A stretch of 64,000 bases of DNA. Origin: an uncultured Candidatus Binatia bacterium (GTDB taxonomy: Bacteria > Desulfobacterota > Binatia > Bin18). The stretch lies in contig OZ243961.1 of NCBI GenBank assembly GCA_965214605.1, positions 1,103,008 to 1,167,007 on the forward strand, read 5' to 3'. The notes below the pieces were generated by a model that was not told the origin of the DNA, ran no database searches, and saw nothing but the letters and a program-made list of their open reading frames with translations. Position numbers and translations under genes: made by a program. This document shows, one piece after another, positions 1 through 64,000 of the stretch; positions within the stretch are counted from its first letter, which is position 1; each line of letters opens with the position of its first letter.

Positions 1-2
1 GC

Positions 3-233
3 CGGGGCTTCTGTGCCGAATGTGGCTGTCCGGTCTTTATCGATGCCAAACTCGTGCCAGACCTGATGGGTCTGTGGGCCGCCAGCTTAGACGATCCCAA
101 CCGCTTCACTCCCCAGGTCGAGGTGTGGACGGCCAGCGCTCCAACCTGGGCGTACCTGCAACCGGAGCTGGACAAATACGAGCACGCGCCAAATGAAGAG
201 CAGATGCGCTACATTCTGGCGTCTCGGGCCTAG
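3..233 (+). CDS. GFA (glutathione-dependent formaldehyde-activating / CENP-V) family protein, C-terminal fragment running off the left edge
   Basis: Frame 3 is open from the window edge to TAG 231-233. Translation RGFCAECGCPVFIDAK...LDDPNRFTPQVEVWTASAPTWAY fits the Cys-rich GFA pattern (FC..CG). Confidence 0.6.
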   Translation, partial: RGFCAECGCPVFIDAKLVPDLMGLWAASLDDPNRFTPQVEVWTASAPTWAYLQPELDKYEHAPNEEQMRYILASRA

Positions 234-333
234 GGGAGAAAGAAAAGGCAAAGAGCAAAAAATCTCCCCACATATTTGTAATGGCAGCCCTTTCTGATAT
301 ATCCCTAGGGTGAGCTTTACGGGAGGAGTGCCT

Positions 334-1098
334 ATGGGTCGCTTGGATGGAAAAGCGATTATTCTGACGGGGGCCGCGCGCGGACAGGGAGCGGTTGCCG
401 CGGAGACGTTTGCCAAGGAAGGAGCACGGCTCCTGCTGAGCGACGTGTTAAGCGAGAAGGGCGAGCGGGTGGCAGCCAAAATTAATGCGGACGGGGGGCA
501 GGCCGTATTCGAAGTCGGCGATGTCTCGCAGGAAGCCGACCCACCGCGTTTGGCAGAGCGCTGCGCCTCGGCCTTCGGGCGGATCGACGTCTTATACAAC
601 AATGCCGGAGTCATTCTCGGCAAACCCATTCAGGACACCAGTCTTGACGAGTGGAATCAGATTCTGCGGATTGACCTGACCGGCCCGTTTTTAATGAGCA
701 AGGCGGTCATTCCTCACATGATGACTCAAAAGAGCGGCTCCATCATCAATATCTCTTCGGCCGGTGGTATTGTTGGCTATCCCTCTATGGCCGCCTACGG
801 GGCAGCCAAAGGCGGCCTAGTCAATCTGACCCGCTGTATGGCGGTCGATCTAGCCAGCTACAATATCCGGGTCAACGCAATCTGTCCGGGCGCAATCGAT
901 ACCCCCATGCCACGTGCGTATATCAAGAACATGGAAAACAAAGAGGCGGCCTGGCAGCAGATTGCGGATGCCCATCTGTTAAAGCGCTTTGGCAGGCCGA
1001 TCGAGGTCGTTCATCTGGCGCTGTTCCTGGCCGCTGATGAATCAAGCTTTATGACCGGTTCGATCATTCCGGTCGATGGTGGGCAGACGGCGTATTAA
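334..1098 (+). CDS. SDR family short-chain dehydrogenase/reductase
   Basis: GGAGGAG Shine-Dalgarno 5 nt before ATG 334. Motifs TGAARGQG (cofactor loop), NNAG, and the S...YGAAK catalytic triad region. Confidence 0.9.
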   Translation: MGRLDGKAIILTGAARGQGAVAAETFAKEGARLLLSDVLSEKGERVAAKINADGGQAVFEVGDVSQEADPPRLAERCASAFGRIDVLYNNAGVILGKPIQDTSLDEWNQILRIDLTGPFLMSKAVIPHMMTQKSGSIINISSAGGIVGYPSMAAYGAAKGGLVNLTRCMAVDLASYNIRVNAICPGAIDTPMPRAYIKNMENKEAAWQQIADAHLLKRFGRPIEVVHLALFLAADESSFMTGSIIPVDGGQTAY

Positions 1099-1099
1099 A

Positions 1100-1795
1100 T
1101 CAGTCTGAACGCACGGTCCATTTCTTCAATTGCAACACCAGGCGTTGCCGCTCGTTGAGGCTCAGATTGCCGCTGCCCTCAAGCAGCGGGAACGTTTCGT
1201 CGCGCTGCACCATCCCAACGCCCGGAGCGTACAGGCTGATCACCGTCACCTTGCCACCTTTACTCCAGTGCATAACCTCGACACAGTCTTCGAAAGTCCC
1301 GGCTGGGAGGGTCACGGCTTGGTCTAGGGCGGTAATCTCATACCGGCCGTCGTTGTTCTCCCACACTGTCCCAGTCCGTAGGGGTCTTTTGAGGAAAAAT
1401 GTAGGTCCGGCATCTGTGCTCGGCTTGTCTTGTAGCTGGGCTCGAAATTTCCTGTGGATCATCGGCTGGGGTTGGAGGTCAACATTTATATCGTTATTGG
1501 TCAGGCGCTCAATACCGTCGGCCGTTGGCCGAAACTCCTCCTCAAAACTGGCGGTCGCCAACGAATCGGTCGTAATTTTGACCACAAACACGTCCTCTTC
1601 CTCACGAACAACTTCCCACTCTTCGGTACTGCTGCCCGCGCTGCCCTCATATAGCCAGCGATTCCCCACCGCCAGCGGGAAATAGGTCACCAGGTCCGGT
1701 TGTGCCCCAGCCACACCCTGTAGCCACAGCACGATAGCGACAACCCCGATGACCACAGAGCCGCGGTGCGCACGTTTCTTCGATCGATTTCCCAT
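1100..1795 (-). CDS. hypothetical exported or membrane-anchored protein
   Basis: GAGGAGGA SD precedes internal ATG 1795. N-terminus MGNRSKKRAHRGSVVIGVVAIVLWLQGVAGA looks like a signal peptide or anchor. No recognisable domain. Confidence 0.55.
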   Translation of the reverse strand: MGNRSKKRAHRGSVVIGVVAIVLWLQGVAGAQPDLVTYFPLAVGNRWLYEGSAGSSTEEWEVVREEEDVFVVKITTDSLATASFEEEFRPTADGIERLTNNDINVDLQPQPMIHRKFRAQLQDKPSTDAGPTFFLKRPLRTGTVWENNDGRYEITALDQAVTLPAGTFEDCVEVMHWSKGGKVTVISLYAPGVGMVQRDETFPLLEGSGNLSLNERQRLVLQLKKWTVRSD

Positions 1796-1857
1796 CGTCC
1801 TCCTCGCCCAGTGTTCATCTTGCACACAGACCGGGCGACCAGATAAAGGATTGTACC

Positions 1858-3996
1858 ATGACCAAACGAGAAAGACACACTGGCTGTGGTGAGCAGATGA
1901 CCCTGCTCACCCGGCGCGCCAGGGACGACCTCGGCACGCTAGTCGGCCAGTTGACAAGCGCCCAAGGAGACCGGCGCCGTGAGCTGCAAGCCCTTCTCCA
2001 ACGCCGGCTGACCGATCCAGGCCAGTTGGCAGACAGTTCGGTCCTGCCGGCTGACCACCCGCTGAGACGCCAGGCAAGGATTGTTCAGCAGCTGTTCAGC
2101 GCCGTCACTACTGCTCCGCTGTCGACGGGCGCCCTGGCCGGCTTAGACACCATCCCGCGCCAATCTCCGCTGGCACCCTGGAAATTACTCATCCGCGCAC
2201 TTGATGCGTTTTATCGCCGCGCAGATGAACTGGCTGAAGCCAATCTGGCCCGGATCCCGGCCGATTCCGGTCCGGGCCGTTTGGTCCCAGTCCTGCGAGC
2301 CCTGCTGAGTAAAACCGATACACTGGCTGAGTCGGAATTTCCCGACCCCAGCGCTCATGTAGCGGCCCTGTTGGAGCAGGTCAGCGCCGGCAATCACGCC
2401 CGACGCAGCCAGCTCAGCCAGGCACTGCTCTCTCATAACGAAAACCCTCCCCGCGCCACCCTACAACCCTTCCTCCCGTGGCTGGCCACTCTTCCGGCTA
2501 GCCATAGACACACGTTTATAAGGACGATGTTACACCACTGGCAACGGAATGGGGGGCTGTCACCCGGCCTCATAGACCTCCTCAGCCATCAAAGCATTGA
2601 CCCCGATATGCAGCGTCTTGCTGCCCTCAGCCTTGAACACCGCCACTGGGACGGGGCACTGCTGCTGTGGGACGCCTACCTCAGCGCGGCTCAGGCCGCA
2701 GGGCGGCTGTCTCCGAGCAGCCCGGAAACCGTTCATATTCTGCTGCATATGAGCGATCTGTTTCCGTCCGCTCCGCAGCAGATACTAGACGATTTAGGCC
2801 TGGCTTCTGAACAAGCACTCCGGCACCTGATCCGCACCGGCCAGTTTCCGGCCGTCTTTGATCGGGCCGCCCTGCTTGACCGGGCACGTCAAGCCGTCGG
2901 GGCTCTCTCGCCTCAACTCGGAGCACGGGTCTTTCGGGCCTCACTCGCCTACCATGAGCGGCGCGATGTCAAACGGGCCGAGGCTGAGGCCGAAGCCTGG
3001 CACAGCGCCTATCCGCACGATCTTGAGCCCCTGCTCTACCTGCTTGAAACCGCAGAAAAGCGTGGCGCAGTCCGAAAAGCGCTCGATTTTGTAGCCAAAG
3101 CAGAAGCCCTGAACCGCCTCCATCCCCAGCTACGGCACAGCCGGTTTCGGCTCCTGTTATCAAGAGCCGAGCGGCGGATTCAAGAGGCCAAATCCACGCT
3201 GGCCTTGGCCGATCTGGAACGCCTAGCCCAAGAACCACGAGCCAACGAGGGCGATACCAAAGCTTATCTGTTGTCTCTCAACTGGGCGCTCGCCCACAAA
3301 ATGGGCGATGCCGCCAGCGCCCAAAATCTGGCGCAGACCTTAGCCAGAACGGTCAACAATCAGGCTCTGCACGCCCTGATCCTCGCCACTGTGAGTGAGA
3401 TTACCAAAGTCTCTCGCCCTCAATGGTCAGCGAAAATTCCGTCCCTCCAGGCGATTGAGGGGCTGGCGCGGGCATGTGCCCTGTTTGGGGCGCTGAACCA
3501 TCGGGTAGCTGTACCGGACAGTTTCGTGAGCCAGGTTGAAAAAAACCTGGACAAGGCCACTGTGGCTCAGTTGCACGCCCTGTGTCACGGCGGCTTAGCC
3601 ATCGGGCAGCCAACCCTGACCTATATCGCTGCCGGTCACGGGCTGCGCTACCCAGAACCCCACCTGCACCGTTTTCTGTTGGCTCGCGGCAAAAGCCTAG
3701 GGGGAATACTCACCCATGCTCACCAAACCCGAGCCCGCAACTGTCTACGGGCGGCCCGTGAGTTGGCCAACCGGACACGGGATAAAGAGGCAACGGACCA
3801 GGCAGCGGCAGCACTCGACACACTGCCGACCTGGGGAGAGATAGAGGCCGTGCTGCTTGCTGCTCCCCACCACCCGCCTAGTCAGGCACAAATAGACCTG
3901 GCTCTTGAGGTCGAACGCCGTCATACTACGCCGCCACGTCTGGCCGGCCACGCGGCCGCTCACAGGCCCACTTTATCACAAGAAGCCTTGCGATAG
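1858..3996 (+). CDS. hypothetical 712-aa helical (TPR/HEAT-like composition) protein, first gene of the atypical Hsp70 cluster
   Basis: Long uninterrupted ORF, Leu/Ala/Arg-rich with no catalytic motif seen. Co-directional with and immediately upstream of the J-domain gene. Confidence 0.65.
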   Translation: MTKRERHTGCGEQMTLLTRRARDDLGTLVGQLTSAQGDRRRELQALLQRRLTDPGQLADSSVLPADHPLRRQARIVQQLFSAVTTAPLSTGALAGLDTIPRQSPLAPWKLLIRALDAFYRRADELAEANLARIPADSGPGRLVPVLRALLSKTDTLAESEFPDPSAHVAALLEQVSAGNHARRSQLSQALLSHNENPPRATLQPFLPWLATLPASHRHTFIRTMLHHWQRNGGLSPGLIDLLSHQSIDPDMQRLAALSLEHRHWDGALLLWDAYLSAAQAAGRLSPSSPETVHILLHMSDLFPSAPQQILDDLGLASEQALRHLIRTGQFPAVFDRAALLDRARQAVGALSPQLGARVFRASLAYHERRDVKRAEAEAEAWHSAYPHDLEPLLYLLETAEKRGAVRKALDFVAKAEALNRLHPQLRHSRFRLLLSRAERRIQEAKSTLALADLERLAQEPRANEGDTKAYLLSLNWALAHKMGDAASAQNLAQTLARTVNNQALHALILATVSEITKVSRPQWSAKIPSLQAIEGLARACALFGALNHRVAVPDSFVSQVEKNLDKATVAQLHALCHGGLAIGQPTLTYIAAGHGLRYPEPHLHRFLLARGKSLGGILTHAHQTRARNCLRAARELANRTRDKEATDQAAAALDTLPTWGEIEAVLLAAPHHPPSQAQIDLALEVERRHTTPPRLAGHAAAHRPTLSQEALR

Positions 3997-4012
3997 GATG
4001 TGGTGCTTAACA

Positions 4013-4321
4013 ATGAAAAACACCGCCATGCTCAACCCTTTTGTCGTTCTCAATGTTAAAGACACCGCCGATGATGAGACCATTCGGGCGGCCTATGTGC
4101 GAGCCCTCAGGCATTCCCCACCAGACCGCGATCCGGAAGGATTTGGCCGGATTCGGGATGCGTATGAAGCGATTCGGGATGCCGAAAAACGTCTCGCCTA
4201 TCGCCTGTTCGGTCCGTTGCCGCTCGCCCGAGTTGAGGACCTATTTGATCTCATACCAGACGAACGGCGGCATCTCGGTCCAGAGCCGTGGTTAAATATC
4301 CTGCGGGGGGCACAACGGTGA
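4013..4321 (+). CDS. small J-domain protein (DnaJ-like) with non-canonical HPD region
   Basis: MKNTAMLNPFVVLNVKDTADDETIRAAYVRALRHSPPDRDPEGFGRIRDAYEAIRDAEKRLAY follows the J-domain helix II-loop-helix III pattern. An alternative ATG lies at 3998. No G/F region or Zn-finger region. Confidence 0.75.
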   Translation: MKNTAMLNPFVVLNVKDTADDETIRAAYVRALRHSPPDRDPEGFGRIRDAYEAIRDAEKRLAYRLFGPLPLARVEDLFDLIPDERRHLGPEPWLNILRGAQR

Positions 4322-5016
4322 GCAGGTTCACTGCGGACCAACGTCAACGTCTGCTAGAGACTGTCCAATCCTGGCTTGACGAACTCGATCAGGCAGAGCC
4401 GGCCCCGTCGGGTCTTTCCCCTGACATCATGGCTTCACCTGAGCCAGTTCCCGATCTGTTTTCTGTACTTGGGCAGCTGAGCGCGCTGACTCGTGAGACC
4501 CAGCTGCAAGGCCGGGCCACCAACCGTCTGCACACCGAACTTGGTCAGACCCTAGACGGGCTGGCCGAGCAAGTTGCCCAAAGCGAGACATCCACCTCTG
4601 GCCAAGCCTTAGTCCGCCAACTGAGCCAGGCACGGCGCGAGACGCGCACCGAACTCGTATCCGAGCTGCTTGAGGTCCGCGACCACCTGAGCCGTAATCT
4701 GATCGAGGCCGAGCGGCGGCTCACCAACTTGAGCGGCCTACGTGCCCGTCTTGGCCAACGTCCGGTGCTCGAAGCCCTCGTCAAAGGCACGCATCTGGCC
4801 CAGGAGCGGCTCGACGATCTGCTGCGGCGGCTGGATGTGTACGAGATTGCATGTCTTAACGCGGCATTCGATCCAAATCTGATGCGAGCAACCGCAGTCA
4901 GTCACACCACCACTGCAGTTCCAGGCACGGTAATCGCAGTTATCCGTCCCGGCTACACCTGTAACGGCCAGGTCATACGTTTTGCCGAAGTAAAGGTGGC
5001 CAAGAACAAGGAATGA
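4318..5016 (+). CDS. GrpE-like nucleotide exchange factor
   Basis: C-terminus AFDPNLMRATAV...PGTVIAVIRPGYTCNGQVIRFAEVKVA matches the GrpE beta-domain signature (FDP..H.A, GY...g..lR.A.V.V). The GTG start overlaps the J-gene stop as GTGA. Confidence 0.7.
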   Translation: MSRFTADQRQRLLETVQSWLDELDQAEPAPSGLSPDIMASPEPVPDLFSVLGQLSALTRETQLQGRATNRLHTELGQTLDGLAEQVAQSETSTSGQALVRQLSQARRETRTELVSELLEVRDHLSRNLIEAERRLTNLSGLRARLGQRPVLEALVKGTHLAQERLDDLLRRLDVYEIACLNAAFDPNLMRATAVSHTTTAVPGTVIAVIRPGYTCNGQVIRFAEVKVAKNKE

Positions 5017-5048
5017 GAAACGGCGGAGAAAGACGCTGACCAACGACC

Positions 5049-6917
5049 ATGACACATGACACTATCCTTGGCATTGACCTGGGCACCACCACCTCCGAGG
5101 TTGCGGCCATCGTCGGTGGCGAAGTCCAGGTGTTGGCCGTTGACGGCGAGCGGACGATGCCTTCGGTCGTCGGCCTCACTCCAGACAACCGTATCCTGGT
5201 TGGCACCCCGGCTCGGAATCAATACCCCTTGTATCCAACCCGCACGGTGAAGTCGATCAAACGCCTGATGGGCTCCTCTCAACAGGTCGTGCTGGGCCGG
5301 CACAGCTATTCCCCACCAGAAATCTCAGCCCTGATCCTACGCAGACTGAAAACACGCGCTGAGACTGTCCTGGGCCGCTCACTCCCCCGAGCGGTTATCA
5401 CCGTGCCGGCCTATTTCTCCGACGCCCAACGCCAAGCCACCCGAGACGCCGGCCACATCGCCGGCCTGGAGGTCGTCCGTATTCTCAATGAACCGACCGC
5501 CGCAGCCCTGGCCTATGGCGCCGACCGGCGGGGAGAGCGCACAGTCCTGATTTATGACCTGGGCGGAGGGACGTTCGATGTGTCCCTGGTCCAGGTCCGG
5601 GACGAGATTACCGAGGTCATCGCCAGTCACGGCAACAACCACCTGGGCGGTGATGATTTCGACCAGCGGTTGTTGGACTGGGTCCATGACCAGTTTGTCC
5701 AGTCGGGCGGCCCAGACATTCGAACCGATCCCATAGCTATGAGCCGTCTATTATGTGCGGTTGAGGAGGCCAAAAAGCGCCTGAGCTTTGAGCCCTACAC
5801 CCGTATTCGGGAAGAGCATTTGGCCGAACAAAATGGGGTCCCAGTCCACCTTGATCTGGAAATATCTCGGGCGGACTATGAACTGTTGATCCAGCATCTG
5901 GTGGAAACCACCCTGGACAGCGTGCATCAAGCACTGAACGACGCAGGGAAGCGGCCGGACCAGATTGACGAGGTGCTGCTGGTCGGTGGCGCGAGTCGTA
6001 CGCCGCTGGTATCCCAGCTTCTTGAAGACAAGACCGGCTTAGTCCCCCACCAAGACCTCCAGCCCGAGCTGTGTGTCGCCTTTGGGGCCGGGGTGTTAGC
6101 CGCCCGCCAGGCGGGCCACAATATTGATCGGGTTTTGGTCGATATCTCGCCCTACTCTTTTGGTCCGTCGCACCTTGGTTTTCTGAACGGTAGACCGTAT
6201 GAACACTGTTACCACCCGATTATTCGGCGCAACACGCCCCTGCCAGTCAGCCGCACCGACTCCTACCATACGCTGGTTGACGGGCAAGCCGACTGGCAGG
6301 TATCCGTCTATCAGGGCGACGATCCAGACGCCTTAAACAACATTTTGGTTGGACGCTTCTGCGTGGAAGGACTCTCCCACGTGCCGGCCGGCAATGAGAT
6401 GCTGTGCCGTATGGAACTCGATCTGGATGGAATTCTCAAAGTCACGGCTATTGAGAAGCGCACCGGTTTGGCCCGGCACATTACGATTGAGGGAGCTACT
6501 ACTGCCATGTCAGCCGAGGATCTGGCCCAAGCCCGTCAGCGTACGCACGACTTATTGGCCCAGGACTGCACAGACACGGCCGAAGCGTTTGAGCAGGAGG
6601 AGATACATTCCGGCCGGACCGAACTGACGACATACGAGAACGCTGATGGCCACCAGAGCCGGATGAAACCAGCGTTGACGTTTGTGGAAACCACCCAGGA
6701 CCGCGAAAGCCAAGAGCTGCGCCAACACGTGTTTGCCGCCGGCCGCCTGTTAGAGCGAAGCCGTCGCCTGCTGAAAAAAATGACGCCTGAAGACCAACAA
6801 GAGGCGCTCGAGCTGCACCAACAAATCGAGGAGGCGCTGCGGATACAGAATTGGGACTATCTCCACACGGCAATTACCGAGCTGACCGATCTGCTGTTTT
6901 ATGTCGAAGAAGCCTAG
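5049..6917 (+). CDS. Hsp70-family ATPase (DnaK paralog)
   Basis: GIDLGTTTSEVA, DLGGGTFDVS and VLLVGGASRTPLV motifs plus a substrate-binding beta-domain (VYQGDD...ILKVTAIEKRTG). The C-terminal ~130 aa are unlike the DnaK lid. Confidence 0.9.
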   Translation: MTHDTILGIDLGTTTSEVAAIVGGEVQVLAVDGERTMPSVVGLTPDNRILVGTPARNQYPLYPTRTVKSIKRLMGSSQQVVLGRHSYSPPEISALILRRLKTRAETVLGRSLPRAVITVPAYFSDAQRQATRDAGHIAGLEVVRILNEPTAAALAYGADRRGERTVLIYDLGGGTFDVSLVQVRDEITEVIASHGNNHLGGDDFDQRLLDWVHDQFVQSGGPDIRTDPIAMSRLLCAVEEAKKRLSFEPYTRIREEHLAEQNGVPVHLDLEISRADYELLIQHLVETTLDSVHQALNDAGKRPDQIDEVLLVGGASRTPLVSQLLEDKTGLVPHQDLQPELCVAFGAGVLAARQAGHNIDRVLVDISPYSFGPSHLGFLNGRPYEHCYHPIIRRNTPLPVSRTDSYHTLVDGQADWQVSVYQGDDPDALNNILVGRFCVEGLSHVPAGNEMLCRMELDLDGILKVTAIEKRTGLARHITIEGATTAMSAEDLAQARQRTHDLLAQDCTDTAEAFEQEEIHSGRTELTTYENADGHQSRMKPALTFVETTQDRESQELRQHVFAAGRLLERSRRLLKKMTPEDQQEALELHQQIEEALRIQNWDYLHTAITELTDLLFYVEEA

Positions 6918-6935
6918 CCACGGAGACTCTCCAGC

Positions 6936-7304
6936 GTGTCTGACAGCACTCCTTCTTCCTCCGGCACTCCTCGTTCATCACTGCAAGAGGCACATTGTCC
7001 AACCTGCCGGGCAGCTTGGCGTGGGGCGGCTGTCTGCGCCCGATGTGGGACCGACCTAGACCCGCTCATGCGTCTGGCAACAAAAGCCTGGCAGCTACGT
7101 GAGCGGTCCCGTCAAGCCCTAGGTGCAGAGGACCGCGCTGCCGAAGCCCTGGCCTGGGCCGAGGTTGCCTGTCAGCTCCAGGCAACGACACGCGGCCTGC
7201 GCTTACTAGCCTTGGCCTTGCTTGCCAACGGTGCCGTGGCAGAGGCAGTGGCGATGATTGAGCAAATCTCCAAGGGGGAGGAGGCTCGCTGTACCCGCGT
7301 ATGA
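6936..7304 (+). CDS. hypothetical protein with N-terminal zinc-ribbon (CPTC...CARC)
   Basis: GTG start 18 nt after the Hsp70 stop. CPTCRAAWRGAAVCARCGTDL four-Cys motif followed by a helical Ala/Leu-rich tail. Confidence 0.5.
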   Translation: MSDSTPSSSGTPRSSLQEAHCPTCRAAWRGAAVCARCGTDLDPLMRLATKAWQLRERSRQALGAEDRAAEALAWAEVACQLQATTRGLRLLALALLANGAVAEAVAMIEQISKGEEARCTRV

Positions 7305-7958
7305 CACGTCGGCGACATGCCCACGCCTGTCTGCCGGAGACAGGATAAACATCCAGCGCGCTTGCCTGTCTTGGAATGATATCTGCGTTCGCGCCGCCGT
7401 ATTTGCCAACGAGGGCCAGACGCAGAGCTTCTCTAACGCCCCCTTCCATGTCTGCAGCGTCCAGTGCCGCTCGGCGGGCCCACTACGGGACACGTGTCAC
7501 CAAGCTCGACAACAACCGCGGCGATACCGCCTGTGCCTCGTGCTGACGCAGACGTTTTACCACTCTGGCGAGTCCGATTTGGCAGTCCTTGAACCTGCAG
7601 GAGCGCGGTCTGCAGAGTGGAGGGCTGGTATGCGCACGCGCCTTGACGTTGAAGTCATTGAGGTCGCGACGGCCCCAGATGCCCCAGGCCGCGAAGATCA
7701 AGCTGAGGGGCTCATTCGATAGCGGTCTCTGCCTAGTCGTGTGCCGAGAAGAGGGGTCGACATGCGTGACGAACACGGGAGCTCTGCAAACGTCCGGCGT
7801 TGAGACGCGTTTCGGACTCAGCCTCATGGTGGATTGGTCACAGCCGGCGTCCTAATGAGGCGACGGGCCGTATCAGTCGCGCGCTGGACGCAGATTTCGA
7901 ACCCGCTGTCCATCAAGACCGGGCTTAACTGCGTCTTGGACGAGATGGGCAAACAGCC

Positions 7959-9173
7959 CTAATCCTTGAACTCAGGTAAAATCTCGCTGCCGAAAAGTTC
8001 GAGCTGGCGCTTGGCCTCGTCCCAGGGCATCAGGCCCTGGTCGAAAAACCAGCCGAACCATTCTATACTGCTGTTCTTGTGCAAGGCTTCGAGTTCACGT
8101 TTGACATCGTCCACTGTGCCGACCAGGGCGTACTTGGACTCGACCATGCGCTCGAAGGTATTTGGAACCGGGGTGGTTTCACCTGGAAAGCGATACGCCT
8201 CAAAAAAGCCAAATCCGGAGAAATACTCGATAAAGCCGGCGCCCTGACACGTTGCGCCTAAAGAGTAGGCCTGGGGGTAGGAATCGCCGAGGTGAACTGA
8301 CCGAAAGGCGCCCACACTCTGGCCAAGCGTGAGGTGACGGCCAACCTTGGCTGCTTCGTCACGGTAGGCTTCGCACAGCTCACGGAACGACGGTGGATGG
8401 GCAGTCAGAATCCAGGGCACGATATTCTCGGCCGCACACCAACGGATCGTTTTTTCACTGACCGAGAACGGTTGCCAGATCGGCGGATGGGGCTGGGTAT
8501 AGGGTTTGGGCACGACACAGATGCGCTGGACTACCCCGTTCTCGTCTACCTCGCCCTTGGCCCCGTATTTGGCGGTCCAATTTTTGGCTACCGGCCAGCG
8601 CTGAATCCCATGTTCGTAGGGAGTTGGAACCTCATAGTACTTTGTTTTGAAACGAATTGACTCTTGGGTCCAGGCCATCTTCATGATCTTGAAGACCTCT
8701 TCAAAAACCGCCCGGTTGTGGATGTCCACCTCTGAGCCGTCCATTGGTGCACCGGTCACATGATAATGCTGGCCAAGCACGTTCGTCCAGCGATCTTGAT
8801 AGCCCCGGGCAAATCCAGCCACAAAACGGCCCTTGGTCAGGTGATCCAGCACCGCGATCTCTTCCGCCACCCGAATCGGGTCCCAGGTCGGCAGGACCAG
8901 TCCCAGCGAGGCAAACTTAATCCGCTCGGTACGGGCGGCCAGATCGGTATACAGTAATAGCGGCGCAATGGAGGCTTCATAGCCTTCTGAGTGAAAATGA
9001 TGCTCGGTGGTCGACAACGCATCAAAGCCCAGGTCTTCAGCCATGTGGGCGATATCCCGCACCTCTTTTAGGAGGTCCTGATACTTCTCATTATCCCGGC
9101 CGATCGGCCGCAGCTTTTCACGCTCTTCAAATGTGGCTGGGATAGTCGGCAGCAAGAATAGATTAAATTTCAT
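7959..9173 (-). CDS. LLM-class (luciferase-like) flavin/F420-dependent oxidoreductase
   Basis: AGGAGGA SD 7 nt before ATG 9173. MKFNLFLLPT...DLGFDALSTTEHHFHSEGYE is the typical LLM N-terminus. Confidence 0.85.
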   Translation of the reverse strand: MKFNLFLLPTIPATFEEREKLRPIGRDNEKYQDLLKEVRDIAHMAEDLGFDALSTTEHHFHSEGYEASIAPLLLYTDLAARTERIKFASLGLVLPTWDPIRVAEEIAVLDHLTKGRFVAGFARGYQDRWTNVLGQHYHVTGAPMDGSEVDIHNRAVFEEVFKIMKMAWTQESIRFKTKYYEVPTPYEHGIQRWPVAKNWTAKYGAKGEVDENGVVQRICVVPKPYTQPHPPIWQPFSVSEKTIRWCAAENIVPWILTAHPPSFRELCEAYRDEAAKVGRHLTLGQSVGAFRSVHLGDSYPQAYSLGATCQGAGFIEYFSGFGFFEAYRFPGETTPVPNTFERMVESKYALVGTVDDVKRELEALHKNSSIEWFGWFFDQGLMPWDEAKRQLELFGSEILPEFKD

Positions 9174-9345
9174 ACGCGATCCTCCTGTGAGCCAAATGGT
9201 TAGGCCACCCTCTTTGGCTAGCATATGCACGCCGTTCCGTCATTAGGGGCGGTAGCGTCCAATCCGTCGCGCCCCTCTCCCGCATTGTTCTTCCCGTCCG
9301 GACAGGCTATAAGTCGGGGGGCGCGTCACAAACGGAGGGAATATA

Positions 9346-10499
9346 ATGGCGGATCAGCTACAACATGATTTGCTGCCACGGGCGAGCCACGATGAGCTCG
9401 CACGACAAAACTTTGTGCAAAGTCTGAAATTACACCTGGCAACAAAAATCGCCCCGGGCAATGAGCTTGTTTATGAAAAGCGGGCCAAACCCCGCTTTCA
9501 ACAACAGACAGGACGTCCGCCCAAAGACCGCCACGAAGTTCGCCGGAGCATGCGAGACGAGCCGTATTATCAGGCCTGGGGCTCACTGCAACGGACCAGT
9601 CAGGAGATGATGTGGGAGGCGGTCGACTCAAGCGTTGCGCGCCAGCTGCCTGAGCTTGTTGTGCGTGCCAGTCACAACGCCAAGCCCCTGGGCTCCTTAC
9701 GTCTCGATCCGGATCTTGCCATCCCAACCTATCACACGGCAGTCGATATTCACTGCCAACCCGGCGGCTATCATACTGAGTGCGGTCCGCAGGATGATGT
9801 GGCGGCTGGAGCGCTCTACGATCGCGCCGTCCATATCTACGCCATGAGCCGTCTGGGGACATTGAATGACGAGATGGGACAGTCGGTCGTGGTGTATTTG
9901 CAGCACCGCTATCCGGATTGCCGACCCACCCGAATCCTTGACATGGGCTGCACGGTTGGCCACAGCACGCTCCCCTATGTCGATGCCTATCCAGCGGCCC
10001 AGGTTTTTGCCATTGACGTGGGCGCGCCGGTGCTCCGCTACGCTCATGCCCGGGCTGAAGCGCTGGGCAAATGTGTTCATTTTTCGCAGCAAAACGCTGA
10101 ACGGACCACGTTTGCCGAAGCATCGTTTGACCTCATTGTGTCGCATATTTTGCTACACGAAACGTCGAGCAAGGCGCTCCGTAACATCGTTCGAGAAAGC
10201 TATAGGCTGCTCACTCCGGGCGGTCTGATGATCCACCAGGAGGTCTCCCAGTATCACGGCTTAGACCCCTACCAAGCCTTCATCCTTGATTGGGACACGT
10301 ACAACAATAACGACCGTTCTGGGGGACTCTGCGTGACACAGATCTGACCGCGATTGCTGTTGAAGCCGGCTTTGCCAAAGAGCAGGTCGTTGAGACGATG
10401 ATTCCGAGCGCCTTCCAGGTCAAAGGGCGCGCCCGACGTCTCCAGGCCGGCGACTTTGGCGGCAGCGGACAATGGTTCATCTTTGCTGCTACCAAATAG
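9346..10499 (+). pseudogene. class I SAM-dependent methyltransferase interrupted by a 1-nt frameshift near 10312
   Basis: ILDMGCTVGHS (motif I) and LLTPGGLMIHQE. The reading frame ends ...WDTYNNNDRSGGLCVTQI* at 10347. A shifted frame from 10314 reads PFWGTLRDTDLTAIAVEAGFAKEQVVETMIPSAF...FIFAATK* up to TAG 10497-10499. Confidence 0.7.
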
Positions 10500-10523
10500 T
10501 ACCAGGCTGCGGGGAAAAGAACG

Positions 10524-10856
10524 ATGACACGGACAGCCAAGGGCCAGCGTCCAGCCTTTTTTGACGACCCGCAGATTGACAAGCTGTTAGCGATAATCAT
10601 GGCTCTGGCCGGAGAAGTGAGCGTACTGCGGGAGCGGCTCGATACGGTCGAAAGACTGCTCGAGGCCGAAGGCCTCGTATCTCGTCGCAATATTGAAACC
10701 TACCGAGCGGACGCCGCCGCGGCTGTGGAACGAGAACGCTGGCGGGGAGAATATCTGGAGCGGATTCTGCGGGTTCTCCACCAAGAGCGGGAGACGATAG
10801 CAGACAGCAAAACGCTCCCATCCCACGAACGGGCGGTTCGCACCGGAACTTTGTAA
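10524..10856 (+). CDS. hypothetical small protein (coiled-coil-like)
   Basis: 110-codon ORF starting at an ATG, with charged heptad-like sequence. No recognised domain. Confidence 0.5.
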   Translation: MTRTAKGQRPAFFDDPQIDKLLAIIMALAGEVSVLRERLDTVERLLEAEGLVSRRNIETYRADAAAAVERERWRGEYLERILRVLHQERETIADSKTLPSHERAVRTGTL

Positions 10857-11518
10857 GAGCCAAGAGCGCAGTTTTGGCCTTTAACTTTCAGGATTTTCCC
10901 AATGTCTTTGATTCTCGGTGTTGACCTTGTCGGCACGTCGGCACATACACAAAGGCCATTTTTCGGCATCTCGCCCATCCTGACAGAAGGATGTCATCGA
11001 CCGACATCAGCATCCAGAATCGAGGTAATGCGCTATTTTTCCTTGATTTTCGAATAGCGACGAGGCGTGCATTGTCGTCTCCGATGCGCTTCAACGCGCC
11101 TGAGTTTCAGTCCGGTCGCTTGCGGTATGCTACGGTTCCATCCCCACCTGAAACAGGAACATTTACAGTTGACCAGGCACGGCGTCAGGCGGCGCTCGCC
11201 ATCGCCCGCATCAAGTACGTCGCGGAGCACCTGCCCAACGTCGGGGTAACCTTCGACAAGTTTCCTGTCGTCGCCCACGCATCGGGGCGCTCGACAAAAC
11301 ACAGCGCATCGGGCAGCGCCTCAACCCGAACTCAAGGACATGCGGTGGACCCTGCTGGGGATCCCGGAAGCCTCGGTTCCGAACACAGTATTGCCTTCTG
11401 CAACCTTATCGACTATAGTAGCCGGCGACCCAGCGAACCTACGTTACCAACCCGCCATTCTTCGGGCAGCCAAGTTTCTGTGGCGGCAAGAATATCGTCG
11501 AGCGAGGGCGGCACACCC

Positions 11519-12067
11519 ATGCGAATACGCCACTACTCCATAACGAAACGCCTCGTCTTCGTTGGGCCGTTTCTGTATGTGCTCGTGCTGGCGACGGCAT
11601 CCCTCACGGGGCGGGGAGAAATCTACCCCTTCTTTGCCTGGGACTTGTTCGCGGGGGTGCCGGCGGGGTGGGTCATCCAGACGCCCGCCGTGGTGGCGCA
11701 TCCGATGGACGACTCCCGAAATTTAGGGGGGGGGGGGGGACGCTGGGTCATTCCGTCCCCCGACCCCCGGCATTTGAAGGTGCTGCGCGAGGTCCTGCAC
11801 GCGTGTGAGCGCCGCGCGGCCCCCGCGTGCCGGTCCGCCGTGGCCCGCCTGCTGCTCCCCCTCGTCGTTGACGGCGTGGGGAGCGGCGCCGTGGAGTTCA
11901 GTCTCGTCTGGGCGGCCGTCGATCTGCGCGCCCTCCGGGAGGACATCTGGGCGCTCGCCGCCGGCCGCACGCAGCGCATGGACTATGCCCGGGTCGCTAC
12001 GGTGCTCTCGCGGTGGCGCGCGGCCGCGGCCGGCGGCCTGCACCGGGTTGATGGGGGCACCCCGTGA
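11519..12067 (+). CDS. hypothetical membrane-anchored protein containing a G14-encoded Gly run
   Basis: ATG 11519. MRIRHYSITKRLVFVGPFLYVLVLATASL is a TM anchor, followed by EIYPFFAWDLF. The stop overlaps the next start as GTGA. The tracked 358-aa ORF (10991..) probably over-extends upstream. Confidence 0.5.
   Translation: MRIRHYSITKRLVFVGPFLYVLVLATASLTGRGEIYPFFAWDLFAGVPAGWVIQTPAVVAHPMDDSRNLGGGGGRWVIPSPDPRHLKVLREVLHACERRAAPACRSAVARLLLPLVVDGVGSGAVEFSLVWAAVDLRALREDIWALAAGRTQRMDYARVATVLSRWRAAAAGGLHRVDGGTP
11726..11739. repeat. homopolymeric G14 tract inside a coding sequence
   Basis: Counted directly: ...aatttag then 14 G then acgctgg. It encodes GGGGG in the current frame. Confidence 0.95.
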
Positions 12068-13416
12068 ACGCTGCGCGGCTGCAGGGCCGGCTCCGCAAGA
12101 CCCTCCTCCACGTGGAGACGGGGGAGCGGCGGCGCGCGGCCGACTTCTCGCGGGCCGCGCGCCACATCGCCGTGCTGGTCCGGTTCTATTACATCTTCGT
12201 CGCGTACCTCCTCTTCGGCCGGTTCAAGGTTGCGAATTTGCTCCACGGCATTCCCCCGCCCGCGCCGTTGTGGCCCCTGGACCTGATGGCGACAGTCGCG
12301 GGCTCCGCGTGGCTCGCGTGGGGCGAGCTCCTCACGGCGGCGGGCGTGGGGGTGGCGCTGCTGGCGGCGCTGTGTCCGGGCGTGCTGCTCTTCCGGCTTG
12401 GGGTCTTCGTCTATCTCTTCATCGGCATCGCGCTGGCCAACTCCTATGGCGCCATCAGCCATGGGCGCCATCTCTTCCTCTATGTCTCCTTCGGGTTGTT
12501 GTGGCTGCCGGCGGCCATCGGCCGCCCGGAGCGCATGGCGCGCCGGGAGGCGATGGCGTGCAACGCGGCCTTCTGGCTGACACAGGCACTGCTGCTGCTG
12601 CCCTACAGCCTCAGCGGCTTCTGGACACTCTGGCGCAGCAACCTCCAGTTGGTGTCCCTCGACTCCTTCGTCCGGCTGGTCCTCGCCGGCCTGCTCGAAC
12701 AGGCCGGCGGGCCCCTCCCGCCGCTGGTCCCGTGGCTCGCCCAGTACCCCTCGGTCGGCCAGGGCTTGTATCTGGCGTTTTGCTATGTGGAAGGGCTGCT
12801 GCTCGTCAGTCTGTTCCGCCCCCACTTGCAGCGAGGGTTCGGCCTGGTCGTCATCGGGTTCCATCTCGGGACGCGGTGGCTGCTCGGCTTTGCCGCCGCT
12901 CCCTACCTCGTGCTCTGGTTCCTCTTCCTGGTGGCTTCGCCGTTCGCCGCGGCCCGGTTCTCCCCGGTCGCCACGGCGCGCTCGCTGCCGCTCCTCGGCC
13001 TCCCCTTCCGCGCGTGGGCGCGCTGGAGGCGCCCGGAGAAAGGGGCGGAGAAGGCGTGGCTGGTGTATGATGGCGAGTGCCCGTTCTGTTCGCGTTACTC
13101 ACGCATGGTCGATGTGAGAGATGCCATCGGCGAACTCATACTCGTGAACGCCCGCGATGGGGGGCCGATCGTGGACGAGATCAAGGCCCTGCCTTGGGAT
13201 CTCAACAGGGGCATGGTACTGAAACTGAACGGACGATACCGGTTTGGCGACGAGGCCCTGCACACCTTGGCGCTCCTGTCGCGGAAGAATGGCGCATTCG
13301 GCATCCTGAACCGTCTCGTGCTCGGTTCGCGCGCGGTCGCATGGTTCGCATACCCGCTGTTGAAGCTCTGCAGGAGGCTGGCGCTGATGGCGAAAAGGGT
13401 TCCGGTCCTGAAGTAG
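12064..13416 (+). CDS. fusion protein: polytopic membrane domain (possibly HTTM-like, unverified) + C-terminal DCC1-like thiol-disulfide oxidoreductase (DUF393)
   Basis: About 330 aa with multiple hydrophobic spans. Then WLVYDGECPFCSRYSRMVD carries the DxxCxxC motif that defines the DCC family, and the rest of the C-terminal domain is DCC-like. Confidence 0.75.
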   Translation: MNAARLQGRLRKTLLHVETGERRRAADFSRAARHIAVLVRFYYIFVAYLLFGRFKVANLLHGIPPPAPLWPLDLMATVAGSAWLAWGELLTAAGVGVALLAALCPGVLLFRLGVFVYLFIGIALANSYGAISHGRHLFLYVSFGLLWLPAAIGRPERMARREAMACNAAFWLTQALLLLPYSLSGFWTLWRSNLQLVSLDSFVRLVLAGLLEQAGGPLPPLVPWLAQYPSVGQGLYLAFCYVEGLLLVSLFRPHLQRGFGLVVIGFHLGTRWLLGFAAAPYLVLWFLFLVASPFAAARFSPVATARSLPLLGLPFRAWARWRRPEKGAEKAWLVYDGECPFCSRYSRMVDVRDAIGELILVNARDGGPIVDEIKALPWDLNRGMVLKLNGRYRFGDEALHTLALLSRKNGAFGILNRLVLGSRAVAWFAYPLLKLCRRLALMAKRVPVLK

Positions 13417-14110
13417 GAAACTCTTCGTAACGTTCACCTTCGCGACGGGGATCACCGACGCTACTGCTTGATGACGAAACCTTCATCAAGCGGGGAGATG
13501 CAGCGAATGCTGGCGGAGGGCATTGCGTCCGAGGACCGGCGGATTGTCGATCTGACGGTGCTGGATCTAAACGTTCAGTCGCCGCAGCACGGTCCCGACC
13601 TTCGGTGGGTGCAGGCTCACCCGTGGAGCTCAACCCGCCCCATCGCCGAGGTCCGTGCCCTACAGCGAGTATTGATTTCATGTCACGCCCAGGTCCGATT
13701 TCGCCCGGAGGACGTTTGGGAATAACCTCGGGGCGGAATGAATGGTTGGTGAAAGCCATGGAGAATTATATTGAGATTGCGCCTTAGGTTCACGGTCGGT
13801 CCCCGTTGATGGCCGTGGGCCGTCACAAGCGGGAAGAGGCGCAGGAATGGTTGGCGGCGTGTTTCCGGTGTCCGGCGTATTCGCTAGGCTGGCGTCGGTC
13901 GGGGCGGGTCTGCAACCGTTCCGGATGATCGATGGGAGGGGGCAAAAGGACCTGACGCCGCCCTCAACCGGCGTCAAGCCGGTGAAAGAATCGTCATCGA
14001 GAACCGCCGTGCGCTCGACGACAACGCATGGCGGCGAGCGTTACCAGCCTCTTGCGGGACCTCAATTCGATTGTGTATGATGACACCGACACGGTCACCC
14101 GTACGGCCCG

Positions 14111-14143
14111 ACCGAACAGTCACCAGAATCGTAACTGTTCGGT
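14111..14143. promoter_or_regulatory. perfect 10-bp inverted repeat ACCGAACAGT-N13-ACTGTTCGGT about 140 nt upstream of the hydantoinase A gene
   Basis: Read directly from the sequence. It lies in the AT-richer non-coding DNA preceding ATG 14281. Operator-like symmetry; the binding factor is unknown. Confidence 0.3.
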
Positions 14144-14280
14144 GACCTGTATGTGGAGAACGCAGACATGCACAGTTACGATGTTGATCGAATCCGCTTG
14201 CGGAATGCTTACGCTAACGGAAGTTTGCAAATGTTACTAGAATTTTTGTTCTTTTAAAAGAATAATGAAAACAATCTGTT

Positions 14281-16341
14281 ATGAGCTTCACAGGATCCGA
14301 TTACCGCATCGGAGTTGACGTAGGCGGCACCTTTACAGACCTGCTACTTTTTGACCAACAAACCGGCCACCAGGTCAGGGCCAAGACCCCCTCGACTCCA
14401 GACGATCCGTCGGTCGGCGTGCTGGCAGGGATTGATAAGATCTGTCGGGCGGCCCAGATCCCTGCGGCCCAGATCACCCACATTATGCATGGCACGACCG
14501 TAGCAACCAACGCAGTCCTGGAAGGCAAGGGTGCCCGGGTCGGCCTGATTACAACCGAGGGGTTCAAGCAGATCCTGCACCTGGCCCGCTCGTGGACGCC
14601 GGGTCCGCTGGCAGGCTGGATTACTATGGAGAAGCCCGATCCGCCTGCCGCAATTGAGTACACCCGAGAGGCTAAGGAGCGGATCGACACCCACGGCAAT
14701 ATTGTCACCCCGCTCGACGAGGATGCGCTGCGAGACGCGCTAGACGACTTGGTCGGTCAAGCTATTGAAGCCCTCACCATCTCCCTGATTAACTCGTATA
14801 CCAATCAGATTCACGAAAAGCGGATTAAAGCCATTGCCCAGGAACTCTATCCCGATCTGCCGGTCACTGCTTCCTCTGAGGTTCTACCCGAGTTCCGTGA
14901 GTATGAGCGCACCCTGACCGCGGTGATGAACTCCTATGTCCGCCCTACCGTTTCGGTCTATTTACGGAATTTCGCCGATCAGTTGATTGATCACGGGCTA
15001 CGCGCAGAGGTGAATATCCTGCGCTCCGACGCGGGTCTGATGACCTTACGCATGGCCCAAGAACGGCCGGTGTACGCCGTCATGTCGGGTCCGGCCGGTG
15101 GGGTTGCAGGAGCGCTGTTTACCGCCACCACAGCCGGCTTTGGTAATATTCTCACCCTGGATATGGGCGGGACCTCAACCGACGTCGCGCTGTGTCAGAA
15201 CGGCACGCAGACTATCGCCCGCGAGACAACACTGGGCTATTTTCCAATCAAAGTTCCCTCGGTTGATGTACGCAGCATTGGGGCTGGGGGTGGCTCGATT
15301 GCCCATGTGCCGGAGATTACGAATGCTCTGCGGGTTGGTCCGCAGAGCGCAGGGGCAGAGCCGGGGCCGGCGTGTTACGGTCGGGGCGGAACCCAACCAA
15401 CGGTGACAGACGCTAATCTTGTGCTCGGCCATCTGCCCCCTCGACTGCTAGGCGGTGAGATGCGTCTGGACGAAGAGGCCGCGCACGCTGCGGTTGAGAG
15501 CGTAGGCCGCAAACTTGGTTTAGACGTCTATCGGGCCGCGCAGGGCATTGTGGATATTGTCAATGAGAACATACATGGCGCGTTACGCCTGGTCTCAGTG
15601 CAACGCGGCTATGACCCGCGCAATTTTGCACTCGTGGCTTTTGGTGGTGCAGGTCCCCTCCACGCCAACGCGGTGGCCAGCCTAATTGGCTCATTCCCTC
15701 TCATCATCCCCCCCGCACCCGGGATACTATGTGCCACCGGCGATGTGTGTTCCGACTACCGTGAAGAGTTCGCTCGGACCGTACTGCGGACCCTGGACCA
15801 GCTGCCGGCGGCTGAGGTTAAACAGTTGCTCCAGGAACTCGGCAGCGAGGCCGCCGGCTGGCTTGAGCGCGAGGGCATTCCCCGCTCCCAGCAGGACATA
15901 TTCTATAACGCCGACATGCGCTATTTCCGCCAAGGCTACGAGCTGCCGATCGTCATTACGCTCGAAGACTTACAGGCACAGGGGATCGGCATCCTAGCCG
16001 ACCGCTTCCACGCTTTGCACGAACAGTTGTACCGCTTTCGGCTCGACGCGGAGTGCGAAATCGTCAACCTGCGGGCCGTGGCTCTGGGTAAAGGGGCGCG
16101 CTTCAGCCTGAACGCAGCGGACCTCGACGGCCCGGACGCGGCCCATGCCCAAACCGACGAGCACCGGACTTATTTTGACGGCAATTTTCTGCCCACACCA
16201 ATCTATGATCGGTTCAAGCTCAGACCCGGTAACCGGCTCACCGGCCCAGCCATCGTTACTGAAATGGACTCGACCACCGTCGTCCTGCCGCACTGTACGG
16301 CTGAGGTCGATCGCTACGCCAATATTTTGGTTCGACCGTAG
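14281..16341 (+). CDS. hydantoinase A / oxoprolinase family protein (HyuA-like)
   Basis: YRIGVDVGGTFTDLLL N-terminus, LDMGGTSTDV, FGGAGPLHA. 686 aa. Confidence 0.9.
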   Translation: MSFTGSDYRIGVDVGGTFTDLLLFDQQTGHQVRAKTPSTPDDPSVGVLAGIDKICRAAQIPAAQITHIMHGTTVATNAVLEGKGARVGLITTEGFKQILHLARSWTPGPLAGWITMEKPDPPAAIEYTREAKERIDTHGNIVTPLDEDALRDALDDLVGQAIEALTISLINSYTNQIHEKRIKAIAQELYPDLPVTASSEVLPEFREYERTLTAVMNSYVRPTVSVYLRNFADQLIDHGLRAEVNILRSDAGLMTLRMAQERPVYAVMSGPAGGVAGALFTATTAGFGNILTLDMGGTSTDVALCQNGTQTIARETTLGYFPIKVPSVDVRSIGAGGGSIAHVPEITNALRVGPQSAGAEPGPACYGRGGTQPTVTDANLVLGHLPPRLLGGEMRLDEEAAHAAVESVGRKLGLDVYRAAQGIVDIVNENIHGALRLVSVQRGYDPRNFALVAFGGAGPLHANAVASLIGSFPLIIPPAPGILCATGDVCSDYREEFARTVLRTLDQLPAAEVKQLLQELGSEAAGWLEREGIPRSQQDIFYNADMRYFRQGYELPIVITLEDLQAQGIGILADRFHALHEQLYRFRLDAECEIVNLRAVALGKGARFSLNAADLDGPDAAHAQTDEHRTYFDGNFLPTPIYDRFKLRPGNRLTGPAIVTEMDSTTVVLPHCTAEVDRYANILVRP

Positions 16342-16704
16342 ACGTGGCGGGAGGAAAGCAAGCTAGAGCATGGATGAACAGTCCCTCGACCTTGCTCAAC
16401 GAGCAGTCATCGCCTTGGCAACGGTGCCAAAGCCTGAAAAGCCTGAGATGTCTCCCGGTGACTGAGTAGCCCTGAGAGTCGGCATGTCCCACGGTTTGCT
16501 CATTGTCTGGGGCTTCTGTAAGGTGCATACTAGAGAGTGGAGAATGACTAGACGTTCGCGCAACGCAAGAAAGAAAAGTAGGCACTCTATCCACCCGGTA
16601 TGACCTGCACGTGGTCGAGTTGACAGACAGCGAGTTCCAGAACCTTGACGACAACCTAGTGCAGCCCCTGCTCCTCTTCGGCATCAATTGCACCTGACAC
16701 ATCT

Positions 16705-17400
16705 ATGACAGTAGCCTCCCCCCTTCTCCCCGACCCAATAGCCAAGCTGGTCGCTGGCGCCTTAGCCTTCCGCCAGGACGAATACGGAGCTGGCAGCAGC
16801 CTCATGCCCCGTTTGGCCGCTGGCCAGCAGCCCCACGTCCTGATGATTGGATGCAGCGACTCGCGCGTTGATCCGGCCCTACTCTGCGGTACAAGGCCTG
16901 GCGATCTATTCGTTGTTCGCAATGTCGCTAACCTAGTGCCGGCCTATGACCAGCGCGACAGCCTGGGCCAGGGGGTGCGCGCAGCTCTCGAATATGGCGT
17001 GAAAGCGCTGAAGGTTTCACACATCGTCGTGCTCGGCCACTCCCACTGCGGCGGCATCCGGGTCCTGATTGATACAGCCCGAGGCAGAGCGCCTGCATTT
17101 GAATGTATCGGCCCATGGCTCAGCCTGGCCGGCGATGTCTGCGACCGAGTGTTGAAGCAGCTGGCCGCGGATTCCTCAAAACATGTGACCACAGAGCAGC
17201 TGCCAACCTACGCTCCGCTGGTCGAGCGCCAAGCCGTCCTGCACTCTCTTCACAACCTCCGCACTTATCCCTGGATCAGCACCAGAATCGCCAGCGAGAC
17301 ATTGAGCCTACACGGCTGGTGGTTTGATCTCGATTCCGGGCGGCTATGGACGACCCAAGCGCCGGCTTCGGACAAGCTCACCCTGCTTGAGGCCGAGTGA
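16705..17400 (+). CDS. beta-class carbonic anhydrase
   Basis: IGCSDSRV and GHSHCGG zinc-ligand motifs. 231 aa. Confidence 0.9.
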   Translation: MTVASPLLPDPIAKLVAGALAFRQDEYGAGSSLMPRLAAGQQPHVLMIGCSDSRVDPALLCGTRPGDLFVVRNVANLVPAYDQRDSLGQGVRAALEYGVKALKVSHIVVLGHSHCGGIRVLIDTARGRAPAFECIGPWLSLAGDVCDRVLKQLAADSSKHVTTEQLPTYAPLVERQAVLHSLHNLRTYPWISTRIASETLSLHGWWFDLDSGRLWTTQAPASDKLTLLEAE

Positions 17401-17480
17401 ATGAGTCCCTGGCCGTCGGCTTTTCTCTAAGCGCCCTATCTGGTAGCTGAAGGGGAGAGTTGGCAGAGAGGAGCACAACT

Positions 17481-19370
17481 ATGCGCGACGTGAACATCGC
17501 TACTATTCCAGACCTTGAGGTTGACCCGGTAACGCTCGACATCATTGAGAGTGCGCTCAAGAACTATCGCTACGAAATGGACGCGGTGCTGTACCGTACC
17601 GCCATGTCGCCCGTTATTCGGGAACAGCACGACGAGTTTCCGATGATTTGCGACCCCAACGGTCGGATGGTCGTCGGCCAGTTCGGCTCGTATATCCGGG
17701 AGATGATGGACGGCTTCGACCGTCCAATCTACCCCGGCGATGTTATCCTGCTCAACGACCCCTATCTGTGCGGCGGAGCGATCTCGCATATCAACGATTT
17801 TTTGGTTTTAGTCCCGATCTTTGACGGCGATGAGCTAATCGGCTGGACGTCGATGTTTGGCCACCAAATGGATGTCGGTGGCCCTCTGCCCGGCTCTTTT
17901 CCGACCAACGCCACCTCCATTTTTGGCGAGGGGCTGCGTATCCCACCGGTCAAGCTGTTTGAGAAGGGCGCCCTGAACGAGGATATCTTGCATTTGATTC
18001 TCAACAATGTGCGCATCCCGATCATGAACCGCTCCGATCTGATGGGCATTGTGGCCGGCTGCAAAACCGCCGAGCAGAGAGTCACAGAGCTGTGTGAGCG
18101 GTTTGGCCGCGACACGTATTTGGCTGCTTGTCAGGCCCTGCTCGACCGCACCCGGCGAGCCATGCAGACGCTCATCAAGCGCAATATTTCGACCGAACCG
18201 CAGTCTTTTGAGGACTATGTTGACGACGACGGGCTAGGCAACGGACCGTTCAAAATGAAACTCACTATTTGGCGTGAAGAGGAGAAAGTCGTCTTCGACT
18301 GGACCGGCACAGACCCGCAGGCGGCCGGGCCGATTAACTTCTACCTGAACGAAGGTATGTTCAAAATGTTCATCGGCGTCTACCTGATCATGGTCTATGA
18401 CCCGCAGATTCTGTTCAACGACGGCTTTTATGATCTGATTGAGGCGCGCTTGCCCGACGGCTCCCTGCTCCACCCCAAGTTTCCAGCGGCCCTCGGCTGC
18501 CGCACCCACGCCCTAGCTCGGCTGTTTGACGTGATGAGCGGTTGCCTCGGCCAGAAGAGCCCCGAGCTGACCACCGCGGCTGGCTACGGCACCAGCCCCC
18601 ACCTGCTGTATAGCGGAACCGACAAAAAGGGGGAGTTTTTCTTTATTATGGAGATCAGCTACGGCGGCATCCCGGGCCGACCGGTCGGCGACGGCATAGA
18701 CGGCCATTCGTGGTGGCCGCTGTTCACCAATATTCCGACTGAGTATTTGGAGAGCTACTGCCCACTGCGGATTGATCGTTACGCCTCGGTGATGGATTCC
18801 GGCGGAGCCGGCCTGCACCGCGGAGGCAATGGCATAGATAAATGGTATACTTTTCTAGAACCCGGTGAGATCGCCATTCATGACGATCGTTGGTTGACCC
18901 CGCCGTGGGGGATCTTGGGCGGCAAGCCGGGCATGCGGTCCAAAAAAATCCTGATTCGTACAGATGGCAGCCAAGAAGTCTTGCCCTCGAAGTGCGATCA
19001 AATCAAAGTTGAGTCAGGTGACCAACTGATCTACCAGACAGCTGGCGCCGGAGGTTGGGGAGACCCGCTGAAGCGAGCGGCAGAGAAAGTGCGCAGCGAT
19101 GTGGTGCGGGATCTGGTGTCTGTTGACAAGGCGCGGCGCGAGTACGGTGTTGTGCTTGATCCAGACACCGCTCAGGTCGATCAAGACGCCACCGGTCAGC
19201 TGCGTGAACAGCTGGCCCAAAAGCGGGACGAGCAGCCCACCTTTGACTTCGGTCCCCCATTGCCCGAGTTGCTTGCTCGTTGCAAACAAGAAACCGGTTT
19301 GGAGCCGCCGACTCCGCCGAGCCTGCCGGACAACTGGGCCGTCAATGGAGCCAAGAAACGGGCGGCCTGA
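17481..19370 (+). CDS. hydantoinase B / oxoprolinase family protein (HyuB-like)
   Basis: EVDPVTLDIIESAL..., NDPYLCGGAISHINDF and SGGAGLHRGGNG motifs typical of HyuB. ATG 17481 is preferred over the TTG at 17460. Confidence 0.9.
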   Translation: MRDVNIATIPDLEVDPVTLDIIESALKNYRYEMDAVLYRTAMSPVIREQHDEFPMICDPNGRMVVGQFGSYIREMMDGFDRPIYPGDVILLNDPYLCGGAISHINDFLVLVPIFDGDELIGWTSMFGHQMDVGGPLPGSFPTNATSIFGEGLRIPPVKLFEKGALNEDILHLILNNVRIPIMNRSDLMGIVAGCKTAEQRVTELCERFGRDTYLAACQALLDRTRRAMQTLIKRNISTEPQSFEDYVDDDGLGNGPFKMKLTIWREEEKVVFDWTGTDPQAAGPINFYLNEGMFKMFIGVYLIMVYDPQILFNDGFYDLIEARLPDGSLLHPKFPAALGCRTHALARLFDVMSGCLGQKSPELTTAAGYGTSPHLLYSGTDKKGEFFFIMEISYGGIPGRPVGDGIDGHSWWPLFTNIPTEYLESYCPLRIDRYASVMDSGGAGLHRGGNGIDKWYTFLEPGEIAIHDDRWLTPPWGILGGKPGMRSKKILIRTDGSQEVLPSKCDQIKVESGDQLIYQTAGAGGWGDPLKRAAEKVRSDVVRDLVSVDKARREYGVVLDPDTAQVDQDATGQLREQLAQKRDEQPTFDFGPPLPELLARCKQETGLEPPTPPSLPDNWAVNGAKKRAA

Positions 19371-19421
19371 GAAGGAGAAAAATCGAAGGCCAAGGGTCCA
19401 AAACTCTTTGGGGAAGACACG

Positions 19422-20177
19422 ATGGGGAAACTCGACAATAAGATCGCCCTCGTCACCGGCTCCAGCAGCGGCATCGGAAAGACTGTTGCTCTAGCCTTTG
19501 CCGACCAAGGCGCCGATCTCGTCCTCAACTATCCGAATGATTCCCAGCTGCAAAACGTCACTCGCGTCAAGGAAGACATTGCCGCCTTCGGACGCCGGGT
19601 GATCGCCGTCCGAGCCGATGTCTCCCAGGAAGACCAGGTGCAGAGCTTAATTGACACGACCGTTCAAACCTACGGACGGATTGATATTCTGGTCAATAAT
19701 GCCGGGATCGGCACGGCCAGCCTGGTCGAGAACATGTCGATCACGATGTGGGATGAAATGCTAGCTGTCAACTTACGCAGCGTCTTCCTATGCACCCGTC
19801 TAGTTTTACCGCTCATGTATCAACAAAACTCCGGCAAGATCATTAACACCGCCTCACAGCTTGCCTATAAAGGCGCGCCGGGACTCAGCCATTACTGTGC
19901 GGCCAAAGCCGCCATCATTGGCTTTACTCGCTCCCTGTCACACGAGATCGGCACCCGGAATATTAACGCTAACTGTGTGGCGCCAGGTGCAACCCATACC
20001 CCTCTTGTGGACGGTCTCAACAAAGAAGCGGTTGAGGCGATTCGGGCGGCTATTCCCAAGGGCCGACTGGCGACGGTGGATGAAATTGCTCCAACCTATG
20101 TCTTTTTGGCTTCAGACGAATCGCGGCACTTTGTTGGCCAGTGCCTCAGCCCCAACGGCGGAGACGTCATGCTCTAA
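19422..20177 (+). CDS. SDR family oxidoreductase (FabG-like)
   Basis: VTGSSSGIG, NNAG, S...YCAAK catalytic motif. Confidence 0.9.
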   Translation: MGKLDNKIALVTGSSSGIGKTVALAFADQGADLVLNYPNDSQLQNVTRVKEDIAAFGRRVIAVRADVSQEDQVQSLIDTTVQTYGRIDILVNNAGIGTASLVENMSITMWDEMLAVNLRSVFLCTRLVLPLMYQQNSGKIINTASQLAYKGAPGLSHYCAAKAAIIGFTRSLSHEIGTRNINANCVAPGATHTPLVDGLNKEAVEAIRAAIPKGRLATVDEIAPTYVFLASDESRHFVGQCLSPNGGDVML

Positions 20178-20265
20178 GACATTCGGCCGACCCTTCTCTT
20201 CCCTTTTCTCCGCCCTCTGCCTCCTGCCTTGTCACACCTGGTCCACCCAGATACACTCGGCCGCC

Positions 20266-21501
20266 ATGCCTCAACCGCCCTCCGCCTCCACGGTGTCATC
20301 CCAGCTGTCCCAGGATCCGACTCCCCAACCAACCCTGTTCACCTCCAATTACGTGCTGCTATGTGTCAGCGCTTTTCTGTTTTCGGGTAGCATGTTCATA
20401 CTGTTTGCGGTTCTACCGCTGTTCGTTGTTCAGGAACTGCATGGAGCAGAATCCCAGGTCGGCCTCATTATGGGTGCGTTTGCCATCTCGGCGGTGTTGA
20501 CTCGACCTTTCTCTGGACTGCTGGTTTCGATCTGGAGCCGAAAAAGCGGGCTAAGCATCGGAACCTTCATCTATTTCCTGGCTCCTGCCCTGTACACCTT
20601 GGCCGGATCAGTGTCGCTCATGCTAGGCCTACGTTTTTTTCACGGCATCGGCATTGCCATCTATACCACCGCGTCGAGCGTATTTGTCGCCGACCTGTCT
20701 CCTCCCTCCCGGCGTGGAGAAGCCATGGGGTATTACGGCATGGCGCTGAACCTGTCGATGACAATCGGCCCAGCCCTAGGCGCCTATCTGGTCGGCAAGA
20801 TCGGCTTTATCAATCTGTTTTGGCTGTCCGCAGCGCTGGCGCTAGCTAGCTTCTTGCTCACCCTGCTCCTGCACGAACCCCACCGTTCTCCACCACCGCC
20901 TCAGACCCCGGCCAAGCGTCCGCCCTTATTCCACCGGTCCGCCCTGTTTCCGGGGCTGATTGCGGTCTGCATGACCATGACCTTTGGCACGGTCGTGTCC
21001 TTTCTGCCGCTGTTTGTGCAGGCTCACCAACTCGGCAACCCAGGTCTGTTCTTTACCGTATACTCCATTGCTGTAGTTGTCTCGCGTCCCTTTGCTGGCC
21101 GGCTGTCAGACCGCTTTGGCCGGCCGGTGGTGATCATCCCCGGTATGCTGCTGCTGACTATGGCGATGACTATCTTGGCGTTCTCAAGTAGCCAGTTCGG
21201 AATGCTCAGCGCGGCTGTCTTTCAAGGCTTCGGCTTTGGTGGTGTCCAGCCATCACTGATGGCCCAGGTGGTCGATCGCTCAACCGACCACGATCGTGGT
21301 CCGGCGCTGGCCACGCTGATGGGGGCATTCGATGTAGGTGTCGGTCTGAGCTCGGTCGGTCTAGGCCTGGTCCTGGGAGCCACAAGCTTTCCCGTTACCT
21401 TTCTATGCGCAGCCGGGATTGGTCTGTTTGGCGCCGCGGCGTCGACCTGGGACGCGTTCTTGCGTCAACCGGCTCAGTCCGTCCCTGGCAAGACCTTGTG
21501 A
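20266..21501 (+). CDS. MFS transporter
   Basis: About 12 hydrophobic spans and an MFS loop motif (GRLSDRFGRP). ATG 20266. The tracked ORF start at 19861 overlaps the SDR gene and is rejected. Confidence 0.85.
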   Translation: MPQPPSASTVSSQLSQDPTPQPTLFTSNYVLLCVSAFLFSGSMFILFAVLPLFVVQELHGAESQVGLIMGAFAISAVLTRPFSGLLVSIWSRKSGLSIGTFIYFLAPALYTLAGSVSLMLGLRFFHGIGIAIYTTASSVFVADLSPPSRRGEAMGYYGMALNLSMTIGPALGAYLVGKIGFINLFWLSAALALASFLLTLLLHEPHRSPPPPQTPAKRPPLFHRSALFPGLIAVCMTMTFGTVVSFLPLFVQAHQLGNPGLFFTVYSIAVVVSRPFAGRLSDRFGRPVVIIPGMLLLTMAMTILAFSSSQFGMLSAAVFQGFGFGGVQPSLMAQVVDRSTDHDRGPALATLMGAFDVGVGLSSVGLGLVLGATSFPVTFLCAAGIGLFGAAASTWDAFLRQPAQSVPGKTL

Positions 21502-21701
21502 ACAAGCCACCATGCCCATTCGATAAGTGCAGCGACTTTTGATCCGCCCCCTGTCAGGAAGCTGCGACTGTTGGCATGCCCGAAGGGCAAGTGGAGGGCC
21601 AAGCCCAAGTCAGCGTCGAATTGGTCGCAGACCGATTTGTCCTACAAGCAAACCTCGACTAGAGCCTGAAAGAGCTGGAATCGTGTCTCACGCTCCGCTT
21701 G

Positions 21702-21783
21702 GGGAAGGGGCCGGTCGTGGCGGTTCGTCTTATCACGGCTCTGGCAAAGCTGTTGCAGAGCGGTAGGGGCAGGGCCCCTTCCC
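21702..21783. repeat. 11-bp inverted repeat (GGGAAGGGGCC ... GGCCCCTTCCC) with a ~60-nt spacer between convergent genes
   Basis: Arms at 21702-21712 and 21773-21783, read directly. No U-tract, so not a canonical intrinsic terminator. Confidence 0.3.
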
Positions 21784-21797
21784 GGCCCGGTTGTAGA

Positions 21798-22625
21798 CTA
21801 CTGCTCGAACTGAATCGAAAAGCCTTCGCGCTCGTTGTTCTCCTTATCAATCAAGATCGTGCTGGCCGAACTGTAAGTACCCATCGGATAGAACAGAAAG
21901 CCGCTCACTCGTTGCCCCGGTTGCAGGGTTTCCACCTGCAGAGCCTTACTCTGGCTGCCCGCCGGTGCCGTAATTGGTGTGACCCGTCCTCCCCCGGCAA
22001 CGCGCAGATAAACCTTGTCGAGCTCAATCCCATACGGTCGTGAAGTATTGTTGTGGATCTCAACTTTGATCGGCAGGATGCCGCTGGCCGGCAAATCGGA
22101 CCCCAGTTCGATCTGAGACTCAAAGCCGTCGAAGGGGGTCAGGGTCATATTCAGCCCGCCCTTGGCTTCTTGTTTGTCATACGCTTCCTGGTTAGCAGCT
22201 AAGATACCAAAGGTCCGGGCAAAATTATTATGAAAACCGCCGGGTCGCTCAGCCGCGCCGATCAGCGATGGGACTGCCACCCCGCCCCGCTCGGGGACTA
22301 CGGTGACCCCGTCAGCGCCACAGGTGATGGTGACTCGGCCACCCTCGCCTTGGCGCGCCTCCGTATTAGTGCCAGCAATGATGTAGCCGGGCGAGCCAGG
22401 GGTGGCGACCTGGACCGACTTCACCGGATGGCCCAGTATCTGGACTGCCCGGTAGGCTAAACGGTTGGCCTGTTCACAGCCCAGCTTTGGAACAGACACC
22501 GTCCGAGTCCGGGGCGGCATAGTTGGGGTACAGCTTGTCAACACTAGCCCGGCTGCACATACCGAGAAAAACAGCACTTGGTGATATAACACAACTCCTC
22601 CCAAGAACTCGCGTTGTTCTAGCAT
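21798..22625 (-). CDS. hypothetical lipoprotein
   Basis: The N-terminal hydrophobic stretch ends in a lipobox-like LTSC. No recognised catalytic motif. Confidence 0.55.
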   Translation of the reverse strand: MLEQREFLGGVVLYHQVLFFSVCAAGLVLTSCTPTMPPRTRTVSVPKLGCEQANRLAYRAVQILGHPVKSVQVATPGSPGYIIAGTNTEARQGEGGRVTITCGADGVTVVPERGGVAVPSLIGAAERPGGFHNNFARTFGILAANQEAYDKQEAKGGLNMTLTPFDGFESQIELGSDLPASGILPIKVEIHNNTSRPYGIELDKVYLRVAGGGRVTPITAPAGSQSKALQVETLQPGQRVSGFLFYPMGTYSSASTILIDKENNEREGFSIQFEQ

Positions 22626-22668
22626 CTAGTGTATCAAATACTTCTGACCTAGGCGATGACGGGTATTG

Positions 22669-23232
22669 CTAACGCCCATCCTTCAACTCGTCTCGAAGCC
22701 GGCCCAACTCTTGCATCATGGCAATGATATCGGCCAAGGAATAGTGGGCGTTACGCGGGCTGGTCGAAGGCAGAGTAAACACCCGTGCCCCACCAAAGCT
22801 TTCGGTCTGGCGACCGATGCGGATCTGCTTTGTTCCGCAGCAGGCCCGGTAGCCGGTTAAGCCGTTGAAGCACACGATGCGCGGGCGATAGCGCACAATC
22901 TTCTCGTGCAGCTGCCGCGCTCCGTGACGGAACTCCTCAGCCTGCAGTTCATGGATGCCGCGGGTCGGTCGTTTGACCACATCGGTCAGCCCAATCCCCC
23001 AGTCCAACAATCGCTCCTCGTCCCCGGGAGCGACCGGCTCGGGAACCAGACCGGAGGCTGACAGTGCGGTCCAAAACCGATTCTGCTTCCGGGCAAAATA
23101 GCGTCCGATCTGGGCCGAATAGTAGCCCGGATTTATGCCGACCAACACAATATCCAGGTTATTGCGCAGATAATCGGGCAGGTTGCGGAGCGTTTCCGGA
23201 TGCGGTTTGTAGGGACGTGAAGGGCGCGCCAT
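22669..23232 (-). CDS. mug: G/U mismatch-specific DNA glycosylase (Mug/TDG family)
   Basis: VGINPGYYS...NRFW...RPTRG...LPSTSPRN parallels the E. coli Mug motifs GINPG, NRFW and PNPSG. Confidence 0.85.
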   Translation of the reverse strand: MARPSRPYKPHPETLRNLPDYLRNNLDIVLVGINPGYYSAQIGRYFARKQNRFWTALSASGLVPEPVAPGDEERLLDWGIGLTDVVKRPTRGIHELQAEEFRHGARQLHEKIVRYRPRIVCFNGLTGYRACCGTKQIRIGRQTESFGGARVFTLPSTSPRNAHYSLADIIAMMQELGRLRDELKDGR

Positions 23233-23240
23233 GGTGAGCC

Positions 23241-24338
23241 TCAGCTTTGCCTATCACGGAGGCGAGCGTACTGGTATCGCAGGGCACGGTTGGACCATAC
23301 GCCAAGGAGGGAAGGCAGCACGATTCCATACACCTGGGAGCGCGTAATCTTGATCTGGACGTCGGGGTTGAGCAGCTGACACGAACCTCGGATGCGGGTC
23401 AGGGTCGAGACGCCGATGAGCAGGGGCCAGGCGCAGGCCAGACGCAGTCTCCACTCCCGGCGCGGAACCGCTAGGGTGTAGCGCCACCCGGCCTGATAGT
23501 GAGATAGGGTAAGCTCAAGCAACTCATTGAGCAAGGGTCGTATACGGCTGAGATTGGCTGGCTCGAATAATTCCTCGGGTTTCACCCCCAGTCTGTTGAG
23601 GTCTTCGTGGGGCAGATAACATCGCCCCAGACGCAGGTCGCAGGCTAGGTCGCGCAAGATATTGGTCAGTTGCAAGCCTTTGCCAAACCGAACGCCGTAT
23701 TCGGCCATGACTGCAAGATCCCAGTCACGAAGAGCCGGACGGTGGGCGACCGCTGTCTTGGTCCAGAACTCTCCGACACAGCCGGCCACGTAATAGGTGT
23801 ACTGATCGAGATCGTGGCGGGAGCGTAGCGCGACCGCCCTGCTGGCCGCCCCTTCGTCTTCAGGCGGAAAGACCGTGAGATCCATCTGCATCCCTTGGGT
23901 GAGGGTCAGAACCAGCTCACGAATCCGCTGTTGATCGTCTGGTCCAAGCCTGGATAACAGCTCAAAACAGGCGCCAAGCTGCAACAGCAGTTCGCGTTCC
24001 GCAGGGCCGTGCAGTTGCTCGCCCAGCTGCCGCTGGAGATCGGGCAACGGGCTGAGATCCCCCTGAGAAAAAGCCAGACGATAGCGCTCAAGCTGGATCA
24101 GCCGTTGGCTTGGGGACAGCAGCGCAGTATCGGCGATTGTATCTGCAGCACGACAGAACAGGTAGGCTAAGCCCAACGATAGGCGCACGCTAGACGGCAG
24201 GACGCGCAGGCTCAGATAAAAGGAGCGACTAACCCGAGGCAGAATATCAAAGAGGAGCCGGGAAGCTGTTTGGTCGTGCACCATGCGGCTCAAGACATAC
24301 GCGCCTGCACCGTCCAGGTCAACACGGTGCGGATGCAC
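23241..24338 (-). CDS. squalene/phytoene synthase family protein
   Basis: SRSFYLSLRVLP, FCRAADTIAD (first Asp-rich motif), NILRDLACDLRLGRCYLP (second motif). The start may be the internal Met near 24284. Confidence 0.8.
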   Translation of the reverse strand: MHPHRVDLDGAGAYVLSRMVHDQTASRLLFDILPRVSRSFYLSLRVLPSSVRLSLGLAYLFCRAADTIADTALLSPSQRLIQLERYRLAFSQGDLSPLPDLQRQLGEQLHGPAERELLLQLGACFELLSRLGPDDQQRIRELVLTLTQGMQMDLTVFPPEDEGAASRAVALRSRHDLDQYTYYVAGCVGEFWTKTAVAHRPALRDWDLAVMAEYGVRFGKGLQLTNILRDLACDLRLGRCYLPHEDLNRLGVKPEELFEPANLSRIRPLLNELLELTLSHYQAGWRYTLAVPRREWRLRLACAWPLLIGVSTLTRIRGSCQLLNPDVQIKITRSQVYGIVLPSLLGVWSNRALRYQYARLRDRQS

Positions 24339-24362
24339 GGGGAGGCACCCCCGTGGAGCCCC

Positions 24363-24899
24363 TCACTCCAACATCAGCCCTGAGCGGCACGCCTGCTCCA
24401 GCGCCAGTCGCCGCATCGAAAAGCGGTCTTTTTCCTCGGCGCTCATCTCGGCAAACGTGCGGGAGCTACCGGTAGGCTGAAAGATAGCGTCCCAGCCAAA
24501 GCCATGGCTGCCGCGCGGGGACGCAACAATGCTGCCAGAAACGCTACCGGCAAACACCCAGCAGTCGACTCCATCGTGATAGCCGAACACAGTTGTCGCA
24601 GTTGCCACACGGTCAGTGTCCAGCAGACGGCACAGACCCTCGTTGCCCAGGCTTTGCAAAAACCAGGTGATTAGGGCGCCAGGCAGGCCGTTCCAGGCAT
24701 CAAAGGCCAGGCCGGTGTCCTCAACCAAGACCGGACGTTGGAGAGCGCTGTAAGCGTGGGTGGCTTTATGCCGTACGACCGGCTCTAGCTCGACGGCCTG
24801 TATTTCGTCGAGGTGGAGCGGCTGGTGTGCCACAGCACGGCCGAGCAGGCGCTCCACCTCGGCGGCTTTCGCAGCGTTGGCGGTAACAAAGGTGAACAT
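24363..24899 (-). CDS. rdgB: non-canonical purine NTP pyrophosphatase (RdgB/HAM1 family)
   Basis: MFTFVTANAAKAAE..., VLVEDTGL, GFGWDAIFQP and FAEM..EEK..S.R motifs. ATG 24899 shares one nt with the def stop (TGATG). Confidence 0.85.
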   Translation of the reverse strand: MFTFVTANAAKAAEVERLLGRAVAHQPLHLDEIQAVELEPVVRHKATHAYSALQRPVLVEDTGLAFDAWNGLPGALITWFLQSLGNEGLCRLLDTDRVATATTVFGYHDGVDCWVFAGSVSGSIVASPRGSHGFGWDAIFQPTGSSRTFAEMSAEEKDRFSMRRLALEQACRSGLMLE

Positions 24900-25444
24900 C
24901 AGTCCGCGGTGTCGGTCGGCAGCCAGTAGCGTTGCCACTCATCGAGGTGAGACAAGGTGTGCAGCGAGTCCATGCGGTCGACATACACCTTACCCTGCAG
25001 GTGATCATACTCGTGCTCGATGACGCGGGCATGAAAATCTTTGGCCACAAAATCAAGCGGCCGCCCGTGGCGGTCCAGCGCTTGGACGCGCACCGCGGTG
25101 TGACGTCTGACCATCCCCCGTAGACCCGGGATACTCAGACAGCCCTCCCACAGTTCGCCTCGCTGCTCAGACAACACGCTCAGCCGAGGGTTGATTAAAA
25201 CCGTCAGCGGAACCGGCGACACGTCGGGATAACGGGGGTGTTTGTCTACTTGTAGGACAGCAAGCTGCCGCGACACATGCACTTGGGGTGCCGCCAAGCC
25301 GACCCCGATATACTCGTGCATGGTTTCGATCATATCGTCAATCAGGCGCTGAAACTCGGCATGTGGAATGTGCTCGGGCAGGACGAGCTGCGCGGTTTTC
25401 CGTAACACCGGATGTCCTAGACGGCAGACTTTTAGAATAGCCAT
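24899..25444 (-). CDS. def: peptide deformylase
   Basis: GVGLAAPQV, EGCLSIPG and HEYDHLQG motifs. Start MAILKV at 25444. Confidence 0.9.
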   Translation of the reverse strand: MAILKVCRLGHPVLRKTAQLVLPEHIPHAEFQRLIDDMIETMHEYIGVGLAAPQVHVSRQLAVLQVDKHPRYPDVSPVPLTVLINPRLSVLSEQRGELWEGCLSIPGLRGMVRRHTAVRVQALDRHGRPLDFVAKDFHARVIEHEYDHLQGKVYVDRMDSLHTLSHLDEWQRYWLPTDTAD

Positions 25445-25457
25445 GTTACAGCATCGC

Positions 25458-26114
25458 TCAGGGACGCCTCCGACGCTGGCTACGGCCCTGGTGGGGACGT
25501 TGAAAGGCCAACACCCGATGCCCATGTCGATACTGGGTGACCAGCGTGGCTAGGGTCTCACGATCGATCAGAATACAATCCTCACGTCGAGCTAGCGTCC
25601 GGGCACGGAGACTAAACGGTTGGTTAGCCAGCACCAGCGCGCCGTCACACCCCTGGTCCTGACTAGCGGTCAGTGCCTCAATGACCACGTTTTCCGTCAG
25701 CGGTCTAGTGTGTCGGAACACACGGCCTAGCAGCCGGTCGGCGCCTCGGGTCAACAAAACATCGGCCCCGGGCGAGTTAGACCGGACCAGCGGAGTAACC
25801 TCATAGCCCTGGGCCCGCAACAGGTCGGCCGCATAGCGAGAAAACTCGGTATCCGACATGCTGTCCAGCTCGTGCAGCCGCTCACTCCGCTCACGTTGTC
25901 GCGTATAGCTCTTCCACACAATCCAGATACCGAGCCCACCGCCCATCCACACCAGGGCACTTATCCAGTTGCCCTGGAGGGCGGAGGTGGCAAAGACAAA
26001 AAGCAAGAAGAGCGCGGTGCCTTTGATCAGACGCGTCCGGGTAGTCTTTCCCGGCCGTGCCTTGTGGCTGAGTTCAACAGCGCGGGACGGTTCCTGCATA
26101 GCTTCCTCAGACAA
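25458..26114 (-). CDS. membrane-anchored restriction-endonuclease-fold (Mrr_cat-like) protein
   Basis: Two N-terminal TM spans. Then EFSRYAADLLRAQGYEV...GADVLL...LIDRETLATLV resembles the Mrr catalytic-domain layout. The usual (E/Q)xK position reads VFR, so activity is uncertain. Confidence 0.55.
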   Translation of the reverse strand: MSEEAMQEPSRAVELSHKARPGKTTRTRLIKGTALFLLFVFATSALQGNWISALVWMGGGLGIWIVWKSYTRQRERSERLHELDSMSDTEFSRYAADLLRAQGYEVTPLVRSNSPGADVLLTRGADRLLGRVFRHTRPLTENVVIEALTASQDQGCDGALVLANQPFSLRARTLARREDCILIDRETLATLVTQYRHGHRVLAFQRPHQGRSQRRRRP

Positions 26115-26200
26115 GACGGTCAGTTATTACACGACTATTAGCCAGATATCCCAGCAGGAGAAAGAAATCAATCGGGAAAACAGAGACACGTGCTCGCGGG

Positions 26201-27124
26201 TCAGCATTGTGTCGTCAGCACGACCCCACCAATCACTAAGAGTGTTCCAAACACATGGACGGCGGTGATCTGCTCACCAAGAAACACTACTGAAAACACG
26301 AGCACGATGACCGGAATGAGATTCATGAACACGGCCGCCCGATGTGGGCTGATATGCGTCAGGGCTTGATAGTACAACAGATTGGTCAGTGGCGAGAGGA
26401 CACACAAATAGGACACAGCCGCAATCAAAATCGGACTGTACTCAAAGGCGGGCTGGAACGGCTCCTCAAAGAAAAAGACCGGGAGCAAAACTACTGAGCT
26501 CACCAGGTAGGCGCTGGCCGTCGCCGCAGTGGGCGAGCGCTGGCGTAAGGCAATCCGGCTATAGACAGTATACACCGCCCAACTGATCTGGCCGATCAGG
26601 ATCAGTACGTCACCCCAGTTGAACGAGCGCTGGAGCAGATTTTCCACCGACCCCTGACAGATGATGGCCACCAGGCCGATGGAGGACAAGACGACTCCGG
26701 CGACGTTGAGCAGACTGAGTTTCTCCCTCAAAAACAGCCAGGACAGCAAGGTCACCCAGATTGGCGTTGCGGCGGCCAAGATGCCGGCGTTGGACGACGT
26801 CGTCATCTTCAGCCCAACATAGAAAAGCCCGCCCGAAGCCAAGACCCCGCTAAAGGCCATGATCAGACTACTCTTGGGGTCTTTGCGGATTTCACGCCAC
26901 CAGTCCGGGTCTGACTGCCAGCCTAGGAGGTTGAGGACCAGGGCTCCAAATATTGTCCGGACGGCCATCAGAGTGAAAGTTCCGACCAGGGTCAGAGCGA
27001 ATTTTCCGGCCGGGAAATTCCCAGCCCACAGACTGATGACACCGATGAGCAGGAGGTAAGCCACAGGCGAGCCGATGTCCTTTCTGGCGGCGGTGTGGGG
27101 GAAAAGGTATATGCTGGCTGGCAC
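26201..27124 (-). CDS. DMT superfamily (EamA-like) transporter
   Basis: Ten hydrophobic spans in two EamA-like halves. Confidence 0.85.
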   Translation of the reverse strand: MPASIYLFPHTAARKDIGSPVAYLLLIGVISLWAGNFPAGKFALTLVGTFTLMAVRTIFGALVLNLLGWQSDPDWWREIRKDPKSSLIMAFSGVLASGGLFYVGLKMTTSSNAGILAAATPIWVTLLSWLFLREKLSLLNVAGVVLSSIGLVAIICQGSVENLLQRSFNWGDVLILIGQISWAVYTVYSRIALRQRSPTAATASAYLVSSVVLLPVFFFEEPFQPAFEYSPILIAAVSYLCVLSPLTNLLYYQALTHISPHRAAVFMNLIPVIVLVFSVVFLGEQITAVHVFGTLLVIGGVVLTTQC

Positions 27125-27162
27125 AGAGACAAGCCAAGGGGCGCACCACGCACCGATCCGCT

Positions 27163-28770
27163 TCAGCCGTCTTCGAGGTCGGCCACAATCTCGGTCAGCC
27201 AGCGCGGATCAAGTTCGGGAACAGAGGCCACGAGCCGCTCGGTATAAGCGTGCTGGGGACGGGTCAGTACCTCGCGGACTGGACCGCGCTCTACAATACG
27301 GCCTTGGTGCAGGACGAGCACCTCGTCGGCCAGAGATTTTACCACGCTTACATCGTGGCTGATGAATAGATAGGCCAGGCCAAGCGCTTTTTGTAACCCC
27401 TGGAGGAGCCGCACAATCCCCTCGGCAACAACAGGATCAAGCGCCGAGGTTACCTCATCACACACGACGACATCGGGTCGGGCCGCCAGGGCACGGGCGA
27501 TGCACAAGCGCTGCTTTTGGCCGCCCGAGAGTTCGGTGGTCCGGCGCCCGGCAAAAGCGGCGGGCAGCTCAATCATGTCTAGCAGTTCGGCAACCCGCTT
27601 TTGCCGGACCCGACCTCTTAGTCCAAAATAGAATTCCACCGGCCGGCCAAGGACGCGGGCGATCGTGTGGCGGGGATTCAGTGCCACATCGGGCATTTGG
27701 GAGATCAGCTGCACCCGGCGCAGGGTGTCACGGCTGCGTTGGGTGTAGGACGTAGGGAGCGGCTGGCCGTCAAAGATCACAAGCCCTGACTGAGTTGGCA
27801 GCAGGCCGCTCACTACCCGGGCCAGCGTACTCTTGCCGCTGCCGGACTCCCCGACCATAGCGACGGTCTTTCCACGTTGGAGACAAAAACTGAGGTTGTC
27901 AAGAACAGGGGTTCCGGGGCGATAGCTCGCCCGCAAGTTCTGGCACTCAAGCACGACCGAGCTTGGGCGTCGAGACTGGCTGACCGTCCGTCGACGCCAG
28001 GTGGCAAGCAAGCGACGAGTATAAGCGCGTTGCGCTCGGTTAAGAATATCTGGAGTGGACCCTTCTTCAACAACACGGCCGTGACGTAACACGGCGATCC
28101 GGTCTGCCAGCTGGGCGACTAGCGCCAGATCGTGACTAATGTACAGCGCGGCGGCACTGCGAGACCTGATGATCTTCTTGATCGTCACCAGGACCGCGAT
28201 TTGAGTCGTCGCATCCAGGGCCGCAGTCGGCTCATCAAAAATGATGAGCTCAGGGCGGCCCGCCATAGCCATCGCTAGCATGGCACGTTGGAGCTGGCCA
28301 CCAGACACTTGATGCGGATAGCGCGTGCCGATTGTCGGTGGCAGGGCCAGCTGGGCGTACAGCCGGGTGACGCATTTGCGTGCCTCACGGGGGGAGAACA
28401 GACCGTGTTCGAGGGACGGCTCAATACACTGGGTCAGCAAGCGATGGGCGGGATTAAAAGACGCCGCCGCGCTTTGTGCAACATAGGCAATCCGGCTCCC
28501 ACGGAGCTCGCGCAACTCAGCCTCGACCAGCGTATGGAGATCTCGTCCATCAAAGACGATGGAGCCCCCTGCAATACGGCAGCCGGTGCGACTATAATAC
28601 ATAGCGGCCAGACCAAGTGTCGACTTGCCAGCTCCAGACTCTCCGATGATACCGAGCACTTCTCCACGATCAATGTGCAGATCAATCCCGTGTAGGATGG
28701 TCTGTCGTTGGCTGGCAACCCCTTCGACCTGTAAGTTGCGGATAGTGAGGAGGCGTTCCGACATCGTCAT
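27163..28770 (-). CDS. ABC transporter ATP-binding protein with duplicated ATPase domains (peptide/nickel Dpp/Opp type)
   Basis: Two Walker A sites (GESGAGKS, GESGSGKS), two LSGGQ signatures and two Walker B/D-loops in 535 aa. Confidence 0.9.
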   Translation of the reverse strand: MTMSERLLTIRNLQVEGVASQRQTILHGIDLHIDRGEVLGIIGESGAGKSTLGLAAMYYSRTGCRIAGGSIVFDGRDLHTLVEAELRELRGSRIAYVAQSAAASFNPAHRLLTQCIEPSLEHGLFSPREARKCVTRLYAQLALPPTIGTRYPHQVSGGQLQRAMLAMAMAGRPELIIFDEPTAALDATTQIAVLVTIKKIIRSRSAAALYISHDLALVAQLADRIAVLRHGRVVEEGSTPDILNRAQRAYTRRLLATWRRRTVSQSRRPSSVVLECQNLRASYRPGTPVLDNLSFCLQRGKTVAMVGESGSGKSTLARVVSGLLPTQSGLVIFDGQPLPTSYTQRSRDTLRRVQLISQMPDVALNPRHTIARVLGRPVEFYFGLRGRVRQKRVAELLDMIELPAAFAGRRTTELSGGQKQRLCIARALAARPDVVVCDEVTSALDPVVAEGIVRLLQGLQKALGLAYLFISHDVSVVKSLADEVLVLHQGRIVERGPVREVLTRPQHAYTERLVASVPELDPRWLTEIVADLEDG

Positions 28771-28970
28771 TGAGTATCACACTGAAAATTTTGATTGATC
28801 AACACCTACCCACAGCATTGTCACCGGTTCATCCTCGTTTGAGCTCGCAGCCGGGATATCTGAAACTGCTGACCTCCGGAAAATAGACCTATTAGCTGTT
28901 TCCAATTGCCCAGACCGGGATCGTTCGGTCAGCTGCGCAAGCGATTTGAGCTGAACGACCAGTTCGAGGA

Positions 28971-29567
28971 GTGACTGGTGTGGAGCCATCCCCCGAGGTG
29001 TTTCGTCTGACCAGCAGTAAATGCAAGGCCAAATACCTCCGGAAACTCAGCACAGAGCATCTGTCCTGCGAGGTGCTAAAGCTGACAGACATTCGCAATC
29101 CAGATAAAAGTCGAAGATCGCTCAAGCTCCTCCAGATAGAAAACCCAGGCTTGCTCAATGAATTGGCCAGCTCGCTTGAGATGAGCAAGGAGATCGTCAC
29201 ACAAGATCTTGATCTCTTGGAAAAAAGCGGCGAACGCCTCAAGCCCCATGCGTTCGTATTTTTGGCAAACGTATACCGCAAAGCTGATAGCGACGCCGGT
29301 GAGGAGTCACAGGTCAGCTTGTCTGGTTTTGCGCTCAAATTCGCCTGTAAGCAGGTCCGCAAACCTGATACTTTTTCGGAGTACCAAGGCGCGATGTGGG
29401 AAGCTATGAACAGAGAAAATTGGCTTTCTTTCACCCTCGGCGTACAGAAGGCGACCCCTACACCTGGGAAAAGAGGCTCCACACAGGCGTGCAATAGGCG
29501 GCCCGCCTCTCTCAGTTATGAGTCGAACCGCCCGTTGAGGGCGATAACCAGTCAACAACCAGATTGA
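28971..29567 (+). CDS. hypothetical protein, possibly wHTH-like, in a low-GC wedge antisense to the ABC operon
   Basis: 198-codon ORF with balanced composition. The segment SLKLLQIENPGLLNELASSLEMSKEIVTQDLDLLEKSG looks helix-turn-helix-like. The start codon is uncertain and the 3' end overlaps the permease stop. The antisense 200-aa ORF is Ser/Arg/Leu-rich and less protein-like. Confidence 0.3.
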   Translation: MTGVEPSPEVFRLTSSKCKAKYLRKLSTEHLSCEVLKLTDIRNPDKSRRSLKLLQIENPGLLNELASSLEMSKEIVTQDLDLLEKSGERLKPHAFVFLANVYRKADSDAGEESQVSLSGFALKFACKQVRKPDTFSEYQGAMWEAMNRENWLSFTLGVQKATPTPGKRGSTQACNRRPASLSYESNRPLRAITSQQPD

Positions 29568-30339
29568 CGCCGACCGTGAGTAGCGCAATCGCGGCGGCCG
29601 GAAAAAACGGGGCCGCTAGTCCAAACGGAATCGCCCCCGCGTTTTCGCGGACCATAGTGCCCCAATCGGCCGTCGGTGGCTGAATGCCTAGGCCAAGAAA
29701 ACTGAGCGAACTGATAAACAGGAATACAAAGCAAAAGCGCAGACCAAATTCTGCCAGTAGCGGTCCAAACGTATTGGGCAACATCTCGTAGCGGACGATC
29801 CACCACCATCCCTCACCCCGCAACCTGGCCAACTCGACAAACTCCATCACCGCCACGTCCAGGGCCAGGGCTCGCGATAACCGGAAGACACGGGTAGCGC
29901 TCACCAGGACGCTCACCAGGACGACGGTCGCCGTCGAAGGGTTCAAAATCGACAGCAGCACCAAGGCGAGAATGAAGCTGGGAATAGCCATCAATACCTC
30001 AACCACCCAGCTGAACAACGTATCGAGCCAGCCGCCAATAAGGGCGGCCGAGGAGCCGGCGACAACGCCGAGGACGAACGCCAACAGAGTCGTGAGCAGG
30101 GCTACTGAAACAGTATTGCGAGCGCCGTACAATAAACGCGACAACAGGTCTCTGCCAAGCTGATCCGTTCCAAACAACGCCGAGCGGCTTGACGCCTCCC
30201 ACACATCACCGATGACCTCGGTTTCGCCATACGGAGCCAGCACCGGGGCCAGCACCGCCGTCCCGAGGTAGACGACAATCAAGCTCAAGCCAAGTCTAGC
30301 GCTCAGCGGCACGGCTACGAGACTACGCAAAACAGACAT
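29512..30339 (-). CDS. ABC transporter permease (DppC/OppC type)
   Basis: Six TM spans and an EAA-like loop (VELARLRGEG). Confidence 0.9.
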   Translation of the reverse strand: MSVLRSLVAVPLSARLGLSLIVVYLGTAVLAPVLAPYGETEVIGDVWEASSRSALFGTDQLGRDLLSRLLYGARNTVSVALLTTLLAFVLGVVAGSSAALIGGWLDTLFSWVVEVLMAIPSFILALVLLSILNPSTATVVLVSVLVSATRVFRLSRALALDVAVMEFVELARLRGEGWWWIVRYEMLPNTFGPLLAEFGLRFCFVFLFISSLSFLGLGIQPPTADWGTMVRENAGAIPFGLAAPFFPAAAIALLTVGVNLVVDWLSPSTGGSTHN

Positions 30340-30341
30340 GG

Positions 30342-31295
30342 CTAGCTGCTCTGACGCAGCCGAGGATTACTCAGCATGACCAACACATCGGCTGTGAGGT
30401 TAAGCACCACGTACACCGAGGCAAAAATTAGGCCGCACGCCCGCACCACCGGTAGGTCACGTTTGGACACCGCGTCGACCAACAGCTGACCGAGTCCGGG
30501 ATAAACGAACACCACCTCGACCACCACCACCCCGACGATCAAGAAGGCCAGGTTTAGGACAATGACGTTCATAATCGGCGACACCGCGTTGGGCAGGGCG
30601 TGGTAGACAATAATCCGGCTCGGAGACAGCCCTTTGAGCTGAGCCATTTCAATATACGAACTCCGCAGCAAGTTCAGAATCGCCGCTCGGGTCAGCCGTA
30701 CCATATGGGCGCTGACGACCAGGCTGAGGGTCAGGACCGGTAGACTGAGGGCGTACAGTTTGTCGGCCAGCGACATACCGGGAGAGATAATCGACACCGC
30801 CGGAAAGACGTGCAGCTGGACCGCAAAGACGGCCGTGACAAGATAGGCGATAAAAAAATCCGGCAGCGAAATCGTGCCCAGGCTAATAATCGACAGGACT
30901 TTATCAATCCACCTCTCGCGGTACACCGCGGCCACAACGCCCAGGCTCAGGGCCAACGGAACCGCAATCAACGCGGTCACCGCCGCCAGCAACAGGGTGT
31001 TGGCCAAACGCCCACCAATCAGTTCGGTCACCGCTCGCTGATTAGCCAGCGAGGTGCCGAGGTCGCCACGGACAAGAGCTGTCAGCCAGTCGAGGTAGCG
31101 GACATGCGGCGGTTGGTCTACACCTAGCTGGCGACGCAGGGCGGCGACCGTGTCGGGCGTTGCCGACTGGCCCAGCACCGCTTCGGCTACATCACCCGGC
31201 AGGACCTCCAGCCCAAGCGATAGGATAAGCGAGATGACAAACAGGGTCAGCAGGCCAAGGGCCAGCCGTTGGGCGATCAAGGCCCGCAGATTCAT
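30342..31295 (-). CDS. ABC transporter permease (DppB/OppB type)
   Basis: MNLRALIAQRL start at 31295 overlaps the SBP stop as ATGA. YIEMAQLKGLS is the EAA loop. Confidence 0.9.
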   Translation of the reverse strand: MNLRALIAQRLALGLLTLFVISLILSLGLEVLPGDVAEAVLGQSATPDTVAALRRQLGVDQPPHVRYLDWLTALVRGDLGTSLANQRAVTELIGGRLANTLLLAAVTALIAVPLALSLGVVAAVYRERWIDKVLSIISLGTISLPDFFIAYLVTAVFAVQLHVFPAVSIISPGMSLADKLYALSLPVLTLSLVVSAHMVRLTRAAILNLLRSSYIEMAQLKGLSPSRIIVYHALPNAVSPIMNVIVLNLAFLIVGVVVVEVVFVYPGLGQLLVDAVSKRDLPVVRACGLIFASVYVVLNLTADVLVMLSNPRLRQSS

Positions 31296-32878
31296 GGCCC
31301 GCCGTTCTCCCGTGCCCACCACCAGCGCTCGGCACACTTGCCGCCGTCAAGCTCCCGATGGCTGGCTAACTGTCCGAAGCGCAGCCGCCGGTCGACGGCA
31401 CACACATCGGCGGCAAACAGCGGAATAATAGCCCCACCCTCATCCCGCACAATAGCCTGCATCTCGGCGTACTGCTCAGCGCGTTTTCGCTCGTCCAATT
31501 CCGCCTGGGCGGATCTCAGCAGCCGATTAAACCGTGGATGGCTAAAATGTGTGTCGTTCCAGGCCGCACCTTGGGCATAAGCGGTTGCAAACATCAGACC
31601 TACGGTCGGCTGGCCGTTCCATGAACACACGCAAAAGGGCTTTTTGAGCCACACGTTTTTCCAATATCCATCGGCCGGCTCGCGGACGATCTCGATAGGA
31701 ATACCCGCCTTTGCGGCGTGTTCCTGATACAGCACAGCTGTATCGACCGCGCCGGGAAAAGCGGCCTCCGAGGTGCTCAGCCGCAGAGCTGAAGAGCCCA
31801 GCCCGGCGCGCCGCATATGAAACCGGGCGCGGTCCGGATCGTAGCGCCGCTGTGCCAGGTGGGCGGCAAAATAGCGCTGCCCGTTCCTGATCGGATGATC
31901 ATTACCAAGGCTGCCATAGCCGCGCAAAATGGTGCGTAACAGGGCCTCTCGATCTATGGCATATTTGAGCGCCAGGCGCGCATCGACATTATCAAACGGC
32001 GCGACATCGGTATGCATGGCCAGAGAGTAGTGTTTCGTCCCACGGGTTTGCAGCACCTGAATGCCGGGCAGGCGTTTCAAGAGATGCAGGGTTTTCAGCT
32101 CGCAGCGGTTGATGACGTTAACCTGACCGGTTTGCAGGGCGGCGGTTCGAGCGTTCACATCGGAAATGGCCAGCATTTCTATTGTCTCAAAGTGAGCACG
32201 GCCGGTCTTCCAGTAGTTGGAATTCCGCCGGGTCAGCGAGCGGACGCCGGGCTCAAACTGAACCAATTGATAGCCACCGGTCCCCAGGCCGGTCGTGACA
32301 TCGCTGCGGTGAGGCTGAATCGTCAGGTGCACGTCGGCCAGCACAAACGGAAAATCGGCCTGACTGTCCTTGAGATCAAAGATCACCCCAGCCTTCCCAT
32401 CCGGACGGATGCGGCGAATGTTGTCCAGCAAACTTTTTACCGGCGAGATCGAACTCTCGCCCCGATGATGGTTGATCGAGGTGACCACATCGACGGCCTC
32501 AAGGGTTTTGCCGTTGTGAAACTCAACACCCCGTCGCAGTCGAAAGTACCATACTCTGGCATCCGAAGAGGCGTCCCAGCTCTCGGCCAACTCGGGTCTG
32601 GGCTCACCCTGTTCGTCTATCTCGACTAGAGTATTACGTAACTGGCCAAAAGACAGCAGGGTCATAAAGGCGTCTGATATACGGGCCGGGTCGAGCGAGT
32701 CGCTAGTGAAGCCACCCGAAATCCCCATCCGTAATTGACCGCCTTTCTGCGGAGTGATGGCACGCGCCTGAGCCAACAGTTCGGGGGCGGCCGAGGCCAG
32801 CCCTAGGGCCGCGACCGAGGCTAAGAACTGCCGACGGGACAGCGGGCTTGGAGCGGACGTGGCGGTCGACATAGGCAT
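31292..32878 (-). CDS. ABC transporter substrate-binding protein, family 5 (peptide/nickel), with Tat-type signal
   Basis: The N-terminus has SRRQFLASVAALGLA (twin-arginine motif). 528 aa with family-5 SBP architecture. Confidence 0.9.
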   Translation of the reverse strand: MPMSTATSAPSPLSRRQFLASVAALGLASAAPELLAQARAITPQKGGQLRMGISGGFTSDSLDPARISDAFMTLLSFGQLRNTLVEIDEQGEPRPELAESWDASSDARVWYFRLRRGVEFHNGKTLEAVDVVTSINHHRGESSISPVKSLLDNIRRIRPDGKAGVIFDLKDSQADFPFVLADVHLTIQPHRSDVTTGLGTGGYQLVQFEPGVRSLTRRNSNYWKTGRAHFETIEMLAISDVNARTAALQTGQVNVINRCELKTLHLLKRLPGIQVLQTRGTKHYSLAMHTDVAPFDNVDARLALKYAIDREALLRTILRGYGSLGNDHPIRNGQRYFAAHLAQRRYDPDRARFHMRRAGLGSSALRLSTSEAAFPGAVDTAVLYQEHAAKAGIPIEIVREPADGYWKNVWLKKPFCVCSWNGQPTVGLMFATAYAQGAAWNDTHFSHPRFNRLLRSAQAELDERKRAEQYAEMQAIVRDEGGAIIPLFAADVCAVDRRLRFGQLASHRELDGGKCAERWWWARENGGP

Positions 32879-33018
32879 AGCTTGGGTGGCGGACGGGCCT
32901 CAGTCTGAGGCGTCTTTTGTCAGGGGCGTCACCGGGCTATGATAGTCAAAACTCGACAAGGGATATAGGGCCTCGGGCGTGAGGCCAAGAACTCTACCAA
33001 GAGGCGTTTAGGTCATCC

Positions 33019-33966
33019 GTGCCTTCCCCTCCAGATTCACCGCTGACGCCCTTTTTAGCTCGCAATGGCGTCTTGATTGTCGACGGGGGGCTGGCAACCG
33101 AACTCGAAGCGCTCGGCTATCAGCTTCCCGATGGACTGTGGTCAGCCCGCCTGTTAGACACAGCGCCTCAGGCTATTCAACAAGTCCATGCCGACTATCT
33201 GGCGGCCGGCGCCGATTGCATAATCACCGCCAGCTATCAGGCCAGCCTGCCCGGCTTTGTAGACCACGGCTACAGCCAAAGCCGAGCCGTTGAGCTGCTT
33301 CGCACTTCGGTCGAGCTAGCCCTGAACGCGCGCGAGTCGTTTTGGTCCAAGGCCGGCAATCGGCCCAGCCGTCTGCGGCCGCTAGTTGCGGCCAGTATAG
33401 GTCCCTACGGCGCCTATCGTGCCGACGGTTCTGAGTACACTGGCCAGTACGGCCTGAGCGAGGACGAGTTGGTCACTTTTCATCGGCAGCGCTGGCAGCT
33501 CTTCGTCGCCAGCCAGGCCGATCTGCTGGCCTGCGAAACGATTCCCTGCGCGCTGGAGGCTCGGGCCTTGGCCCACCTGCTGAACGAAACGCCGGACAGC
33601 CGGGCCTGGGTCAGCTTCAGCTGTCGGGACGGACAGCACATCAGCGACGGCACGCCGCTGGCAGAAGCCCTGGCCCCGTTTGTTGACCTCCCTCAGGTGG
33701 TCGCGCTGGGCACTAACTGTACGGCCCTCCGCTATGTTTTGCCCCTGCTTGAGACGCTTCACAGCGTCACTGCCAAGCCGCTTATCGTCTACCCCAATTG
33801 TGCTCAGGGCTATGACAGACAGACACGGCGGTGGGGGGCGTCCCTCCTGGCCTGCGACTTTGCGGCCGCTGCTCAGACCTGGCAGCAAGCCGGAGCGGTG
33901 CTGATCGGCGGCTGTTGTCGGACCACGCCAAGCCATATTGCAGCCCTCCGCGCCCGCTTGGTATAA
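33019..33966 (+). CDS. mmuM: homocysteine S-methyltransferase
   Basis: LIVDGGLATELE, GADCIITASYQ, NC and GGCCRTTP zinc-ligand motifs. Confidence 0.85.
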   Translation: MPSPPDSPLTPFLARNGVLIVDGGLATELEALGYQLPDGLWSARLLDTAPQAIQQVHADYLAAGADCIITASYQASLPGFVDHGYSQSRAVELLRTSVELALNARESFWSKAGNRPSRLRPLVAASIGPYGAYRADGSEYTGQYGLSEDELVTFHRQRWQLFVASQADLLACETIPCALEARALAHLLNETPDSRAWVSFSCRDGQHISDGTPLAEALAPFVDLPQVVALGTNCTALRYVLPLLETLHSVTAKPLIVYPNCAQGYDRQTRRWGASLLACDFAAAAQTWQQAGAVLIGGCCRTTPSHIAALRARLV

Positions 33967-34020
33967 GACCGGACAGCAACCCTATCCGTAGCGTCACGGC
34001 TGGTGTCGAGGGCGAACGGG

Positions 34021-34536
34021 CTAATCAAACTCCAGCAGCGCAAACACGTCATGCGGGGCGAGATGCCGACGGCCATCCAAAGTGGTCAGTTCAATCAGAA
34101 AGGCGACTTCAACCACCTCGCCTCGTAGCTGCTGAATGAGCTGCAGGGCAGCCCGGGCTGTACCACCGGTGGCTAATAGGTCATCAACTAACAAGACTCG
34201 ACTGCCGGGTGCAAACGCATCTTGATGGATTTCTAAACGGTCGGTGCCGTACTCTAGTTCATAGTTGGCCGCGAAAGTTGCCGCCGGCAACTTTTCGGGC
34301 TTGCGCACGATCGCCAGGCCGCAGCCTAAGCTATAGGCAAGCGCTGTGCCGACCAGGAAGCCACGCGCCTCTATTCCCACGATCGTATCAACCCGGTCCC
34401 GATAGCGCTCGGTTAGGCGGTCAATGCACACGCGCCAGGCCGGACCGTTGGCCAGCAGGGGGGTGATGTCACGGAACATAATACCCGGTTTGGGAAAATC
34501 TGGGATGCTTCGGATGTAGGCTTTGAGGTCAAGCAT
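34021..34536 (-). CDS. apt: adenine phosphoribosyltransferase
   Basis: IPDFPKPGIMFRDITPLL and VLLVDDLLATGGTA PRPP-binding motifs. 171 aa. Confidence 0.95.
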   Translation of the reverse strand: MLDLKAYIRSIPDFPKPGIMFRDITPLLANGPAWRVCIDRLTERYRDRVDTIVGIEARGFLVGTALAYSLGCGLAIVRKPEKLPAATFAANYELEYGTDRLEIHQDAFAPGSRVLLVDDLLATGGTARAALQLIQQLRGEVVEVAFLIELTTLDGRRHLAPHDVFALLEFD

Positions 34537-34552
34537 GACGGTCTCCGACGCG

Positions 34553-35290
34553 TTATTTACTGACTAGCTGACGGTCCGAGGGTAAGAGTTTGAGCGGATT
34601 CTGGGCTTTATTATGACGCCGAATCTCAAAATGCAAATTGGGGCCGGTAGTCCGTCCGGTCTTGCCAACGGCAGCAATCCGCTGGCCCTGTTTGACAGTC
34701 TGGCCCTGTTTGACGTAATGCGCGCTGTTATGGGCATACACCGAGGCATAGCCATTACCGTGCCGAACAATAATAACCTTCCCATAGCCTCGCAACACCC
34801 CGCTGTAGATGACTTCACCTGGAGCGACAGCCACGACCGGGGTGCCGGCCGGAGCGGCAATATCAATCCCATCGTGAAAACTGTTATTGCGCGGCCCATA
34901 TTTCGAGGTTACGGTACCAGTAGCCGGCCAGATAAAACGACCCCGAGCTGGACGATCCAACTCATGTTTCTGCTCCTTAACAGCCGTCCGCCTAGCCGCG
35001 ATACGTTGGCGCGTCGGCCCAGCCCGGGGCTGGGCGGTCTTCAATGAGTCGGTCCCGCCGTGCGGAATACGCAAGCGCTGGCCAACCTGGATTTTATCTG
35101 GATCAACAAGATTGTTCAGCTGGGAAATCTCTCGGAAAGGGATGCCGTAGCGCACCCCGATAGCAGACAGGGTGTCGCCCGGTCGTACAGTATGAACCAG
35201 CTGTCTTGCCCCCCGTGAACACCCCGACATGCCCACGCACCAGAGCAGGATGAGCCCCAAGCCAAGGTATATCCGCCTCCGCACCGCCAC
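34553..35290 (-). CDS. LysM domain-containing M23 family metallopeptidase
   Basis: LysM (HTVRPGDTLSAIGVRYG...VGQRLRIP), then HDGIDIAAPAGTPV and TGPNLHFEIR M23 motifs. Confidence 0.9.
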   Translation of the reverse strand: MAVRRRIYLGLGLILLWCVGMSGCSRGARQLVHTVRPGDTLSAIGVRYGIPFREISQLNNLVDPDKIQVGQRLRIPHGGTDSLKTAQPRAGPTRQRIAARRTAVKEQKHELDRPARGRFIWPATGTVTSKYGPRNNSFHDGIDIAAPAGTPVVAVAPGEVIYSGVLRGYGKVIIVRHGNGYASVYAHNSAHYVKQGQTVKQGQRIAAVGKTGRTTGPNLHFEIRRHNKAQNPLKLLPSDRQLVSK

Positions 35291-35299
35291 TCCCTCACA

Positions 35300-35884
35300 C
35301 TACCCATACCACCACCCCAGAACAACAAACCCGAGCAGCAGCAGAATGGTAAAGACTATTGTCAGGATGTTGAAGTATTTGTCAATAAAGGTCTTGATGG
35401 TCGGACCGTAATAATAAATCAGGCCGCTGATGAGCAAAAAGCGGGCCGAACGGCTCAGGATCGAAGCAATCACAAATGTCGCCAGCGAGAGCTGGGTCGC
35501 TCCCGCCGCAATGGTAAAAACCTTATACGGAATAGGCGTAAAGCCAGCAATGGCAACGGCCCAGCCCCCGTACTCCACAAACCGCTGCTGGACCTCGGCA
35601 AACGCGTCCTGAGCGTTGTACAGCTCAATGATTGGCCGTCCGACCCCATCCATCAGCAGCCAGCCTATCAGATAGCCGCCCAGACCACCTGCAACAGATC
35701 CGACCGAACAGATCAGAGCAAACCGAAAAGCCGCCCCCGGTTTGCCCAAGGCCAGGGCCATCAGCAGCACGTCGGGGGGAATAGGAAAAAAGGACGACTC
35801 GACAAAAGCGATCAGCAAAAGGGCTAGACCGCCATAGCGATGGTCAGCCCAGCCGAGGACCCAGTCGTATGCCTGTCGAATCAT
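35300..35884 (-). CDS. YqaA/DedA (VTT domain) family membrane protein
   Basis: LLLIAFVESSFFPIPPDVLL motif with multiple TM spans. Confidence 0.8.
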   Translation of the reverse strand: MIRQAYDWVLGWADHRYGGLALLLIAFVESSFFPIPPDVLLMALALGKPGAAFRFALICSVGSVAGGLGGYLIGWLLMDGVGRPIIELYNAQDAFAEVQQRFVEYGGWAVAIAGFTPIPYKVFTIAAGATQLSLATFVIASILSRSARFLLISGLIYYYGPTIKTFIDKYFNILTIVFTILLLLGFVVLGWWYG

Positions 35885-35908
35885 TGAAAGCGGAAAGAAT
35901 CATTCCGT

Positions 35909-37525
35909 TCAGACCCGCAACGGAGCGGGCGCCTCGACTGACGCGGGTTGACCGGTACGTTTTTTATCTTTGTACAGTTTGTACTCGATGCTATCGACAA
36001 GAGCCTGCCAGCTGGCCTCAATCACATTTGGTGAGACTCCAACCGTCCCCCATTTGCTATGTTCGTCCCCGGATTCAATCAACACCCGCACCGTCGCCCC
36101 GGTTCCGGCATCTTCGCCCAGCACCCGGACTTTATAGTCGAGCAGTTCCACGGTCTCGAGTTGGGGATAGAACTGGGTCAGAGCTTTGCGCAGCGCCCGG
36201 TCGAGGGCGTTGATCGGGCCGTTGCCCTGGGCCGCGGTATGCTCAACTGCTCCGTCTGGGCCTTCGACCATGATGGTCGCCTCAGACAGGGACGGCCCGT
36301 CCTCTTCGTGCTTCTCATCAATCACCCGAAAGCCGATCAAGCGGAAGTGGCGCACCTTGCCGTTAAGAGCTTTTTGCATCAACAGCTCAAACGACGCGTC
36401 GGCTCCCTCATACTGAAAGCCGGCGCTCTCAAGCTGTTTGACCTCGTGCAGAATCGTTTTTACCGCCGGATCGGTATTGTCCACGTCAAGCCCAAACTGC
36501 TTGGCTTTATAGATCACATTGCTACGACCCGACAAGTCAGAGACCAAGACACGTTGGTGGTTGCCGATCAGTTCAGGATCAATATGTTCGTAGGTCTCGC
36601 GATTTTTTTGGACCGCGGCCACGTGCAACCCGCCTTTATGGGCAAACGCGCTGGCACCAACGTAAGCTTGGCGCTTCTGGGGTTCGATATTGGCTAGTTC
36701 GTACACCGTGCGGGAAACCGTCGGCAATGTCTTGAGCTGGGCTGGGCTGACACACTGGTAGCCTAGTTTGAGTTGCAGATTCGGTACGACTGAGCACAGG
36801 TTGGCGTTTCCACATCGCTCGCCAAAACCGTTAATCGTGCCCTGCACCTGGCCGGCTCCGCCCTCCACACCGGCCAGCGAGTTGGCAACGGCCAGCTCAC
36901 AGTCGTTGTGACAGTGAATGCCCAGGCGGCTGCCCAGGCGAGCGGCCGCCTGGGTCAGATCCCGAATCTCGTGCGGCATGCTTCCCCCGCGCGTATCACA
37001 TAAGACCAACACATCGGCCCCGGCCTGGGCGGCCACCTTCAGACATTCTAGAGCGTAGTCGGAGTTGGCCTTGTAGCCGTCAAAAAAGTGCTCGGCATCA
37101 AAAAAGACCTCATCCACGCGGGCCTTCAGATAGGCAATCGAGTCACCGATGATTTCGAGGTTCGCCTGTTTTGAGATCCGCAGATCGTCTCGGACATGCA
37201 AATCCCAGGCCTTACCGACGATGGTGACAACCGGGGTCTCGGCTTGGAGCAACAACCTGATATTCAGGTCATCGCCGGCCGTGATATTGGCACGGCGAGT
37301 GGAACCAAAAGCGGCGATTTTGGCCTGTTTGAGAGAGAGTTTTTTGACCGCGCTGAAAAATTCCTCATCCCTCGGGTTAGAGCCCGGCCAACCGCCCTCA
37401 ATGTAGCTCGTGCCAAAATTGTCCAATTGCTGGACAATCAACAGCTTATCTTCCAGGGTAAAAGCCACGTCTTCGGACTGACAGCCGTCACGCAGGGTGG
37501 TATCGTACAAGACTATGCGTTGCAT
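35909..37525 (-). CDS. cimA: (R)-citramalate synthase (LeuA/CimA family)
   Basis: IVLYDTTLRDGCQSE...YIEGGWPGSNPRDEEFF is the CimA-type N-terminus. The C-terminal LeuA-dimer regulatory domain is present. 538 aa. Confidence 0.8.
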   Translation of the reverse strand: MQRIVLYDTTLRDGCQSEDVAFTLEDKLLIVQQLDNFGTSYIEGGWPGSNPRDEEFFSAVKKLSLKQAKIAAFGSTRRANITAGDDLNIRLLLQAETPVVTIVGKAWDLHVRDDLRISKQANLEIIGDSIAYLKARVDEVFFDAEHFFDGYKANSDYALECLKVAAQAGADVLVLCDTRGGSMPHEIRDLTQAAARLGSRLGIHCHNDCELAVANSLAGVEGGAGQVQGTINGFGERCGNANLCSVVPNLQLKLGYQCVSPAQLKTLPTVSRTVYELANIEPQKRQAYVGASAFAHKGGLHVAAVQKNRETYEHIDPELIGNHQRVLVSDLSGRSNVIYKAKQFGLDVDNTDPAVKTILHEVKQLESAGFQYEGADASFELLMQKALNGKVRHFRLIGFRVIDEKHEEDGPSLSEATIMVEGPDGAVEHTAAQGNGPINALDRALRKALTQFYPQLETVELLDYKVRVLGEDAGTGATVRVLIESGDEHSKWGTVGVSPNVIEASWQALVDSIEYKLYKDKKRTGQPASVEAPAPLRV

Positions 37526-37572
37526 GGTGGACCTCTGAGAAATAGGATCTCCGTATCGGGACGGGGGCGCTG

Positions 37573-38787
37573 CTACTGAGCAGGGGCGATAAACTCGTCG
37601 TGCAAGACGCGGACGGCAAGTTCACGGTATTTGGCCTCAATGACAATAGAAATTTTAATCTCTGAGGTCGAAATCATCTGAATATTAATCCCCTCACGGG
37701 CTAAGACCTGAAACATGCGAGACGCCACCCCGGCATGGCTACGCATGCCGAGTCCAACGATGGACACTTTGGCGACCTGTGTATCAAACGTCACTCCGCC
37801 GGCCTGAATCTCCTCGGCAATACGTTCAACCCGGCTCAGTGCTCTCTGTACGTCGTCTTGGGGCACGGTGAAGGTCAGATCGGTAGAGCCCTCAGCACTC
37901 GCGTTTTGGATGATCATATCGACCACAATATTGTCATCCGCGATAGGGGTAAACAGCTTGGCCGCCAAACCGGGTCGGTCGGGAACCCGCTGCAGGGTAA
38001 TTTTGACTTGGTTCAGGTCGGACGTCACGCCTGAGACGATCACGTCTTCCATACTCGGTTCCTCTTCGACCAGAAACGTTCCGGTGTCCGGCACAAAGCT
38101 CGACCGGACATGGACCGCTACGTGGTGGCGTTTGGCGAACTCAACCGATCGAATCTGCAAAACTTTTGCCCCCAGGCTGGCCAACTCAAGCATCTCGTCA
38201 TAGGAGACACGCTGCATTTTTCGGGCGTTGGGGCAGATGCGCGGATCGGCAGTATACACGCCGTCCACATCGGTGTAGATCTCACACACCTCGGCTTGGG
38301 TCACGGCCGCAATAGCTACCGCCGAGGTGTCCGATCCGCCCCGGCCCAGAGTGGTAATATTGTCGTCGGCGTCAACTCCCTGAAAGCCGGCCACCACCAC
38401 GATGGCGCCGTTGTTGAGCGCGCCGGTCAAGCGGTCGGTTGCGATACGCTGAATCCGCGCCCGGCCAAAGGTACTATCGGTAGTGATTTCGACCTGGTGG
38501 CCGAGCAGCGGTTGGGTCGGATAGCCCATGTCTTTCAGAGCCATAGACAGTAGGGCCACAGTCACTTGTTCTCCAGTTGAAACCAAGAGATCGCTGGCCT
38601 GGGCGTCGGGGCGATCGGTCACCTGCCCGGCTAGTCCTAACAGCCGGTCCGTCTCACCGCTCATGGCCGACACCACAACCGCGACCCGATGGCCAGCGTT
38701 GCGAGTTTTGGCAATCCGCTGGGCGACCGCCTTGATTCGGTCAGGCGATCCGACCGATGTTCCGCCGTATTTCTGAACAATAAGCAT
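37573..38787 (-). CDS. aspartate kinase
   Basis: [15 protein letters not shown]-terminus, [14 protein letters not shown], and two C-terminal ACT domains. Confidence 0.95.
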
Positions 38788-38798
38788 GGAATCCGTCT

Positions 38799-39293
38799 TC
38801 AGCAGAAAAAACGAGAGGGCTCACCAAGCCGGCGTATCAAGCGTCGGTAGGGCTCACCATACGCCGTCAACGTAATCATTCGGACATCGGCATGAGCGAT
38901 GCGCAAGGACACTAGCAGATACTCCTCAAGCAGGTTGACCGGGAGAAACCGAAACCATTCGACGGCGCTCACCCCCCGGCCAAACAGATACTCCTCAAAC
39001 CCGAGCTCTTCCATATCCTCGGTCTCAAGGCCTTCCAAACGGTACAAGTCGATATGGAATAGAGCAGCCTTCTCCCTATAATGCTCGGCGATGAGAGTAA
39101 AGGTGGGGCTGGCAACCGCATCACCATCAAGCCCTAGGCCGGTGGCTAAGCCCTTCACAAAGCAGGTCTTGCCAGCCCCCAGATCACCCTCAAGGCCGAC
39201 GACGGCTCCGGGCGATAATCTCCGCCCGATCTCTCGGCCGAGTGCCCGAGTCTGTTGGGGACTACCAGTTCGTACGGTCAAGCTAGAATTCAT
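38799..39293 (-). CDS. tsaE: tRNA threonylcarbamoyladenosine biosynthesis ATPase TsaE
   Basis: [14 protein letters not shown]-loop, SPTFTLI, and HIDLYRL motifs. Confidence 0.85.
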
Positions 39294-39307
39294 GGCTGAA
39301 GCGCCGT

Positions 39308-40894
39308 CTAGCCAGTCGGCTGATGGGCCTGAGTTGACAAGGACTGCAGTGAGCGCGGCAGCCGGTCGATAACGTCTCGGGCCAGTATTCCGACTGGTCC
39401 GAGCTCTTGGGCTGCCAGGTCACCCGCGCTGCCGTGGACGAAAACGCCTAACTGACACGCCTCAGCAGGCCGATAGCCTTGGGCCAGCAGACCGCCGATG
39501 ATACCGGCCAGGACGTCGCCCATCCCTCCGCTGGCCATACCAGGGTTACCAGTCGGATTGATCCAGGCCCAGCCGTCGGGAGCAGCGATCACCGTCCGAG
39601 CGCCTTTGAGGACAACATAACATCCGGAGTGGCTAGCGAAGCTGCGAGCGACGTCAAGGCGATCGACCTGGACCTCGGCCGTGCTGGTGCCGGTCAGCCG
39701 CGCCATCTCACCCGGATGTGGGGTCAGCACGACCGGCTGCGACGCCTCGCCCAGCATGTCGGGCTGGGCTGCTACACAGTTCAGGCCGTCGGCGTCGATT
39801 AGGAGCGGCATCTCGGTATTCTTGAGCAACCAGCGGGTCAGCTTCAGCGTGTCGGCAGAGACGCCAATACCGGGTCCAAACGCGATGGCGGTCCGGTCCT
39901 GGAGCGCCGCCGTATAGGGCGCTCTTGACGCCATCCGCAGACTGCCGTCGGCGCGTTCGGGAAGGCCGAGCGTCATGGCTTCGAGCAGGACCGAAGAAAA
40001 GACCGGAATAAGAGACTCCGGTCCAGCCAGCGTCACCAAACCGGTTCCGATCCGCAGGCTAGCAGAGGCGGCCAACAGCGCGGCGCCGCTCTTGCCGCGG
40101 GCACCAGCCAAGACCACCAGGTGTCCGAAGCGGCCCTTGTGTGATTCGGGCTGACGCGGCTGGACAAAGAGGCCCACTGTTTCAGGACTCAGCAAACCCA
40201 ACGTCGGCTCGACCGCGGCCAACGCCTCAGGCGCAACCCCGATATCGACGACGACCAGACGACCGACATACTTCAGCCCAGGATACAGGCTGAGGCCGAG
40301 CTTAGGATAGCCGAACGTGACGGTCAGCTGAGCTCGAACTGCGGCCTCCAGAGGCTGTCCGTTGTCGGCGTCTAAGCCGGACGGAATATCAACTGCGACC
40401 ACCGGCCGGCCACTGGCATTGACCAGCTTGATCAGTTCGGCAGCCATCCCCCGGACCGGCGCGTTGAGCCCGGTTCCCAGCAGGGCATCGACAACGACAC
40501 AACAGCTACTGAGTTTGTCCTGAACCAGCGTCAGCTGCTCCAGCTGCGTTACTTCGGTAATCCGCCCGCGGCCGCGGGCAAAGGCCAGCATATTGTGGCG
40601 CGCATCGCCTCTCACCGCCGCCCGTTTTGCGGCCAAGACGACCTCACAGGCGAGGCCGTGTTTTTTGAGTAAGCGGGCCATCACAAAGCCGTCGCCACCG
40701 TTGTTGCCCTTGCCGGCCAGCACCAAAACGGTAGCGTTCTTCTTATCGCTCAGGAGCTGCGGAAACGCTGCAAGCAGGTGGGCCGTTGCCCCGGCTCCAG
40801 CCCGTTCCATGAGTACCCGCCCCGGCGTTCCGTAGCGTTCAATGGTGAGCCGATCAATCTCACGCATCTGTTGGCCAGTCACCAGATACATCAC
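39308..40894 (-). CDS. nnr: bifunctional NAD(P)H-hydrate epimerase / ADP-dependent dehydratase
   Basis: N-terminal YjeF_N (GKGNNGGDGFV) and C-terminal carbohydrate-kinase domain (GNPGMASGGMGDVLAG). Confidence 0.9.
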   Translation of the reverse strand: MMYLVTGQQMREIDRLTIERYGTPGRVLMERAGAGATAHLLAAFPQLLSDKKNATVLVLAGKGNNGGDGFVMARLLKKHGLACEVVLAAKRAAVRGDARHNMLAFARGRGRITEVTQLEQLTLVQDKLSSCCVVVDALLGTGLNAPVRGMAAELIKLVNASGRPVVAVDIPSGLDADNGQPLEAAVRAQLTVTFGYPKLGLSLYPGLKYVGRLVVVDIGVAPEALAAVEPTLGLLSPETVGLFVQPRQPESHKGRFGHLVVLAGARGKSGAALLAASASLRIGTGLVTLAGPESLIPVFSSVLLEAMTLGLPERADGSLRMASRAPYTAALQDRTAIAFGPGIGVSADTLKLTRWLLKNTEMPLLIDADGLNCVAAQPDMLGEASQPVVLTPHPGEMARLTGTSTAEVQVDRLDVARSFASHSGCYVVLKGARTVIAAPDGWAWINPTGNPGMASGGMGDVLAGIIGGLLAQGYRPAEACQLGVFVHGSAGDLAAQELGPVGILARDVIDRLPRSLQSLSTQAHQPTG

Positions 40895-40902
40895 GGTATC
40901 CT

Positions 40903-42300
40903 CTACTCCGGTACGCCCAGGTGTGTACGCACCGCGTCGGCCACCTCCTCACCGTAGCCGTGCACCCGGCTCTCGTCGGTTCCTTCGACCATGACCCTCA
41001 CCAAAGGTTCGGTACCGGAGTAGCGCACCAGTAGACGGCCGGAATTGCCCAGCGCTTTGGTCACCCGTTGCATGGTCAGGGCAATAGGTTCGACGCTGGT
41101 TAGATCACACCGCTCACGGACCCTGATGTTAATCAGGTGTTGCGGATAGCGCGCCATGATGTGCTTGAGTTCGGACAGTGGCCGTTGGCGCTGGAGCATG
41201 ATGGCTAAAAGCGACAGAAAGGTGATCAGACCGTCCCCAGTCGTGTTGGTGTCTAAGAAGACAACATGCCCAGACTGTTCTCCGCCCAGCACATATCCAC
41301 CCCGCCGCATCGCTTCGACCACATAGCGGTCACCGACCGGAGTCCGAACCAACCGCCCGCCCATACGGCGCAGCGCCACCTCAAGGCCGAGATTGCTCAT
41401 CACGGTTGCCACCAAGGTCTTATGTGGAAGTTTGCCGGTGCGCAACTTTTCCTCAGCAGCAATGGCCAAAATGGCGTCACCATCGACAATCTCGGCGGTC
41501 TCGTCAACCAGGATGGCCCGATCTGCGTCGCCATCAAGAGCCAGCCCGATGTCCGCCCCGGTCTCTCGGACCAGCCGTTGGACGTGGTAGGGGTGGAGCG
41601 CTCCACAGTCGGCGTTAATATTCTCCCCGTCTGGCTCAACCCCAATCGCGGTCACCTGTGCGCCCAGTTCGGCCAAGACTTCGGGGGCTACTCTATAGCC
41701 AGCGCCGTTGGCACAGTCGATAACGATTTTGACCCCTTCCAGGGTCAGCTCGCGCGGAAAAGTAGTCTTGGCAAAGACGTTATAGCGTCCCAGGGCATCA
41801 TCGATCCGGGCGGCCTTGCCGATGGCGGTCGCGGTAGGCCGCAAATGGTCAATCTTCCCATCCATAACCAGCGCTTCGATGTTATCTTCGACGCCGTCAG
41901 GCAACTTGAACCCATCCCGCGAAAAAATCTTGACTCCATTATCCTGGAACGGATTATGCGAGGCGGAGATCATGACCCCGGCATTCGCCCGCTGGCTGCG
42001 GGTCAGAAAGGCAACTCCAGGAGTTGGTAGGGGCCCGACCAAGAGCACGTCCGCACCCATCGAACAGATGCCGGACGCCAGAGCGGTCTCAAGCATATAC
42101 CCCGACAAACGGGTATCCTTGCCAATCAGAATTTTATGCCGACCTGGGACATCACGAAAGACATAGGCCAGCGCTCGTCCGAGCCGTAGCGCCGTTTCTG
42201 CCGTTATCGGCTCGATATTGGCAACCCCCCGGATCCCGTCAGTACCAAACAAGCGTCCCCCCGTGTGCCCATCGCCCTGTCCATTTCCACTGTCCGTCAT
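40903..42300 (-). CDS. glmM: phosphoglucosamine mutase
   Basis: [23 protein letters not shown] (active-site Ser), DGDADR and GGEQSGH motifs. ATG 42300 (MTDSG...) is preferred over the extended ORF start at 42402. Confidence 0.95.
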
Positions 42301-42337
42301 AAACCTGTCCCTCTCACTTGTACAGGTGGCAGCGCTG

Positions 42338-43336
42338 TTATTGCCCACCCACCCCGGTGGGTTCCTCTTCGGCGTCTTGATTGTCTTCACCCGGCCGAGC
42401 AACCTGCCCGTTCGTCAGAGTTAAAGACACCTCCATCGGCTCCTGGGAGACAATCTCAACCCCCGGCGGCACCAGAACCGTTATGGTGGCCGGGGCGGTG
42501 CCCGACTTGTGTCCGGCCGCATCAATAAATACCTCTTCCTCACTCAACTGTAACTGTTCCAGCACCCGTTGCGGGCCGTGCACGACAACATCAACCGTGG
42601 TCGGAGAAAGCGCGGCGACTAGGTCCGTATTGCGCACGGTCAACGTGATCTGTGGAAAGGCGCGCGAGATCATCACATCCTGAATCTCAACTCGAACGCG
42701 AACTTGTGGCAGGTTGTAGGCCAGCAGGTCATCCTGCGGCCGTATTAAATCGAGATCAAGCGTCGTCGATTGAGTCAAGCGACTCAGCTGCAGGGGCTCG
42801 GTCAGCACCGACCGGAGACGAGCCACAGCAGGAGCCGGACCGGTGACTTCGACCGTATCAGGCACCAGCTCCATCTCGCCGGCTTGATAGCCCGAGGGTG
42901 GCTCGCCTTGGACGTCGAGATGGATCGGCAAGGTGCGCGTCTCAATCCGGGTAATGTCAAGGTTGATTTGAGACGGACTGATCCGCACCAGCTGTACCCC
43001 ACGCGGCAGACTGAGCCGTTCAGCTCCAATCCGGAAAGACGACTGCCCAGGACGCATTCCGGTCAGGTCCAACACGATCTTTGGTTGGTTGAGTAAGCCT
43101 AAGAGGGTGCGCGGTCCGAGGACTTGGACATCGACCGAAGCAACCTGGACTCCGGTCACGACCAAGTGGGGCGGCAGGTTTCGCCATTCGAGCGGAACGG
43201 TCAGCGACTTTTCAGTATCCCGCTCTCCAGCATTCACCATCAGCCACAGCCCGGCTGCAAAGACCAGAGAAAACACTTTCACAAAAATGTTCCGAAAGAT
43301 GATCCGCCACAGGAGGTGCAATCCGTCCTTAAGCAT
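42338..43336 (-). CDS. YbbR (CdaR-like) domain protein
   Basis: N-terminal TM then repeated YbbR-like beta modules, in the canonical position between cdaA and glmM. An alternative ATG lies at 43378. Confidence 0.75.
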
Positions 43337-44084
43337 GGACAAAAAACTGTTGGAGCGAGACGCGGAGCGTGGCGACATCTAAGTCATGCTCAATCCGCCC
43401 TTCCCGTACCAAGGACACAGTCCCTTCTTCTTCCGATACTATCACAACAAGCGCGTCGGTTTCCTCGGTCAGTCCGATTGCCGCCCGATGACGAGCGCCC
43501 AGATTTTTATTCACGTTAGGATTAACGGTCAGCGGCAAGAAACACCCCGCTGCGGTAATGCGCCCAGCCTGAATGACAACTGCTCCGTCATGAATCGGCG
43601 AGGCAGTCAGAAAAATACTCCCCAGTAATTCTTTACTCACCCGGGCATCAAGCGGGGTGCCACCCCCGATGTACTCGTTGAGCCCGACGGTTCGTTCCAG
43701 AACGATCAGCGCCCCAATCCGTTTTGAGGCCAACGAAACCGCAGCTCGGCTCACCTCCTCAGCAACCGAGGTATACGTACTCCGGGTGCGTACCCCGAGC
43801 AAGGACCCACGTCCCATCTCGGTCAAGGCCCGACGGATGTCGTTTTGAAACAGCACGACAATAACGAGCAGGATAGAGCCAAGGAAATTATCCAGCATCC
43901 AGTTCAGGGTGTAGAGCTCCAAAACCTGAGAGCCGAGATAGGTCAGAAACAGAAGGACCAAGCCGACCAACATTTGCACCGCTCGAGTCCCCCGGATCAG
44001 ATGGATGATCCAGTACACCCCACAGGCAATGAGGACGACATCAAGGAGGTCTTGCCAGCGCAGCTGAATAAAGAGATCGGACAT
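43329..44084 (-). CDS. cdaA: diadenylate cyclase CdaA
   Basis: Three N-terminal TM spans, then a DisA_N domain (GALIVLER, DGAVVI, GARHRAA, VSEE.G.VS). Confidence 0.9.
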   Translation of the reverse strand: MSDLFIQLRWQDLLDVVLIACGVYWIIHLIRGTRAVQMLVGLVLLFLTYLGSQVLELYTLNWMLDNFLGSILLVIVVLFQNDIRRALTEMGRGSLLGVRTRSTYTSVAEEVSRAAVSLASKRIGALIVLERTVGLNEYIGGGTPLDARVSKELLGSIFLTASPIHDGAVVIQAGRITAAGCFLPLTVNPNVNKNLGARHRAAIGLTEETDALVVIVSEEEGTVSLVREGRIEHDLDVATLRVSLQQFFVHA

Positions 44085-44235
44085 GGGGCTCAGGCTGCTG
44101 CCCCCACACGAACCACCCTCCGCTCAGACACAGACGGCGTCTGTAGGCTGGTCCAGGGGCGTCCGCTGAGGACAACGGTCGAGCCCCGGTTGCCAAGACG
44201 GGCGGCGTGCGGCATGGGTAGCCTCAACTTTTGGA

Positions 44236-46077
44236 CTAGGCCTCGGCTGGTGCCGGTGAATCGCTCGCCGCGTTTGGATCTTTGCCAAAGAGTTTAATCA
44301 TCTCGGCAATCTCGGCCCCATCCAGGACTTCTTTCTCCAGGAGATGCTCAGCCATCTTGTGCAAGACCTCGATATTGGTCTGCAACAGCACCTTGGCTCG
44401 CTCGTAGGCGTTCATGATGATCCGACGAACCTCGCTATCAATCTCAATCGCCGTCTGCTCAGAGTATTCTTTCATTTGGGTGAAATCACGGCCCAGAAAA
44501 ATCTGTTCATCTTTCTTACCAAACGTCATTGGGCCGAGCTTTTCGCTCATACCCCACTCACACACCATACGACGGGCCAGTTCGGTCGCTTTCTCGATAT
44601 CGTCGCCCGCGCCGGTCGTGGTATGGCCGAGCACGATCTCTTCCGCCACCCGACCGCCAAACATAATCGCCAAACGCTTGAGCACGTACTCTTTGGAGAA
44701 GGTATGACGGTCGTCGACCGGGACCTGCTGGGTCACGCCGAGTGCCATCCCACGCGGGATAATCGAGACTTTGTGGACCGGATCAGTGCCCGGAGTGAGT
44801 CCAGCGACAAGCGCGTGGCCTGCCTCGTGATAGGCAGTGTTACGTTTCTCTTCAGACGTCAGAATCAGACTGCGCCGCTCGGCTCCCATTAAAACCTTAT
44901 CTTTGGACAGCTCAAAGTCTTCCATACTGACTTTTTCTTTGTTTTGGCGGGCGGCCAGCAGGGCGGCCTCGTTCACGAGGTTCTCGAGGTCGGCCCCGGA
45001 GAACCCCGGCGTTGTGCGGGCCAGGGTTTCGACATCAACGCTCTCGTCGATTGGCACATGGCGACTGTGAACACGCAGAATCTCTTCGCGGCCGCGGACA
45101 TCCGGACGGGGCACCACCACCCGCCGATCAAATCGCCCCGGCCGCAGCAGGGCGGGATCGAGAACATCAGGCCGGTTGGTGGCTGCAATAAGAATGACCC
45201 CCTCATTGGCCTCGAAACCGTCCATTTCGACCAAGAGCTGGTTAAGCGTCTGTTCGCGCTCGTCGTGGCCGCCCCCCAGCCCCGCCCCACGGTGGCGTCC
45301 AACCGCATCAATTTCGTCGATGAAGATCAGACATGGAGCCTGTTTTTTGCCCTGGATAAACAGATCGCGGACGCGGGATGCCCCGACCCCGACAAACATC
45401 TCGACAAAGTCTGAGCCGCTTATTGAGAAGAACGGCACCCCGGCCTCGCCGGCAATGGCACGGGCTAGCAGCGTTTTCCCGGTTCCCGGTGCGCCCACCA
45501 GCAATACGCCCTTGGGAATACGACCGCCTAGGCGGGTAAACTTTTTGGGATCTTTCAGAAAGGCAATGATCTCTTCGAGCTCTTGTTTGGCCTCCTCAAT
45601 ACCCGCAACGTCGCTAAAAGTGACTTTTTGCTGATTTTCGGTCAACACCTTGGCCCGGCTCTTACCAAACGACATAGCCTTGCCCCCACCCATCTGCATC
45701 TGGCGCATAAAGAACACCCAGACACCGATGAGGAGCAACATCGGGAACCATTGGACTAAGACCGCCACATACCACGGATCGCCCTGTTCGGGCTTGGCGG
45801 CAACCCGCACGCCCTGCTCGCGCAGGGTCCGCAGCAATTCAGGATCATCGGGCGAGGGCGCAAAGGTTTTAAAGCGGCTGTCGTCACTAAAGCGGCCATA
45901 AATCGTCTGCCCCTGTATGGTGACTTCGGAGACCTCACCGCGTTTGAGGGCGGAGAAGAAATCGCTAAACACCACCTCAGGTCTTTGAGGCTGCTGGCGG
46001 CTGAATAAATTAAACAGCAGGAGAATCATGAGTCCCAACACCAGCCATAAAGCGAGATTGTGTGAAACTTTGTTCAC
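44236..46077 (-). CDS. ftsH: ATP-dependent zinc metalloprotease FtsH
   Basis: [11 protein letters not shown] Walker A, IIFIDEID Walker B, the SRH region, and the HEAGHA zinc site. GTG 46077 ([13 protein letters not shown]) is preferred, with an alternative GTG at 46101. The tracked N-terminal extension to 46236 overlaps tilS. Confidence 0.95.
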
Positions 46078-46108
46078 TCCTTGCCCCTTTCCATCATACA
46101 CGGCCAAC

Positions 46109-47656
46109 CTAACACAGTTCTGCTTTCTCCGGCAATGGGCTGACCACACACTGACACACCGAACGCGTTGTCGGCGTGACCAGGGCGGTTTTCCCCCGGA
46201 CATAACCGGGCACCCATGCCACTTCAGAATCATCATCTCCCAAAACGACCAAGGGAAAAATCAGACGCAGACGGCGCGGCAGCTTAGCATCACTAAATAC
46301 ATTGTAAACTTTCTTTCGGCCAGCCATGCCTAGAGGAAAAATACGATCTCCGGGCCGCACACTGCGCACCCGAAGGCCTGACGACACCAGCGCGGCGTCA
46401 AAGAACGTCCGCCACGGATCGGCCGTTCGCGCCTGGGCGGGTGTAGCCTGCCACGCGATCGGCTCGCTCAGCCAACACTGCCAGCCGCTGCCGGGTATGT
46501 GGGGGATAGCGGGCAGTCCCAGCCTTTGCCCGCATGAGAGGAGGTAGGTGTAGGATTCAGAGGTAAAACGCTTTGGTTCAGCAATAAGACAGTCCTGTTC
46601 AACCCGGACCTGGAGACTGCCGGGCAGTTCAACAGTGCCCCGAACCCGCCCTTCGGCCAAGGCCCGAACCTGTTCAAGGTGAATAAAGCCAAGGTGGTGG
46701 CCAATGAGTTCGAGCCACTGGCGTAAAATCCGGACGCGCAGGGCGACAGGCTCAGTCGCCCAGGCGCGGACGCGCAGGCCGGGCATGCCGTCCCGCTTAT
46801 ACTGAACGCGCAGTCGGGCCGCCGTTGTCGCGGTTTCGAGCCAAGCCTCTTCTTCGCGTAAGGTATCGGCCAGATGGGCCAAATGACGAGAGATGCGAGG
46901 CGAGAACTCGGTCGCCAGCAGGGGCAACAGGCGGTGTCGAATGCGGTTGCGAGCATAACCGAGATCGGCGTTACTGGGATCGGTCACATAAGACAACCGG
47001 CGGTCGGTCAGATACTCCAAGACTTCCTGCCGGCTGCAGTCCAGCAGCGGACGAATGAGCCGCTTGTCTCCCTGCGTTCCGATCGTGCGACTTGGCGGAA
47101 TACCGCTTAGGCCGCGCCGGGCACTGCCCCGCAGGAGCCGAAACAGCACGGTTTCGGCCTGATCGTCCCGGGTGTGGGCCAGAGCTAGATAGTCCAGCCC
47201 TTCTTGCTCCATCACCGCTTCAAAAAATTGATAGCGCGCGTTGCGCGCCCAGGCTTCAACGCCGTGAGGGGGGGGGGAGAAGTCCAGTTTCTTTATAAAG
47301 CAGGGCAGCTGCCACAGCCGACACAGCCGTTCAACATATCGCTGTTCGTGGTCGGCTTCCGGCCGCAGCCCATGGTTGACGTGGAGTACGCTGAGGTGTG
47401 AGGGGACACTGCTCGGCTGGGCTAGCAGGGCGCTCAACAAGGCGACAGAGTCTGGTCCACCCGAAACCCCGACTCCGAGACGAACGACCTGGTTGCCCGG
47501 CCCAGCCTGTCCTGGGGAAGAAAAAAACCGCCTCAGAGCAGTCTCGACTTTACGTTCGAGCGGCAAAACCCCTCCCTTTTTTCCCCCTGAACGGGGGCTT
47601 TGACCTTCCATACGTCTACCGTACGGCCCCTTGTGACGTTGCGGGAACCTTGGCAT
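46109..47656 (-). CDS. tilS: tRNA(Ile)-lysidine synthase
   Basis: [15 protein letters not shown]-loop, immediately upstream of ftsH (conserved synteny). The start may be the internal Met at 47611. The gene contains a C10 run (plus-strand G10 at 47268-47277) encoding SPPPH. Confidence 0.85.
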
Positions 47657-47667
47657 GGTGTCGGGTT

Positions 47668-48321
47668 GTGCAAAGATACGCCCTACCCCACGTGTTCGCT
47701 CTTCTTCTTGTTTGGAGCCTGTGTGTCCCAGGCGTGGCTTTTTCTGCCGACCCAGCCCCCTGGAGTAAATCGCTCCCGCCAGGCTTAGCAGAATTGCTGC
47801 AGGAATTACATCAAAAATATGGTCCCGATACGATCGCCCTCCTAGGCCGGTTGCTCGACACCTCTCGACGCAGCGGTGGTCTGCTCACCGCGTCTGTGGA
47901 AGTGAGCGGTATTGAGACCCAGCAAGAACAGACGTTCCTAACTTTTCAGGTGAAAACCGGCCTGATCTATAACTCTCTTGTGCTGAGTCAAACCGAGCGA
48001 CTCATTGACCTGTGGACCAAGATTGTAGCGCAATCATTCATGGCTTTTCGAACCTTAGAGTTTCCTGCCGATGGAATCTTGCTGGCCCTCCATTACCACT
48101 CCAGGCCCTACGGCAGCCTTGAGGATCTGAACCAGGATCTCGACGACCCTAGTCAGGCTGGTGAAGCGGGCGAAGCGAGATTCTATTTCTCGGAACAATC
48201 CTTACAAGCCTTTCTGAGTGAGGAACTCTCGGCGCAAGAGCTGCTGACCCGAACAACCATCCTGGCCAACGGCAGGCCGGTTGCGCTTCAGCTCCCACCA
48301 CCGTCCAACAGCGAGACCTAG
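47668..48321 (+). CDS. hypothetical exported protein
   Basis: GTG 47668, just past the divergent tilS start. Signal-like ALPHVFALLLVWSLCVPGVAFSA. No recognised domain. Confidence 0.5.
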   Translation: MQRYALPHVFALLLVWSLCVPGVAFSADPAPWSKSLPPGLAELLQELHQKYGPDTIALLGRLLDTSRRSGGLLTASVEVSGIETQQEQTFLTFQVKTGLIYNSLVLSQTERLIDLWTKIVAQSFMAFRTLEFPADGILLALHYHSRPYGSLEDLNQDLDDPSQAGEAGEARFYFSEQSLQAFLSEELSAQELLTRTTILANGRPVALQLPPPSNSET

Positions 48322-48347
48322 CCAAGATTTGGCTGAGGCTTGGTGGT

Positions 48348-48449
48348 TTACTCTTTATTGCCGCTTACCAGCACGGCTACAGTTGCTATGGCCGCAGAAA
48401 GCACGGCCGCCCCGGCAACAATTTGCATAAAAATAGCAAGGGGGTCCAT
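48348..48449 (-). CDS. 33-aa hydrophobic small protein (unannotated sORF)
   Basis: MDPLAIFMQIVAGAAVLSAAIATVAVLVSGNKE. An AAGGAGAA SD lies about 6 nt upstream of ATG 48449. It is below the ORF-track length cut-off and sits directly downstream of the tRNA. Confidence 0.4.
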   Translation of the reverse strand: MDPLAIFMQIVAGAAVLSAAIATVAVLVSGNKE

Positions 48450-48511
48450 AGCTGTTCTCCTTGAGAAGGGTTCTGAAATTCGAAATGTTGTATCTACACA
48501 AAAGTGAGGCA

Positions 48512-48585
48512 TAGCGACGGGCAGAATCGAACTGCCGACCTAGGGATTATGAGACCCTCGCTCTAGCCTACTGAGCTACGTCGCC
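48512..48585 (-). tRNA. tRNA-Met (anticodon CAT); elongator most likely, Ile2/initiator not formally excluded
   Basis: Manual cloverleaf of GGCGACG-TA-GCTC-AGTAGGCTA-GAGC-G-AGGGT-CTCATAA-TCCCT-AGGTC-GGCAG-TTCGATT-CTGCC-CGTCGCT-A. 7-bp acceptor stem (G1-U72 wobble) and GGCAG/CTGCC T-stem. No encoded CCA. Confidence 0.9.
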
Positions 48586-48615
48586 ACAACGTCCTTAGCA
48601 GGATAACAGCTAGGC

Positions 48616-48645
48616 ATACTAGCCGACAATGGCCCAGCTCGGCAA
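48616..48645 (-). promoter_or_regulatory. candidate sigma70-type promoter for the tRNA (TTGCCG-18 nt-TAGTAT)
   Basis: On the minus strand, the -35-like element is at 48645-48640 and the -10-like element at 48621-48616, about 30 nt upstream of the tRNA 5' end. The match is only moderate. Confidence 0.3.
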
Positions 48646-48669
48646 GCCCGCTGGCCTGCTAGGTGATCA

Positions 48670-49413
48670 TCATCCGACTGCCGACCAGTGTTTGCCGACG
48701 TCGCGTTCCCTCACCTGCCGGCTCCCCTTTGCTACCTGGTACAGGGTCTTGCTGGTCCACTCAAGACAGGTCAAGTACCCACCGTAGACAAGACCCGTAT
48801 CAATCCCGACCTTGTAAGGAAGATGAAAGCGGACCTCAGGTTGGGGCGTGTGGCCGTACACCACCGTGTAAGGAAGGGAGTGACGGTTACTGATAAACTC
48901 CTGACGGATCCACAGCAGATGTTCAGCCTGTTGGTCTGCGAGCGAGCGCGAGGGATCGATACCGGCGTGGACGCACAAAACTTCTTGGCCCGGATCTCGG
49001 CTCGGAGCTAGGCTGGGACCTTGGCCTGGAAAGGAGAGAGCTAAGCCGCGCAGAAACTCGACGTGCGCCTCGGGAATACGCGCGGCCGCTGAGCTCGCGT
49101 CAGGCCAACAGCCGTAGCTGTCCAGGGTCTGGACCCCGCCATTCATCAGAAATGCGTCGCGATAGAGTCCCCCATGATCGAGAAAGTCAAGGAACATATC
49201 CTCATGGTTTCCTCTGAGAAATGTCAATCTGCAGACCTGATCGGCCCGCAGGTCTAATAGCAGGTCGACCACCTCACGGGCTCCGGGTCCACGATCAATA
49301 TAGTCGCCCAAAAAGACGAGGTGATCCTCGACCCGGAGGGTTAAGGCGTCCAGCAGGGCCTCAAGCTCAGCCGGACAGGCATGAATGTCTCCTACGATAA
49401 AGAAACGCGCCAT
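48670..49413 (-). CDS. metallophosphoesterase (PPP/ApaH-like Ser/Thr phosphatase family)
   Basis: GDIHAC, GDYIDRGP and RGNHE motifs. Start MARFFIVGD at 49413. Confidence 0.85.
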   Translation of the reverse strand: MARFFIVGDIHACPAELEALLDALTLRVEDHLVFLGDYIDRGPGAREVVDLLLDLRADQVCRLTFLRGNHEDMFLDFLDHGGLYRDAFLMNGGVQTLDSYGCWPDASSAAARIPEAHVEFLRGLALSFPGQGPSLAPSRDPGQEVLCVHAGIDPSRSLADQQAEHLLWIRQEFISNRHSLPYTVVYGHTPQPEVRFHLPYKVGIDTGLVYGGYLTCLEWTSKTLYQVAKGSRQVRERDVGKHWSAVG

Positions 49414-49593
49414 GGTTCTTTTCTCAGATTCCGACCGGCCGCGGCCGGAGCGACAGTTCTTGCTGAACAGCGATTTCATTCTCTACCCAATACGCCTGAC
49501 ATGAGCCTGAGGCAAAGCCTACTCAGTAACGCTATACCTTAAAATACGCGACCCACTCCAGGTTCAGAAGTTTCGCTCCGTTGGTCGGCTCTA

Positions 49594-49618
49594 GCGGTTC
49601 TTCCGAGATAAGAACCGC
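49594..49618. repeat. perfect 9-bp stem / 7-nt loop hairpin (GCGGTTCTT-ccgagat-AAGAACCGC)
   Basis: Read directly. It lies in the lower-GC, ambiguously coding stretch 49480-50170. Confidence 0.4.
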
Positions 49619-50171
49619 CGGGTAGCGTTGGATTACTAGTCCTGGTTGGCGAAACACTCGGGTTCAAGGGAGCGTCACAGTAAAGCTCTCTCTGCATCAA
49701 TAAATAGTCCCCGGCCCAATCCGGTGCGTCGACGATCTCGAACGGGCCTATGATGCGGACATAAACAGTGCCTTCCACAGGGCAGGAGATAACGACAATT
49801 GATCTCATCATCACGCTGGGGAATGAAACTACAGCTCTTGAGAGAACATCTTCCCCGGTAACGCTGCCATTCGTCATCGGGACAAGTCGGGTTAACGAGC
49901 CGCGTTTGGAGCACGCAGGGGTTGTGCTCTTGCCGCAGCAGCGGAGAGCCGATGTATACACGGCTGGCCTGTTCAAAGATCTCAAACGCATCAGCACTCC
50001 GCAGTTTCTGTTGAATCAAGCGATCATCATTTCCTCTTGGTTAGACGGTTTTCCTCTCTCCAAAAAGGCGACTCGTCTTCCTCTCATACAGCGCACAACA
50101 TAGCTGGAGTCTACCGACACGCCTTGACGCCCCCGCTTTTGTACTGCTAGGGCTAGGCGGGGGTCCTTGGT

Positions 50172-50531
50172 ATGACCATAACGCAATTGCTGGCCCGAGA
50201 CCACCTCTTCATCGCCGGTCTAATCCTGCTCGTGCTGGGTTTAGGCAACGCGGTTGTCGCCCTGACAAAAGTGAACGAGTACCTGGCGGTTCTGGCAGCC
50301 ACGACTCCTCAGGTCGAAGCGGCGACCGCGCAGCTCTTTCGTGGCGCTCAGCGCCATATCCCCAGCGAAGCCCGTGAGCGCTGGGACATCGCTCAGGCCA
50401 AGCTGGACTTCTATCATGTCGTACTGAGTAGCGGCTGGCTGATGCTCGGCCTGGGCGTGGTGTGCACGGTGGTGGGCCTTATTCGTTTTCGCCGCCGGCT
50501 GTCCGGGTCGGCAGCAAAACGGCTCTTATAG
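50172..50531 (+). CDS. hypothetical two-TM membrane protein
   Basis: 119-codon ORF with two hydrophobic spans. No recognised domain. Confidence 0.5.
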   Translation: MTITQLLARDHLFIAGLILLVLGLGNAVVALTKVNEYLAVLAATTPQVEAATAQLFRGAQRHIPSEARERWDIAQAKLDFYHVVLSSGWLMLGLGVVCTVVGLIRFRRRLSGSAAKRLL

Positions 50532-50659
50532 ACGGGCTAAGGCGCCCCCAAAGCTGGCCGACAGGGAATATCACATAAAAGTGAGAAAATCGCCATACAA
50601 CGGTTGACATTCCAACCCGTCTTTACTACCTTCTTCTTGCTTTAGTCGATGGGAGTCAC

Positions 50660-51841
50660 ATGGTGCCCGAGCCCGTTCTCGAACAGATTTCTCTGAGCTT
50701 TGATCAACTCCTCGCTCGTGCGGGTGAGGGCGCACAGCTGTCTGCCGCCCAGGGTTATCGCCTAATCCACTGTACGGACGAGGAGTTCCCGGCCTTGTTG
50801 GCGGCTGCGGGCGACCTGCGTGATTGTCACAAAGGGCAGACAGTCACCTACTCACGCAAGCTCTTTCTACCGGTCACCAATCTGTGCCGAGATCGTTGCT
50901 CGTACTGCACCTTTCGTAAGGACCCACGCGATCCCGCCGCCTGGACTATGACGCGCAACGACCTCCACCAGTGGCTCTCCCGAGGTCAAGCCCAGGGTTG
51001 TAAAGAAGCCCTGATGTGCCTGGGCGACAAGCCCGAACTGGTCTCTCGGGCGTACCGCACCACGTTGGCCGATTTAGGCCACCGGACGACAACCGAATAC
51101 ATCTACGAAGCGTGCCAGATTGCGCTGTCATACGGCATTCTGCCCCACACTAACGCGGGCATCCTGAGCTACGACGAGATGCAATGGCTCAAAGATGTGA
51201 ATGTGAGCTTAGGCCTGATGCTGGAAAATATCAGCCCTCGGTTACGCCAACGCGGTATGGCCCATTTTTCAGCTCCGGACAAAGAACCCGCCGTTCGGGT
51301 CAAGATGATCCGCGAAGCTGGTGAGCTGGAAATTCCCTTTACGACCGGAATTCTGATTGGCATTGGAGAGACGCGCGAGGAAGTGGTCGACAGTCTGCTC
51401 GCCATCCGTGACATCCACCAGGAGTACGGCCACATTCAAGAGGTCATCATCCAGAATTTTCGGGCCAAACCTGATACCCGCATGGCCGACGCTCCCGAGC
51501 CGGAGGGCCTGGAAGTGGCCAAAACGGTGGCCGTCGCCAGGCTGTTGCTCGGTGGGCAGATGAACGTCCAAGCTCCGCCCAATCTCAACCCGGTCGATCA
51601 TCGCCTCCTGTTGCGTGCTGGCATTAACGACTGGGGAGGGATCTCGCCGGTCACCAAAGACTACGTCAATCCCGAAGCGGTCTGGCCACATCTAGACACC
51701 CTGGCCCAGACCTGTCGAGAGGAGGGTTTCTGGCTGCGTGAGCGACTGGCCATTTATCAAGAGTATATTGATCGGCCCGGATTTCTCCTGCCGGCCCTGC
51801 GTCCACGGACTGAGGCATTACAGGCCCAGATCAGCGCCTAA
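50660..51841 (+). CDS. cofG: 7,8-didemethyl-8-hydroxy-5-deazariboflavin (FO) synthase subunit CofG
   Basis: Radical-SAM CRDRCSYC motif and CofG-like length. First gene of the cofGHDE run. Confidence 0.9.
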   Translation: MVPEPVLEQISLSFDQLLARAGEGAQLSAAQGYRLIHCTDEEFPALLAAAGDLRDCHKGQTVTYSRKLFLPVTNLCRDRCSYCTFRKDPRDPAAWTMTRNDLHQWLSRGQAQGCKEALMCLGDKPELVSRAYRTTLADLGHRTTTEYIYEACQIALSYGILPHTNAGILSYDEMQWLKDVNVSLGLMLENISPRLRQRGMAHFSAPDKEPAVRVKMIREAGELEIPFTTGILIGIGETREEVVDSLLAIRDIHQEYGHIQEVIIQNFRAKPDTRMADAPEPEGLEVAKTVAVARLLLGGQMNVQAPPNLNPVDHRLLLRAGINDWGGISPVTKDYVNPEAVWPHLDTLAQTCREEGFWLRERLAIYQEYIDRPGFLLPALRPRTEALQAQISA

Positions 51842-51912
51842 GAAGGCTGTCCTCTCGTCCCTTTTTGGTCTGAAGTATTGACGTTTTTCGCTCCACAATA
51901 AGGAGACCTACT

Positions 51913-53199
51913 GTGGCAACCGACGGTCTTGCGAGTATTCTTGAACATATCGATCCTCAGGTCAGCACGATTCTGCACCGGGCCTTGGAGGGACAAGAAG
52001 TGTCCTGGCAGGAGGCACTGCTTTTGTGCGAGACAAATGGGCTCGATCTCCAGGCCGTGTGTCTAGTCGCGGATGAGATGCGCCGGCGTCAAGTCGGCGA
52101 GGTGGTGACGTATGTGATCAACCGGAATATTAACTTCACCAACGTCTGCATTAAACACTGCACCTTCTGCGCTTTTAGCCGTGAATATCGTGAAGAACAA
52201 GGCTATTTTCTCCCCGAAGAGGAAATTATCCGGCGGGCTCAACAAGCTGTTGATATGGGTGCCACCGAGGTGTGTATGCAGGCCGGCCTGCCGCCCAAGA
52301 TGAAGGGCGAGCTGTATATCGATCTGACCCGAGCAGTGAAAAAGGCCCTCCCGGACCTGCATATTCATGCCTTCTCCCCTGAAGAGGTCTTGTACGGCGC
52401 AACGCGGGCGGCGGTCTCGATTCCCAACTATCTAGCCGCCCTCAAGGACGCGGGCTTGGATACCCTGCCCGGCACGTCGGCCGAAATTCTTGACCAGGAC
52501 ATTCGTGATCGTATTGCCCCGGGGCGCATCACCACAAAACAGTGGATTGAGGTCATCACGTCCGCCCATGGCCTCGGCATTCCAACGACCTCAACGATCA
52601 TGTACGGCCACATCGAGACCCCGATACATTGGGTCAAGCATATGAATCTGCTACGTGATATCCAGAAGGAAACCGGAGGCTTTACCGAGTTCGTTCCCCT
52701 GTCCCTGATTCACCAAGAAGCACCCATGTACCAGCGCAAACTGATCAAAAACATGCGTCAAGGCGCAACTGGCACAGAAGTCATTAAAATGCACGCAGTC
52801 GCCCGCCTCATGCTCGGCCCGACGTTTCGGAATATCCAGTCATCGTGGGTCAAAGAGGGCCCAAAGCTGGCTCAGTATCTGCTGAATATAGGGGCCAACG
52901 ACCTGGGCGGGACCTTGATCAACGAGAGTATTTCCACCTCTGCAGGCGCCCAGTATGGGCAGCTCGTCCCGCCTAAAGAACTCCGTCGTCTGATCCGTGA
53001 TATTGGCCGGACTCCGGCTGAACGTGGCACTACATACACGCTCCGAACAATCTTCAACGGCCAGGACGAAGAGTTAAGCCCGCTCGACATGGTCGAAAAT
53101 CCGGACGAGCAGTTCGGTTCCTATCGGAAGCTGACCGCCTCGGATCAGTTCCGCTACGTACATCCCTTTGAACGCGAGAAGCAAGCGGCTTCTCACTAA
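51913..53199 (+). CDS. cofH: FO synthase subunit CofH
   Basis: Radical-SAM CIKHCTFC motif. AAGGAGA SD before GTG 51913. Confidence 0.9.
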   Translation: MATDGLASILEHIDPQVSTILHRALEGQEVSWQEALLLCETNGLDLQAVCLVADEMRRRQVGEVVTYVINRNINFTNVCIKHCTFCAFSREYREEQGYFLPEEEIIRRAQQAVDMGATEVCMQAGLPPKMKGELYIDLTRAVKKALPDLHIHAFSPEEVLYGATRAAVSIPNYLAALKDAGLDTLPGTSAEILDQDIRDRIAPGRITTKQWIEVITSAHGLGIPTTSTIMYGHIETPIHWVKHMNLLRDIQKETGGFTEFVPLSLIHQEAPMYQRKLIKNMRQGATGTEVIKMHAVARLMLGPTFRNIQSSWVKEGPKLAQYLLNIGANDLGGTLINESISTSAGAQYGQLVPPKELRRLIRDIGRTPAERGTTYTLRTIFNGQDEELSPLDMVENPDEQFGSYRKLTASDQFRYVHPFEREKQAASH

Positions 53200-53235
53200 C
53201 ATCACCGGGCGGCATGCCCTTTCCCCCAGATCAGC

Positions 53236-54189
53236 ATGCCACGCTGTGACGATCTCAGCATTACCGCTCTTGCTGGAGGGGTGGGTGCCGCCCGTTTCTT
53301 ACGTGGCCTAGTACGTGTCATCAATCCGGCCAATCTGAGTGTGGTGGTGAACACTGGCGATGATGACGAATTTTTTGGCCTATACGTGTCTCCAGACCTC
53401 GATACCATCACCTATACGCTCGCCGATGCTGTCGACCATGACAAAGGCTGGGGTCTGCCGGACGAGAGCTTCCACTGTCTTAGCGGGTTGAGACGCTATT
53501 ATCCCGAGACCTGGTTTAGTCTGGGTGACGCCGACCTAGCGACCCACCTGTTTCGGACTCAGCAGCTGAGACAAGGGCACACCCTGAGCCAAGTCACCGC
53601 CGCTATTGTCCAAGCCTGGGACGTGCGCGCCACGGTCTTACCGATGAGCAACGATCCGGTCCGGACGGTGGTCCACACCGAAGCGGGTGCTCTGCCGTTT
53701 CAGGAATATTTTGTCAAAGGTCGGGGTGAAGGTCGGGTCGAACGCATCGAGTTACGAGGGCTGCCGGACGCCCGCCCGGCGCCGGGCGTGTGTGAGGCGA
53801 TCCAGTCTGCACATTTGGTGATTCTCCCGCCCAGCAACCCGTTGGTGAGCATCGGGCCTATTCTCGGCCTACCTGGCGTCCGCGACGCCCTGCGCCAAAC
53901 CCCAGCGTTGGTTGTCGGCATCAGTCCATTGGTAGCCGGTAAGCCGATTAAAGGGCCGGCCGACCGTATGCTCAGTGGCCTCGGCATTGAAGCCTCGGCG
54001 ACTGGAGTGGCCGGCCTGTACGCCGACTTTCTGGACGCTTTCGTGATCGATACGCAAGATGCGGCTCAACGGGCCAGACTTGAAGCCCAGGGGCTGATGG
54101 TTCGGGTAACCGATACAATTATGAGTGATATGGAGAAATCAATTGCCCTGGCCCGGACGGCTGTTGAACATATGAAACGTGAAACATAG
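53236..54189 (+). CDS. cofD: 2-phospho-L-lactate transferase
   Basis: ITALAGGVGAARFLRGL N-terminus and NTGDD motif typical of CofD/FbiA. Confidence 0.9.
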   Translation: MPRCDDLSITALAGGVGAARFLRGLVRVINPANLSVVVNTGDDDEFFGLYVSPDLDTITYTLADAVDHDKGWGLPDESFHCLSGLRRYYPETWFSLGDADLATHLFRTQQLRQGHTLSQVTAAIVQAWDVRATVLPMSNDPVRTVVHTEAGALPFQEYFVKGRGEGRVERIELRGLPDARPAPGVCEAIQSAHLVILPPSNPLVSIGPILGLPGVRDALRQTPALVVGISPLVAGKPIKGPADRMLSGLGIEASATGVAGLYADFLDAFVIDTQDAAQRARLEAQGLMVRVTDTIMSDMEKSIALARTAVEHMKRET

Positions 54190-54232
54190 GAGGGATATCT
54201 CCTAGGCCGCTGTATCCCCGAAGGATTCTAAT

Positions 54233-54985
54233 ATGAGTACGATCGCACTCATCCCTATCCCCGATATTCCCCAAATTCAACCCGGTGACGATCTGGTCTC
54301 GCTCCTTCTCGACGCGATTGATCGGTCCAAGGTCGGCCTCAAAAACGGCGATATTCTGGTTATGTGCCAAAAAATCGTCTCCAAAGCCGAGGGTGCAGTG
54401 GTTGATTTGAAGACCGTCGAACCTTCGTCTTTTGCCCACCAGATTGCAGACCAGTGGGAAAAAGACCCCCGTATCGTCGAGGTTGTGCTACAGGAGAGCA
54501 AGCGGATCGTGATGATGAAAAATGGAGTAGTGATAACCGAAACAAAACAGGGCTGGGTGTGTGCTAACTCGGGAGTCGATGCGTCAAATACCCTAGCCGA
54601 CGATATCGTCATCGTCTTGCCTAAAGATCCTGACCGGTCGGCCAAAAGCATGCGGGTCGCTATTCAAGAACGCCGCAATATTTCGATCGGGATCGTTATC
54701 ACCGATACCTTTGGCCGTCCGTGGCGTGACGGTCTGGTCGAGTTTGCGCTGGGCGTCTCGGGATTTGAGGGCCTGCTTGACATGCGCGGCAGTGAAGACC
54801 TCCAGGGCCGAGAACTGCACCATACCATCGTCTCGGTTGCTGACGAACTCGCCTGCGCCGCCGGCCTGCTGATGGAAAAGAACGCGGCCGTACCGGCCGT
54901 GATTGTTCGTGGTTACAAGTACACTCCGGCCGAGGGCAGCGGACAGGTCTTGATCCGGCCGGCCGAGGCGGATTTGTTTCGCTAA
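54233..54985 (+). CDS. cofE: coenzyme F420-0:L-glutamate ligase
   Basis: PIPDIPQIQPGDDL..., GDILVMCQKIVSKAEG and ITDTFGRPWR motifs. 250 aa stand-alone (archaeal-type) form. Confidence 0.9.
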   Translation: MSTIALIPIPDIPQIQPGDDLVSLLLDAIDRSKVGLKNGDILVMCQKIVSKAEGAVVDLKTVEPSSFAHQIADQWEKDPRIVEVVLQESKRIVMMKNGVVITETKQGWVCANSGVDASNTLADDIVIVLPKDPDRSAKSMRVAIQERRNISIGIVITDTFGRPWRDGLVEFALGVSGFEGLLDMRGSEDLQGRELHHTIVSVADELACAAGLLMEKNAAVPAVIVRGYKYTPAEGSGQVLIRPAEADLFR

Positions 54986-55048
54986 GCTTCGCTTCAGGCC
55001 CTCAACTGATGTGGACTAGCAGCGCCCAACTTCTTTGAGCCTCCTGCC

Positions 55049-55123
55049 TCAAATCCAATTGTTTAAGTGAACAAGTTGGTCTTTCAGAACTCCGGCAGAG
55101 AGATTACTCAGAATGTTCAGCAT
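55049..55123 (-). pseudogene. possible truncated DUF5615/PIN-like toxin remnant downstream of the DUF433 relic
   Basis: A 24-codon ORF, MLNILSNLSAGVLKDQLVHLNNWI*, starts 19 nt after the DUF433 stop. It weakly resembles the M..LLDENLS N-terminus of DUF5615 proteins. Confidence 0.25.
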
Positions 55124-55142
55124 GGGAAATCCCCGGTCGATC

Positions 55143-55327
55143 TTAGCCTGAGGCTCTAGTAGTAGGCGTCATGCATTTCTGCCAAGAGGGAAACTCACGC
55201 AGGATATCTTCAACCGACAGCCCACGACGGTAGTCTAGGACAAGGAAACTCACCGGAAAGCGGCTTCCTATGATGACCGGTCTTCCCCCTGAACATGCGG
55301 ACGGCGTTCAACATAGGGACGACCCAT
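55143..55327 (-). pseudogene. DUF433-family (antitoxin-like HTH) gene remnant with a frameshift in a G5 run
   Basis: One frame gives MGRPYVERRPHVQGEDRSS*. The adjacent frame continues GGRPVIIGSRFPVSFLVLDYRRGLSVEDILREFPSW..., the DUF433 signature (GG.P.I.G.R.PV....L..G.S.E.IL..P.L). Confidence 0.55.
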
Positions 55328-55430
55328 ATTTATTGTCGTACTCTAGGCGCTCACCGTTCACTCCTGCTGAGAGGATCTCGCTATCCCAAAGCGTTCTCTG
55401 AACCTGAGCAAGTTGCATCCCGGCCAGGCC

Positions 55431-56648
55431 ATGACGACGAGACAAGATAGAAGCTCTCTCACTCTCCAAAGCCTGTTGCTTGCCGTCTGCCTAGTCCTGT
55501 CGACCGTTCCGGGCTTCTCGTCTCCACCCCCCGGTGTCAGCCTCATCGAGGGCAGTCTGACCCCTTTTTTTCACAATCGGCCCCTTTCGGCCTTTCGGGT
55601 CTACGCATTCCACGGCCACACTCCGCACCCGATTCCGTTTCAGATCGACGAACGGGACCAACGAGAGCGCTGGATTGTGAGGCACGGTTCAAAAGCCAAG
55701 CAGGACAGCCCTGCCGCGGTGTTTGACGCCAACGACGCCATTGTGGTGATGAACCGCGACCTGGGGCAGCGTGGCGACCCGTCCGTTCTTCCGGACCAGG
55801 CCAAGCGCTGGGCCGAGATCCGGGTCGGAGAAGAGACGAACCGGCTGGGTTTTGTCTATGTCGGGGTCTTTCCCCCAACACACACCCCACCACGCATCAC
55901 CCAGCCTTACGCCCGCTACGACCCGGCCACCGACCGGATCTATGCCGAGCGCTACGCCCTGGCCTTTGACGCGCCACTGCCAACCCATTTTGCTCCGGTT
56001 GAGCGGCTCGGCCACTTTGGGACCAATACTATAACCGGAGTCAAAGCCGGCGCCGAGGTCCGCTTGCTAGGCGGTTTGCTACGCTTCCAGCGTACCGAGG
56101 TCGATCTACGCAGCAGCTTGCGTGGCTACCAGTCCGGCCCGGTTCGGGTAATCCGCCAGGCGCGCTACTGGGTGCCGCTGCCGTTTGGCCTGCGCACCTC
56201 GGGCAAGGTCAATCTCATTTTCTACCGGGACTTTGTTGAGGGCAGCGCACGGATCAAGCTGAAAATCCCGCCCCGCCTCGTGCTGGCGGAGGGCGAATTC
56301 ACGACCTATTTTGACTTTCTGGACCTGCGCGGGGCGCGTCCGCTGCTGAATGGCCGCCTGAGCCGCTGGGCGGCACTGTGCCTACCGAGCGGCCGGACAC
56401 TTGTTCTTATTCCCCGGCTTGAGGACGGCTTGAGCAGGCTTGAGCAGCGCGTCTATTACGGTGGCGCTCAGCCCCATTTCGGCTTTCAGTTTTCGGAAAT
56501 TGGTCGTCTGGAGAGCGGCTCGCATCGCCTATCGGTTTTCGGCCTGCTGCTCGACACGACCGCCCCGGACACGGTTCAGCGGGCCGCCGATATCTTTCTC
56601 TCCCCCCCCCAAGTGGCCGCGCAGCTACTCAATGCCCAGCTGGACTAG
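55431..56648 (+). CDS. hypothetical exported protein
   Basis: ATG 55431. The signal-like segment LLLAVCLVLSTVPGFSS and about 400 aa with no motif I recognise. A C9 run at 56602-56610 encodes SPPQ near the C-terminus. Confidence 0.6.
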   Translation: MTTRQDRSSLTLQSLLLAVCLVLSTVPGFSSPPPGVSLIEGSLTPFFHNRPLSAFRVYAFHGHTPHPIPFQIDERDQRERWIVRHGSKAKQDSPAAVFDANDAIVVMNRDLGQRGDPSVLPDQAKRWAEIRVGEETNRLGFVYVGVFPPTHTPPRITQPYARYDPATDRIYAERYALAFDAPLPTHFAPVERLGHFGTNTITGVKAGAEVRLLGGLLRFQRTEVDLRSSLRGYQSGPVRVIRQARYWVPLPFGLRTSGKVNLIFYRDFVEGSARIKLKIPPRLVLAEGEFTTYFDFLDLRGARPLLNGRLSRWAALCLPSGRTLVLIPRLEDGLSRLEQRVYYGGAQPHFGFQFSEIGRLESGSHRLSVFGLLLDTTAPDTVQRAADIFLSPPQVAAQLLNAQLD

Positions 56649-57716
56649 AGACCAGGCGGCAACCGCCATCTGACGACACTGTTCCCTATAGCCCAACGCC
56701 TGAGGCGAGCTGGCGTTGCCGTCAAGTCCGCGCTTGTACACCCCCTGGATAATGGCGCCAATACGGAACAGGGCAAATACAATGTAGAAGGTCCAGTTCG
56801 GAATCTGCTTTCGTCCGGTCAGCTGGCAGTAGCGCGCCACATAGTCGTGCTCAGACGGAATCCCATAGCTGGCGTAATTAAGCCCAGTGATATCGCCCCG
56901 AATATCATCCGGCACATGGTAGGGGAGACAGTTGTGGGCCAAGTCGGCAAATGGAGCACCGAGCGTACTCAACTCCCAATCGACGACCGCCAACACACGC
57001 GGTTCGGTCGGATGAAAGATTATATTCTCTAAACGAAAGTCACCGTGGGAGATTGTGGTTTCGTCATCGACTGGCAGATGCTCGGGCAGCCACGCTATGA
57101 GCCGTTCCATCTCTGGAATATCTTCGGTTCTGCTGGCCGCATACTGTTTTGTCCAACGGTCAACCTGACGCGCCATATAGCCGCCAATCCGTCCATAGCC
57201 CTCTAGGCCAACCGCCCGAAAATCAACCTGGTGCAGGGCGGCGATCGCCTCGACCATTGCCGCATACACCCGTCCCCGCTCGTTCGGCGTCATATCACGC
57301 AGCTCATAGCCGCGTAACACCCGTCCATCAATAAAATCCATCAGATAGAAATCTGTGCCGATCACAGACGGGTCTTGACACAGCACGTAGGGCTTGGCGA
57401 CCGGCACGTCGGTGTTGCACAGCGCTGAAATGATCCGAAACTCCCGGTCAACCGCATGGGCCGAGGGCAGCAGCTTGCCAGGCGGCTTTTTACGCAGCAC
57501 GTAGCGCCGGCCGGCCGTATCCGTCAACACAAAGGTCGGGTTCGACATACCGCCCCGAATCTGTCCAACATGCATGGGTGGGGTGAAGTCGGCTAGGTGT
57601 CGGCACATATAACGCTCAAGGTGAGCCTGGTCGAAGTGGTGTTGCTCAAGCACCGGGGCGGTATCGGTGGTCAGCGAAACCAGCGGTAATGCCTCGGCCT
57701 GAGCGTTGGTCGCCAT
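56625..57716 (-). CDS. phosphotransferase (APH/ChoK-like kinase, ACAD10/11 N-terminal-type) family protein, paralog 1
   Basis: AAGGAGAG SD 6 nt before ATG 57716. Motifs GGMSNPTF, HGDFRLENIIF and VVDWELS (Brenner/APH catalytic loop). Confidence 0.85.
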   Translation of the reverse strand: MATNAQAEALPLVSLTTDTAPVLEQHHFDQAHLERYMCRHLADFTPPMHVGQIRGGMSNPTFVLTDTAGRRYVLRKKPPGKLLPSAHAVDREFRIISALCNTDVPVAKPYVLCQDPSVIGTDFYLMDFIDGRVLRGYELRDMTPNERGRVYAAMVEAIAALHQVDFRAVGLEGYGRIGGYMARQVDRWTKQYAASRTEDIPEMERLIAWLPEHLPVDDETTISHGDFRLENIIFHPTEPRVLAVVDWELSTLGAPFADLAHNCLPYHVPDDIRGDITGLNYASYGIPSEHDYVARYCQLTGRKQIPNWTFYIVFALFRIGAIIQGVYKRGLDGNASSPQALGYREQCRQMAVAAWSLVQLGIE

Positions 57717-57739
57717 CGGTATCTCTCCTTGTCCGTCGC

Positions 57740-58828
57740 TCATACGCCCCGCTCAACCAAGTCCCAGGCGGCGGTCGCCAACTGCTTGCACTTTTCACCA
57801 CGGGTGATGGCTTCGGGCGAGCTGGCATTGCCATCAAGCGCCCGTTTGTACACCCCCTGGACAATTGCCGCCAGTCGGAAGAGCGAAAACACCACGTAGA
57901 AGTTCCAGTTTTCAATAGCCGAGCGGTCCATCTGTTGGCAGTAGCGAGCCACGCACTCCTGCTCAGATGGAATGCCGTAGGTGGTAACATTGAGGTGGGT
58001 GATGTCCCCCCGGATATCGTCCGGCACCTGATAGGGTAGACAGTTATAGGCCAAATCGGACAGGGGCGCACCGAGCGTACTCAGCTCCCAGTCAACAACG
58101 GCTAACACCTGGGGCTGGGTGGGATGAAACAGCAGGTTCTCTAAGCGAAAATCGCCATGCACAATCGTGGTCTCATCGTCATCCGGCAGATGCTCGGGCA
58201 GCCAGGCTATGAGCCGTTCCATGGCCGGCAGCTCATCCGTTTTGCTCGCCTCGTACTGCTTGGACCAGCGCCTGACCTGGCGGCCCATATAGCCGCCGAT
58301 CCGACCGTAGTCCTCAAGCCCAACCGCCCGGAAATCAACCTGATGGATCTTGGCCATAGTATCAATCATGGTTTCATACACCGCCCGCCGCTCGCTCGGA
58401 GCGAGGTCGGGCAGCTCATACCCACGAAACACGCGACCCTCAACAAAATCCATAATATAAAAATCCACACCCAGCACTAACGGGTCCTGACACAGGACAT
58501 GCGGTTTGGCGACCGGCACATCAGTATCCCACAGAGCCGAGATGATTCGAAATTCTCGGTCAACCGCGTGGGCCGAGGGCAGTAGCTTGCCAGGCGGTTT
58601 TTTGCGCAGCACGTAACGCCGTCCAGCCCCATCCGTCAAGATGAAGGTCGGGTTCGACATCCCGCCCCGCACCTGTCCAACCGATAGCGGCGGACTGAAG
58701 GCCTCGATATGTTCGGCCATGTAGCGCGCCAGCGCGGCCTCATCAAAACGATGCTGGTCAAGCACTGGAGCAGTCTCAGCCGTGAGCGAAGTGAGCGGGC
58801 TGGTCTCTACTGCCTGGATTGTCGCCAT
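57740..58828 (-). CDS. phosphotransferase (APH-like kinase) family protein, paralog 2
   Basis: AAGGAGAG SD before ATG 58828. Roughly three quarters of residues are identical to paralog 1 by eye, including the block RRYVLRKKPPGKLLPSAHAVDREFRIISAL. Confidence 0.85.
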   Translation of the reverse strand: MATIQAVETSPLTSLTAETAPVLDQHRFDEAALARYMAEHIEAFSPPLSVGQVRGGMSNPTFILTDGAGRRYVLRKKPPGKLLPSAHAVDREFRIISALWDTDVPVAKPHVLCQDPLVLGVDFYIMDFVEGRVFRGYELPDLAPSERRAVYETMIDTMAKIHQVDFRAVGLEDYGRIGGYMGRQVRRWSKQYEASKTDELPAMERLIAWLPEHLPDDDETTIVHGDFRLENLLFHPTQPQVLAVVDWELSTLGAPLSDLAYNCLPYQVPDDIRGDITHLNVTTYGIPSEQECVARYCQQMDRSAIENWNFYVVFSLFRLAAIVQGVYKRALDGNASSPEAITRGEKCKQLATAAWDLVERGV

Positions 58829-58933
58829 CGCACGTCTCTCCTTTTTGGCGCTGACAAGATGCTCAAGTGGCCTCGTCCACGAATTGTTCCCCTAGTTCAA
58901 TCACCCAACAATAGGTATCGTCAAGGCGAGCGT

Positions 58934-59491
58934 TCAGCCAACGCGAGTTTGTCGCTCACGACCAAGGGTCACGATCCGCAACGTCCCGTCAACCTGTTCG
59001 AGCACCGTACAGGAGCAGTGATCCGGTTCAAAACACACCATCCGCTCATCTTTCCTCGCCACCCCCACCGCAGCATTGATGGCCACAAAATGGGTCGTGA
59101 TCAAGCTCGACGTTTGTAGGCTGCACAGAAAAGCGACCAGGTGCTCCTTCCAGTCCTGATAGAACTGCGGCAGGTCACTCCAGCGGCCGCGCAAGGCGCG
59201 GCGAATCCAGGCCGCGCGTTCGGCAAGATCTTGGCCAGGCGAAGGAATTTCGGCCACCACAGGCTCAATCCGCGCCTCACACTTCCACCTCCTCTCAAAC
59301 GGAACGGCGGTATCGCGGGCGCGCTGCAGCGGACTGCTAATCAGAGACAGGCGGCCGAGCGGTTCGAGCCGTTTTGCCAGGGCTGCTGCCTGGCGGTGTC
59401 CAAGCTCATTGAGTCCAGGGTCTGGATCTTCCCCAAATCCGGCTTGAGGCTGGCCGTGGCGGACGAGGTAGAGTTTGGGAGAAGACGGCAT
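58934..59491 (-). CDS. histidine phosphatase family protein
   Basis: LYLVRHGQP (RHG catalytic motif). GAAAGGAA SD before ATG 59491. Confidence 0.85.
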   Translation of the reverse strand: MPSSPKLYLVRHGQPQAGFGEDPDPGLNELGHRQAAALAKRLEPLGRLSLISSPLQRARDTAVPFERRWKCEARIEPVVAEIPSPGQDLAERAAWIRRALRGRWSDLPQFYQDWKEHLVAFLCSLQTSSLITTHFVAINAAVGVARKDERMVCFEPDHCSCTVLEQVDGTLRIVTLGRERQTRVG

Positions 59492-59735
59492 CGTGTATTC
59501 CTTTCGTGCCAAAAAATGGGCAGCCATGTTGCTTTTCGGGGGAGGGTGAGAACCTCTTGTTCGGCCTTAGAGTTATCCACTAGGTGGCTCAGCAAGGATA
59601 CTTTTGCCTAAAAAATCAGGGCCAGATGGCCGCTTCAGGGCCCTCCCCAGTGCAGGTACTCCAGTGTGGCACGATACATGCCTTTTCTCTACTGTACGAT
59701 GCCTCCACACTCACCCGGCAGGACAGGGAGAGACC

Positions 59736-60810
59736 ATGTATGACGCATGGGAGGGCTGGCTATGCCCGGGGGGTGACGCAATGTTCCCTCCTGAGGGGAC
59801 ACCGCGGCCAGCTGCAGAATTACTGCCGGAAAAGATTCAAGGTCTGCCCGATGGAGAAATTCTCCGTCTGCAGGAAGCGGCCGAAGGCACTCTGCTGAAT
59901 ATGGGATTCACCTCATAGCAGCTATAGCGACGGGACTGGGATGGAAAAAATCGGGCCGTTTGATCCACTGCCACGGATCATTGACGCACCGGAGCGGGCG
60001 GACATGGGTTGAGCGTGGCCTCAAGCAGCGCCGACAGACCCTAAAACTTTTCATCGACGCTATTTACCACGACTCAAAAATCTTCAAGGACAGCGTTATC
60101 CTCGAAGAGACTGTTCGGCCACCAGGGTTCGCCCCTCGTGTGTCAGCCTTGATCCCTCGTGAGACCTGGGGTGCCATATTACTGTCACCGAATCCGAGAC
60201 CGCGACAGCCAAATCTCCATCTTGGAAGATAACCTTCGCTGCCCATCCGAGGCCTCCTAGGGACTTCACTGACAGCCCATGAAGCGGACCTTCCCTTGGT
60301 CTTTGAAGCCTCTCAGAGCCGCCCGGTTGGGACTTACCCGGACCGCCCCGCTGTCCTTAGCCCCAGGCTCGCCTGAACACGCAAACGGTCGCAGCGGTGC
60401 TCCAACTCAGCCTCTTTTGAGTCTTCGTTTCCAGCTTAGCAAACGGGTGTTGAGTCGGGCGAGAGGGGGGGGGGGACAGCCAACGGATTTGTCCAAACGC
60501 GAACGCCCCTAGGGAGCGAGCGTGTTGTCTTGCCGGATTGATGATGATTTTCTTGATCCAAAGGGCGGGGCTGACTCAATGTCCGGCATCCTGGGCATCA
60601 TGGATGTCTACAAAGCTGGCCCCATCGGTCGACGCCTCCGGCACGGACATTACCGACGAGAAGGTCATCTGCGGCTATGTACAATCTGTCTGTGTCGGGA
60701 AGCCTCTAAATCGCCACTGCGCCTTGGAGCATTTTGAGCAGGATCGAAGAGGGCATAGTTTGCTGTCTAGGCCAATTGGCGGATCTATCCCAGCAGCCGG
60801 GGGATTGGCC
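59736..60810 (+). pseudogene. decayed circularly permuted type-2 ATP-grasp gene (multiple frameshifts/stops, 3' truncated)
   Basis: Fragments in three frames are collinear with the intact paralog at 61694-64000:
- GEILRLQEAAEGTLLNMGFTS*
- GPFDPLPRIIDAPE
- WVERGLKQRRQTLKLFIDAIYHDSKIFKDSVILEE
- L..NPSLPIRG...LPLVFEASQSRPVGTYP
- CRIDDDFLDPKGGADSMSGILGIMDVYKAG
- LAPSVDASGTDITDEKVICGYVQSV. Confidence 0.75.
60465..60475. repeat. homopolymeric G11 tract inside the ATP-grasp pseudogene
   Basis: Counted directly (gagag, then 11 G, then acagc). Confidence 0.95.
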
Positions 60811-60812
60811 GA

Positions 60813-61697
60813 TTAGGCCCGTTTTGCCTCGACCGCCACCTCCAGACTATGCGTCCCACCACCGAAGGCCACCCCTTTTAAGGGCGTCACATCGCTGTAA
60901 TCTCGACCCCAGGCCAGGACGACATGTTGGTCGGTTGGAATCAGGTTATTGGTCGGATCAAAATCCACCCAGCCCTGACCAGGGCTGTAGACCGACACCC
61001 AGGCGTGGGAAGCCGCGGCTCCAATCAAGGACGCCGAGTTAGCCTGGCCAGACGCTGGCACGGTTTCGAGATAGCCGCTGACATAGCGGGCGGCCAGGCC
61101 TAAGGATCGAAGACACGCAATAGCCAGCTGAGCATAATCCTGACACACCCCCCGGCGATGGGACAAGACCTCGTAGACCGAAGTCGCCGCGTTGGTGAAG
61201 TCAGGGTCATAGGTCAGGTCGTGATATATGCGCTCCATCAGCTCGCGGACCGCTTTGAGCAGGCAGCGTCCAGACGAGAACGACGGGGCGGCATATTCGG
61301 CAAAAGCCGAGGCGGCAGCGATCATTGGAGAGTCCAAAACAAATTGACGGGCGGTCAGCTGCTCCGGGGCGAGATTGTGGAGCAGATCCCGGCCGACTTC
61401 CTCCCAGGCCAGCGAAGCCTCCAACGGGGGAGACGCAACAGGACTGAGCAGCACCGTGCTCGACGCGCTTACCTCAAGCACGGTATGAGATTCCTGGATC
61501 GCAAAGTAGACCACCCGGTTGCCAAAAAAATCCTCACGTTCCTGATACACCGTCGGGACCGGATTGATCCGGAGTTGGCTGGTCTGACACTGTTGGCGCT
61601 CAAAAGAGCGCGGCAACAGATAGGCTTCATTCTGACAGTGCGAGACCGGCAGACTATAGCGATAGCGGGTCGTATGGAGGACGGTGTAGGGAATCAT
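60813..61697 (-). CDS. transglutaminase-like cysteine protease/ligase (Bact_transglu_N + transglutaminase core)
   Basis: Conserved N-terminal domain (MIPYTVLHTTRYRYS...) and a Cys-His-Asp core (RRGVCQDYA, ASHAWVSVY, DFDPTNN). The start overlaps the upstream gene stop by 4 nt. Confidence 0.9.
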   Translation of the reverse strand: MIPYTVLHTTRYRYSLPVSHCQNEAYLLPRSFERQQCQTSQLRINPVPTVYQEREDFFGNRVVYFAIQESHTVLEVSASSTVLLSPVASPPLEASLAWEEVGRDLLHNLAPEQLTARQFVLDSPMIAAASAFAEYAAPSFSSGRCLLKAVRELMERIYHDLTYDPDFTNAATSVYEVLSHRRGVCQDYAQLAIACLRSLGLAARYVSGYLETVPASGQANSASLIGAAASHAWVSVYSPGQGWVDFDPTNNLIPTDQHVVLAWGRDYSDVTPLKGVAFGGGTHSLEVAVEAKRA

Positions 61698-64000
61698 ATC
61701 CGATGTCCCATCAATTGTTGTTGGGCTTCGATATGGCTGAAGTAGGTCTGACTCAGGGCGTCGGAAAGGGCTAGCAGAAAGGCTCCGAGCTGGGCAAACA
61801 GTTCGTCTAGCTTTTCATACACCGGCTCTTCCCACACCGTCTGCGACAGCCCCTCAATATCCGTTGTGCGCAGCTTGGTCAGGGCTTGCAGCGCGAGGCG
61901 CTGGACCGGGCTGCGGTGCGGCAAGCTGGCCTTGCGAGGCAAGCGCTCGGCATGCTCCTGGAGGCGGACGAGCTGATAGCCGAGCGAGCGGGGGTTGCTC
62001 TCATCGTGCAATAACAGGTCGAGCACAGCCTGGGCGTCTATCTGGCTGTAATAGCGCCGCCGATAGGTCCGTCGGCTGTCGGTCATGGTCAGCACCACCT
62101 CCCACAGGCCACTCTGACCGCCAGTTGTCATCTCGCAGGCGATATGCAGCAGACTGATGGAGTGCAGGGCACGTTCCAGCCGCCGGCCCATCTCCAGAAA
62201 TCGAAAACCTTGGCCCCGGATCATGTTTTCAGCCATCAGCCCGGTAAAGGCGGCCAGCCCGGCGATCACCCGAGACAGGCTTTGCAAGGTCTGCTCCAGG
62301 CTCAGCCCCGAGGAGAGATCCCGGTCAAGCGTGTGCAGCATCCGGACCGTATCGTCGGATAGACGATCACGGACTGTCCGCTCGGCCTGCAACAGGGCGT
62401 CAAGCGTAAAACGCAAACTGCCCGGGCGCGTCGGCTCAAGGATGACCGCCAGCAGCTCGGGCTCGTCAGCCACCAACCGCCGGTTGACGCCATGGCTCAC
62501 CAGGTGCAGATAAGTCACTGCTTGATGGGTCACCGCGGACAACAATCCCGGCAAATAGGTATCATGATGGACGACCTCGGTGTCCAGCAGACGCGACAAC
62601 ATCTCCCGATACACTCGGGCGCTGCTCTCCATGCGCTCGGTATAGCGTCCGAGCCAAAACAGATTATCGGCCACTCGGCTCGGAATCTCTCCGCCACTCC
62701 GTGTCAGGGCAACCGGCCGCTCGGTCGAGGGCAACAGACTCACTGTCTGTTCGGGCTCTGAGGCCAAGACCCAGATATCCTTACTCACCCCGCTATCGTG
62801 ACTCGACACCTGCCAGACATCCGGGTCGGGCGCCACCCGCGCCAGCCCACCTGGCATCACCACATAACCATCGTTCCGCGCCACCAAAAAACTGCGCAAC
62901 ATCAGGGGACGCGGTGCCAGTCTCCCATCCACAAAAGTCGGGGCGGTGGACACCGTAATCGGCTCTTGAGCAACGTAACGGTGCGGCTGAGCTTTGATGC
63001 GGGCCATGAGGGCTTCTCGCTCGGCCGCGGACAGCTGAGCACCAAAGACAGCTTCAGAGCCGGCATGCGGAACGGTCGGTTTAATCACCAGACGCTCCAG
63101 ATGGGCTAGCACATAGCGCCGCTCCTCCTCCCCACCACACCACCAAGTGGCAACAGACGGCAGGTGCAAATCCTGTCCCAGGAGTTCTCTGCAGAGGACC
63201 GGCAAAAAGGCCAGCAGACCAGGATTTTCGAGGATGCCGACGCCCAGCGGATTGGCAACTACGGTCTGATGCGTGCGCGTCACTTGGACCAGCCCAGGGA
63301 TGCCCAGCAGCGAGTCTTTGCACAGCTCCAGCGGATCACAAAACGTATCGTCAACCCGCCGCAATACGGCGTCAACCCGCTGGAGGCCGTCCAGGGTTTT
63401 GAGCCACAGACACCCGTCTCGGACGGTCAAATCGCTCCCCTGGGCCAAGGTGTAGTCGAGGTATTGGGCGACATAAGCGTGTTCAAAATAGGCCGCGTTC
63501 CCCGGCCCCGGCGTCAACAACACAGTCCGGCCCGGCTCCTCTCGGTGGGGGACTAGGGTGGCCAGGGAGCTGCGCAAGGCCCGAAAATACAGGGCCAAGC
63601 GATGGACATGGGCATCACGGTACAAACTCGGAAAGACCCGCGATAGGGTCAGTCGGTTCTCCAGGGCATAGCCGGCACCTGAGGGCGCTTGGGTCCGGTC
63701 GTCAATGATCCGTATACTGCCGTCACGGGAGCGGACAAAATCAGCCGCATAGGAAAACAGAAAACGCCCGGACGGCGGACTGATAGTGACACAGGCGCGT
63801 AAAAATCCGGGATGGCTATAGATCAAATCAAGCGGCAAGAAGCCCTGTCTGACAAGTTTCTGTGGGCCATACAGGTCGGCCAGAATAAGATTATACAGCT
63901 CAGCGCGCTGAATCAGACCGCGTTCAATACCGCTCCACTCCTGGCTAGTCAGCAGGACCGGGATCAGATCAAGCGCCCACGGCCGCTCCCCGCCTCGAGT
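61694..64000 (-). CDS. circularly permuted type-2 ATP-grasp domain fused to alpha-E domain; 5' end lies beyond the window
   Basis: The reading frame stays open from 63838 to the window edge (TRGGERPWALDLIPVLLTSQEWSGIERGL...). ATP-grasp region: APSGAGYALENR, RRVDDTFCDPLEL. Alpha-E region: ADNLFWLGRYTERMESSARV. Confidence 0.85.
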   Translation of the reverse strand, partial: TRGGERPWALDLIPVLLTSQEWSGIERGLIQRAELYNLILADLYGPQKLVRQGFLPLDLIYSHPGFLRACVTISPPSGRFLFSYAADFVRSRDGSIRIIDDRTQAPSGAGYALENRLTLSRVFPSLYRDAHVHRLALYFRALRSSLATLVPHREEPGRTVLLTPGPGNAAYFEHAYVAQYLDYTLAQGSDLTVRDGCLWLKTLDGLQRVDAVLRRVDDTFCDPLELCKDSLLGIPGLVQVTRTHQTVVANPLGVGILENPGLLAFLPVLCRELLGQDLHLPSVATWWCGGEEERRYVLAHLERLVIKPTVPHAGSEAVFGAQLSAAEREALMARIKAQPHRYVAQEPITVSTAPTFVDGRLAPRPLMLRSFLVARNDGYVVMPGGLARVAPDPDVWQVSSHDSGVSKDIWVLASEPEQTVSLLPSTERPVALTRSGGEIPSRVADNLFWLGRYTERMESSARVYREMLSRLLDTEVVHHDTYLPGLLSAVTHQAVTYLHLVSHGVNRRLVADEPELLAVILEPTRPGSLRFTLDALLQAERTVRDRLSDDTVRMLHTLDRDLSSGLSLEQTLQSLSRVIAGLAAFTGLMAENMIRGQGFRFLEMGRRLERALHSISLLHIACEMTTGGQSGLWEVVLTMTDSRRTYRRRYYSQIDAQAVLDLLLHDESNPRSLGYQLVRLQEHAERLPRKASLPHRSPVQRLALQALTKLRTTDIEGLSQTVWEEPVYEKLDELFAQLGAFLLALSDALSQTYFSHIEAQQQLMGHRI

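Follow-up and report, generated by a model that had tools for sequence, protein, structure and literature searches.

In E. coli, the cynTSX operon encodes cyanase together with a carbonic anhydrase, CynT; the two are co-transcribed, and CynT turns CO2 back into the bicarbonate required by cyanase. Variable gene content flanked by core genes is characteristic of defence islands and integration hot spots. Within the hydantoinase/oxoprolinase superfamily, caprolactamase CapAB from Pseudomonas jessenii is a two-subunit, ATP-dependent, ring-opening enzyme (PDB 6YRA; PMC8453981). CapAB is inactive without bicarbonate and reaches 0.017 U/mg at 0.5 mM, 0.19 U/mg at 5 mM and 0.39 U/mg at 50 mM, a dependence that was shown for this one family member (~36% identity to the HyuA described below) and is unreported for hydantoinases and oxoprolinases; no carbonic anhydrase gene is mentioned for the capAB operon (PMC8453981). 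For the acetone (AcxABC) and acetophenone (Apc) carboxylases of the same superfamily, bicarbonate is a substrate (PMC8453981). N-methylhydantoinase has also been solved (PDB 7HK5 series), as a single fused chain of 1288 aa.

The stretch of DNA analyzed here (the window; 64,000 nucleotides of a Candidatus Binatia genome) carries an operon of this superfamily on its + strand. In this operon, hyuA (14281-16341; ATP-binding A subunit, 686 aa) and hyuB (17481-19370; metal-site B subunit, 629 aa) are separated by a lineage-specific insert, a gene for a 231-aa beta-carbonic anhydrase (CA; 16705-17400). All three open reading frames, assigned with Pfam, are intact and have the same orientation, and the hyuB ATG at 17481 is preceded by the ribosome-binding site GAGAGGAG and corresponds to the MRDVNIA start of its homologues. 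Downstream on the + strand lie genes for an SDR oxidoreductase (19422-20177; Pfam adh_short) and an MFS transporter (~20300-21501; Pfam MFS_1, E 4.6e-60), the exact start of the latter being uncertain (mechanical open reading frame, 19861-21501). The first-pass annotation had placed CA between hyuA and hyuB, with the adjoining SDR and MFS genes as parts of the same unit, and both points held up. L120, a contig built from short reads of another sample, covers the 3' end of hyuA, the gap, CA and the 5' end of hyuB and was 99.7% identical to window positions 15334-17528, and the hyuA-CA order recurred in two further loci, L001 and L002. An assembly chimera, with CA mis-joined between hyuA and hyuB, was rejected as virtually impossible, since the independent contig reproduced all junctions and L001 and L002 showed the same gene order; nothing was found in its favor. 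In most Binatia relatives, the hyuA, hyuB, SDR and MFS genes form a conserved unit: the SDR gene, a conserved operon partner, is 76-89% identical and 3' of hyuB in most Binatia loci, the MFS gene comes next in most relatives, and most of these relatives have an extra gene of ~190 aa that is absent from the window.

HyuA matched the Pfam families Hydant_A_N, Hydantoinase_A and Hydant_A_C (E 9e-90) and HyuB matched Hydantoinase_B (E 3e-147); their co-oriented genes are adjacent in all cargo-free orthologues. Against solved structures, HyuA scored 472 bits with N-methylhydantoinase (7hk5; E 2e-140), 394 with caprolactamase, 296 with acetophenone carboxylase and 258 with acetone carboxylase (AcxB), and HyuB gave the same ranking, with 245 (7HK5 series; E 1.4e-71), 221 (CapB), 125 (ApcD) and 60 bits (AcxA), respectively. 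N-methylhydantoinase is therefore the best solved relative of both subunits, although it is a fused chain whereas two genes are present here, and its 39.8% identity over the A part is too low for the substrate to be inferred. The top NCBIfam models were CapA for HyuA and CapB for HyuB. However, HyuA is only 35.9% identical to CapA, and the scores of 544.5 and 240.4 bits fell far below the equivalog cutoffs of 1000, which makes HyuA/HyuB a relative of caprolactamase and not an equivalog. Features in common with CapAB are the ATP motifs (DVGGTFTD, DMGGT and GAEPGP in HyuA, following the caprolactamase pattern DxGGTxxD, DxGGT and GxxPGP) and the Asp-His-Asp-His metal tetrad, in which Asp41/His99/Asp102/His124 of CapB align with D51/H103/D106/H128 of HyuB.

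These comparisons bear on the earlier suggestion that the enzyme does not hydrolyse a ring but performs a reaction linked to bicarbonate or CO2, which would make HyuA, HyuB and CA a new bicarbonate-consuming carboxylase resembling the acetone and acetophenone carboxylases. The superfamily does contain carboxylases, their ATP and metal subunits are homologous to HyuA and HyuB, the ATP and metal sites are common to both enzyme types, and CA is embedded in the operon and under selection. Nevertheless, we consider a carboxylase very improbable. Similarity was much weaker, with 60 bits for AcxA and 116-125 bits for ApcD against equivalog cutoffs of 1500, and the carboxylase NCBIfam models were not reached (ApcC 312, ApcA 206 and ApcD 116 bits vs cutoffs of 1250-1500). 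AcxA, at 776 aa, is ~150 aa longer than HyuB (629 aa). Furthermore, the extra small subunits (gamma, beta, epsilon) that AcxABC and Apc need were all absent: a gamma-like subunit, which had been proposed as a search target in 16342-16704, was not found there, the + strand open reading frames all being <=41 aa and remnants of cargo; a 148-aa minus-strand open reading frame from the same search had no Pfam or NCBIfam match; and a small-subunit gene was likewise absent from the interval between hyuB and the SDR gene. Finally, orthologues with 92% identity lack CA, as do most orthologous operons, and in sister genomes unrelated toxin-antitoxin and defence genes occupy the same spacer. CA is a lineage-specific extra in a variable spacer and is therefore no marker of a new carboxylase. 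Judging from similarity, domain content and gene complement, hyuA and hyuB are predicted to encode a complete two-subunit ATP-dependent enzyme from the hydrolase branch of the superfamily (lactamase / N-methylhydantoinase type), and not one of carboxylase type. The suggestion of a CO2-linked reaction thus found no backing in the subunits, which score nearer to the hydrolases but do not cluster tightly with them (39.8% and 35.9% identity). The outcome that the first-pass annotation had named as refuting its reading, subunits grouping with oxoprolinases or hydantoinases and CA lacking in orthologous clusters, was thus largely observed.

As the first-pass annotation stated, hyuA and hyuB are normally adjacent: the spacer was 12-169 nt in all 68 of the more distant orthologous loci. 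In Binatia it ranged from 12 nt (empty) to 3.8 kb, and the 46 Binatia-type loci comprised 18 empty ones (<=44 nt), 8 with a spacer of 100-133 nt and 20 with cargo. The cargo belongs to at least 7 families, including toxin-antitoxin pairs matching Pfam DUF433 and DUF5615, a GmrSD restriction enzyme (PADLOC Orf5/GmrSD, 2.9e-173), a PDC-S69-like nuclease (PADLOC PDC-S69, 1.6e-73 for the full-length protein) and a 67-aa open reading frame. All cargo genes are on the + strand, co-oriented with the operon and tightly spaced from their ribosome-binding sites, and their distribution on the HyuA+HyuB tree is patchy. Each insertion is placed precisely, after the stop codon of hyuA and before the ribosome-binding site of hyuB. 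Our results show that this spacer is an insertion-prone cargo slot in Binatia, with the conserved flanks and variable content, including recognised defence genes, of a defence/accessory-gene hot spot.

The 363 bp between hyuA and CA in the window (16342-16704) had been described as non-coding. They are not plain non-coding DNA: they hold what is left of two other, decayed cargo genes, which CA adjoins. By tblastn and blastn, positions 16370-16603 (+ strand) are a nonsense-mutated pseudogene of 'p117', a cargo gene for a small membrane protein: window positions 16352-16585 are 50% identical to a 117-aa cargo protein of L001 (tblastn), the gap matches L001 at 75% (blastn), and an in-frame TGA at 16463-16465 stands where L001 has a Trp codon. 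The open reading frames at 16370-16465 and 16484-16603 share one frame. The second remnant (16560-16697, + strand; tblastn) comprises the last 45 codons and stop of a PDC-S69-like Zn-ribbon / PD-(D/E)xK nuclease gene, with 47% identity to residues 255-299 of a 299-aa protein of L010 (tblastn) and 71-75% to L009, L010, L015 and L027 (blastn).

CA covered the whole 156-position Pfam Pro_CA profile (E 2.7e-43; 148.4 bits vs a cutoff of 25.7) and contained the motifs CSDSR and GHSHCGG, in agreement with its first description as a complete beta-carbonic anhydrase gene with CSDSR and HSHCGG. Both motifs are kept in L001, and L002 has GHSQCGG, retaining the H-x-x-C ligand pair. In this family, the zinc ligands are Cys...His-x-x-Cys and the accompanying pair is the Asp-x-Arg dyad. 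The gene at 16705-17400 encodes a beta-class carbonic anhydrase, which would hydrate CO2. Co-conservation of CA with the enzyme was not borne out: same-slot orthologues occurred only in L001 (79%) and L002 (74%), so that 3 of 46 related operons carry CA. Of the 45 close orthologous operons in Binatia, 43 lack it, among them operons with HyuA identities of 92% and 86%, and none of the 68 more distant operons has it. Outside the slot, the closest homologues of CA (60-64% identical) were found in unrelated genomic contexts. Thus, CA is a cargo gene of the slot, confined to one sub-lineage.

Among the window, L001 and L002, CA is under purifying selection (dN/dS 0.21-0.43) and evolves faster than hyuA and hyuB (0.21-0.28 vs 0.07-0.13). 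Its dS was 0.55-0.58, vs 0.68 for hyuA and hyuB; CA thus diverged roughly in step with them and is an old insert that has been retained. In GC3, CA follows its host both in the window (CA 0.694, hyuA 0.672, hyuB 0.710) and in L001, whereas that of other cargo lies below that of its own host genes. On the HyuA+HyuB tree, L029-31, a lineage with an empty slot and 92% HyuA identity, falls between the window and L001; therefore, a single gain of CA needs a later loss. The 3' flank of CA (17401-17480, + strand) is at the same time the hyuB leader, which includes GAGAGGAG and is homologous to the 54-56 nt leader found duplicated in L001 and L002. It contained no terminator-like site and folded no better than shuffled sequence (z -1.3). 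In the slot as a whole, promoter-like and terminator-like sites did not exceed chance expectation, and there was no Rfam element. Judged only by this absence of consensus signals, CA may be read through from the hyuA promoter and would therefore be made whenever the enzyme is made.

We propose a single entry of CA, in the ancestor of the window, L001 and L002 lineages, followed by its retention under selection as the cargo around it came and went. Cargo DNA probably arrives on fragments with hyuA/hyuB homology, with a homologous join at one end and an illegitimate join at the other. Such one-sided joining would duplicate ends of hyuA or hyuB and keep all cargo in operon orientation. Duplicated hyuA 3' ends were present in L121, L125 and L126, duplicated hyuA 5' ends in L029 and L033, and a duplicated hyuB leader in L001 and L002, and we counted these as likely footprints of anchored insertion. 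The precise placement and uniform orientation of the cargo would also suit a dedicated system for site-specific capture, based on an integron-like mechanism or on a homing nuclease, with CA as one captured cassette, as would the repeated junction sequences and the reappearance in the slot, with a hyuA 3' tag, of PDC-S69-like nuclease homologues at only 70-73% identity. We regard such a system as unlikely. A repeat search of six slots found no attC-type inverted repeats where cargo is joined, the repeats there being direct ones of the hyuB leader, and no integrase or recombinase Pfam families were present among the genes called within 5-8 kb in L029, L033-L037, L121 and L125. Moreover, boundaries are sloppy, with the 67-aa open reading frame of L009 truncated by an insertion and the remnants in the window fused, and the CA module has no nuclease.

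The explanation that we favor as a whole, as probable though well short of assured, is that CA is slot cargo beside a hydrolase-type HyuA/HyuB and acts as an optional bicarbonate helper, rehydrating CO2 to bicarbonate beside a bicarbonate-activated ATPase subunit, as in caprolactamase. The strict bicarbonate requirement of CapAB gives a rationale for a linked CA, and because of it a bicarbonate-recycling role is plausible, although unproven, as the most likely benefit. By this analogy, a bicarbonate link would need no carboxylation, since caprolactamase is a hydrolase and yet strictly bicarbonate-dependent. Of the link drawn in the first-pass annotation, the carboxylation part is not supported, and what retains merit is the precedent of a bicarbonate-dependent hydrolase (PMC8453981) together with a CA that is old and selected. 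Counting against a helper role are the >100 orthologous operons in which the enzyme plainly functions without CA. CA might instead be a pure passenger, a housekeeping gene that landed in or relocated to an insertion-tolerant spacer and serves the cell-wide CO2/bicarbonate balance with no tie to HyuAB. This is the less likely reading, but one to be taken seriously: it fits the absence of CA from nearly all orthologous operons, the functionally unrelated genes in the same slot, the unrelated neighbourhoods of the nearest homologues and the host-like GC3, which suits a native gene. Should the genome have no other beta-carbonic anhydrase, selection on CA would be uninformative about HyuAB. Against a passenger, the position of CA stayed unchanged in three lineages through a dS of ~0.55 while adjacent cargo decayed, and the profile family nearest to the enzyme depends on bicarbonate.

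Compared with known systems, the slot resembles an integron cassette array in stacking promoterless, co-oriented small genes, often toxin-antitoxin pairs, behind one promoter, but differs in its imprecise boundaries, which lack attC hairpins, and in having no IntI among the called neighbours. The conserved flanks, PADLOC defence genes, toxin-antitoxin pairs, GC below that of the host and patchy distribution are those of a defence island. However, this slot is located within an operon, where it separates the two subunit genes of a single enzyme. All its cargo genes share one orientation and have closely spaced ribosome-binding sites, neither an integrase nor a tRNA was found close by, and the slot also houses a metabolic gene, CA. 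Whereas the carbonic anhydrase is a fixed operon member in cynTSX, here it is an occasional one (3/46) in a cargo slot. The proposed likeness to cynTSX, which serves as our working model, is that of a beta-carbonic anhydrase in a catabolic operon whose enzyme would use bicarbonate as a recycled cofactor or substrate.

ORF calls and domain matches placed the genes of this operon at the coordinates proposed in the first-pass annotation. On the plus strand, hyuA (14281-16341; 686 aa, with Hydant_A_N, Hydantoinase_A and Hydant_A_C domains) is followed by a beta-carbonic anhydrase gene (CA; 16705-17400; 231 aa, Pro_CA E 2.7e-43, with CSDSR and HSHCGG motifs) and by hyuB (17481-19370; 629 aa, Hydantoinase_B), which starts with the ATG at 17481 downstream of the ribosome-binding site GAGAGGAG. 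An SDR gene (19422-20177) and then an MFS transporter gene were found 3' of hyuB, in agreement with the suggestion of a small catabolic unit, and no paralogue of HyuA, HyuB or CA was present within the window. An assembly artefact was ruled out as the source of the hyuA-CA-hyuB order, as all of its junctions are covered by L120, a short-read contig from another sample that is 99.7% identical to window 15334-17528.

The first-pass annotation had suggested, by inference, that the HyuAB pair carries out a bicarbonate- or CO2-linked reaction instead of ring hydrolysis, pointing to the carboxylases of the superfamily. Our results did not support a carboxylase interpretation, since both subunits scored higher to hydrolases than to carboxylases, in a ranking that comes from phmmer and HMM scores and not from a tree with carboxylase sequences. 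Against solved structures, HyuA gave 472 bits with N-methylhydantoinase (7hk5), 394 with caprolactamase (6yra), 296 with acetophenone carboxylase and 258 with acetone carboxylase, and the respective values for HyuB were 245, 221, 125 and 60 bits. The best NCBIfam models were CapA for HyuA (544 bits) and CapB for HyuB (240 bits), both below the equivalog cutoff of 1000, and HyuA shared 39.8% identity with N-methylhydantoinase and 35.9% with CapA. The CapA ATP motifs DVGGTFTD, DMGGT and GAEPGP also occur in the window HyuA, and the CapB metal tetrad Asp41/His99/Asp102/His124 aligned to D51/H103/D106/H128 of HyuB. A small gamma-like subunit, for which the hyuA-CA gap (16342-16704) had been singled out, was rejected: the plus strand there holds only remnant ORFs of at most 41 aa, and an antisense 148-aa ORF had no family match in Pfam or NCBIfam. 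Because of these scores, identities, motifs and metal residues, and the lack of a gamma-like subunit, HyuAB is predicted to be a complete two-subunit enzyme of the hydrolase branch, not carboxylase-like and not an orthologue of any characterized enzyme. The operon should be annotated as encoding a hydrolase-type ATP-dependent amidohydrolase of undefined substrate, not a carboxylase.

The same gap had been described as about 360 bp of non-coding DNA. We found instead that it consists of two decayed genes of the kinds inserted between hyuA and hyuB in relatives (hereafter, cargo in the hyuA|hyuB slot): a copy of a small membrane-protein gene, in which TGG has become TGA at 16463-16465, and only the last 45 codons of a gene for a nuclease resembling PADLOC PDC-S69, whose stop lies 7 nt upstream of the CA start.

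The window is from Candidatus Binatia. Our comparison took in 45 Binatia-type loci, in which HyuB identity is 84% or higher, and 68 loci at a greater distance (HyuB 67-73%); below, handles in L denote related loci or contigs and those in P close relatives. CA was found between hyuA and hyuB elsewhere only in L001 (HyuA 88%) and L002 (HyuA 84%). The closest relatives found lack it: the hyuA-hyuB distance is 12 nt in P0006 (92%) and 44 nt in P0024 (86%), and the ~620-nt gap of P0002 (92%) does not contain it. In all 68 distant loci the spacer measured 12-169 nt, and the flanks examined were free of CA. The slot was likewise empty (12-44 nt) in 18 of the 46 Binatia-type loci, window included, bearing out the statement that the two subunit genes normally adjoin. 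The closest homologues of CA outside the slot (60-64% identity) lie in unrelated gene neighbourhoods. Judged by the refuting condition named in the first-pass annotation, CA does not belong to the conserved cluster. The literature searched yielded nothing relevant on Binatia hydantoinases, nor on an association of CA with clusters for hydantoinases or carboxylases.

Among the remaining Binatia-type loci, 20 of 46 had a gene-filled slot of up to 3.8 kb and 8 had spacers of 100-133 nt, 7 of which are AT-rich heptamer-repeat hairpins. Besides CA, the cargo comprises DUF433 and DUF5615 toxin-antitoxin pairs, a GmrSD type IV restriction enzyme (PADLOC Orf5, 2.9e-173), the 300-aa Zn-ribbon / PD-(D/E)xK nuclease (PADLOC candidate PDC-S69, 1.6e-73), two small membrane proteins, and a 67-aa ORF that is in places fused into a 485-511-aa protein and for which the name "HicB-like" is weakly supported (Pfam UPF0150 E 0.03; PDB HicB E 0.07). 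Every cargo gene lies on the operon strand and starts ~10 nt past the previous stop codon with its own ribosome-binding site. The rest of the window and the ±10 kb flanks contained none of these genes. When HyuA and HyuB were clustered, empty and differently filled slots interleaved inside tight clades. The 1042-nt spacer of L041, upstream of hyuB at 3386, carries DUF433 and two further small plus-strand ORFs that by eye resemble a putative RelE/ParE-type toxin and a Phd/YefM-type antitoxin. In L123 (1721-6885), a nuclease homologue with 65% identity has a 700-aa UvrD-helicase gene on one side and a separate UvrD_C fragment of 183 aa on the other; helicase and nuclease could form a native system here, or the helicase gene could have been split by an insertion.

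Other parts of the neighbourhood also vary. A plus-strand class I methyltransferase ORF (window 9346-10347) corresponds to the one that precedes hyuA in relatives, and it overlaps a 265-aa minus-strand ORF (9326-10123) that is probably spurious. In the window, two extra plus-strand ORFs (10991-13416; local GC 0.66) separate the conserved methyltransferase/110-aa pair from hyuA: a 358-aa one without a family, and a 450-aa one that ends in a DCC1-like domain. In L034 and similar relatives hyuA begins ~150 nt after the 110-aa gene, so there is a second variable slot upstream of hyuA. In most Binatia relatives hyuB is separated from SDR by a ~190-aa gene (e.g. L029 11968-12537) with a lipoprotein-like N-terminus and no family match. 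The loci that lack this gene, namely the window (19371-19421), L001 and L002, are precisely those that bear CA; in the last two, SDR is missing as well. In L033, a 92%-identical relative, hyuB is disrupted (10052-11060; a 5' fragment ending in a stop, then a ~130-nt insert, the gene being called as two pieces), and this operon may be decaying.

CA differs from most of this cargo in composition. Its GC3 was host-like in the window (0.69 vs 0.67/0.71 for hyuA/hyuB) and in L001 (0.81 vs 0.83/0.83); the L002 value was 0.86. GC3 was 0.50-0.64 for GmrSD, DUF433/DUF5615, TM152 and the 67-aa ORF with its fusions, well below the ~0.72-0.83 of their host genes; the nuclease (0.66 vs 0.72) and the small membrane protein p117 (0.76 vs 0.83) came nearer to the host. 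Synonymous divergence of CA (0.55-0.58) was close to that of hyuA and hyuB (0.68), and its dN/dS of 0.21-0.43 vs 0.07-0.13 indicates that it is under selection, less tightly than the subunit genes. These three properties show that CA is an old resident of the slot, whose divergence has broadly kept pace with that of hyuA and hyuB. The simplest account of its distribution is one gain, in the common ancestor of the three CA-bearing loci (window, L001 and L002), and a later loss in the nested empty-slot lineage L029-31. Promoter- and terminator-like sites were at or below shuffled expectation, with none inside the slot, and a structured RNA or riboswitch in the spacers was rejected, since there was no Rfam match in window 13000-22000 at E up to 1 and the CA-hyuB leader of the window folded no better than shuffled sequence. 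The lack of promoter- or terminator-like sites above chance in the slot, and of any Rfam element, is consistent with read-through transcription across it. Altogether, CA is best regarded as an accessory gene, specific to its lineage and long retained, that occupies a cargo slot inside a hydrolase-type HyuAB operon.

CynT is a CA that assists cyanase. A co-expressed CA would similarly rehydrate CO2 and thereby help HyuAB. Caprolactamase, a hydrolase, is inactive without bicarbonate, its activity being 0.017, 0.19 and 0.39 U/mg at 0.5, 5 and 50 mM, and a carboxyphosphate intermediate, from which CO2 would be released, is considered in the same study (PMC8453981). By analogy with this dependence, the bicarbonate link proposed in the first-pass annotation stays alive, with no carboxylation needed for it, and CA might be a helper of a bicarbonate-linked HyuAB. 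The main rival explanation is that CA is a housekeeping passenger with no tie to HyuAB; most relatives have CA-less operons, in which the enzyme evidently works. If the helper role is real, caprolactamase-type bicarbonate dependence would extend to other family members, and the pair would offer a natural CA-enzyme combination for lactam or nylon-monomer biocatalysis.

How cargo arrives is suggested by copies of host-gene ends beside it. A hyuB leader of 54-56 nt is duplicated in L001 and L002; the last 22 (L121 6030-6095) or 14 (L125 4945-4986, L126 2503-2544) codons of hyuA are repeated within the slot; and its first 37 codons are repeated upstream (L029 6346-6456, L033 6355-6465). The internal hyuA tag of L125 ends in ILIRPREQ and a stop directly 5' of the nuclease gene, which is the exact hyuA ending in L010, L015 and L027, where the same nuclease is the first cargo. 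L001 also has a perfect 38-nt direct repeat (12061-12098 and 12133-12170, 72 nt apart) between hyuA and CA. The duplicated hyuA ends look like footprints of homology-anchored insertion: DNA would arrive on fragments with hyuA or hyuB homology, one end being joined through that homology and the other illegitimately, which fits the duplicated ends and would also account for the uniform cargo orientation.

The co-oriented cassettes could recall an integron, against which argue the lack of attC-like inverted repeats at cargo junctions and of an integrase among the called neighbouring genes; cargo boundaries are also imprecise, as in L009, where the 67-aa ORF is truncated. A homing-type contribution is possible, because nuclease homologues at only 70-73% identity again occur in the hyuA|hyuB slot. 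The heptamer-repeat hairpins were rejected as a landing pad. They fill the spacers of L025 (9118-9245; (AAGAGTT)x3...(AACTCTT)x3, dG -33.9, z -5.7), L040, L042-L045 and L119, and similar repeats occur in other intergenic spacers (L025 12213-12243; L034 7854-7882 and 13430-13485; L043 8961-8988) and are absent from the window; they are a general feature of these genomes, with no causal role in insertion shown. Beyond anchored insertion, the slot might in Binatia be a self-perpetuating capture site and more than a place that tolerates inserts, a reading that we consider improbable: cargo, notably the nuclease, would spread from one genome to another as a single unit that bears the hyuA 3' end or hyuB leader as its tag, driven by nuclease homing or anchored recombination, so that co-oriented defence and toxin-antitoxin genes pile up inside the enzyme operon. 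A metabolic helper such as CA would occasionally be fixed there, and would then link the recycling of CO2 and bicarbonate with an ATP-dependent lactamase that bicarbonate activates.

Inference from gene neighbourhoods calls for caution: a gene lodged between those of two subunits looks like a third component, and comparing more than 110 orthologous operons showed that here it is optional cargo. The slot is a compact natural case of defence and toxin-antitoxin gene build-up inside an operon of an uncultured phylum, in which duplicated host-gene ends record the insertion mechanism. Both operon-embedded CAs and accessory or defence hot spots flanked by core genes are of kinds already known, and the novelty is modest; the operon-internal slot with its duplicated host-gene ends is a more interesting by-product than CA itself.

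What the first reader, a model, noticed from the sequence alone, without database searches (positions are those of the whole stretch)
28771..29511. Low-GC ~740-bp wedge splits the permease and ATPase genes of a peptide-type ABC operon
The SBP, permease 1 and permease 2 genes are joined by ATGA or 2-nt junctions. Permease 2 (ending 29512) is then separated from the fused ATPase gene (starting 28770) by 741 bp of visibly lower GC.

The wedge contains a 198-codon ORF on the opposite strand with a helix-turn-helix-like stretch (SLKLLQIENPGLLNELASSLEMSKEIVTQDLDLLEKSG). It also holds a 70-codon same-strand ORF (28777-28989) ending 6 nt before the ATPase ATG. The + ORF and its 200-codon antisense partner share wobble positions, so GC3 cannot tell them apart. 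Amino-acid composition favours the + strand.

This could be an inserted orphan regulator, a small mobile cassette, or a lineage-specific operon component.
Basis: partly seen in the sequence, partly recalled or inferred. Interest (0 to 1): 0.5.

Follow-up and report, generated by a model that had tools for sequence, protein, structure and literature searches.

The report
Dead defence-candidate gene inside ABC operon
The low-GC 741-bp gap between the permease and ATPase genes is the decayed remnant of a foreign, opposite-strand "phage defence candidate" gene (PDC-S01) that is still intact at the same spot in a close relative, so it is an ordinary pseudogene and not a new regulator.

Summary
A 741-bp stretch (28771-29511, GC 0.517 against 0.588 for the window) separates permease 2 from the fused ATPase, and it is the lowest-GC 741-bp stretch in the window.

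The interpretation needs correcting. The wedge is a pseudogene. In a close Binatia relative (L085) the same junction carries an intact 393-aa gene on the opposite strand. That gene has Pfam AAA_14 + DUF4143 and matches PADLOC candidate PDC-S01 at E=1.7e-144.

The wedge aligns to that gene at 76-80% nucleotide identity. It lacks about 420 bp (the gene's promoter plus codons 1-90, with Walker A and B) and 188 bp of the nuclease core. It also carries three in-frame stops and several frame-shifting indels.

The 198-codon + ORF is the longest open remnant. Its "HTH" is the family's winged-helix segment. Substitutions on the window branch look neutral (14 synonymous, 30 non-synonymous or stop), against 11:2 in the intact copy.

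Another close relative (L082) has a clean 62-bp spacer. Across 141 related operons the median spacer is 32 bp.

The 70- and 200-codon minus-strand ORFs are antisense shadows. This is an ordinary gain, decay and loss of a solitary low-GC candidate defence cassette.

The parts
28771..29511 (.). The wedge as a whole: low-GC (0.517) non-operon DNA between the permease 2 stop and the ATPase start
28771..28784 (-). Retained ~14-nt native leader of the ATPase gene (AGTGTGATACTCAA). It is homologous to the leader in L085 and L082. The 5' deletion junction lies here, with GTATCA microhomology.
   Evidence: window 28726-28784 matches L085 2434-2376 at 89.8%
28774..29228 (+). Pseudogene segment A, corresponding to codons ~91-244 of the PDC-S01 (AAA_14/DUF4143) gene: the end of the AAA_14 domain, the linker and the winged-helix segment. 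It is 80.5% nt identical to the intact L085 gene. Indels are +4, -8, +1, +4, -1 and -6.
28884..28886 (+). In-frame stop (TAG) replacing the ancestral Trp codon
28893..28895 (+). In-frame stop (TAG) replacing the ancestral Gln codon
28972..28974 (+). In-frame stop (TGA) replacing the ancestral Arg codon (CGA)
29229..29251 (+). Short remnant (codons ~301-308, GERLKPH) lying between a 168-nt in-frame deletion (codons 245-300) and a 20-nt deletion. Together these remove the conserved DUF4143 nuclease core.
29252..29489 (+). Pseudogene segment B, corresponding to codons ~315-393 (C-terminal part). The blastn piece that contains it (window 29252-29571) is 75.9% nt identical to L085. It carries small frame-shifting indels (+2, -3, +2, -1, +2, +1, -1), and the ancestral stop TGA has mutated to TGC.
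29490..29511 (.). Short spacer between the former gene end and the permease 2 stop, homologous to the 21-nt spacer in L085
28971..29567 (+). 198-codon ORF: the longest open remnant of the pseudogene. It starts 1 nt out of the ancestral frame and regains it at the -1 deletion at 28986. It overlaps the permease 2 3' end in antisense by 56 nt. Gene callers call it as 195 aa (P0001).
28777..28989 (-). 70-codon ORF antisense to pseudogene segment A. No family hit and codon score -0.15. Judged spurious.
28892..29494 (-). 200-codon antisense shadow ORF, rich in Ser, Leu and Arg. Codon score -0.22 and no family hit. Judged spurious.
29512..30339 (-). Permease 2 of the peptide/nickel-type ABC operon (flank)
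27163..28770 (-). Fused double ABC ATPase (flank). It is intact and 86% identical to the orthologues in L082 and L085.

Best explanation
The wedge is a pseudogene. It is the fossil of a solitary, horizontally acquired, low-GC gene cassette (its own sigma-70-like promoter plus one ORF of ~380-390 aa). The cassette encodes an AAA_14 P-loop ATPase, a winged helix and a DUF4143 domain (PD-(D/E)xK nuclease superfamily). This is COG1373, which PADLOC lists as phage defence candidate PDC-S01.

The cassette sat on the strand opposite to the operon, in the only non-overlapping spacer of the operon. Its 3' end faced the permease 2 stop and its 5' end faced the ATPase start.

In the window's lineage it was inactivated and is decaying (all shown):
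- A ~420-bp deletion between two GTATCA microhomologies removed its promoter and codons 1-90, which hold Walker A and Walker B.
- Deletions of 168 nt and 20 nt removed the conserved nuclease core.
- Three stop codons and several frame-shifting indels accumulated.
- Substitutions are spread neutrally over the codon positions.

Nothing in the wedge is expected to make a working protein (inferred).

Its only likely present-day effect is passive (inferred). The ATPase gene now lies about 0.74 kb downstream of permease 2. It must be transcribed by read-through across the relic, because the same deletion also removed the divergent spacer that lies upstream of the ATPase in the L085-type arrangement.

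The most parsimonious history is inferred: one insertion before the split of the window, L082 and L085 lineages, retention in L085, decay here, and clean deletion in L082.
For: Homology to an intact gene at the same site:
- In relative L085 (ATPase 86% identical), an intact 393-aa gene lies at the same junction on the opposite strand, with Pfam AAA_14 and DUF4143.
- tblastn of that protein against the wedge gives E=7e-34, in two blocks (aa 89-244 and 302-393), with in-frame stops.
- blastn shows window 28774-29228 matching gene nt 272-732 at 80.5%, and window 29252-29571 matching the gene's 3' end, the spacer and the permease 2 end at 75.9%.

Family assignment:
- The L085 protein hits Pfam DUF4143 (9.3e-42) and AAA_14 (4.7e-26), and PADLOC PDC-S01 at E=1.7e-144 over its full length.
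- The window's 198-aa ORF hits PDC-S01 at E=7e-10 (aa 8-86 to profile 162-240).
- The frameshift-corrected translation hits PDC-S01 at E=1.1e-32.
- An exhaustive HMMER search of 1.84 billion representatives independently places ORF residues 8-86 at residues ~164-246 of ~380-aa proteins. The four checked carry DUF4143, and three of them also AAA_14.

Loss of function:
- Of 43 invariant family positions, 19 are deleted, 8 are substituted and 16 are kept.
- Polarised with L086 as third taxon, the window branch has 14 synonymous, 27 non-synonymous and 3 stop changes. The L085 branch has 11 synonymous and 2 non-synonymous (Fisher p=0.001). The winged-helix part inside the ORF has 5 synonymous and 11 non-synonymous.
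- Differences per codon position are flat (0.127/0.175/0.210), against 0.102/0.055/0.258 for the adjacent ATPase.

Foreign origin:
- The intact L085 gene has GC 0.531, against 0.62-0.63 for its flanks. This explains the low-GC wedge.
- The ORF's codon score (0.01-0.05) lies between native in-frame (0.29 +/- 0.10) and off-frame (-0.34).

Presence and absence in relatives:
- L082, the syntenic closest relative, has a 62-bp spacer.
- L082 and L085 are closer to each other (permease 2 nt identity 93.5%) than either is to the window (87-88%).
- The spacer between gene end and permease 2 stop is homologous in the window and L085.
- The same cassette (65-nt promoter plus ORF) sits at other sites in other Binatia (L086 88% aa identical, L087 82%).
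Against: - The 198-codon frame is still open. Part of this looks like compensation: the 168-nt deletion is in frame, and -20 followed by +2 restores the frame.
- A GAGGAG lies 8 nt upstream of the GTG at 28980, so gene callers call the ORF. Low-level translation of a fragment cannot be excluded.
- The order of events is inferred from only three genomes: a single ancestral insertion followed by loss in L082, against two independent insertions.
- L082's spacer keeps only a 7-nt TCACCCC that may or may not be a scar of the gene end.
- No expression data exist for either strand.
- How the ATPase is transcribed (read-through or a new promoter inside the relic) was not determined. The sigma-70 scan found no minus-strand promoter or terminator inside the wedge, but Binatia promoters may differ.
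Confidence: 0.93

Rival explanations
1. The 198-codon + ORF is a live, domesticated mini-protein: a winged-helix regulator cut out of the former PDC-S01 gene, which now regulates the ABC operon or other genes.
For: - The frame is open for 198 codons.
- There is a weak Pfam HTH_11 hit (E=0.014).
- The winged-helix block is the best preserved part (71.6% aa identity over aa 164-244).
- A Shine-Dalgarno-like GAGGAG lies upstream of the GTG at 28980.
- The ORF is called as a gene in an ENA metagenome assembly.
Against: - The cassette's promoter is deleted.
- Substitutions in exactly this block look neutral (5 synonymous, 11 non-synonymous), against 5:0 in the intact copy.
- Invariant winged-helix residues are lost: A211 deleted, S219L, T233I, Y237D.
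- The ORF begins out of the ancestral frame, contains out-of-frame stretches and runs 56 nt into the antisense of permease 2.
- There is no second genome with it among 5.8 billion and 1.84 billion proteins, apart from the same strain.
- AlphaFold gives pLDDT 39.8.
- The codon score is far below that of native genes.
Confidence: 0.04
2. The window and L085 acquired the cassette independently at the same spacer (an insertion hotspot). L082 never had it, and the window's copy decayed afterwards.
For: - The spacer takes unrelated inserts in other Binatia: 4958 bp with ParA, a ribbon-helix-helix protein and a NERD-like gene in L003, and 249 bp in L005.
- The cassette is clearly mobile between sites (L086, L087, L088).
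- PDC-S01 identity between L085 and L086 (88% aa) is higher than that of housekeeping neighbours between the window and L086 (59-79%).
Against: - The window and L085 share orientation and a homologous 3' junction and spacer.
- The relic's divergence from the L085 gene (76-80% nt) fits the flank divergence (86-87%) plus relaxed constraint.
- L082's spacer keeps TCACCCC where L085 has the gene end TCACACCC.
Confidence: 0.15
3. The relic has been exapted as a cis-acting element. It now supplies the promoter or 5' UTR that drives the ATPase gene separately from the permeases.
For: - The ATPase is intact and presumably needed.
- The deletion removed the L085-type upstream spacer, so some sequence in the relic must serve if read-through is insufficient.
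Against: - No minus-strand sigma-70-like promoter was found in the wedge.
- There is no Rfam hit.
- There is no conservation to test.
- No terminator is predicted on the minus strand inside the wedge, so read-through is the simpler option.
Confidence: 0.1
4. The wedge is a small mobile element (MITE or IS fragment) or a structured non-coding RNA.
For: Low GC and lineage-specific presence.
Against: - There are no terminal inverted or direct repeats.
- There are no other copies in the 64-kb window.
- No Rfam family scores above noise.
- The homology to a protein-coding gene accounts for essentially the whole length.
Confidence: 0.01

Closest known systems
PADLOC phage defence candidate PDC-S01 (Pfam AAA_14 PF13173 + DUF4143 PF13635; COG1373 'predicted AAA+ ATPase')
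   Same: - The wedge derives from a member of this family. The ORF hits PDLC04789 at E=7e-10 and the corrected translation at E=1.1e-32.
- The intact copy at the same site in L085 hits at E=1.7e-144.
- As described for PDCs, the cassette is solitary and not in a defence island (10.1101/2024.01.29.577857).
- PDC-S01 is described as an ATPase fused to a PD-(D/E)xK-superfamily domain (PMC12988326).
- DUF4143/COG1373 is listed in the PD-(D/E)XK superfamily (PMC3424549).
   Different: - The window's copy is dead. It has no promoter, no start, no Walker A or B and no nuclease core, and it has stops and frameshifts.
- The family itself is only a candidate. [quoted passage not shown]
Winged-helix transcription regulators (for example Pfam HTH_11)
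   Same: The stretch SLKLLQIENPGLLNELASSLEMSKEIVTQDLDLLEKSG aligns to HTH_11 positions 16-45 (E=0.014). The same region of intact family members also hits HTH_11, at E=4.5e-4 to 8.9e-6.
   Different: - The score is below the Pfam cut-off (15.7 against 25 bits).
- In this family the winged helix is an internal module of an ATPase-nuclease, not a stand-alone regulator.
- Invariant residues are mutated.
Other inserts at the same operon spacer in Binatia (L003 island with ParA, a ribbon-helix-helix protein and a NERD-like gene; L005 249-bp insert)
   Same: They occupy the same permissive spacer between permease 2 and the ATPase, and they have lower GC than their flanks.
   Different: They show no sequence similarity to the wedge. 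Their gene content is unrelated.

Membership tests
PDC-S01 / AAA_14-DUF4143 (COG1373) | Significant match to the family profile | tested here: met
   - PADLOC PDLC04789: E=7e-10 for the 198-aa ORF and E=1.1e-32 for the frameshift-corrected translation.
- phmmer hits to ~380-aa family members.
- 76-80% nt identity to an intact member.
PDC-S01 / AAA_14-DUF4143 (COG1373) | P-loop ATPase with Walker A (GPRQxGKTT) and Walker B (DEAQ) | tested here: not met
   Codons 1-90 are deleted. Family positions G26, R28, G31, K32, T33, T34, D82, E83, A84 and Q85 are absent. Only the last ~45 positions of AAA_14 are detectable (E=0.0046).
PDC-S01 / AAA_14-DUF4143 (COG1373) | DUF4143 domain (PD-(D/E)xK superfamily core) | tested here: not met
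   - Codons 245-300 and ~308-314 are deleted. This removes the invariant F245, N256, R258, E260, F269, D271, G273, R275, N276, R288, G292, W295, E296 and Y309.
- R320 is changed to Q and E326 to D.
- Pfam DUF4143 is not detected in the ORF or in the corrected translation.
PDC-S01 / AAA_14-DUF4143 (COG1373) | Uninterrupted ORF of ~375-395 aa with its own promoter | tested here: not met
   There are three in-frame stops and several frame-shifting indels. The conserved TTGACA...TAATAT promoter block seen in L085, L086 and L087 is deleted.
PDC-S01 / AAA_14-DUF4143 (COG1373) | Anti-phage activity | not testable with these tools
   The family is a prediction by guilt-by-embedding (10.1101/2024.01.29.577857). 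[quoted passage not shown]
   - HTH_11 scores 15.7 bits against a cut-off of 25.
- The ORF is found only in this strain.
- The substitution pattern is neutral.
Component of the peptide/nickel (Dpp/Opp-type) ABC operon | A homologous gene at this position in orthologous operons | tested here: not met
   141 related operons have a median spacer of 32 bp. The closest syntenic relative, L082, has 62 bp and no ORF.
IS element / MITE | Terminal inverted repeats, target-site duplication, multiple copies or a transposase | tested here: not met
   There are no inverted or direct repeats and no other copy in the window. No transposase or integrase domain was found in the ORFs.

The most novel reading that the evidence does not exclude
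PDC-S01/COG1373 cassettes (a ~65-nt promoter plus one ORF, with no integrase, transposase or terminal repeats) may be self-mobilising selfish units. On this reading they use their own ATPase, winged helix and PD-(D/E)xK nuclease to home into short spacers at the 3' ends of convergent genes.

The window, L085 and L082 would then show one site in its relic, occupied and empty states.

This would recast one of the most abundant 'defence candidates' as a mobile element, or as both.

The evidence here is limited:
- Near-identical cassettes sit at different chromosomal sites in Binatia, including two spacers of the same neighbourhood.
- All four contexts examined are tail-to-tail with a convergent gene.
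Probability: 0.07. Interest if true: 0.6.

Novelty: new member of a known kind. Interest (0 to 1): 0.15.

Why it matters
The practical value is for annotation. A gene caller reports a 195-aa hypothetical protein here (P0001), and it is a pseudogene fragment.

The locus is also a clean small example of the turnover of a solitary candidate defence gene. Three close relatives show the same site with the gene intact (L085), decayed (window) and absent (L082). This fits the rapid gain and loss described for defence genes.

It also shows that the only untranslated spacer of a translationally coupled ABC operon tolerates repeated foreign insertions in Binatia.

It does not open a new biological question by itself.

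Tried and rejected
- **Rfam scan of the wedge:** only noise, with E above 2.
- **Repeat search and self-BLAST:** no terminal repeats and no second copy in the window.
- **Pfam on all six ORFs:** only a sub-threshold HTH_11 hit.
- **Word-indexed search of 5.8 billion proteins with the 198-aa ORF:** it found only the ORF itself and missed the family. The exhaustive HMMER search found the family.
- **AlphaFold single-sequence model of the ORF:** pLDDT 39.8, unusable, so no fold search was run.
- **tblastx and blastn of the wedge against 80 GTDB loci:** nothing, because the intact homologue is not in a species-representative genome.
- **Remnant of an operon gene, such as a second ATPase:** rejected, with no similarity to any operon protein.
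- **L002, L003 and L005 spacers as relics of the same cassette:** rejected, with no tblastn hit of the 393-aa protein at E up to 1.
- **JGI metagenome scan with permease 2:** no close relatives, best 59% identity. It was used only for the spacer-length background.
- **NCBIfam:** only weak P-loop similarity to RFC for the intact protein, and nothing for the ORF.
Full report
**1.

The minus strand carries a peptide/nickel-type ABC operon:
- SBP, 31292-32878
- permease 1, ending at 30342
- permease 2, 29512-30339
- a fused two-domain ATPase, 27163-28770

The SBP and permease 1 genes overlap as ATGA. Permease 1 and permease 2 are 2 nt apart.

Permease 2 and the ATPase are separated by 741 bp. The figure is 747 bp if the second ATG at 28764 is the real start, which gene callers chose for the identical protein P0002.

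The wedge has GC 0.517, against 0.588 for the window. It is the lowest-GC 741-bp stretch in the 64 kb: 0.4% of sliding windows are as low, and all of them overlap the wedge (profile).

Two short-read metagenome contigs from ENA sample ERZ21849000 reproduce the sequence. L001 is identical across 28908-29511, and L084 is 99.9% identical from 28913 downward. The wedge is therefore not an assembly artefact.

**2. First-pass searches gave little**

- Rfam found nothing above noise.
- No repeats flank the wedge, and it has no second copy in the window.
- Pfam gave only a sub-threshold HTH_11 hit for the 198-aa ORF (E=0.014, 15.7 bits against a cut-off of 25) and nothing for the minus-strand ORFs.
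- The word-indexed search of 5.8 billion proteins found only the ORF itself (P0001, 195 aa).
- A single-sequence AlphaFold model was unusable (pLDDT 39.8).
- A codon-usage score trained on 36 long ORFs of the window put the + ORF at 0.01-0.05. This lies between native in-frame genes (0.29 +/- 0.10) and off-frame sequence (-0.34 +/- 0.23). The 200- and 70-codon minus-strand ORFs score -0.22 and -0.15.

**3. Orthologous operons**

The nearest species-representative genomes are Candidatus Binatia MAGs, with 70-81% permease 2 identity. Their spacers between permease 2 and the ATPase vary:
- L004: 58 bp
- L066: ~57 bp
- L002: 112 bp
- L005: 249 bp
- L003: 4958 bp

The L003 insert carries a ParA-type ATPase, a ribbon-helix-helix protein, a NERD-like 521-aa protein and two unknown ORFs. 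None of these spacers resembles the wedge.

Across 141 related operons from genomes and metagenomes, the median spacer is 32 bp. Only L003 and L085 exceed 300 bp. Large inserts at this junction therefore appear only in Binatia. They occupy the one junction of the operon that is not translationally coupled.

**4. The key comparison**

Searching with the ATPase found two closer relatives, P0003 and P0004, each 86% identical.

P0003 lies on L082, a 409-kb contig that is syntenic over the whole neighbourhood. There the spacer is a clean 62 bp.

P0004 lies on L085, a 4.7-kb Logan contig. There the same junction holds an intact 393-aa gene on the opposite strand, annotated with Pfam AAA_14 and DUF4143.

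tblastn of this protein against window 28701-29620 gives E=7e-34. It matches in two blocks (aa 89-244 and aa 302-393), both on the + strand, with stop codons inside the alignment.

At DNA level:
- Window 28774-29228 matches gene nt 272-732 at 80.5%.
- Window 29252-29571 matches the gene's 3' end, the 21-nt spacer and the end of permease 2 at 75.9%.
- Window 28726-28784 matches the ATPase start plus 14 nt of leader at 89.8%.

**5. Anatomy of the relic**

Relative to the L085 arrangement, the window shows four kinds of damage:
- **5' deletion.** About 420 bp are missing: 149 nt of the divergent spacer plus codons 1-90. The junction falls in a GTATCA that is present at both break points.
- **Internal deletions.** 168 nt (codons 245-300, in frame) and a further 20 nt are missing.
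- **Small indels.** These are +4, -8, +1, +4, -1, -6, +2, -3, +2, -1, +2, +1 and -1.
- **Point changes.** There are three in-frame stops (TAG 28884, TAG 28893, TGA 28972), and the ancestral stop has mutated from TGA to TGC.

The 198-codon ORF starts at GTG 28971, one nucleotide out of the ancestral frame. It regains that frame at the -1 deletion at 28986. It survives the internal deletions because 168 is a multiple of three and -20 is followed by +2. It then reads past the old stop into the antisense of permease 2.

About 50 of its codons are out of the ancestral frame. My estimate, assuming about 4% stop codons, is that staying open over that length has a chance of roughly 0.1. An open frame is therefore not evidence of function.

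**6. Family**

The L085 protein hits Pfam DUF4143 (9.3e-42) and AAA_14 (4.7e-26). It hits PADLOC PDC-S01 (PDLC04789) at E=1.7e-144 over its full length.

The window's ORF hits the same PADLOC model at E=7e-10. The frameshift-corrected translation hits it at E=1.1e-32.

The exhaustive HMMER search independently aligned ORF residues 8-86 to residues ~164-246 of ~380-aa proteins. The four of these that were checked all carry DUF4143, and three of them also carry AAA_14. Intact members also give weak HTH_11 hits there.

In a 22-sequence family alignment, 43 positions are invariant. The relic keeps 16 of them, has 8 substituted and has lost 19. The losses include the whole P-loop region and the DUF4143 core.

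**7. Relaxed selection**

Between the relic and the L085 gene, differences per codon position are 0.127/0.175/0.210. Changed codons split 67 non-synonymous to 33 synonymous. The adjacent ATPase gives 0.102/0.055/0.258 (73:120), and permease 2 gives 29:65.

Polarising with the L086 copy gives these counts:

| Branch | Synonymous | Non-synonymous | Stop |
|---|---|---|---|
| Window | 14 | 27 | 3 |
| L085 | 11 | 2 | 0 |

Fisher's exact test gives p=0.001.

The winged-helix block inside the ORF shows 5 synonymous and 11 non-synonymous changes on the window branch, against 5:0 on the L085 branch. There is therefore no sign that the surviving ORF is being maintained.

**8. Origin and history**

The intact L085 gene has GC 0.531, against 0.62-0.63 for its flanks. 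The low GC of the wedge is thus inherited from a foreign cassette.

The closest homologues of the L085 gene sit elsewhere in other Binatia-like genomes:
- L086 (88% aa identical) has it between the S-methyltransferase and APRT genes of the same syntenic neighbourhood.
- L087 (82%) has it between LigB and MatE genes.
- L088 (67%) has it in a sugar-nucleotide cluster.

Homology among the L085, L086 and L087 copies starts ~65 nt upstream of the ORF. It covers a TTGACA...TAATAT promoter-like block and ends near the stop of the 381-aa forms. No flanking repeats or mobility genes are present.

L082 and L085 are closer to each other (permease 2 nt identity 93.5%, ATPase 89.9%) than either is to the window (86-88%). 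The relic and the L085 gene share orientation and a homologous 3' spacer.

The simplest history is one insertion in the common ancestor, retention in L085, decay here and deletion in L082. L082's spacer reads ...GGTT-TCACCCC-TGAAAAGG..., where L085 has ...TGTT-TCACACCC[gene]...TGAAAAGG. Independent insertions into a permissive spacer cannot be excluded with three genomes.

**9. Consequence for the operon** (inferred)

In the L085 arrangement the ATPase is divergent from the cassette and has a 163-bp upstream spacer. In the window, the deletion that killed the cassette also removed all but ~14 nt of that spacer.

No sigma-70-like promoter and no intrinsic terminator is predicted on the minus strand inside the wedge. 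The ATPase, which is intact, is therefore most simply expressed by read-through from permease 2 across the relic. This has not been tested.

**10. Comparison with what is known**

PDC-S01 is one of 145 'phage defence candidates' predicted by guilt-by-embedding and added to PADLOC (10.1101/2024.01.29.577857).

It is described as an ATPase fused to a PD-(D/E)xK-superfamily domain and as the fourth most common defence system across prokaryotes. [quoted passage not shown]

DUF4143/COG1373 is listed in the PD-(D/E)XK superfamily with unknown function (PMC3424549).

The wedge is a dead descendant of this family. It fails every functional membership criterion except sequence ancestry.

**11. Verdict**

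The object is an ordinary pseudogene.

Novelty is low. The only mildly interesting points are the three states of one site (intact, relic, empty) in close relatives, and the hint that these solitary promoter-plus-ORF cassettes move between intergenic spacers by an unknown route.

Noticed in passing
L003:6832-11789: A different Binatia MAG has a 4958-bp island at exactly the same permease 2/ATPase spacer. It encodes a ParA-type ATPase (212 aa), a ribbon-helix-helix ParG/ParD-like protein (83 aa), a 521-aa protein with an N-terminal HTH-like region and a weak NERD nuclease hit, and two ORFs (296 and 178 aa) with no Pfam hit. GC is 0.548 against 0.618 for the locus. No integrase was seen.
   Followed up: partly
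L005:6920-6978 and L087:1703-1765: The 249-bp spacer of L005 contains a ~63-nt segment that is 88.9% identical (E=1e-12) to an intergenic segment in an unrelated region of another Binatia-like contig. This may be a small dispersed repeat.
   Followed up: no
L085, L086, L087, L088 (PDC-S01 contexts): In all four contexts examined, the solitary PDC-S01 cassette lies tail-to-tail with a convergent neighbour gene, with its stop 6-146 nt from the neighbour's stop. No mobility gene or flanking repeat is present. The mobile unit appears to be ~65 nt of promoter plus the ORF.
   Followed up: partly
L083:1-81: A Logan contig carrying the same ATPase as L082 ends 81 nt upstream of the ATPase. Its first 28 nt differ from L082's spacer, which suggests population heterogeneity or another variant at this junction.
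   Followed up: no
L082:1586-2518 and L082:8692-9891: The closest syntenic relative has two genes that the window lacks. One is a 310-aa ORF with no Pfam hit, between the S-methyltransferase and the SBP. The other is a CoA-transferase (PF02515), between EamA and the Mrr_cat gene. The neighbourhood has several indel-prone spacers.
   Followed up: no
window 28755-28790 (minus strand), compared with L004, L005, L003 and L066: In the window/L082/L085 clade the ATPase start lacks a Shine-Dalgarno sequence (…GTGATACTCAATGACG ATG). More distant Binatia have GGCGAGGAGC ATG, preceded by a conserved 46-nt block (GGACTGGTCGAGTGAAAAGGCGGGG…).
   Followed up: no
window 26100-26400 and ~53960-54850: These are other locally low-GC stretches (0.51-0.52). 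One lies at the 3' end of the EamA gene and its downstream spacer, and one lies near 54 kb. They were not examined.
   Followed up: no
method: The word-indexed 5.8-billion-protein search returned only the query's own cluster for the 198-aa ORF. The exhaustive HMMER search of representatives found 23 family members. The Logan protein P0145 shares long exact words with the ORF but was not returned by the word-indexed search.
   Followed up: no

Follow-up and report, generated by a model that had tools for sequence, protein, structure and literature searches.

Organization of the locus

The analyzed window, a 64-kb stretch of DNA, contains a 1285-bp region without a long open reading frame (ORF) at 59528-60812, located between genes for a His_Phos_1 protein and a transglutaminase-like protein. 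The longest + strand ORFs in this region reach at most 104 aa, leaving no uninterrupted frame for a whole CP_ATPgrasp domain. The region and its flanks are organized as follows:

58934-59527, - strand: intact His_Phos_1 (histidine phosphatase family) gene, assigned by Pfam; left-hand synteny anchor
59569-59735, + strand: conserved non-coding stretch ahead of the former ATP-grasp gene, divergent intergenic with His_Phos_1; ~75-80% identity to positions 9835-10000 of the related locus L001
59736 to ~60741, + strand: pseudogene of a stand-alone circularly permuted (CP) type-2 ATP-grasp, equivalent to ortholog codons 1 to ~368 of 472
60465-60475, + strand: G11 homopolymer inside the pseudogene, at an indel site where the ortholog reads GAGGGGCGGGATTTAGTGGTG
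60742-60771, + strand: junction of a ~1.38-kb internal deletion; ATP-grasp homology ends at 60741 and the probable alpha-E homology starts at 60772
60772-60816 (match 60772-60798), + strand: probable alpha-E relic, last ~10 codons and stop, overlapping the convergent transglutaminase stop codon
60813-61697, - strand: intact transglutaminase-like gene, 294 aa (Pfam Bact_transglu_N and Transglut_core)
61694-64000, - strand: intact fused circularly permuted ATP-grasp and alpha-E gene, with its 5' end beyond the window edge

The flanking genes are intact and closely resemble those of two loci, L001 and L002, to whose contigs, both from one long-read metagenome, the closest stand-alone ATP-grasp proteins were traced. 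The His_Phos_1 protein shares 85% aa identity with its L001 and L002 counterparts, and the transglutaminase, read in a single frame, shares 85% with that of L001. The fused gene, matching CP_ATPgrasp_2 (E 9e-150) and Alpha-E (E 4e-71) in Pfam, overlaps the transglutaminase gene by 4 nt and encodes a protein 88% identical to the L001 protein over 766 aa in a single frame, with a full length of ~847 aa in relatives. At the nucleotide level, the three genes are 87-88% identical to L001 with zero indels. Across the whole 64-kb window, no other copy of a stand-alone ATP-grasp or alpha-E gene was found.

Two further stretches upstream, 51913-54985 and 56625-58828, are collinear with L001 and encode a CofH-like radical SAM protein, CofD, an F420 ligase, and two APH-family kinases. 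L001 and L002 have a GST gene between a 440-aa ORF and the kinases; judged only from ORF sizes, the window seemingly lacks it. Ahead of the former ATP-grasp gene, the predicted start codon (ATG at 59736) and ribosome-binding-like GGGAGAG motif (59725-59731) are both present. A ~28-nt block at 59668-59695 (CACGATACATGCCTTTTCTCTACTGTAC) is near-identical to L001 despite the dead downstream gene and may be a promoter or operator element of the His_Phos_1 gene.

Homology of the dead gene

Fragments on the + strand match the Pfam CP_ATPgrasp_1/2 profiles collinearly (profile positions 12-48, E 1.7e-6; 198-233, E 4.6e-4). Six-frame translation recovers the fragments on which the original prediction was built, along with others it had not quoted, such as YYCHRIRDRDSQISILEDNLRCPSEAS and CSNSASFESSFPA*QTGVESGERGG. 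A 352-aa translation, stitched across frames picked by eye, has intact 472-aa proteins as its best match (E 8.7e-71, 50% identity, 89% of the query) and matches more than 2000 family proteins, the top ones all being stand-alone and ~470-500 aa long. As an unbiased control for the by-eye frames, tblastn against the window with the best intact match (P0001) as query yielded collinear HSPs in all three + frames between 59775 and 60629, with E values down to 2.8e-40. Together with the lesions described below, the Pfam matches and translated searches bear out the original prediction of a circularly permuted ATP-grasp pseudogene, collinear across all three + frames and convergent with the intact - strand transglutaminase and fused genes.

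The dead gene thus shares its domain family (PF14403/PF04174), collinear profile, and 50% identity with the stand-alone CP type-2 ATP-grasp proteins. By profile similarity and orthologous position, it belongs to CP_ATPgrasp_2/CP_ATPgrasp_1 by descent. It fails as a functional member of the family, with frameshifts, stops, and deletion of the codons from ~369 onward.

Lesions and internal deletion

Convincing DNA alignment to L001 extends from window position 59569, in the upstream region, to 60741, at ATP-grasp codon ~368, with 80% nucleotide identity over the former coding part. Lesions were counted by MAFFT alignment with three intact orthologs and, in a second count, by pairwise alignment to L001. 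The MAFFT alignment contains 18 window-specific indels (13 deletions and 5 insertions), 14 of them frameshifting; the pairwise alignment gives 16 frameshifting indels, the exact number depending on the alignment. In the MAFFT alignment, the frameshifting indels measure 1, 4, 4, 4, 4, 1, 11, 1, 11, 8, 5, and 52 bp, with others inside this 1-52 bp range. Four in-frame stops are present in the ortholog frame, at 60160, 60258, 60270, and 60437. The estimate of at least five frame changes or stops in the original prediction was a large undercount, and its G11 run is located at 60465-60475. It had proposed the adjacent intact gene as the template for counting; that alignment was dropped in favor of the true orthologs, since the neighbor gives only weak matches of 25-31% identity.

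The distance between the His_Phos_1 and transglutaminase genes is 1285 bp in the window versus 2768 bp in L001, a difference accounted for by the ~1.38-kb internal deletion. The deleted segment, equivalent to ~11105-12485 of L001, encompasses the end of the ATP-grasp gene (codons ~369-472), the intergenic spacer, and the alpha-E gene up to codon ~313. Beyond the junction, 27 nt match L001 12486-12512 with a local score of 32, exceeding the shuffle maximum of 28 (n=200) by a modest margin; the best matches in L004 (score 21) and L005 (score 19) also fall at the homologous position, with both scores within the shuffle range. The relic translates as RPIGGSIP, compared with RPIGGTIPEP at the alpha-E C terminus, and agrees in position and frame. 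The original prediction had described a 3' truncation against the transglutaminase gene end: the 3' part is indeed missing, and the lesion is an internal deletion that probably leaves the alpha-E tail behind. The C-terminal stretch it had read as ATP-grasp ('...RPIGGSIPAAGGLA') is probably the alpha-E tail at 60772-60798.

Neutral substitution and independent assembly

Substitutions in the window and L001 were assigned to branches with L004 as outgroup. The window branch carries 146 substitutions, distributed as 46, 53, and 47 over codon positions 1, 2, and 3, and the L001 branch carries 23, distributed as 7, 1, and 15. Differences between intact orthologs fall at codon positions 1, 2, and 3 as 21, 13, and 83 (L004 versus L001) and as 30, 20, and 126 (L005 versus L001). 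Some third-position sites are lost to differences between L001 and L004; with a correction for this loss, rates on the window branch are near-flat at ~0.15, 0.17, and 0.19 per site. This flat pattern indicates that the copy has been free of coding constraint for virtually all of the time since it diverged from the L001 lineage.

An exact-protein look-up of the window transglutaminase retrieved a second, independent assembly of the 3' part: L017, a SPAdes short-read contig from ENA assembly ERZ21849000. This contig is identical to the window over ~350 bp (~60480-60830), a stretch that takes in five of the indel sites together with the deletion junction and the probable alpha-E tail, and it breaks off at the G-run in a homopolymer artefact. 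For the 5' two-thirds (59736-60480), an exact 28-mer across a 5' lesion had no match in JGI metagenome contigs, and the exact window His_Phos_1 protein had no record in the assembly collection. The lesions are real: sequencing error is excluded directly in the 3' third by the identical contig, and over the whole region by the flat substitution pattern and the missing 1.4 kb. The neutral pattern of substitution and the loss of 1.4 kb also led us to reject programmed frameshifting and a split gene.

Synteny and repeated loss in relatives

L001 and L002 share one gene order: His_Phos_1 (-), ATP-grasp of 472 aa (+), alpha-E of ~323 aa (+), transglutaminase of 294 aa (-), and fused protein of 847 aa (-), preceded by the same APH-family kinase and F420-biosynthesis genes that the window carries. 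Scanning one genome for each species with the window transglutaminase revealed five more syntenic loci from the Candidatus Binatia lineage (L004-L008). L004 and L005 encode a full-length stand-alone ATP-grasp and alpha-E, each in a single frame, at the same site. The flanks, His_Phos_1 on one side and the transglutaminase and fused genes on the other, are the same in L001, L002, L004, and L005. In L003 and L009, the ATP-grasp/alpha-E pair is present as far as the contigs extend. The original prediction had proposed looking in relatives for an intact ATP-grasp/alpha-E/transglutaminase set at this site; the ATP-grasp and alpha-E genes are indeed intact there, and no second transglutaminase was found at the site in any relative examined. 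The fused gene and its transglutaminase gene are intact at every locus examined.

A distance tree built from three flanking proteins places L005, with the pair present, as the outgroup. L007 and L008 form one clade, and neither carries the pair: only 58 bp separate the transglutaminase and His_Phos_1 genes in L008, and the site in L007 is occupied by a 1181-aa ORF (11090-14635, - strand) with N-terminal leucine-rich repeats (LRR_8, E 2.5e-24). L004 carries the pair, in contrast to its close relative L006 (5% protein divergence), which has two 316-aa ORFs in its place (10975-12885) between the transglutaminase and His_Phos_1 genes. The first of these ORFs matches Pfam REase-ARP (E 4.8e-22) and PDDEXK_13, of the PD-(D/E)XK type; the second has no Pfam match, and a PADLOC scan of both replacement ORFs returned no matches. 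L001 and L002 carry the pair, and the window retains a decayed remnant. Mapped onto the tree, the decay in the window, the replacement in L006, and the absence in the L007/L008 clade imply at least three independent losses. The picture is also mixed at Binatia-like metagenome loci of greater distance: the convergent pair is present in L020, and L026 and L025 have none within 4-6 kb.

Small frameshifts also occur in the pair of the two closest loci, whose contigs are nearly identical; those in the L002 gene include +2 at 5884 and -1 at 6652. In L001, a frameshift at 11859 (a G4 versus G3 run) splits alpha-E into 117 and 209 aa, and in L002, frameshifts at 5884, 6563, and 6652 split ATP-grasp into 214 and 240 aa. 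These lie inside a ~4-kb divergent patch with 9-19 substitutions per kb, compared with 0-1 elsewhere, and may represent early decay, a recombination tract, or long-read or assembly error.

Origin of the remnant and alternative explanations

We interpret the region as a unitary pseudogene, the remnant of a two-gene unit of stand-alone CP type-2 ATP-grasp and alpha-E, with a probability of ~95%. The homology, synteny, lesions, and neutral substitution are shown, and an independent assembly confirms the 3' part. The ancestor would have carried the ATP-grasp/alpha-E unit between the His_Phos_1 and transglutaminase genes, convergent with the operon of the fused and transglutaminase genes. The unit would have lost its function after the split from the L001/L002 lineage and would then have accumulated neutral substitutions, many small indels, several stops, and one ~1.38-kb deletion that brought codon ~368 of ATP-grasp next to the final ~10 codons of alpha-E; we infer this order of events. 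Loss of one of two ATP-grasp sets, as originally predicted, is what the locus displays: the fused set is intact and the stand-alone set decayed. The loss was plausibly tolerated since the fused paralog and the transglutaminase remain.

The main alternatives concern where the dead gene came from and whether it is dead at all. The original prediction had called it a second copy of the intact neighboring gene, and a recent local duplication of the fused gene followed by decay would fit two sequences that both fall in Pfam CP_ATPgrasp_2 and lie 1-3 kb apart. Yet the pseudogene fragments share only 25-31% aa identity with the adjacent fused protein (tblastn E 5e-06), versus 50% aa and 80% nucleotide identity with the stand-alone orthologs, and the intact stand-alone and fused ATP-grasp domains are themselves ~35% identical in every relative genome examined. 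These values point to an ancient duplication, and Nitrospirales, Acidobacteriota, Sumerlaeota, and Chloroflexia already have the two sets as separate neighbors, making a recent duplicate extremely unlikely. On sequence comparison, the ortholog of the pseudogene is instead a distinct paralog of ancient divergence, still present at the same position in relatives. Fainter still is the likelihood of an intact gene in the organism, with frameshifts and stops introduced by errors of sequencing or assembly, for instance at long-read homopolymers. The G11 run would suit such errors, as would the one to three small, possibly erroneous frameshifts in the pair of the long-read contigs L001 and L002, one of them at the G4 versus G3 run. 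Against this, most indels measure 4-52 bp and lie outside homopolymers, ~1.4 kb is absent, and the neighboring genes have no indels at all. The window substitutions, flat over codon positions, are also ~6x those of the sister branch, and the short-read contig L017 reproduces ~350 bp of the lesioned 3' part exactly.

The remnant might instead have a function of its own, as a regulatory RNA, an N-terminal peptide (54 codons from the ATG at 59736), or a promoter or terminator for the flanking genes. Conservation with L001 and L004 is high in its upstream block (59569-59735), and 1.28 kb persists here versus 58 bp in L008. Both features speak for such a function, but an Rfam scan of 59300-61000 with E up to 1 gave two chance-level matches only, with no family better than E 0.5. 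Promoter and terminator scans of the region likewise found nothing above shuffle expectation: there was no sigma-70-like promoter, and the single terminator-like match was no better than shuffles. The former coding part substitutes neutrally, and the flanking genes of L008 manage without the whole block. We therefore consider a function of the remnant's own very unlikely, if somewhat less so than a recent duplication. As a unitary pseudogene, the remnant would make no ATP-grasp protein and has probably been kept only by chance, or for the promoter side of His_Phos_1 and the terminator side of the transglutaminase gene.

Relation to known systems

According to accounts of Iyer et al. 2009 in PMC5666114 and PMC6376114, the stand-alone CP ATP-grasp is the first gene of predicted operons encoding ATP-grasp, alpha-E, a transglutaminase-like protein, and often Anbu, for which a peptide-ligation or tagging role was predicted. 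The experiment reported is ATP hydrolysis by a Yersinia ATP-grasp protein only, and the hypotheses on the role of the operon are unconfirmed (PMC6376114). CP ATP-grasp/alpha-E/transglutaminase systems are widespread, and their substrate and physiological role are not established (PMC6376114, PMC5666114).

The unit kept by the relatives resembles the Anbu-type operons in having a stand-alone ATP-grasp gene followed by alpha-E (PF04168). It differs from them in that the pair has no same-strand transglutaminase or Anbu of its own in this lineage; no Anbu-like gene is present among the called genes of L001 and L002. In the window and all Binatia relatives, alpha-E is instead followed by a convergent transglutaminase gene whose translation is coupled to that of the fused paralog. 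Unlike the intact stand-alone family, the window gene is dead, with 14-16 frameshifts, four stops, and a deleted 3' end.

The neighboring fused protein combines the same two Pfam domains as the lost pair (CP_ATPgrasp_2 and Alpha-E), and the two presumably perform the same kind of chemistry. The stand-alone and fused sets are adjacent in several phyla, including representatives of Nitrospirales, Acidobacteriota, Sumerlaeota, and Chloroflexia. The fused neighbor differs from the pseudogene in being only ~25-35% identical, in holding both domains in one polypeptide, and in being intact and conserved at all loci examined.

The decay itself resembles that of ordinary unitary bacterial pseudogenes, with many frameshifts, an excess of deletions over insertions (13 versus 5), one larger deletion, and a neutral pattern; it is solidly an ordinary case of gene loss. 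In annotation, 59736-60812 should be marked as a pseudogene and not left blank. What goes beyond an ordinary unitary pseudogene is that the same gene pair was lost independently in sister lineages, and this recurrent loss or replacement of one pair at one site in related genomes is a mildly interesting extra. The kept, broken, and deleted states in close relatives show that genomes with the fused set can do without the stand-alone pair, and close genomes differing in state allow the redundancy of the two sets to be studied by comparison.

A more tentative suggestion, which we hold as possible and rather less than probable, is that the stand-alone pair serves the fused ATP-grasp/transglutaminase pair as a dispensable accessory partner and has been lost at least three times at one Binatia site. 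If so, these genomes would serve as natural knock-outs, helping to assign a role to a widespread uncharacterized ligase system, and the convergent gene junction would be a hotspot of gene turnover.

Several frame changes in both ATP-grasp sets were seen in two nanopore MAGs from other phyla (Acidobacteriota, Chloroflexia), at 1628-4058 of L012 and at 1414-3964 and 7417-10892 of L015. With nanopore reads as the source, long-read error is a likelier cause than decay, and such cases call for caution in pseudogene calling in assemblies of this kind. In L002, a TIR-domain gene and a fragment of an MmeI-type restriction-modification gene lie ~6 kb past the locus (14624-15974) and are absent from the otherwise collinear L001, suggesting variable, defence-like cargo near the L002 locus.

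Follow-up and report, generated by a model that had tools for sequence, protein, structure and literature searches.

A fused ATP-grasp/Alpha-E protein with a remodelled Mg2+ site is coupled to a transglutaminase-like protein beside a decayed canonical paralog

The stretch of DNA analysed here (64,000 nucleotides, hereafter the window) came from a Binatia-like bacterium and encoded an operon of two translationally coupled genes. The product of the first joined circularly permuted ATP-grasp and Alpha-E domains in one chain, and the second encoded a transglutaminase-like protein. Because the fused protein had lost the Mg2+-binding Glu and Asn of ATP-grasp enzymes and, in the close set of its relatives, the glycine-rich loop, we think that it is not the ligase. 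The explanation we favour, with a confidence that stops somewhat short of even, is that the fused protein would be a nucleotide- or substrate-binding specificity or regulatory subunit, not an amide-forming ligase. Catalysis would fall to the transglutaminase-like protein, which would hydrolyse or transfer gamma-glutamyl or isopeptide-type amide bonds on peptides or proteins, and this amide chemistry would probably be part of a nitrogen-limitation response. Both genes were under purifying selection (dN/dS 0.11-0.20), and the pair acts without its neighbouring canonical ligase partner, now a pseudogene whose companion Alpha-E gene has been deleted. If the fused protein is indeed a pseudo-ligase, the window would represent a natural experiment in which the canonical ligase genes are dead and the pair is still selected.

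The ATP-grasp/Alpha-E/transglutaminase (and Anbu) system has been among the most widespread bacterial gene sets without an assigned substrate or role since 2008-2009. It was described by comparative genomics between 2008 and 2012, and the peptide ligation or tagging proposal that the original prediction cited for the three families is indeed found in PMC5666114, PMC6376114 and PMC3495828. The original prediction also considered the role experimentally undefined, and we found no functional characterisation of the system in the literature. A 2026 preprint mentions Rv2567 and Rv2411c solely as negative candidates, and according to a 2021 paper Anbu has no known function.

Results

The fused gene and its transglutaminase-like partner

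The fused reading frame ran open to the window edge, with 768 sense codons and a stop, as had been predicted from the sequence. The C-terminal 768 residues of P0001 (847 aa, NCBI and ENA, on a 4.3-Mb contig) were identical to this fragment. Of the 847 sense codons of the full gene, only the first 79 fall beyond the window edge; extension of the contig, which had been proposed as a check, was in this way achieved for the N-terminus.

The motif NLFWLGRYTERMESSARV was found in the translated gene, and Pfam profiles supported all four domain families that had been named for the operon. CP_ATPgrasp_2 matched over profile positions 1-374 of 374 (E 9e-150, 499 bits against a cutoff of 32), which exceeded the curated threshold for circularly permuted ATP-grasp (PF14403/PF04174), and CP_ATPgrasp_1 matched at 1.5e-95. 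Alpha-E (PF04168) matched with E 4e-71 and 240 bits against a cutoff of 20.8. In the WLGRYTER motif of this domain the W, G, R, Y and E were invariant and the last R nearly so (at least 90%), and an AlphaFold2 model of the domain was all-helical with a pLDDT of 85.9. The fused protein matched no NCBIfam model. PADLOC returned no match, and thus no link to defence systems.

The stop of the fused gene and the start of the transglutaminase gene overlapped by the predicted 4 nt as ATGA (...CGG ATA TGA / ATG ATT...). The downstream product matched Bact_transglu_N (PF08379; 2e-24, 86 bits) and Transglut_core (PF01841; 2e-22, 80 bits). Its Cys185, His231 and Asp247 lined up with the triad of the solved relatives 3ISR and 6G49, bearing out the intact triad of the original prediction, and these residues were kept in 37-39 of 42 neighbouring transglutaminases. 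The profile matches and the triad place the product in the transglutaminase-like/COG1305 family, as a cytoplasmic, papain-fold protein predicted to be an enzyme. Values of dN/dS against relatives were 0.11-0.19 for the fused gene and 0.18-0.20 for the transglutaminase gene.

Table 1. Positions in the window of the operon, its motifs and the decayed neighbour
Feature	Position	Strand	Evidence
Fused CP-ATP-grasp/Alpha-E gene, 3' part	61694..64000	-	Open frame; Pfam domains; P0001 identity; dN/dS
Circularly permuted ATP-grasp domain	62831..63961	-	Fragment aa 14-390; CP_ATPgrasp_2, 3N6X, hhalign
Remodelled Mg2+-site motif IIDDRTQAPSG	63677..63709	-	Aligns to canonical VLEDNxRxPSG
LVIKP, conserved ATP-grasp lysine kept	63077..63091	-	Motif comparison
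Alpha-E domain	61739..62683	-	Fragment aa 440-754; Pfam Alpha-E
WLGRYTER, 'ER' motif of Alpha-E	62633-62656	-	Within Alpha-E domain
Transglutaminase-like cysteine enzyme gene, 294 aa	60813..61697	-	Bact_transglu_N and Transglut_core; triad; dN/dS
Triad codons	Cys185 61143-61145; His231 61005-61007; Asp247 60957-60959	-	Alignment to 3ISR, 6G49
Pseudogene, 5' two-thirds of canonical unfused CP-ATP-grasp	59740..60741	+	~79% nt identity to L047; indels
Junction of ~1.38-kb deletion	60742..60771		blastn of L047 segment; gene map of L047-L050

A transglutaminase gene lay directly 3' of the fused gene in each of the 12 fused-type loci whose sequence reached far enough, and likewise immediately downstream in all unfused loci. 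With its co-directional, directly downstream transglutaminase gene, the pair in the window is a member of the widespread, already described ATP-grasp/Alpha-E/transglutaminase system. The search with the fused protein gave at least 8000 scored candidates at E<=1e-10, and the best 120 of these all carried both domains (781-873 aa). A library clustered at 50% identity gave 12,181 matches, the best 150 of which aligned nearly all end to end, at about 815-900 aa. The suggestion that the fused form is a rarity is therefore not borne out, the family being very large, common and already annotated; the pair is an ordinary, already catalogued module of unknown role and adds no new component.

The ATP-grasp active site of the fused family

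In Pfam the CP_ATPgrasp_1 family is described as having 'catalytically active and inactive versions'. The residues D...E-x-N are the Mg2+ ligands of ATP-grasp enzymes and the Glu is strictly conserved (PMC2427367; roles of ATP-grasp residues are also given in PMC9486568). In the window protein Asp stood in place of the Glu, where relatives have Gly, Ser or Ala, and Arg in place of the Asn, leaving D-D-R at the E-D-N position, and the upstream Asp of the ligand set was kept (AADFVR). After LVIKP, the GSGGxG glycine-rich loop was swapped for TVPHAGSEAVFGA, a PHPSTATVFGA-type sequence. Measured against the features of an active ligase, the fused protein had no Mg2+-site E-x-N and, of the lysine and the glycine-rich loop, only the lysine.

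The same replacements were found across the fused family. E-x-N was present in 0 of 121 close members and 0 of 113 diverse representatives, with x-D-R in its place. Within the close set (n = 121) the Glu position was G in 72 and D in 39, and the Asn position was R in 117; the former changed even between close relatives (D, G, S), and the D-R at the old Mg2+ site was invariant in the fused clade. The Arg at +4 had become an invariant Gln, the glycine-rich loop was lost in the close set, and LENP stood at the place of the unfused ADDK (E in 105/105, N in 98/105). The adenine/phosphate lysine, the Q-E of the hinge and an arginine were retained in the fused clade, with the lysine gone in the more distant members L004, L006 and L007. 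The unfused clade, in contrast, kept LEDN (34/34), GxGGxG (35/35) and ADDK (35/35).

These counts came from anchored motif extraction, and hhalign confirmed the equivalence of the fused and unfused columns with a probability of 100%; a fast MAFFT alignment of 166 sequences blurred the motifs. The mapping of residues to roles rests on the motif pattern and published residue roles, and a PDB profile search with the unfused clade gave only 3N6X. The sole biochemical datum cited for the system is the release of Pi from ATP by an unfused Yersinia homolog (PMC6376114).

The pattern casts doubt on the 'peptide ligase' label of the original prediction, which had followed the classical model of Iyer and Aravind. 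According to that model the fused protein works as an ATP-dependent amidoligase, here with a non-canonical metal site, and links an amino-acid or peptide tag to a protein or peptide carboxylate via an acyl-phosphate. The substrate is presented by Alpha-E, and the tag is taken off again by the transglutaminase-like peptidase. We regard it as a serious contender, though with about a one-in-three standing in our judgement. The strong CP_ATPgrasp match, the homology to 3N6X and the strong purifying selection all agree with it, as do the conserved Lys, Q-E hinge, Arg and upstream Asp (AADxxR, 116/116), and the transglutaminase-like domain has been predicted to reverse tags made by an ATP-grasp ligase (PMC3495828). 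The new invariant LENP and D-R could also rebuild a phosphate or metal site. However, a strictly conserved Glu that is kept in neither the close nor the diverse set, at a position that varies between G, D, S, A and N, is difficult to reconcile with it, and so are the change of Asn to Arg, the Gln at +4, the lost loop and the loss of the lysine itself in distant members. Fused genes also often lie beside proteins with a plausible ligase domain, either DUF2126 or the unfused ATP-grasp.

The same observations weigh against the explanation we favour, with the fused protein as a binding or regulatory subunit. A metal or phosphate site relocated to LENP and the invariant D-R could leave the fused enzyme active, and the retention of the Lys, the Q-E hinge and the Arg points to continued nucleotide binding. 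The wider version of this explanation is more tentative, and we consider it rather less probable than its alternatives taken together. It would make pseudo-ligases of the thousands of proteins annotated 'circularly permuted type 2 ATP-grasp protein' that have a C-terminal Alpha-E, with an arginine-based binding site in place of the Mg2+/phosphoryl-transfer site. They would serve a transglutaminase-fold amidase as its sensor or as the subunit that recruits its substrate, and the pair would be an autonomous amide-cleaving or -transferring unit, not a ligation system. The family-wide loss of catalytic residues argues that the fused and unfused forms need separate biochemical treatment.

Genomic context and the link to nitrogen

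The gene belongs to a fused paralog class whose members in other genomes neighbour a DUF2126 transglutaminase-ligase protein, the canonical unfused module (ATP-grasp and Alpha-E, with or without a transglutaminase), or both. DUF2126 was directly upstream of the fused gene in L005-L007, L050 and L054, and absent next to it in L002-L004, L047-L049, L052 and L053; the upstream side of the window's own fused gene falls outside the window. Other ligase copies, unfused or DUF2126, may be present elsewhere in the genome, which tells against the explanation we favour.

Proteasome-like/Anbu or peptidase partners had been proposed as the genes to look for. No proteasome-family match was found among the window proteins scanned, which lie on the downstream side of the fused gene, and no Anbu or proteasome-like gene within 8-10 kb in the Pfam-annotated loci L003, L047-L050 and L052-L054, so that the defining gene of the Anbu operon was absent throughout this set. 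No other peptidase partner was found in any annotated fused-type locus. An alpha/beta hydrolase upstream in Binatia relatives was rejected as a partner, being separated by a gap of ~400 nt and not conserved outside the class.

The probable nitrogen-limitation role draws on the paralogous module, in which PP_2685/PP_2688 were induced on nitrate relative to ammonium and whose domain abundance correlates with urea-metabolism domains. This support derives from the unfused Anbu-type Pseudomonas operon, not from the fused paralog, and it counts against our explanation to that extent. Among the fused-type loci, L052 had an ammonium transporter and an NtrBC-like pair upstream.

The same nitrogen data would also fit small-molecule amide metabolism, in which the pair would make or break a gamma-glutamyl-amine or glutathionylspermidine-like compound for nitrogen storage or scavenging and would not tag proteins. 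By analogy, the ATP-grasp C:N ligase of synthetase-amidases has as its partner an amidase of papain fold with a Cys-His-Asp triad (PMC2427367), 3N6X was deposited as a 'putative glutathionylspermidine synthase', and the related Rv2566 family has no noted small Pup-like ORF (PMC2588565). We consider this unlikely: the characterised synthetases showed no sequence-level link (the PDB profile search found 3N6X only), the active-site problem of the fused protein is the same, and transporter or biosynthetic genes were not consistently linked.

Decay of the canonical neighbour

The pseudogene converges on the transglutaminase gene and carried at least 15 frame-breaking indels. The intact unfused protein of L047 (501 aa; L047 positions 14450-15955, minus strand) matched it in three reading frames, and its translation, stitched across frames, matched CP_ATPgrasp_1 (8e-23). 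The conceptual translation still showed LEDN and RIDDDFLDP, and the pseudogene was ungapped against the independent, short ENA contigs L001 and L051 where they overlapped. A tblastn search of the window with its own fused protein missed the pseudogene, which is broken into fragments and only ~36% identical to that protein; detecting it took the intact protein of L047. The neighbour had been described as a decayed paralog, which holds as far as the decay is concerned, but it is the remnant of a canonical unfused gene and not a recent copy of the fused one.

In a blastn comparison with the L047 segment, L047 positions 2150-3533 had no counterpart in the window. The deletion spans the end of the unfused ATP-grasp gene (its 3' third) and almost all of the 323-aa Alpha-E gene that relatives have. 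Both canonical genes were intact in sister Binatia genomes, with the Alpha-E gene of L049 possibly frameshifted. The evidence is thus of loss only, in place of the 'dynamic gain and loss' first suggested. A 1181-aa ORF of L003 at the position of the paralog was rejected as a relative and is a leucine-rich-repeat protein.

A graded series was therefore present within one bacterial class, with the canonical module intact, possibly frameshifted, reduced to a pseudogene with a deletion, or absent. The fused and transglutaminase pair was kept throughout, including without any unfused module in L002, L003, L004 and L053, a pattern that indicates an independent function for the pair. That the whole locus is on its way out, with both genes non-functional leftovers like their neighbour, could draw on the adjacent pseudogene, the deletion and the possible L049 frameshift, but it is very improbable and largely refuted by the selection data, as both ORFs are intact, the pair persists where the unfused module is fully lost (L002, L003, L053), and the lower nucleotide identity of the pseudogene (~79%, against ~87% for the intact genes) confines the decay to the pseudogene.

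Comparison with known systems

The Anbu-type operon (COG2308, COG2307, COG1305 and Anbu, in Pseudomonas, Yersinia and cyanobacteria) shares its three protein families and their order with the operon of the window, and its transglutaminase gene directly follows ATP-grasp and Alpha-E. Its function is unknown despite Anbu structures (PMC3235984, PMC5666114, PMC6376114). It differs from the operon described here in four respects: ATP-grasp and Alpha-E are one polypeptide here; the fused-type loci have no Anbu or proteasome-like gene in the window or in the flanks annotated; the E-x-N and glycine loop, retained by the unfused proteins of the operon, are missing from the fused ATP-grasp; and the only unfused-type copy in the window is a pseudogene.

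The order of the M. tuberculosis Rv2566-Rv2567-Rv2569c type, with DUF2126, the fused gene and a small transglutaminase, is shared by L005-L007, L050 and L054, whereas the closest relatives of the window (L047-L049, L002 and L003) have no DUF2126 beside the fused gene. We take Rv2567 to have the fused ATP-grasp/Alpha-E architecture. Rv2566 is described as combining a transglutaminase with a carboxylate-amine ligase domain (PMC2588565), and Rv2569c has been reported as a secreted 'serine' protease that cleaves E-cadherin (PMC11081392), a role of no evident relevance to an environmental bacterium.

For the ATP-grasp half, PDB 3N6X (Mfla_0391; E 1.3e-81, P0001 residues 48-491) is the one relative with a solved structure. 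It sits in the unfused clade (8.5e-201 to the profile), has LEDN, GSGGYG and ADDK, and is without Alpha-E.

Glutathionylspermidine/trypanothione synthetase-amidase is analogous in that the product of an ATP-grasp C:N ligase is undone by a papain-fold Cys-His-Asp amidase paired with it, and in that the D...E-x-N Mg2+ ligands precede the lysines, as in the fused gene's family (PMC2427367). It has no detectable sequence relationship to that family, however; both activities are on one chain without Alpha-E, and the Mg2+ ligands present there are absent here.

The Rim/Rlo system of Pseudomonas (RimK or RloC, a retropepsin and RloB) likewise couples an ATP-grasp to a transglutaminase-fold protein and a peptidase (PMC11957051). 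No retropepsin accompanies the pair here, and the Rim/Rlo ATP-grasp is RimK-like and not permuted. Its transglutaminase RloB is inactive and membrane-bound, whereas that of the window is soluble and has its triad intact.

The fused gene and its transglutaminase-like partner

The minus-strand frame closed by the fused gene's TGA was open over 768 codons up to the window edge, in line with the original prediction of a fused ATP-grasp/Alpha-E gene longer than 768 codons; an internal TTG start in the ORF listing was an artefact of its start-codon requirement. The fragment matched the full Pfam profile CP_ATPgrasp_2 (residues 14-390, 9e-150), CP_ATPgrasp_1 (1.5e-95) and Alpha-E (residues 440-754, 4e-71), and the product carried the motif NLFWLGRYTERMESSARV. 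The N-terminus was recovered in the database protein P0001 (847 aa; NCBI and ENA; 4.31-Mb contig), which was identical to the fragment at all 768 residues and placed only 79 codons beyond the window.

The fused-gene stop and the start of the transglutaminase-like gene (TGase; database protein P0139) overlapped by 4 nt as ATGA, within CGGATATGATTCCC. The TGase matched Bact_transglu_N and Transglut_core, and its predicted intact triad was borne out, with Cys185, His231 and Asp247 lining up with the catalytic positions in 3ISR and 6G49, two relatives of solved structure; the triad was kept in 37-39 of the 42 neighbouring TGase genes of related loci. Given the open frame, the domains, the overlap and the triad, the observation is therefore confirmed: the domain-level description was right, at E-values far beyond chance, and the identity of the pair as an ATP-grasp/Alpha-E plus TGase module is near certain. 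In comparisons with three relatives, the fused gene had a dN/dS of 0.11-0.19 and the TGase one of 0.18-0.20; the neighbouring histidine phosphatase had 0.21.

The fused architecture is very common. A collection of 5.8 billion proteins gave at least 8000 candidates at E<=1e-10, a threshold passed by all those scored; the best 120 of 8000 scored were all CP_ATPgrasp plus Alpha-E (781-873 aa), named at source 'circularly permuted type 2 ATP-grasp protein' or 'circularly permuted ATP-grasp superfamily protein/alpha-E superfamily protein'. A 50%-identity representative library gave 12,181 matches (2,487 at E<=1e-30), and the best 150 of these were 38-64% identical, nearly all end-to-end and about 815-900 aa long.

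Coordinates of features in the window and at related loci
Position	Strand	Feature	Remarks
1858-3996	+	ORF, 712 aa	no Pfam match
12001-14000		GC locally high (0.659), AT skew strongly negative (-0.21)	several long overlapping ORFs; no tandem repeats
12064-13416		ORF	sole match a C-terminal DCC1-like thiol-disulfide oxidoreductase
14281-19370	+	hydantoinase/oxoprolinase A and B subunit genes	231-aa ORF in between
50660-54985	+	coenzyme F420 biosynthesis block	two radical-SAM CofG/CofH-like genes; CofD (53236-54189); F420-0:gamma-glutamyl ligase (54233-54985)
55413-56648	+	ORF, 411 aa	no Pfam match; same-sized counterpart in relatives' synteny block
56625-58828, 58934-59491	-	tandem pair of APH-family phosphotransferase paralogs, with adjoining histidine-phosphatase-family gene	4-nt overlap between the paralogs' ORFs
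56659-60203, 60479-64000		sections matched gap-free by two short contigs of another ENA assembly	100% and 99.9% identity
58701-60680		match to L047 DNA	79% identity
59740-60741	+	pseudogene	at least 15 frame-breaking indels
59775-60626		match to intact L047 ATP-grasp protein	three frames
about 60466-60476		ten-G run	inside pseudogene
60772		L047 alignment picks up again	just before TGase stop
60813-61697	-	TGase	294 aa
61694-64000	-	fused gene	TGA at 61694-61696
63677-63709	-	Mg2+-site sequence	I-I-D-D-R-T-Q-A-P-S-G
L049 13438-14410		Alpha-E of unfused module	209-aa and 117-aa ORFs, 1-nt shift
L052 1-2765		ammonium transporter, GAF-histidine kinase, sigma-54 activator	few kb 5' of fused plus TGase pair
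L003 13624-17169	-	leucine-rich-repeat protein, 1181 aa	site of lost unfused pair

Active site of the fused ATP-grasp

Motifs were compared by fused/unfused protein alignment, anchored motif extraction and profile-profile alignment (probability 100%, gap-free through the motifs). The fused and unfused clades, the latter including the solved structure 3N6X, were cleanly split.

Motifs of the two clades; the diverse set cleanly re-tested the Mg2+ site, and the other rows come from the close set
Motif	Unfused	Fused
Mg2+ site	V-L-E-D-N-x-R-x-P-S-G (E, N 34/34)	[G72/D39/S/A]-D-R(117/121)-T-Q-A-P-S-G
Lysine and glycine-rich loop	K-P-V-x-G-x-G-G-x-G (35/35)	K-P-I-F-P-H-P-S-T-A-T-V-F-G-A
Arg motif	R-H-x-D-L-R	R-P-M-V-L-R
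Loop	G-x-G-x-A-D-D-K (35/35)	G-S-G-V-L-E-N-P

E-x-N was found in none of 121 close fused members and in none of the 113 diverse representatives (of 150) in which the motif anchor was located. The old Glu position is unconstrained, because even close relatives carry D, G or S there. The lysine was also lost in more distant fused proteins (L004, L006, L007). In LdmS the catalytic Arg lies four residues after the Mg2+-binding acid (PMC9486568); the equivalent position was R in 27 of 34 unfused proteins and Q in all 121 fused ones. The fused family, we infer from these motifs, is no canonical ligase, although its invariant D-R and L-E-N-P motifs may form a rebuilt site.

Loss of the canonical module

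The neighbouring decayed paralog of the original prediction is real, as seen in the three-frame L047 match, the indels counted by nucleotide alignment, a conceptual translation that retained LEDN and RIDDDFLDP, and a translation, stitched by eye, that matched CP_ATPgrasp_1 at 8e-23. The last third of the unfused ATP-grasp gene of L047, a syntenic Binatia relative, and almost its whole Alpha-E gene (about 1.38 kb) had no window counterpart. The pseudogene diverged faster, at about 79% nucleotide identity versus about 87% for the intact genes. With the ATP-grasp of the fused gene it shared no more than about 36% identity, which marks it as an old paralog of canonical type rather than a recent copy of the fused gene. 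With both independent ENA contigs stopping close to it (60203 and 60479), the ten-G run looks like a site that breaks assemblies.

Canonical ATP-grasp and Alpha-E genes survived whole in L047, L048 and L050. In L049 they may carry a frameshift (assembly error also possible), in the window they were reduced to a pseudogene with a deletion, and in L002 and L003 they were absent; the fused plus TGase pair was kept in every state. Of the proposed 'dynamic gain and loss', this graded decay among Binatia-like genomes supports loss and not gain. The split Alpha-E of L049, in a relative otherwise 99% identical, reflects either early decay or assembly error.

Genomic neighbourhood

The window is ordinary chromosome (FtsH, Hsp70, LeuA-like, oxoprolinase A/B, oligopeptide ABC transporter and F420 biosynthesis genes). 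Among named genomes the closest, 78% identical, were metagenome-assembled ones of Candidatus Binatia.

Gene arrangement at related loci
Loci	Arrangement
L047-L049 (87% identity, syntenic with window)	alpha/beta hydrolase > fused gene > TGase < Alpha-E (323 aa) < CP_ATPgrasp (501 aa) > His phosphatase > APH > APH
L050	as L047-L049, with 1065-aa TGase-DUF2126 protein immediately 5' of fused gene
L054	six genes, one direction: ATP-grasp, Alpha-E, TGase, DUF2126, fused, TGase
L052	unfused pair 5.7 kb off; ammonium transporter and NtrBC-like pair upstream
L053, L002, L003, L004	fused and TGase only
L005-L007 (alphaproteobacteria)	DUF2126 > fused (> TGase)
L008-L046 (Actinomycetota, Acidobacteriota)	classical unfused operon ATP-grasp > Alpha-E > TGase

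A small TGase lay directly 3' at every locus with enough downstream sequence. The suggested search for proteasome-like (Anbu) partners found none at any Pfam-annotated locus, and anti-phage defence models matched neither the fused protein nor the TGase. The APH/APH/histidine-phosphatase trio was syntenic in all Binatia relatives examined. In L052, a 60%-identical relative, the upstream genes hint at a link to nitrogen regulation.

Proposed function and comparison with known systems

Our best reading, a tentative one short of probable, is that the fused protein serves as a remodelled ATP-grasp/Alpha-E subunit, probably no ligase, that would work with an active TGase-fold cysteine enzyme on amide bonds, and that the pair can outlast the canonical ligase genes. 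The classical model, an active ligase with a tag-removing peptidase, is the main rival and only slightly less likely. The three families were tied to Anbu in 2008 (PMC3235984), and Iyer et al. 2009, according to quotations in PMC5666114, PMC6376114 and PMC3597751, read them as a peptide synthesis/tagging system. The TGase-like protein was predicted to undo the tag (PMC3495828). An ATP-grasp of a Yersinia unfused operon frees phosphate from ATP (PMC6376114), and neither stable complexes nor Anbu peptidase activity were found (PMC5666114, PMC6376114).

Experimental data on the system are thin, and a literature search turned up no study that characterises the fused architecture. PP_2685/PP_2688 were induced on nitrate versus ammonium, and Rv2567 and Rv2411c were negative in a GABA-trehalose screen. 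Rv2569c, a COG1305-type protein, was reported as a protease insensitive to cysteine-protease inhibitors (PMC11081392). Rv2566-type proteins have been described as fusions of a TGase and a carboxylate-amine ligase (PMC2588565). The ATP-grasp/Alpha-E/TGase module is already known and catalogued in public databases, the window instance having no new part.
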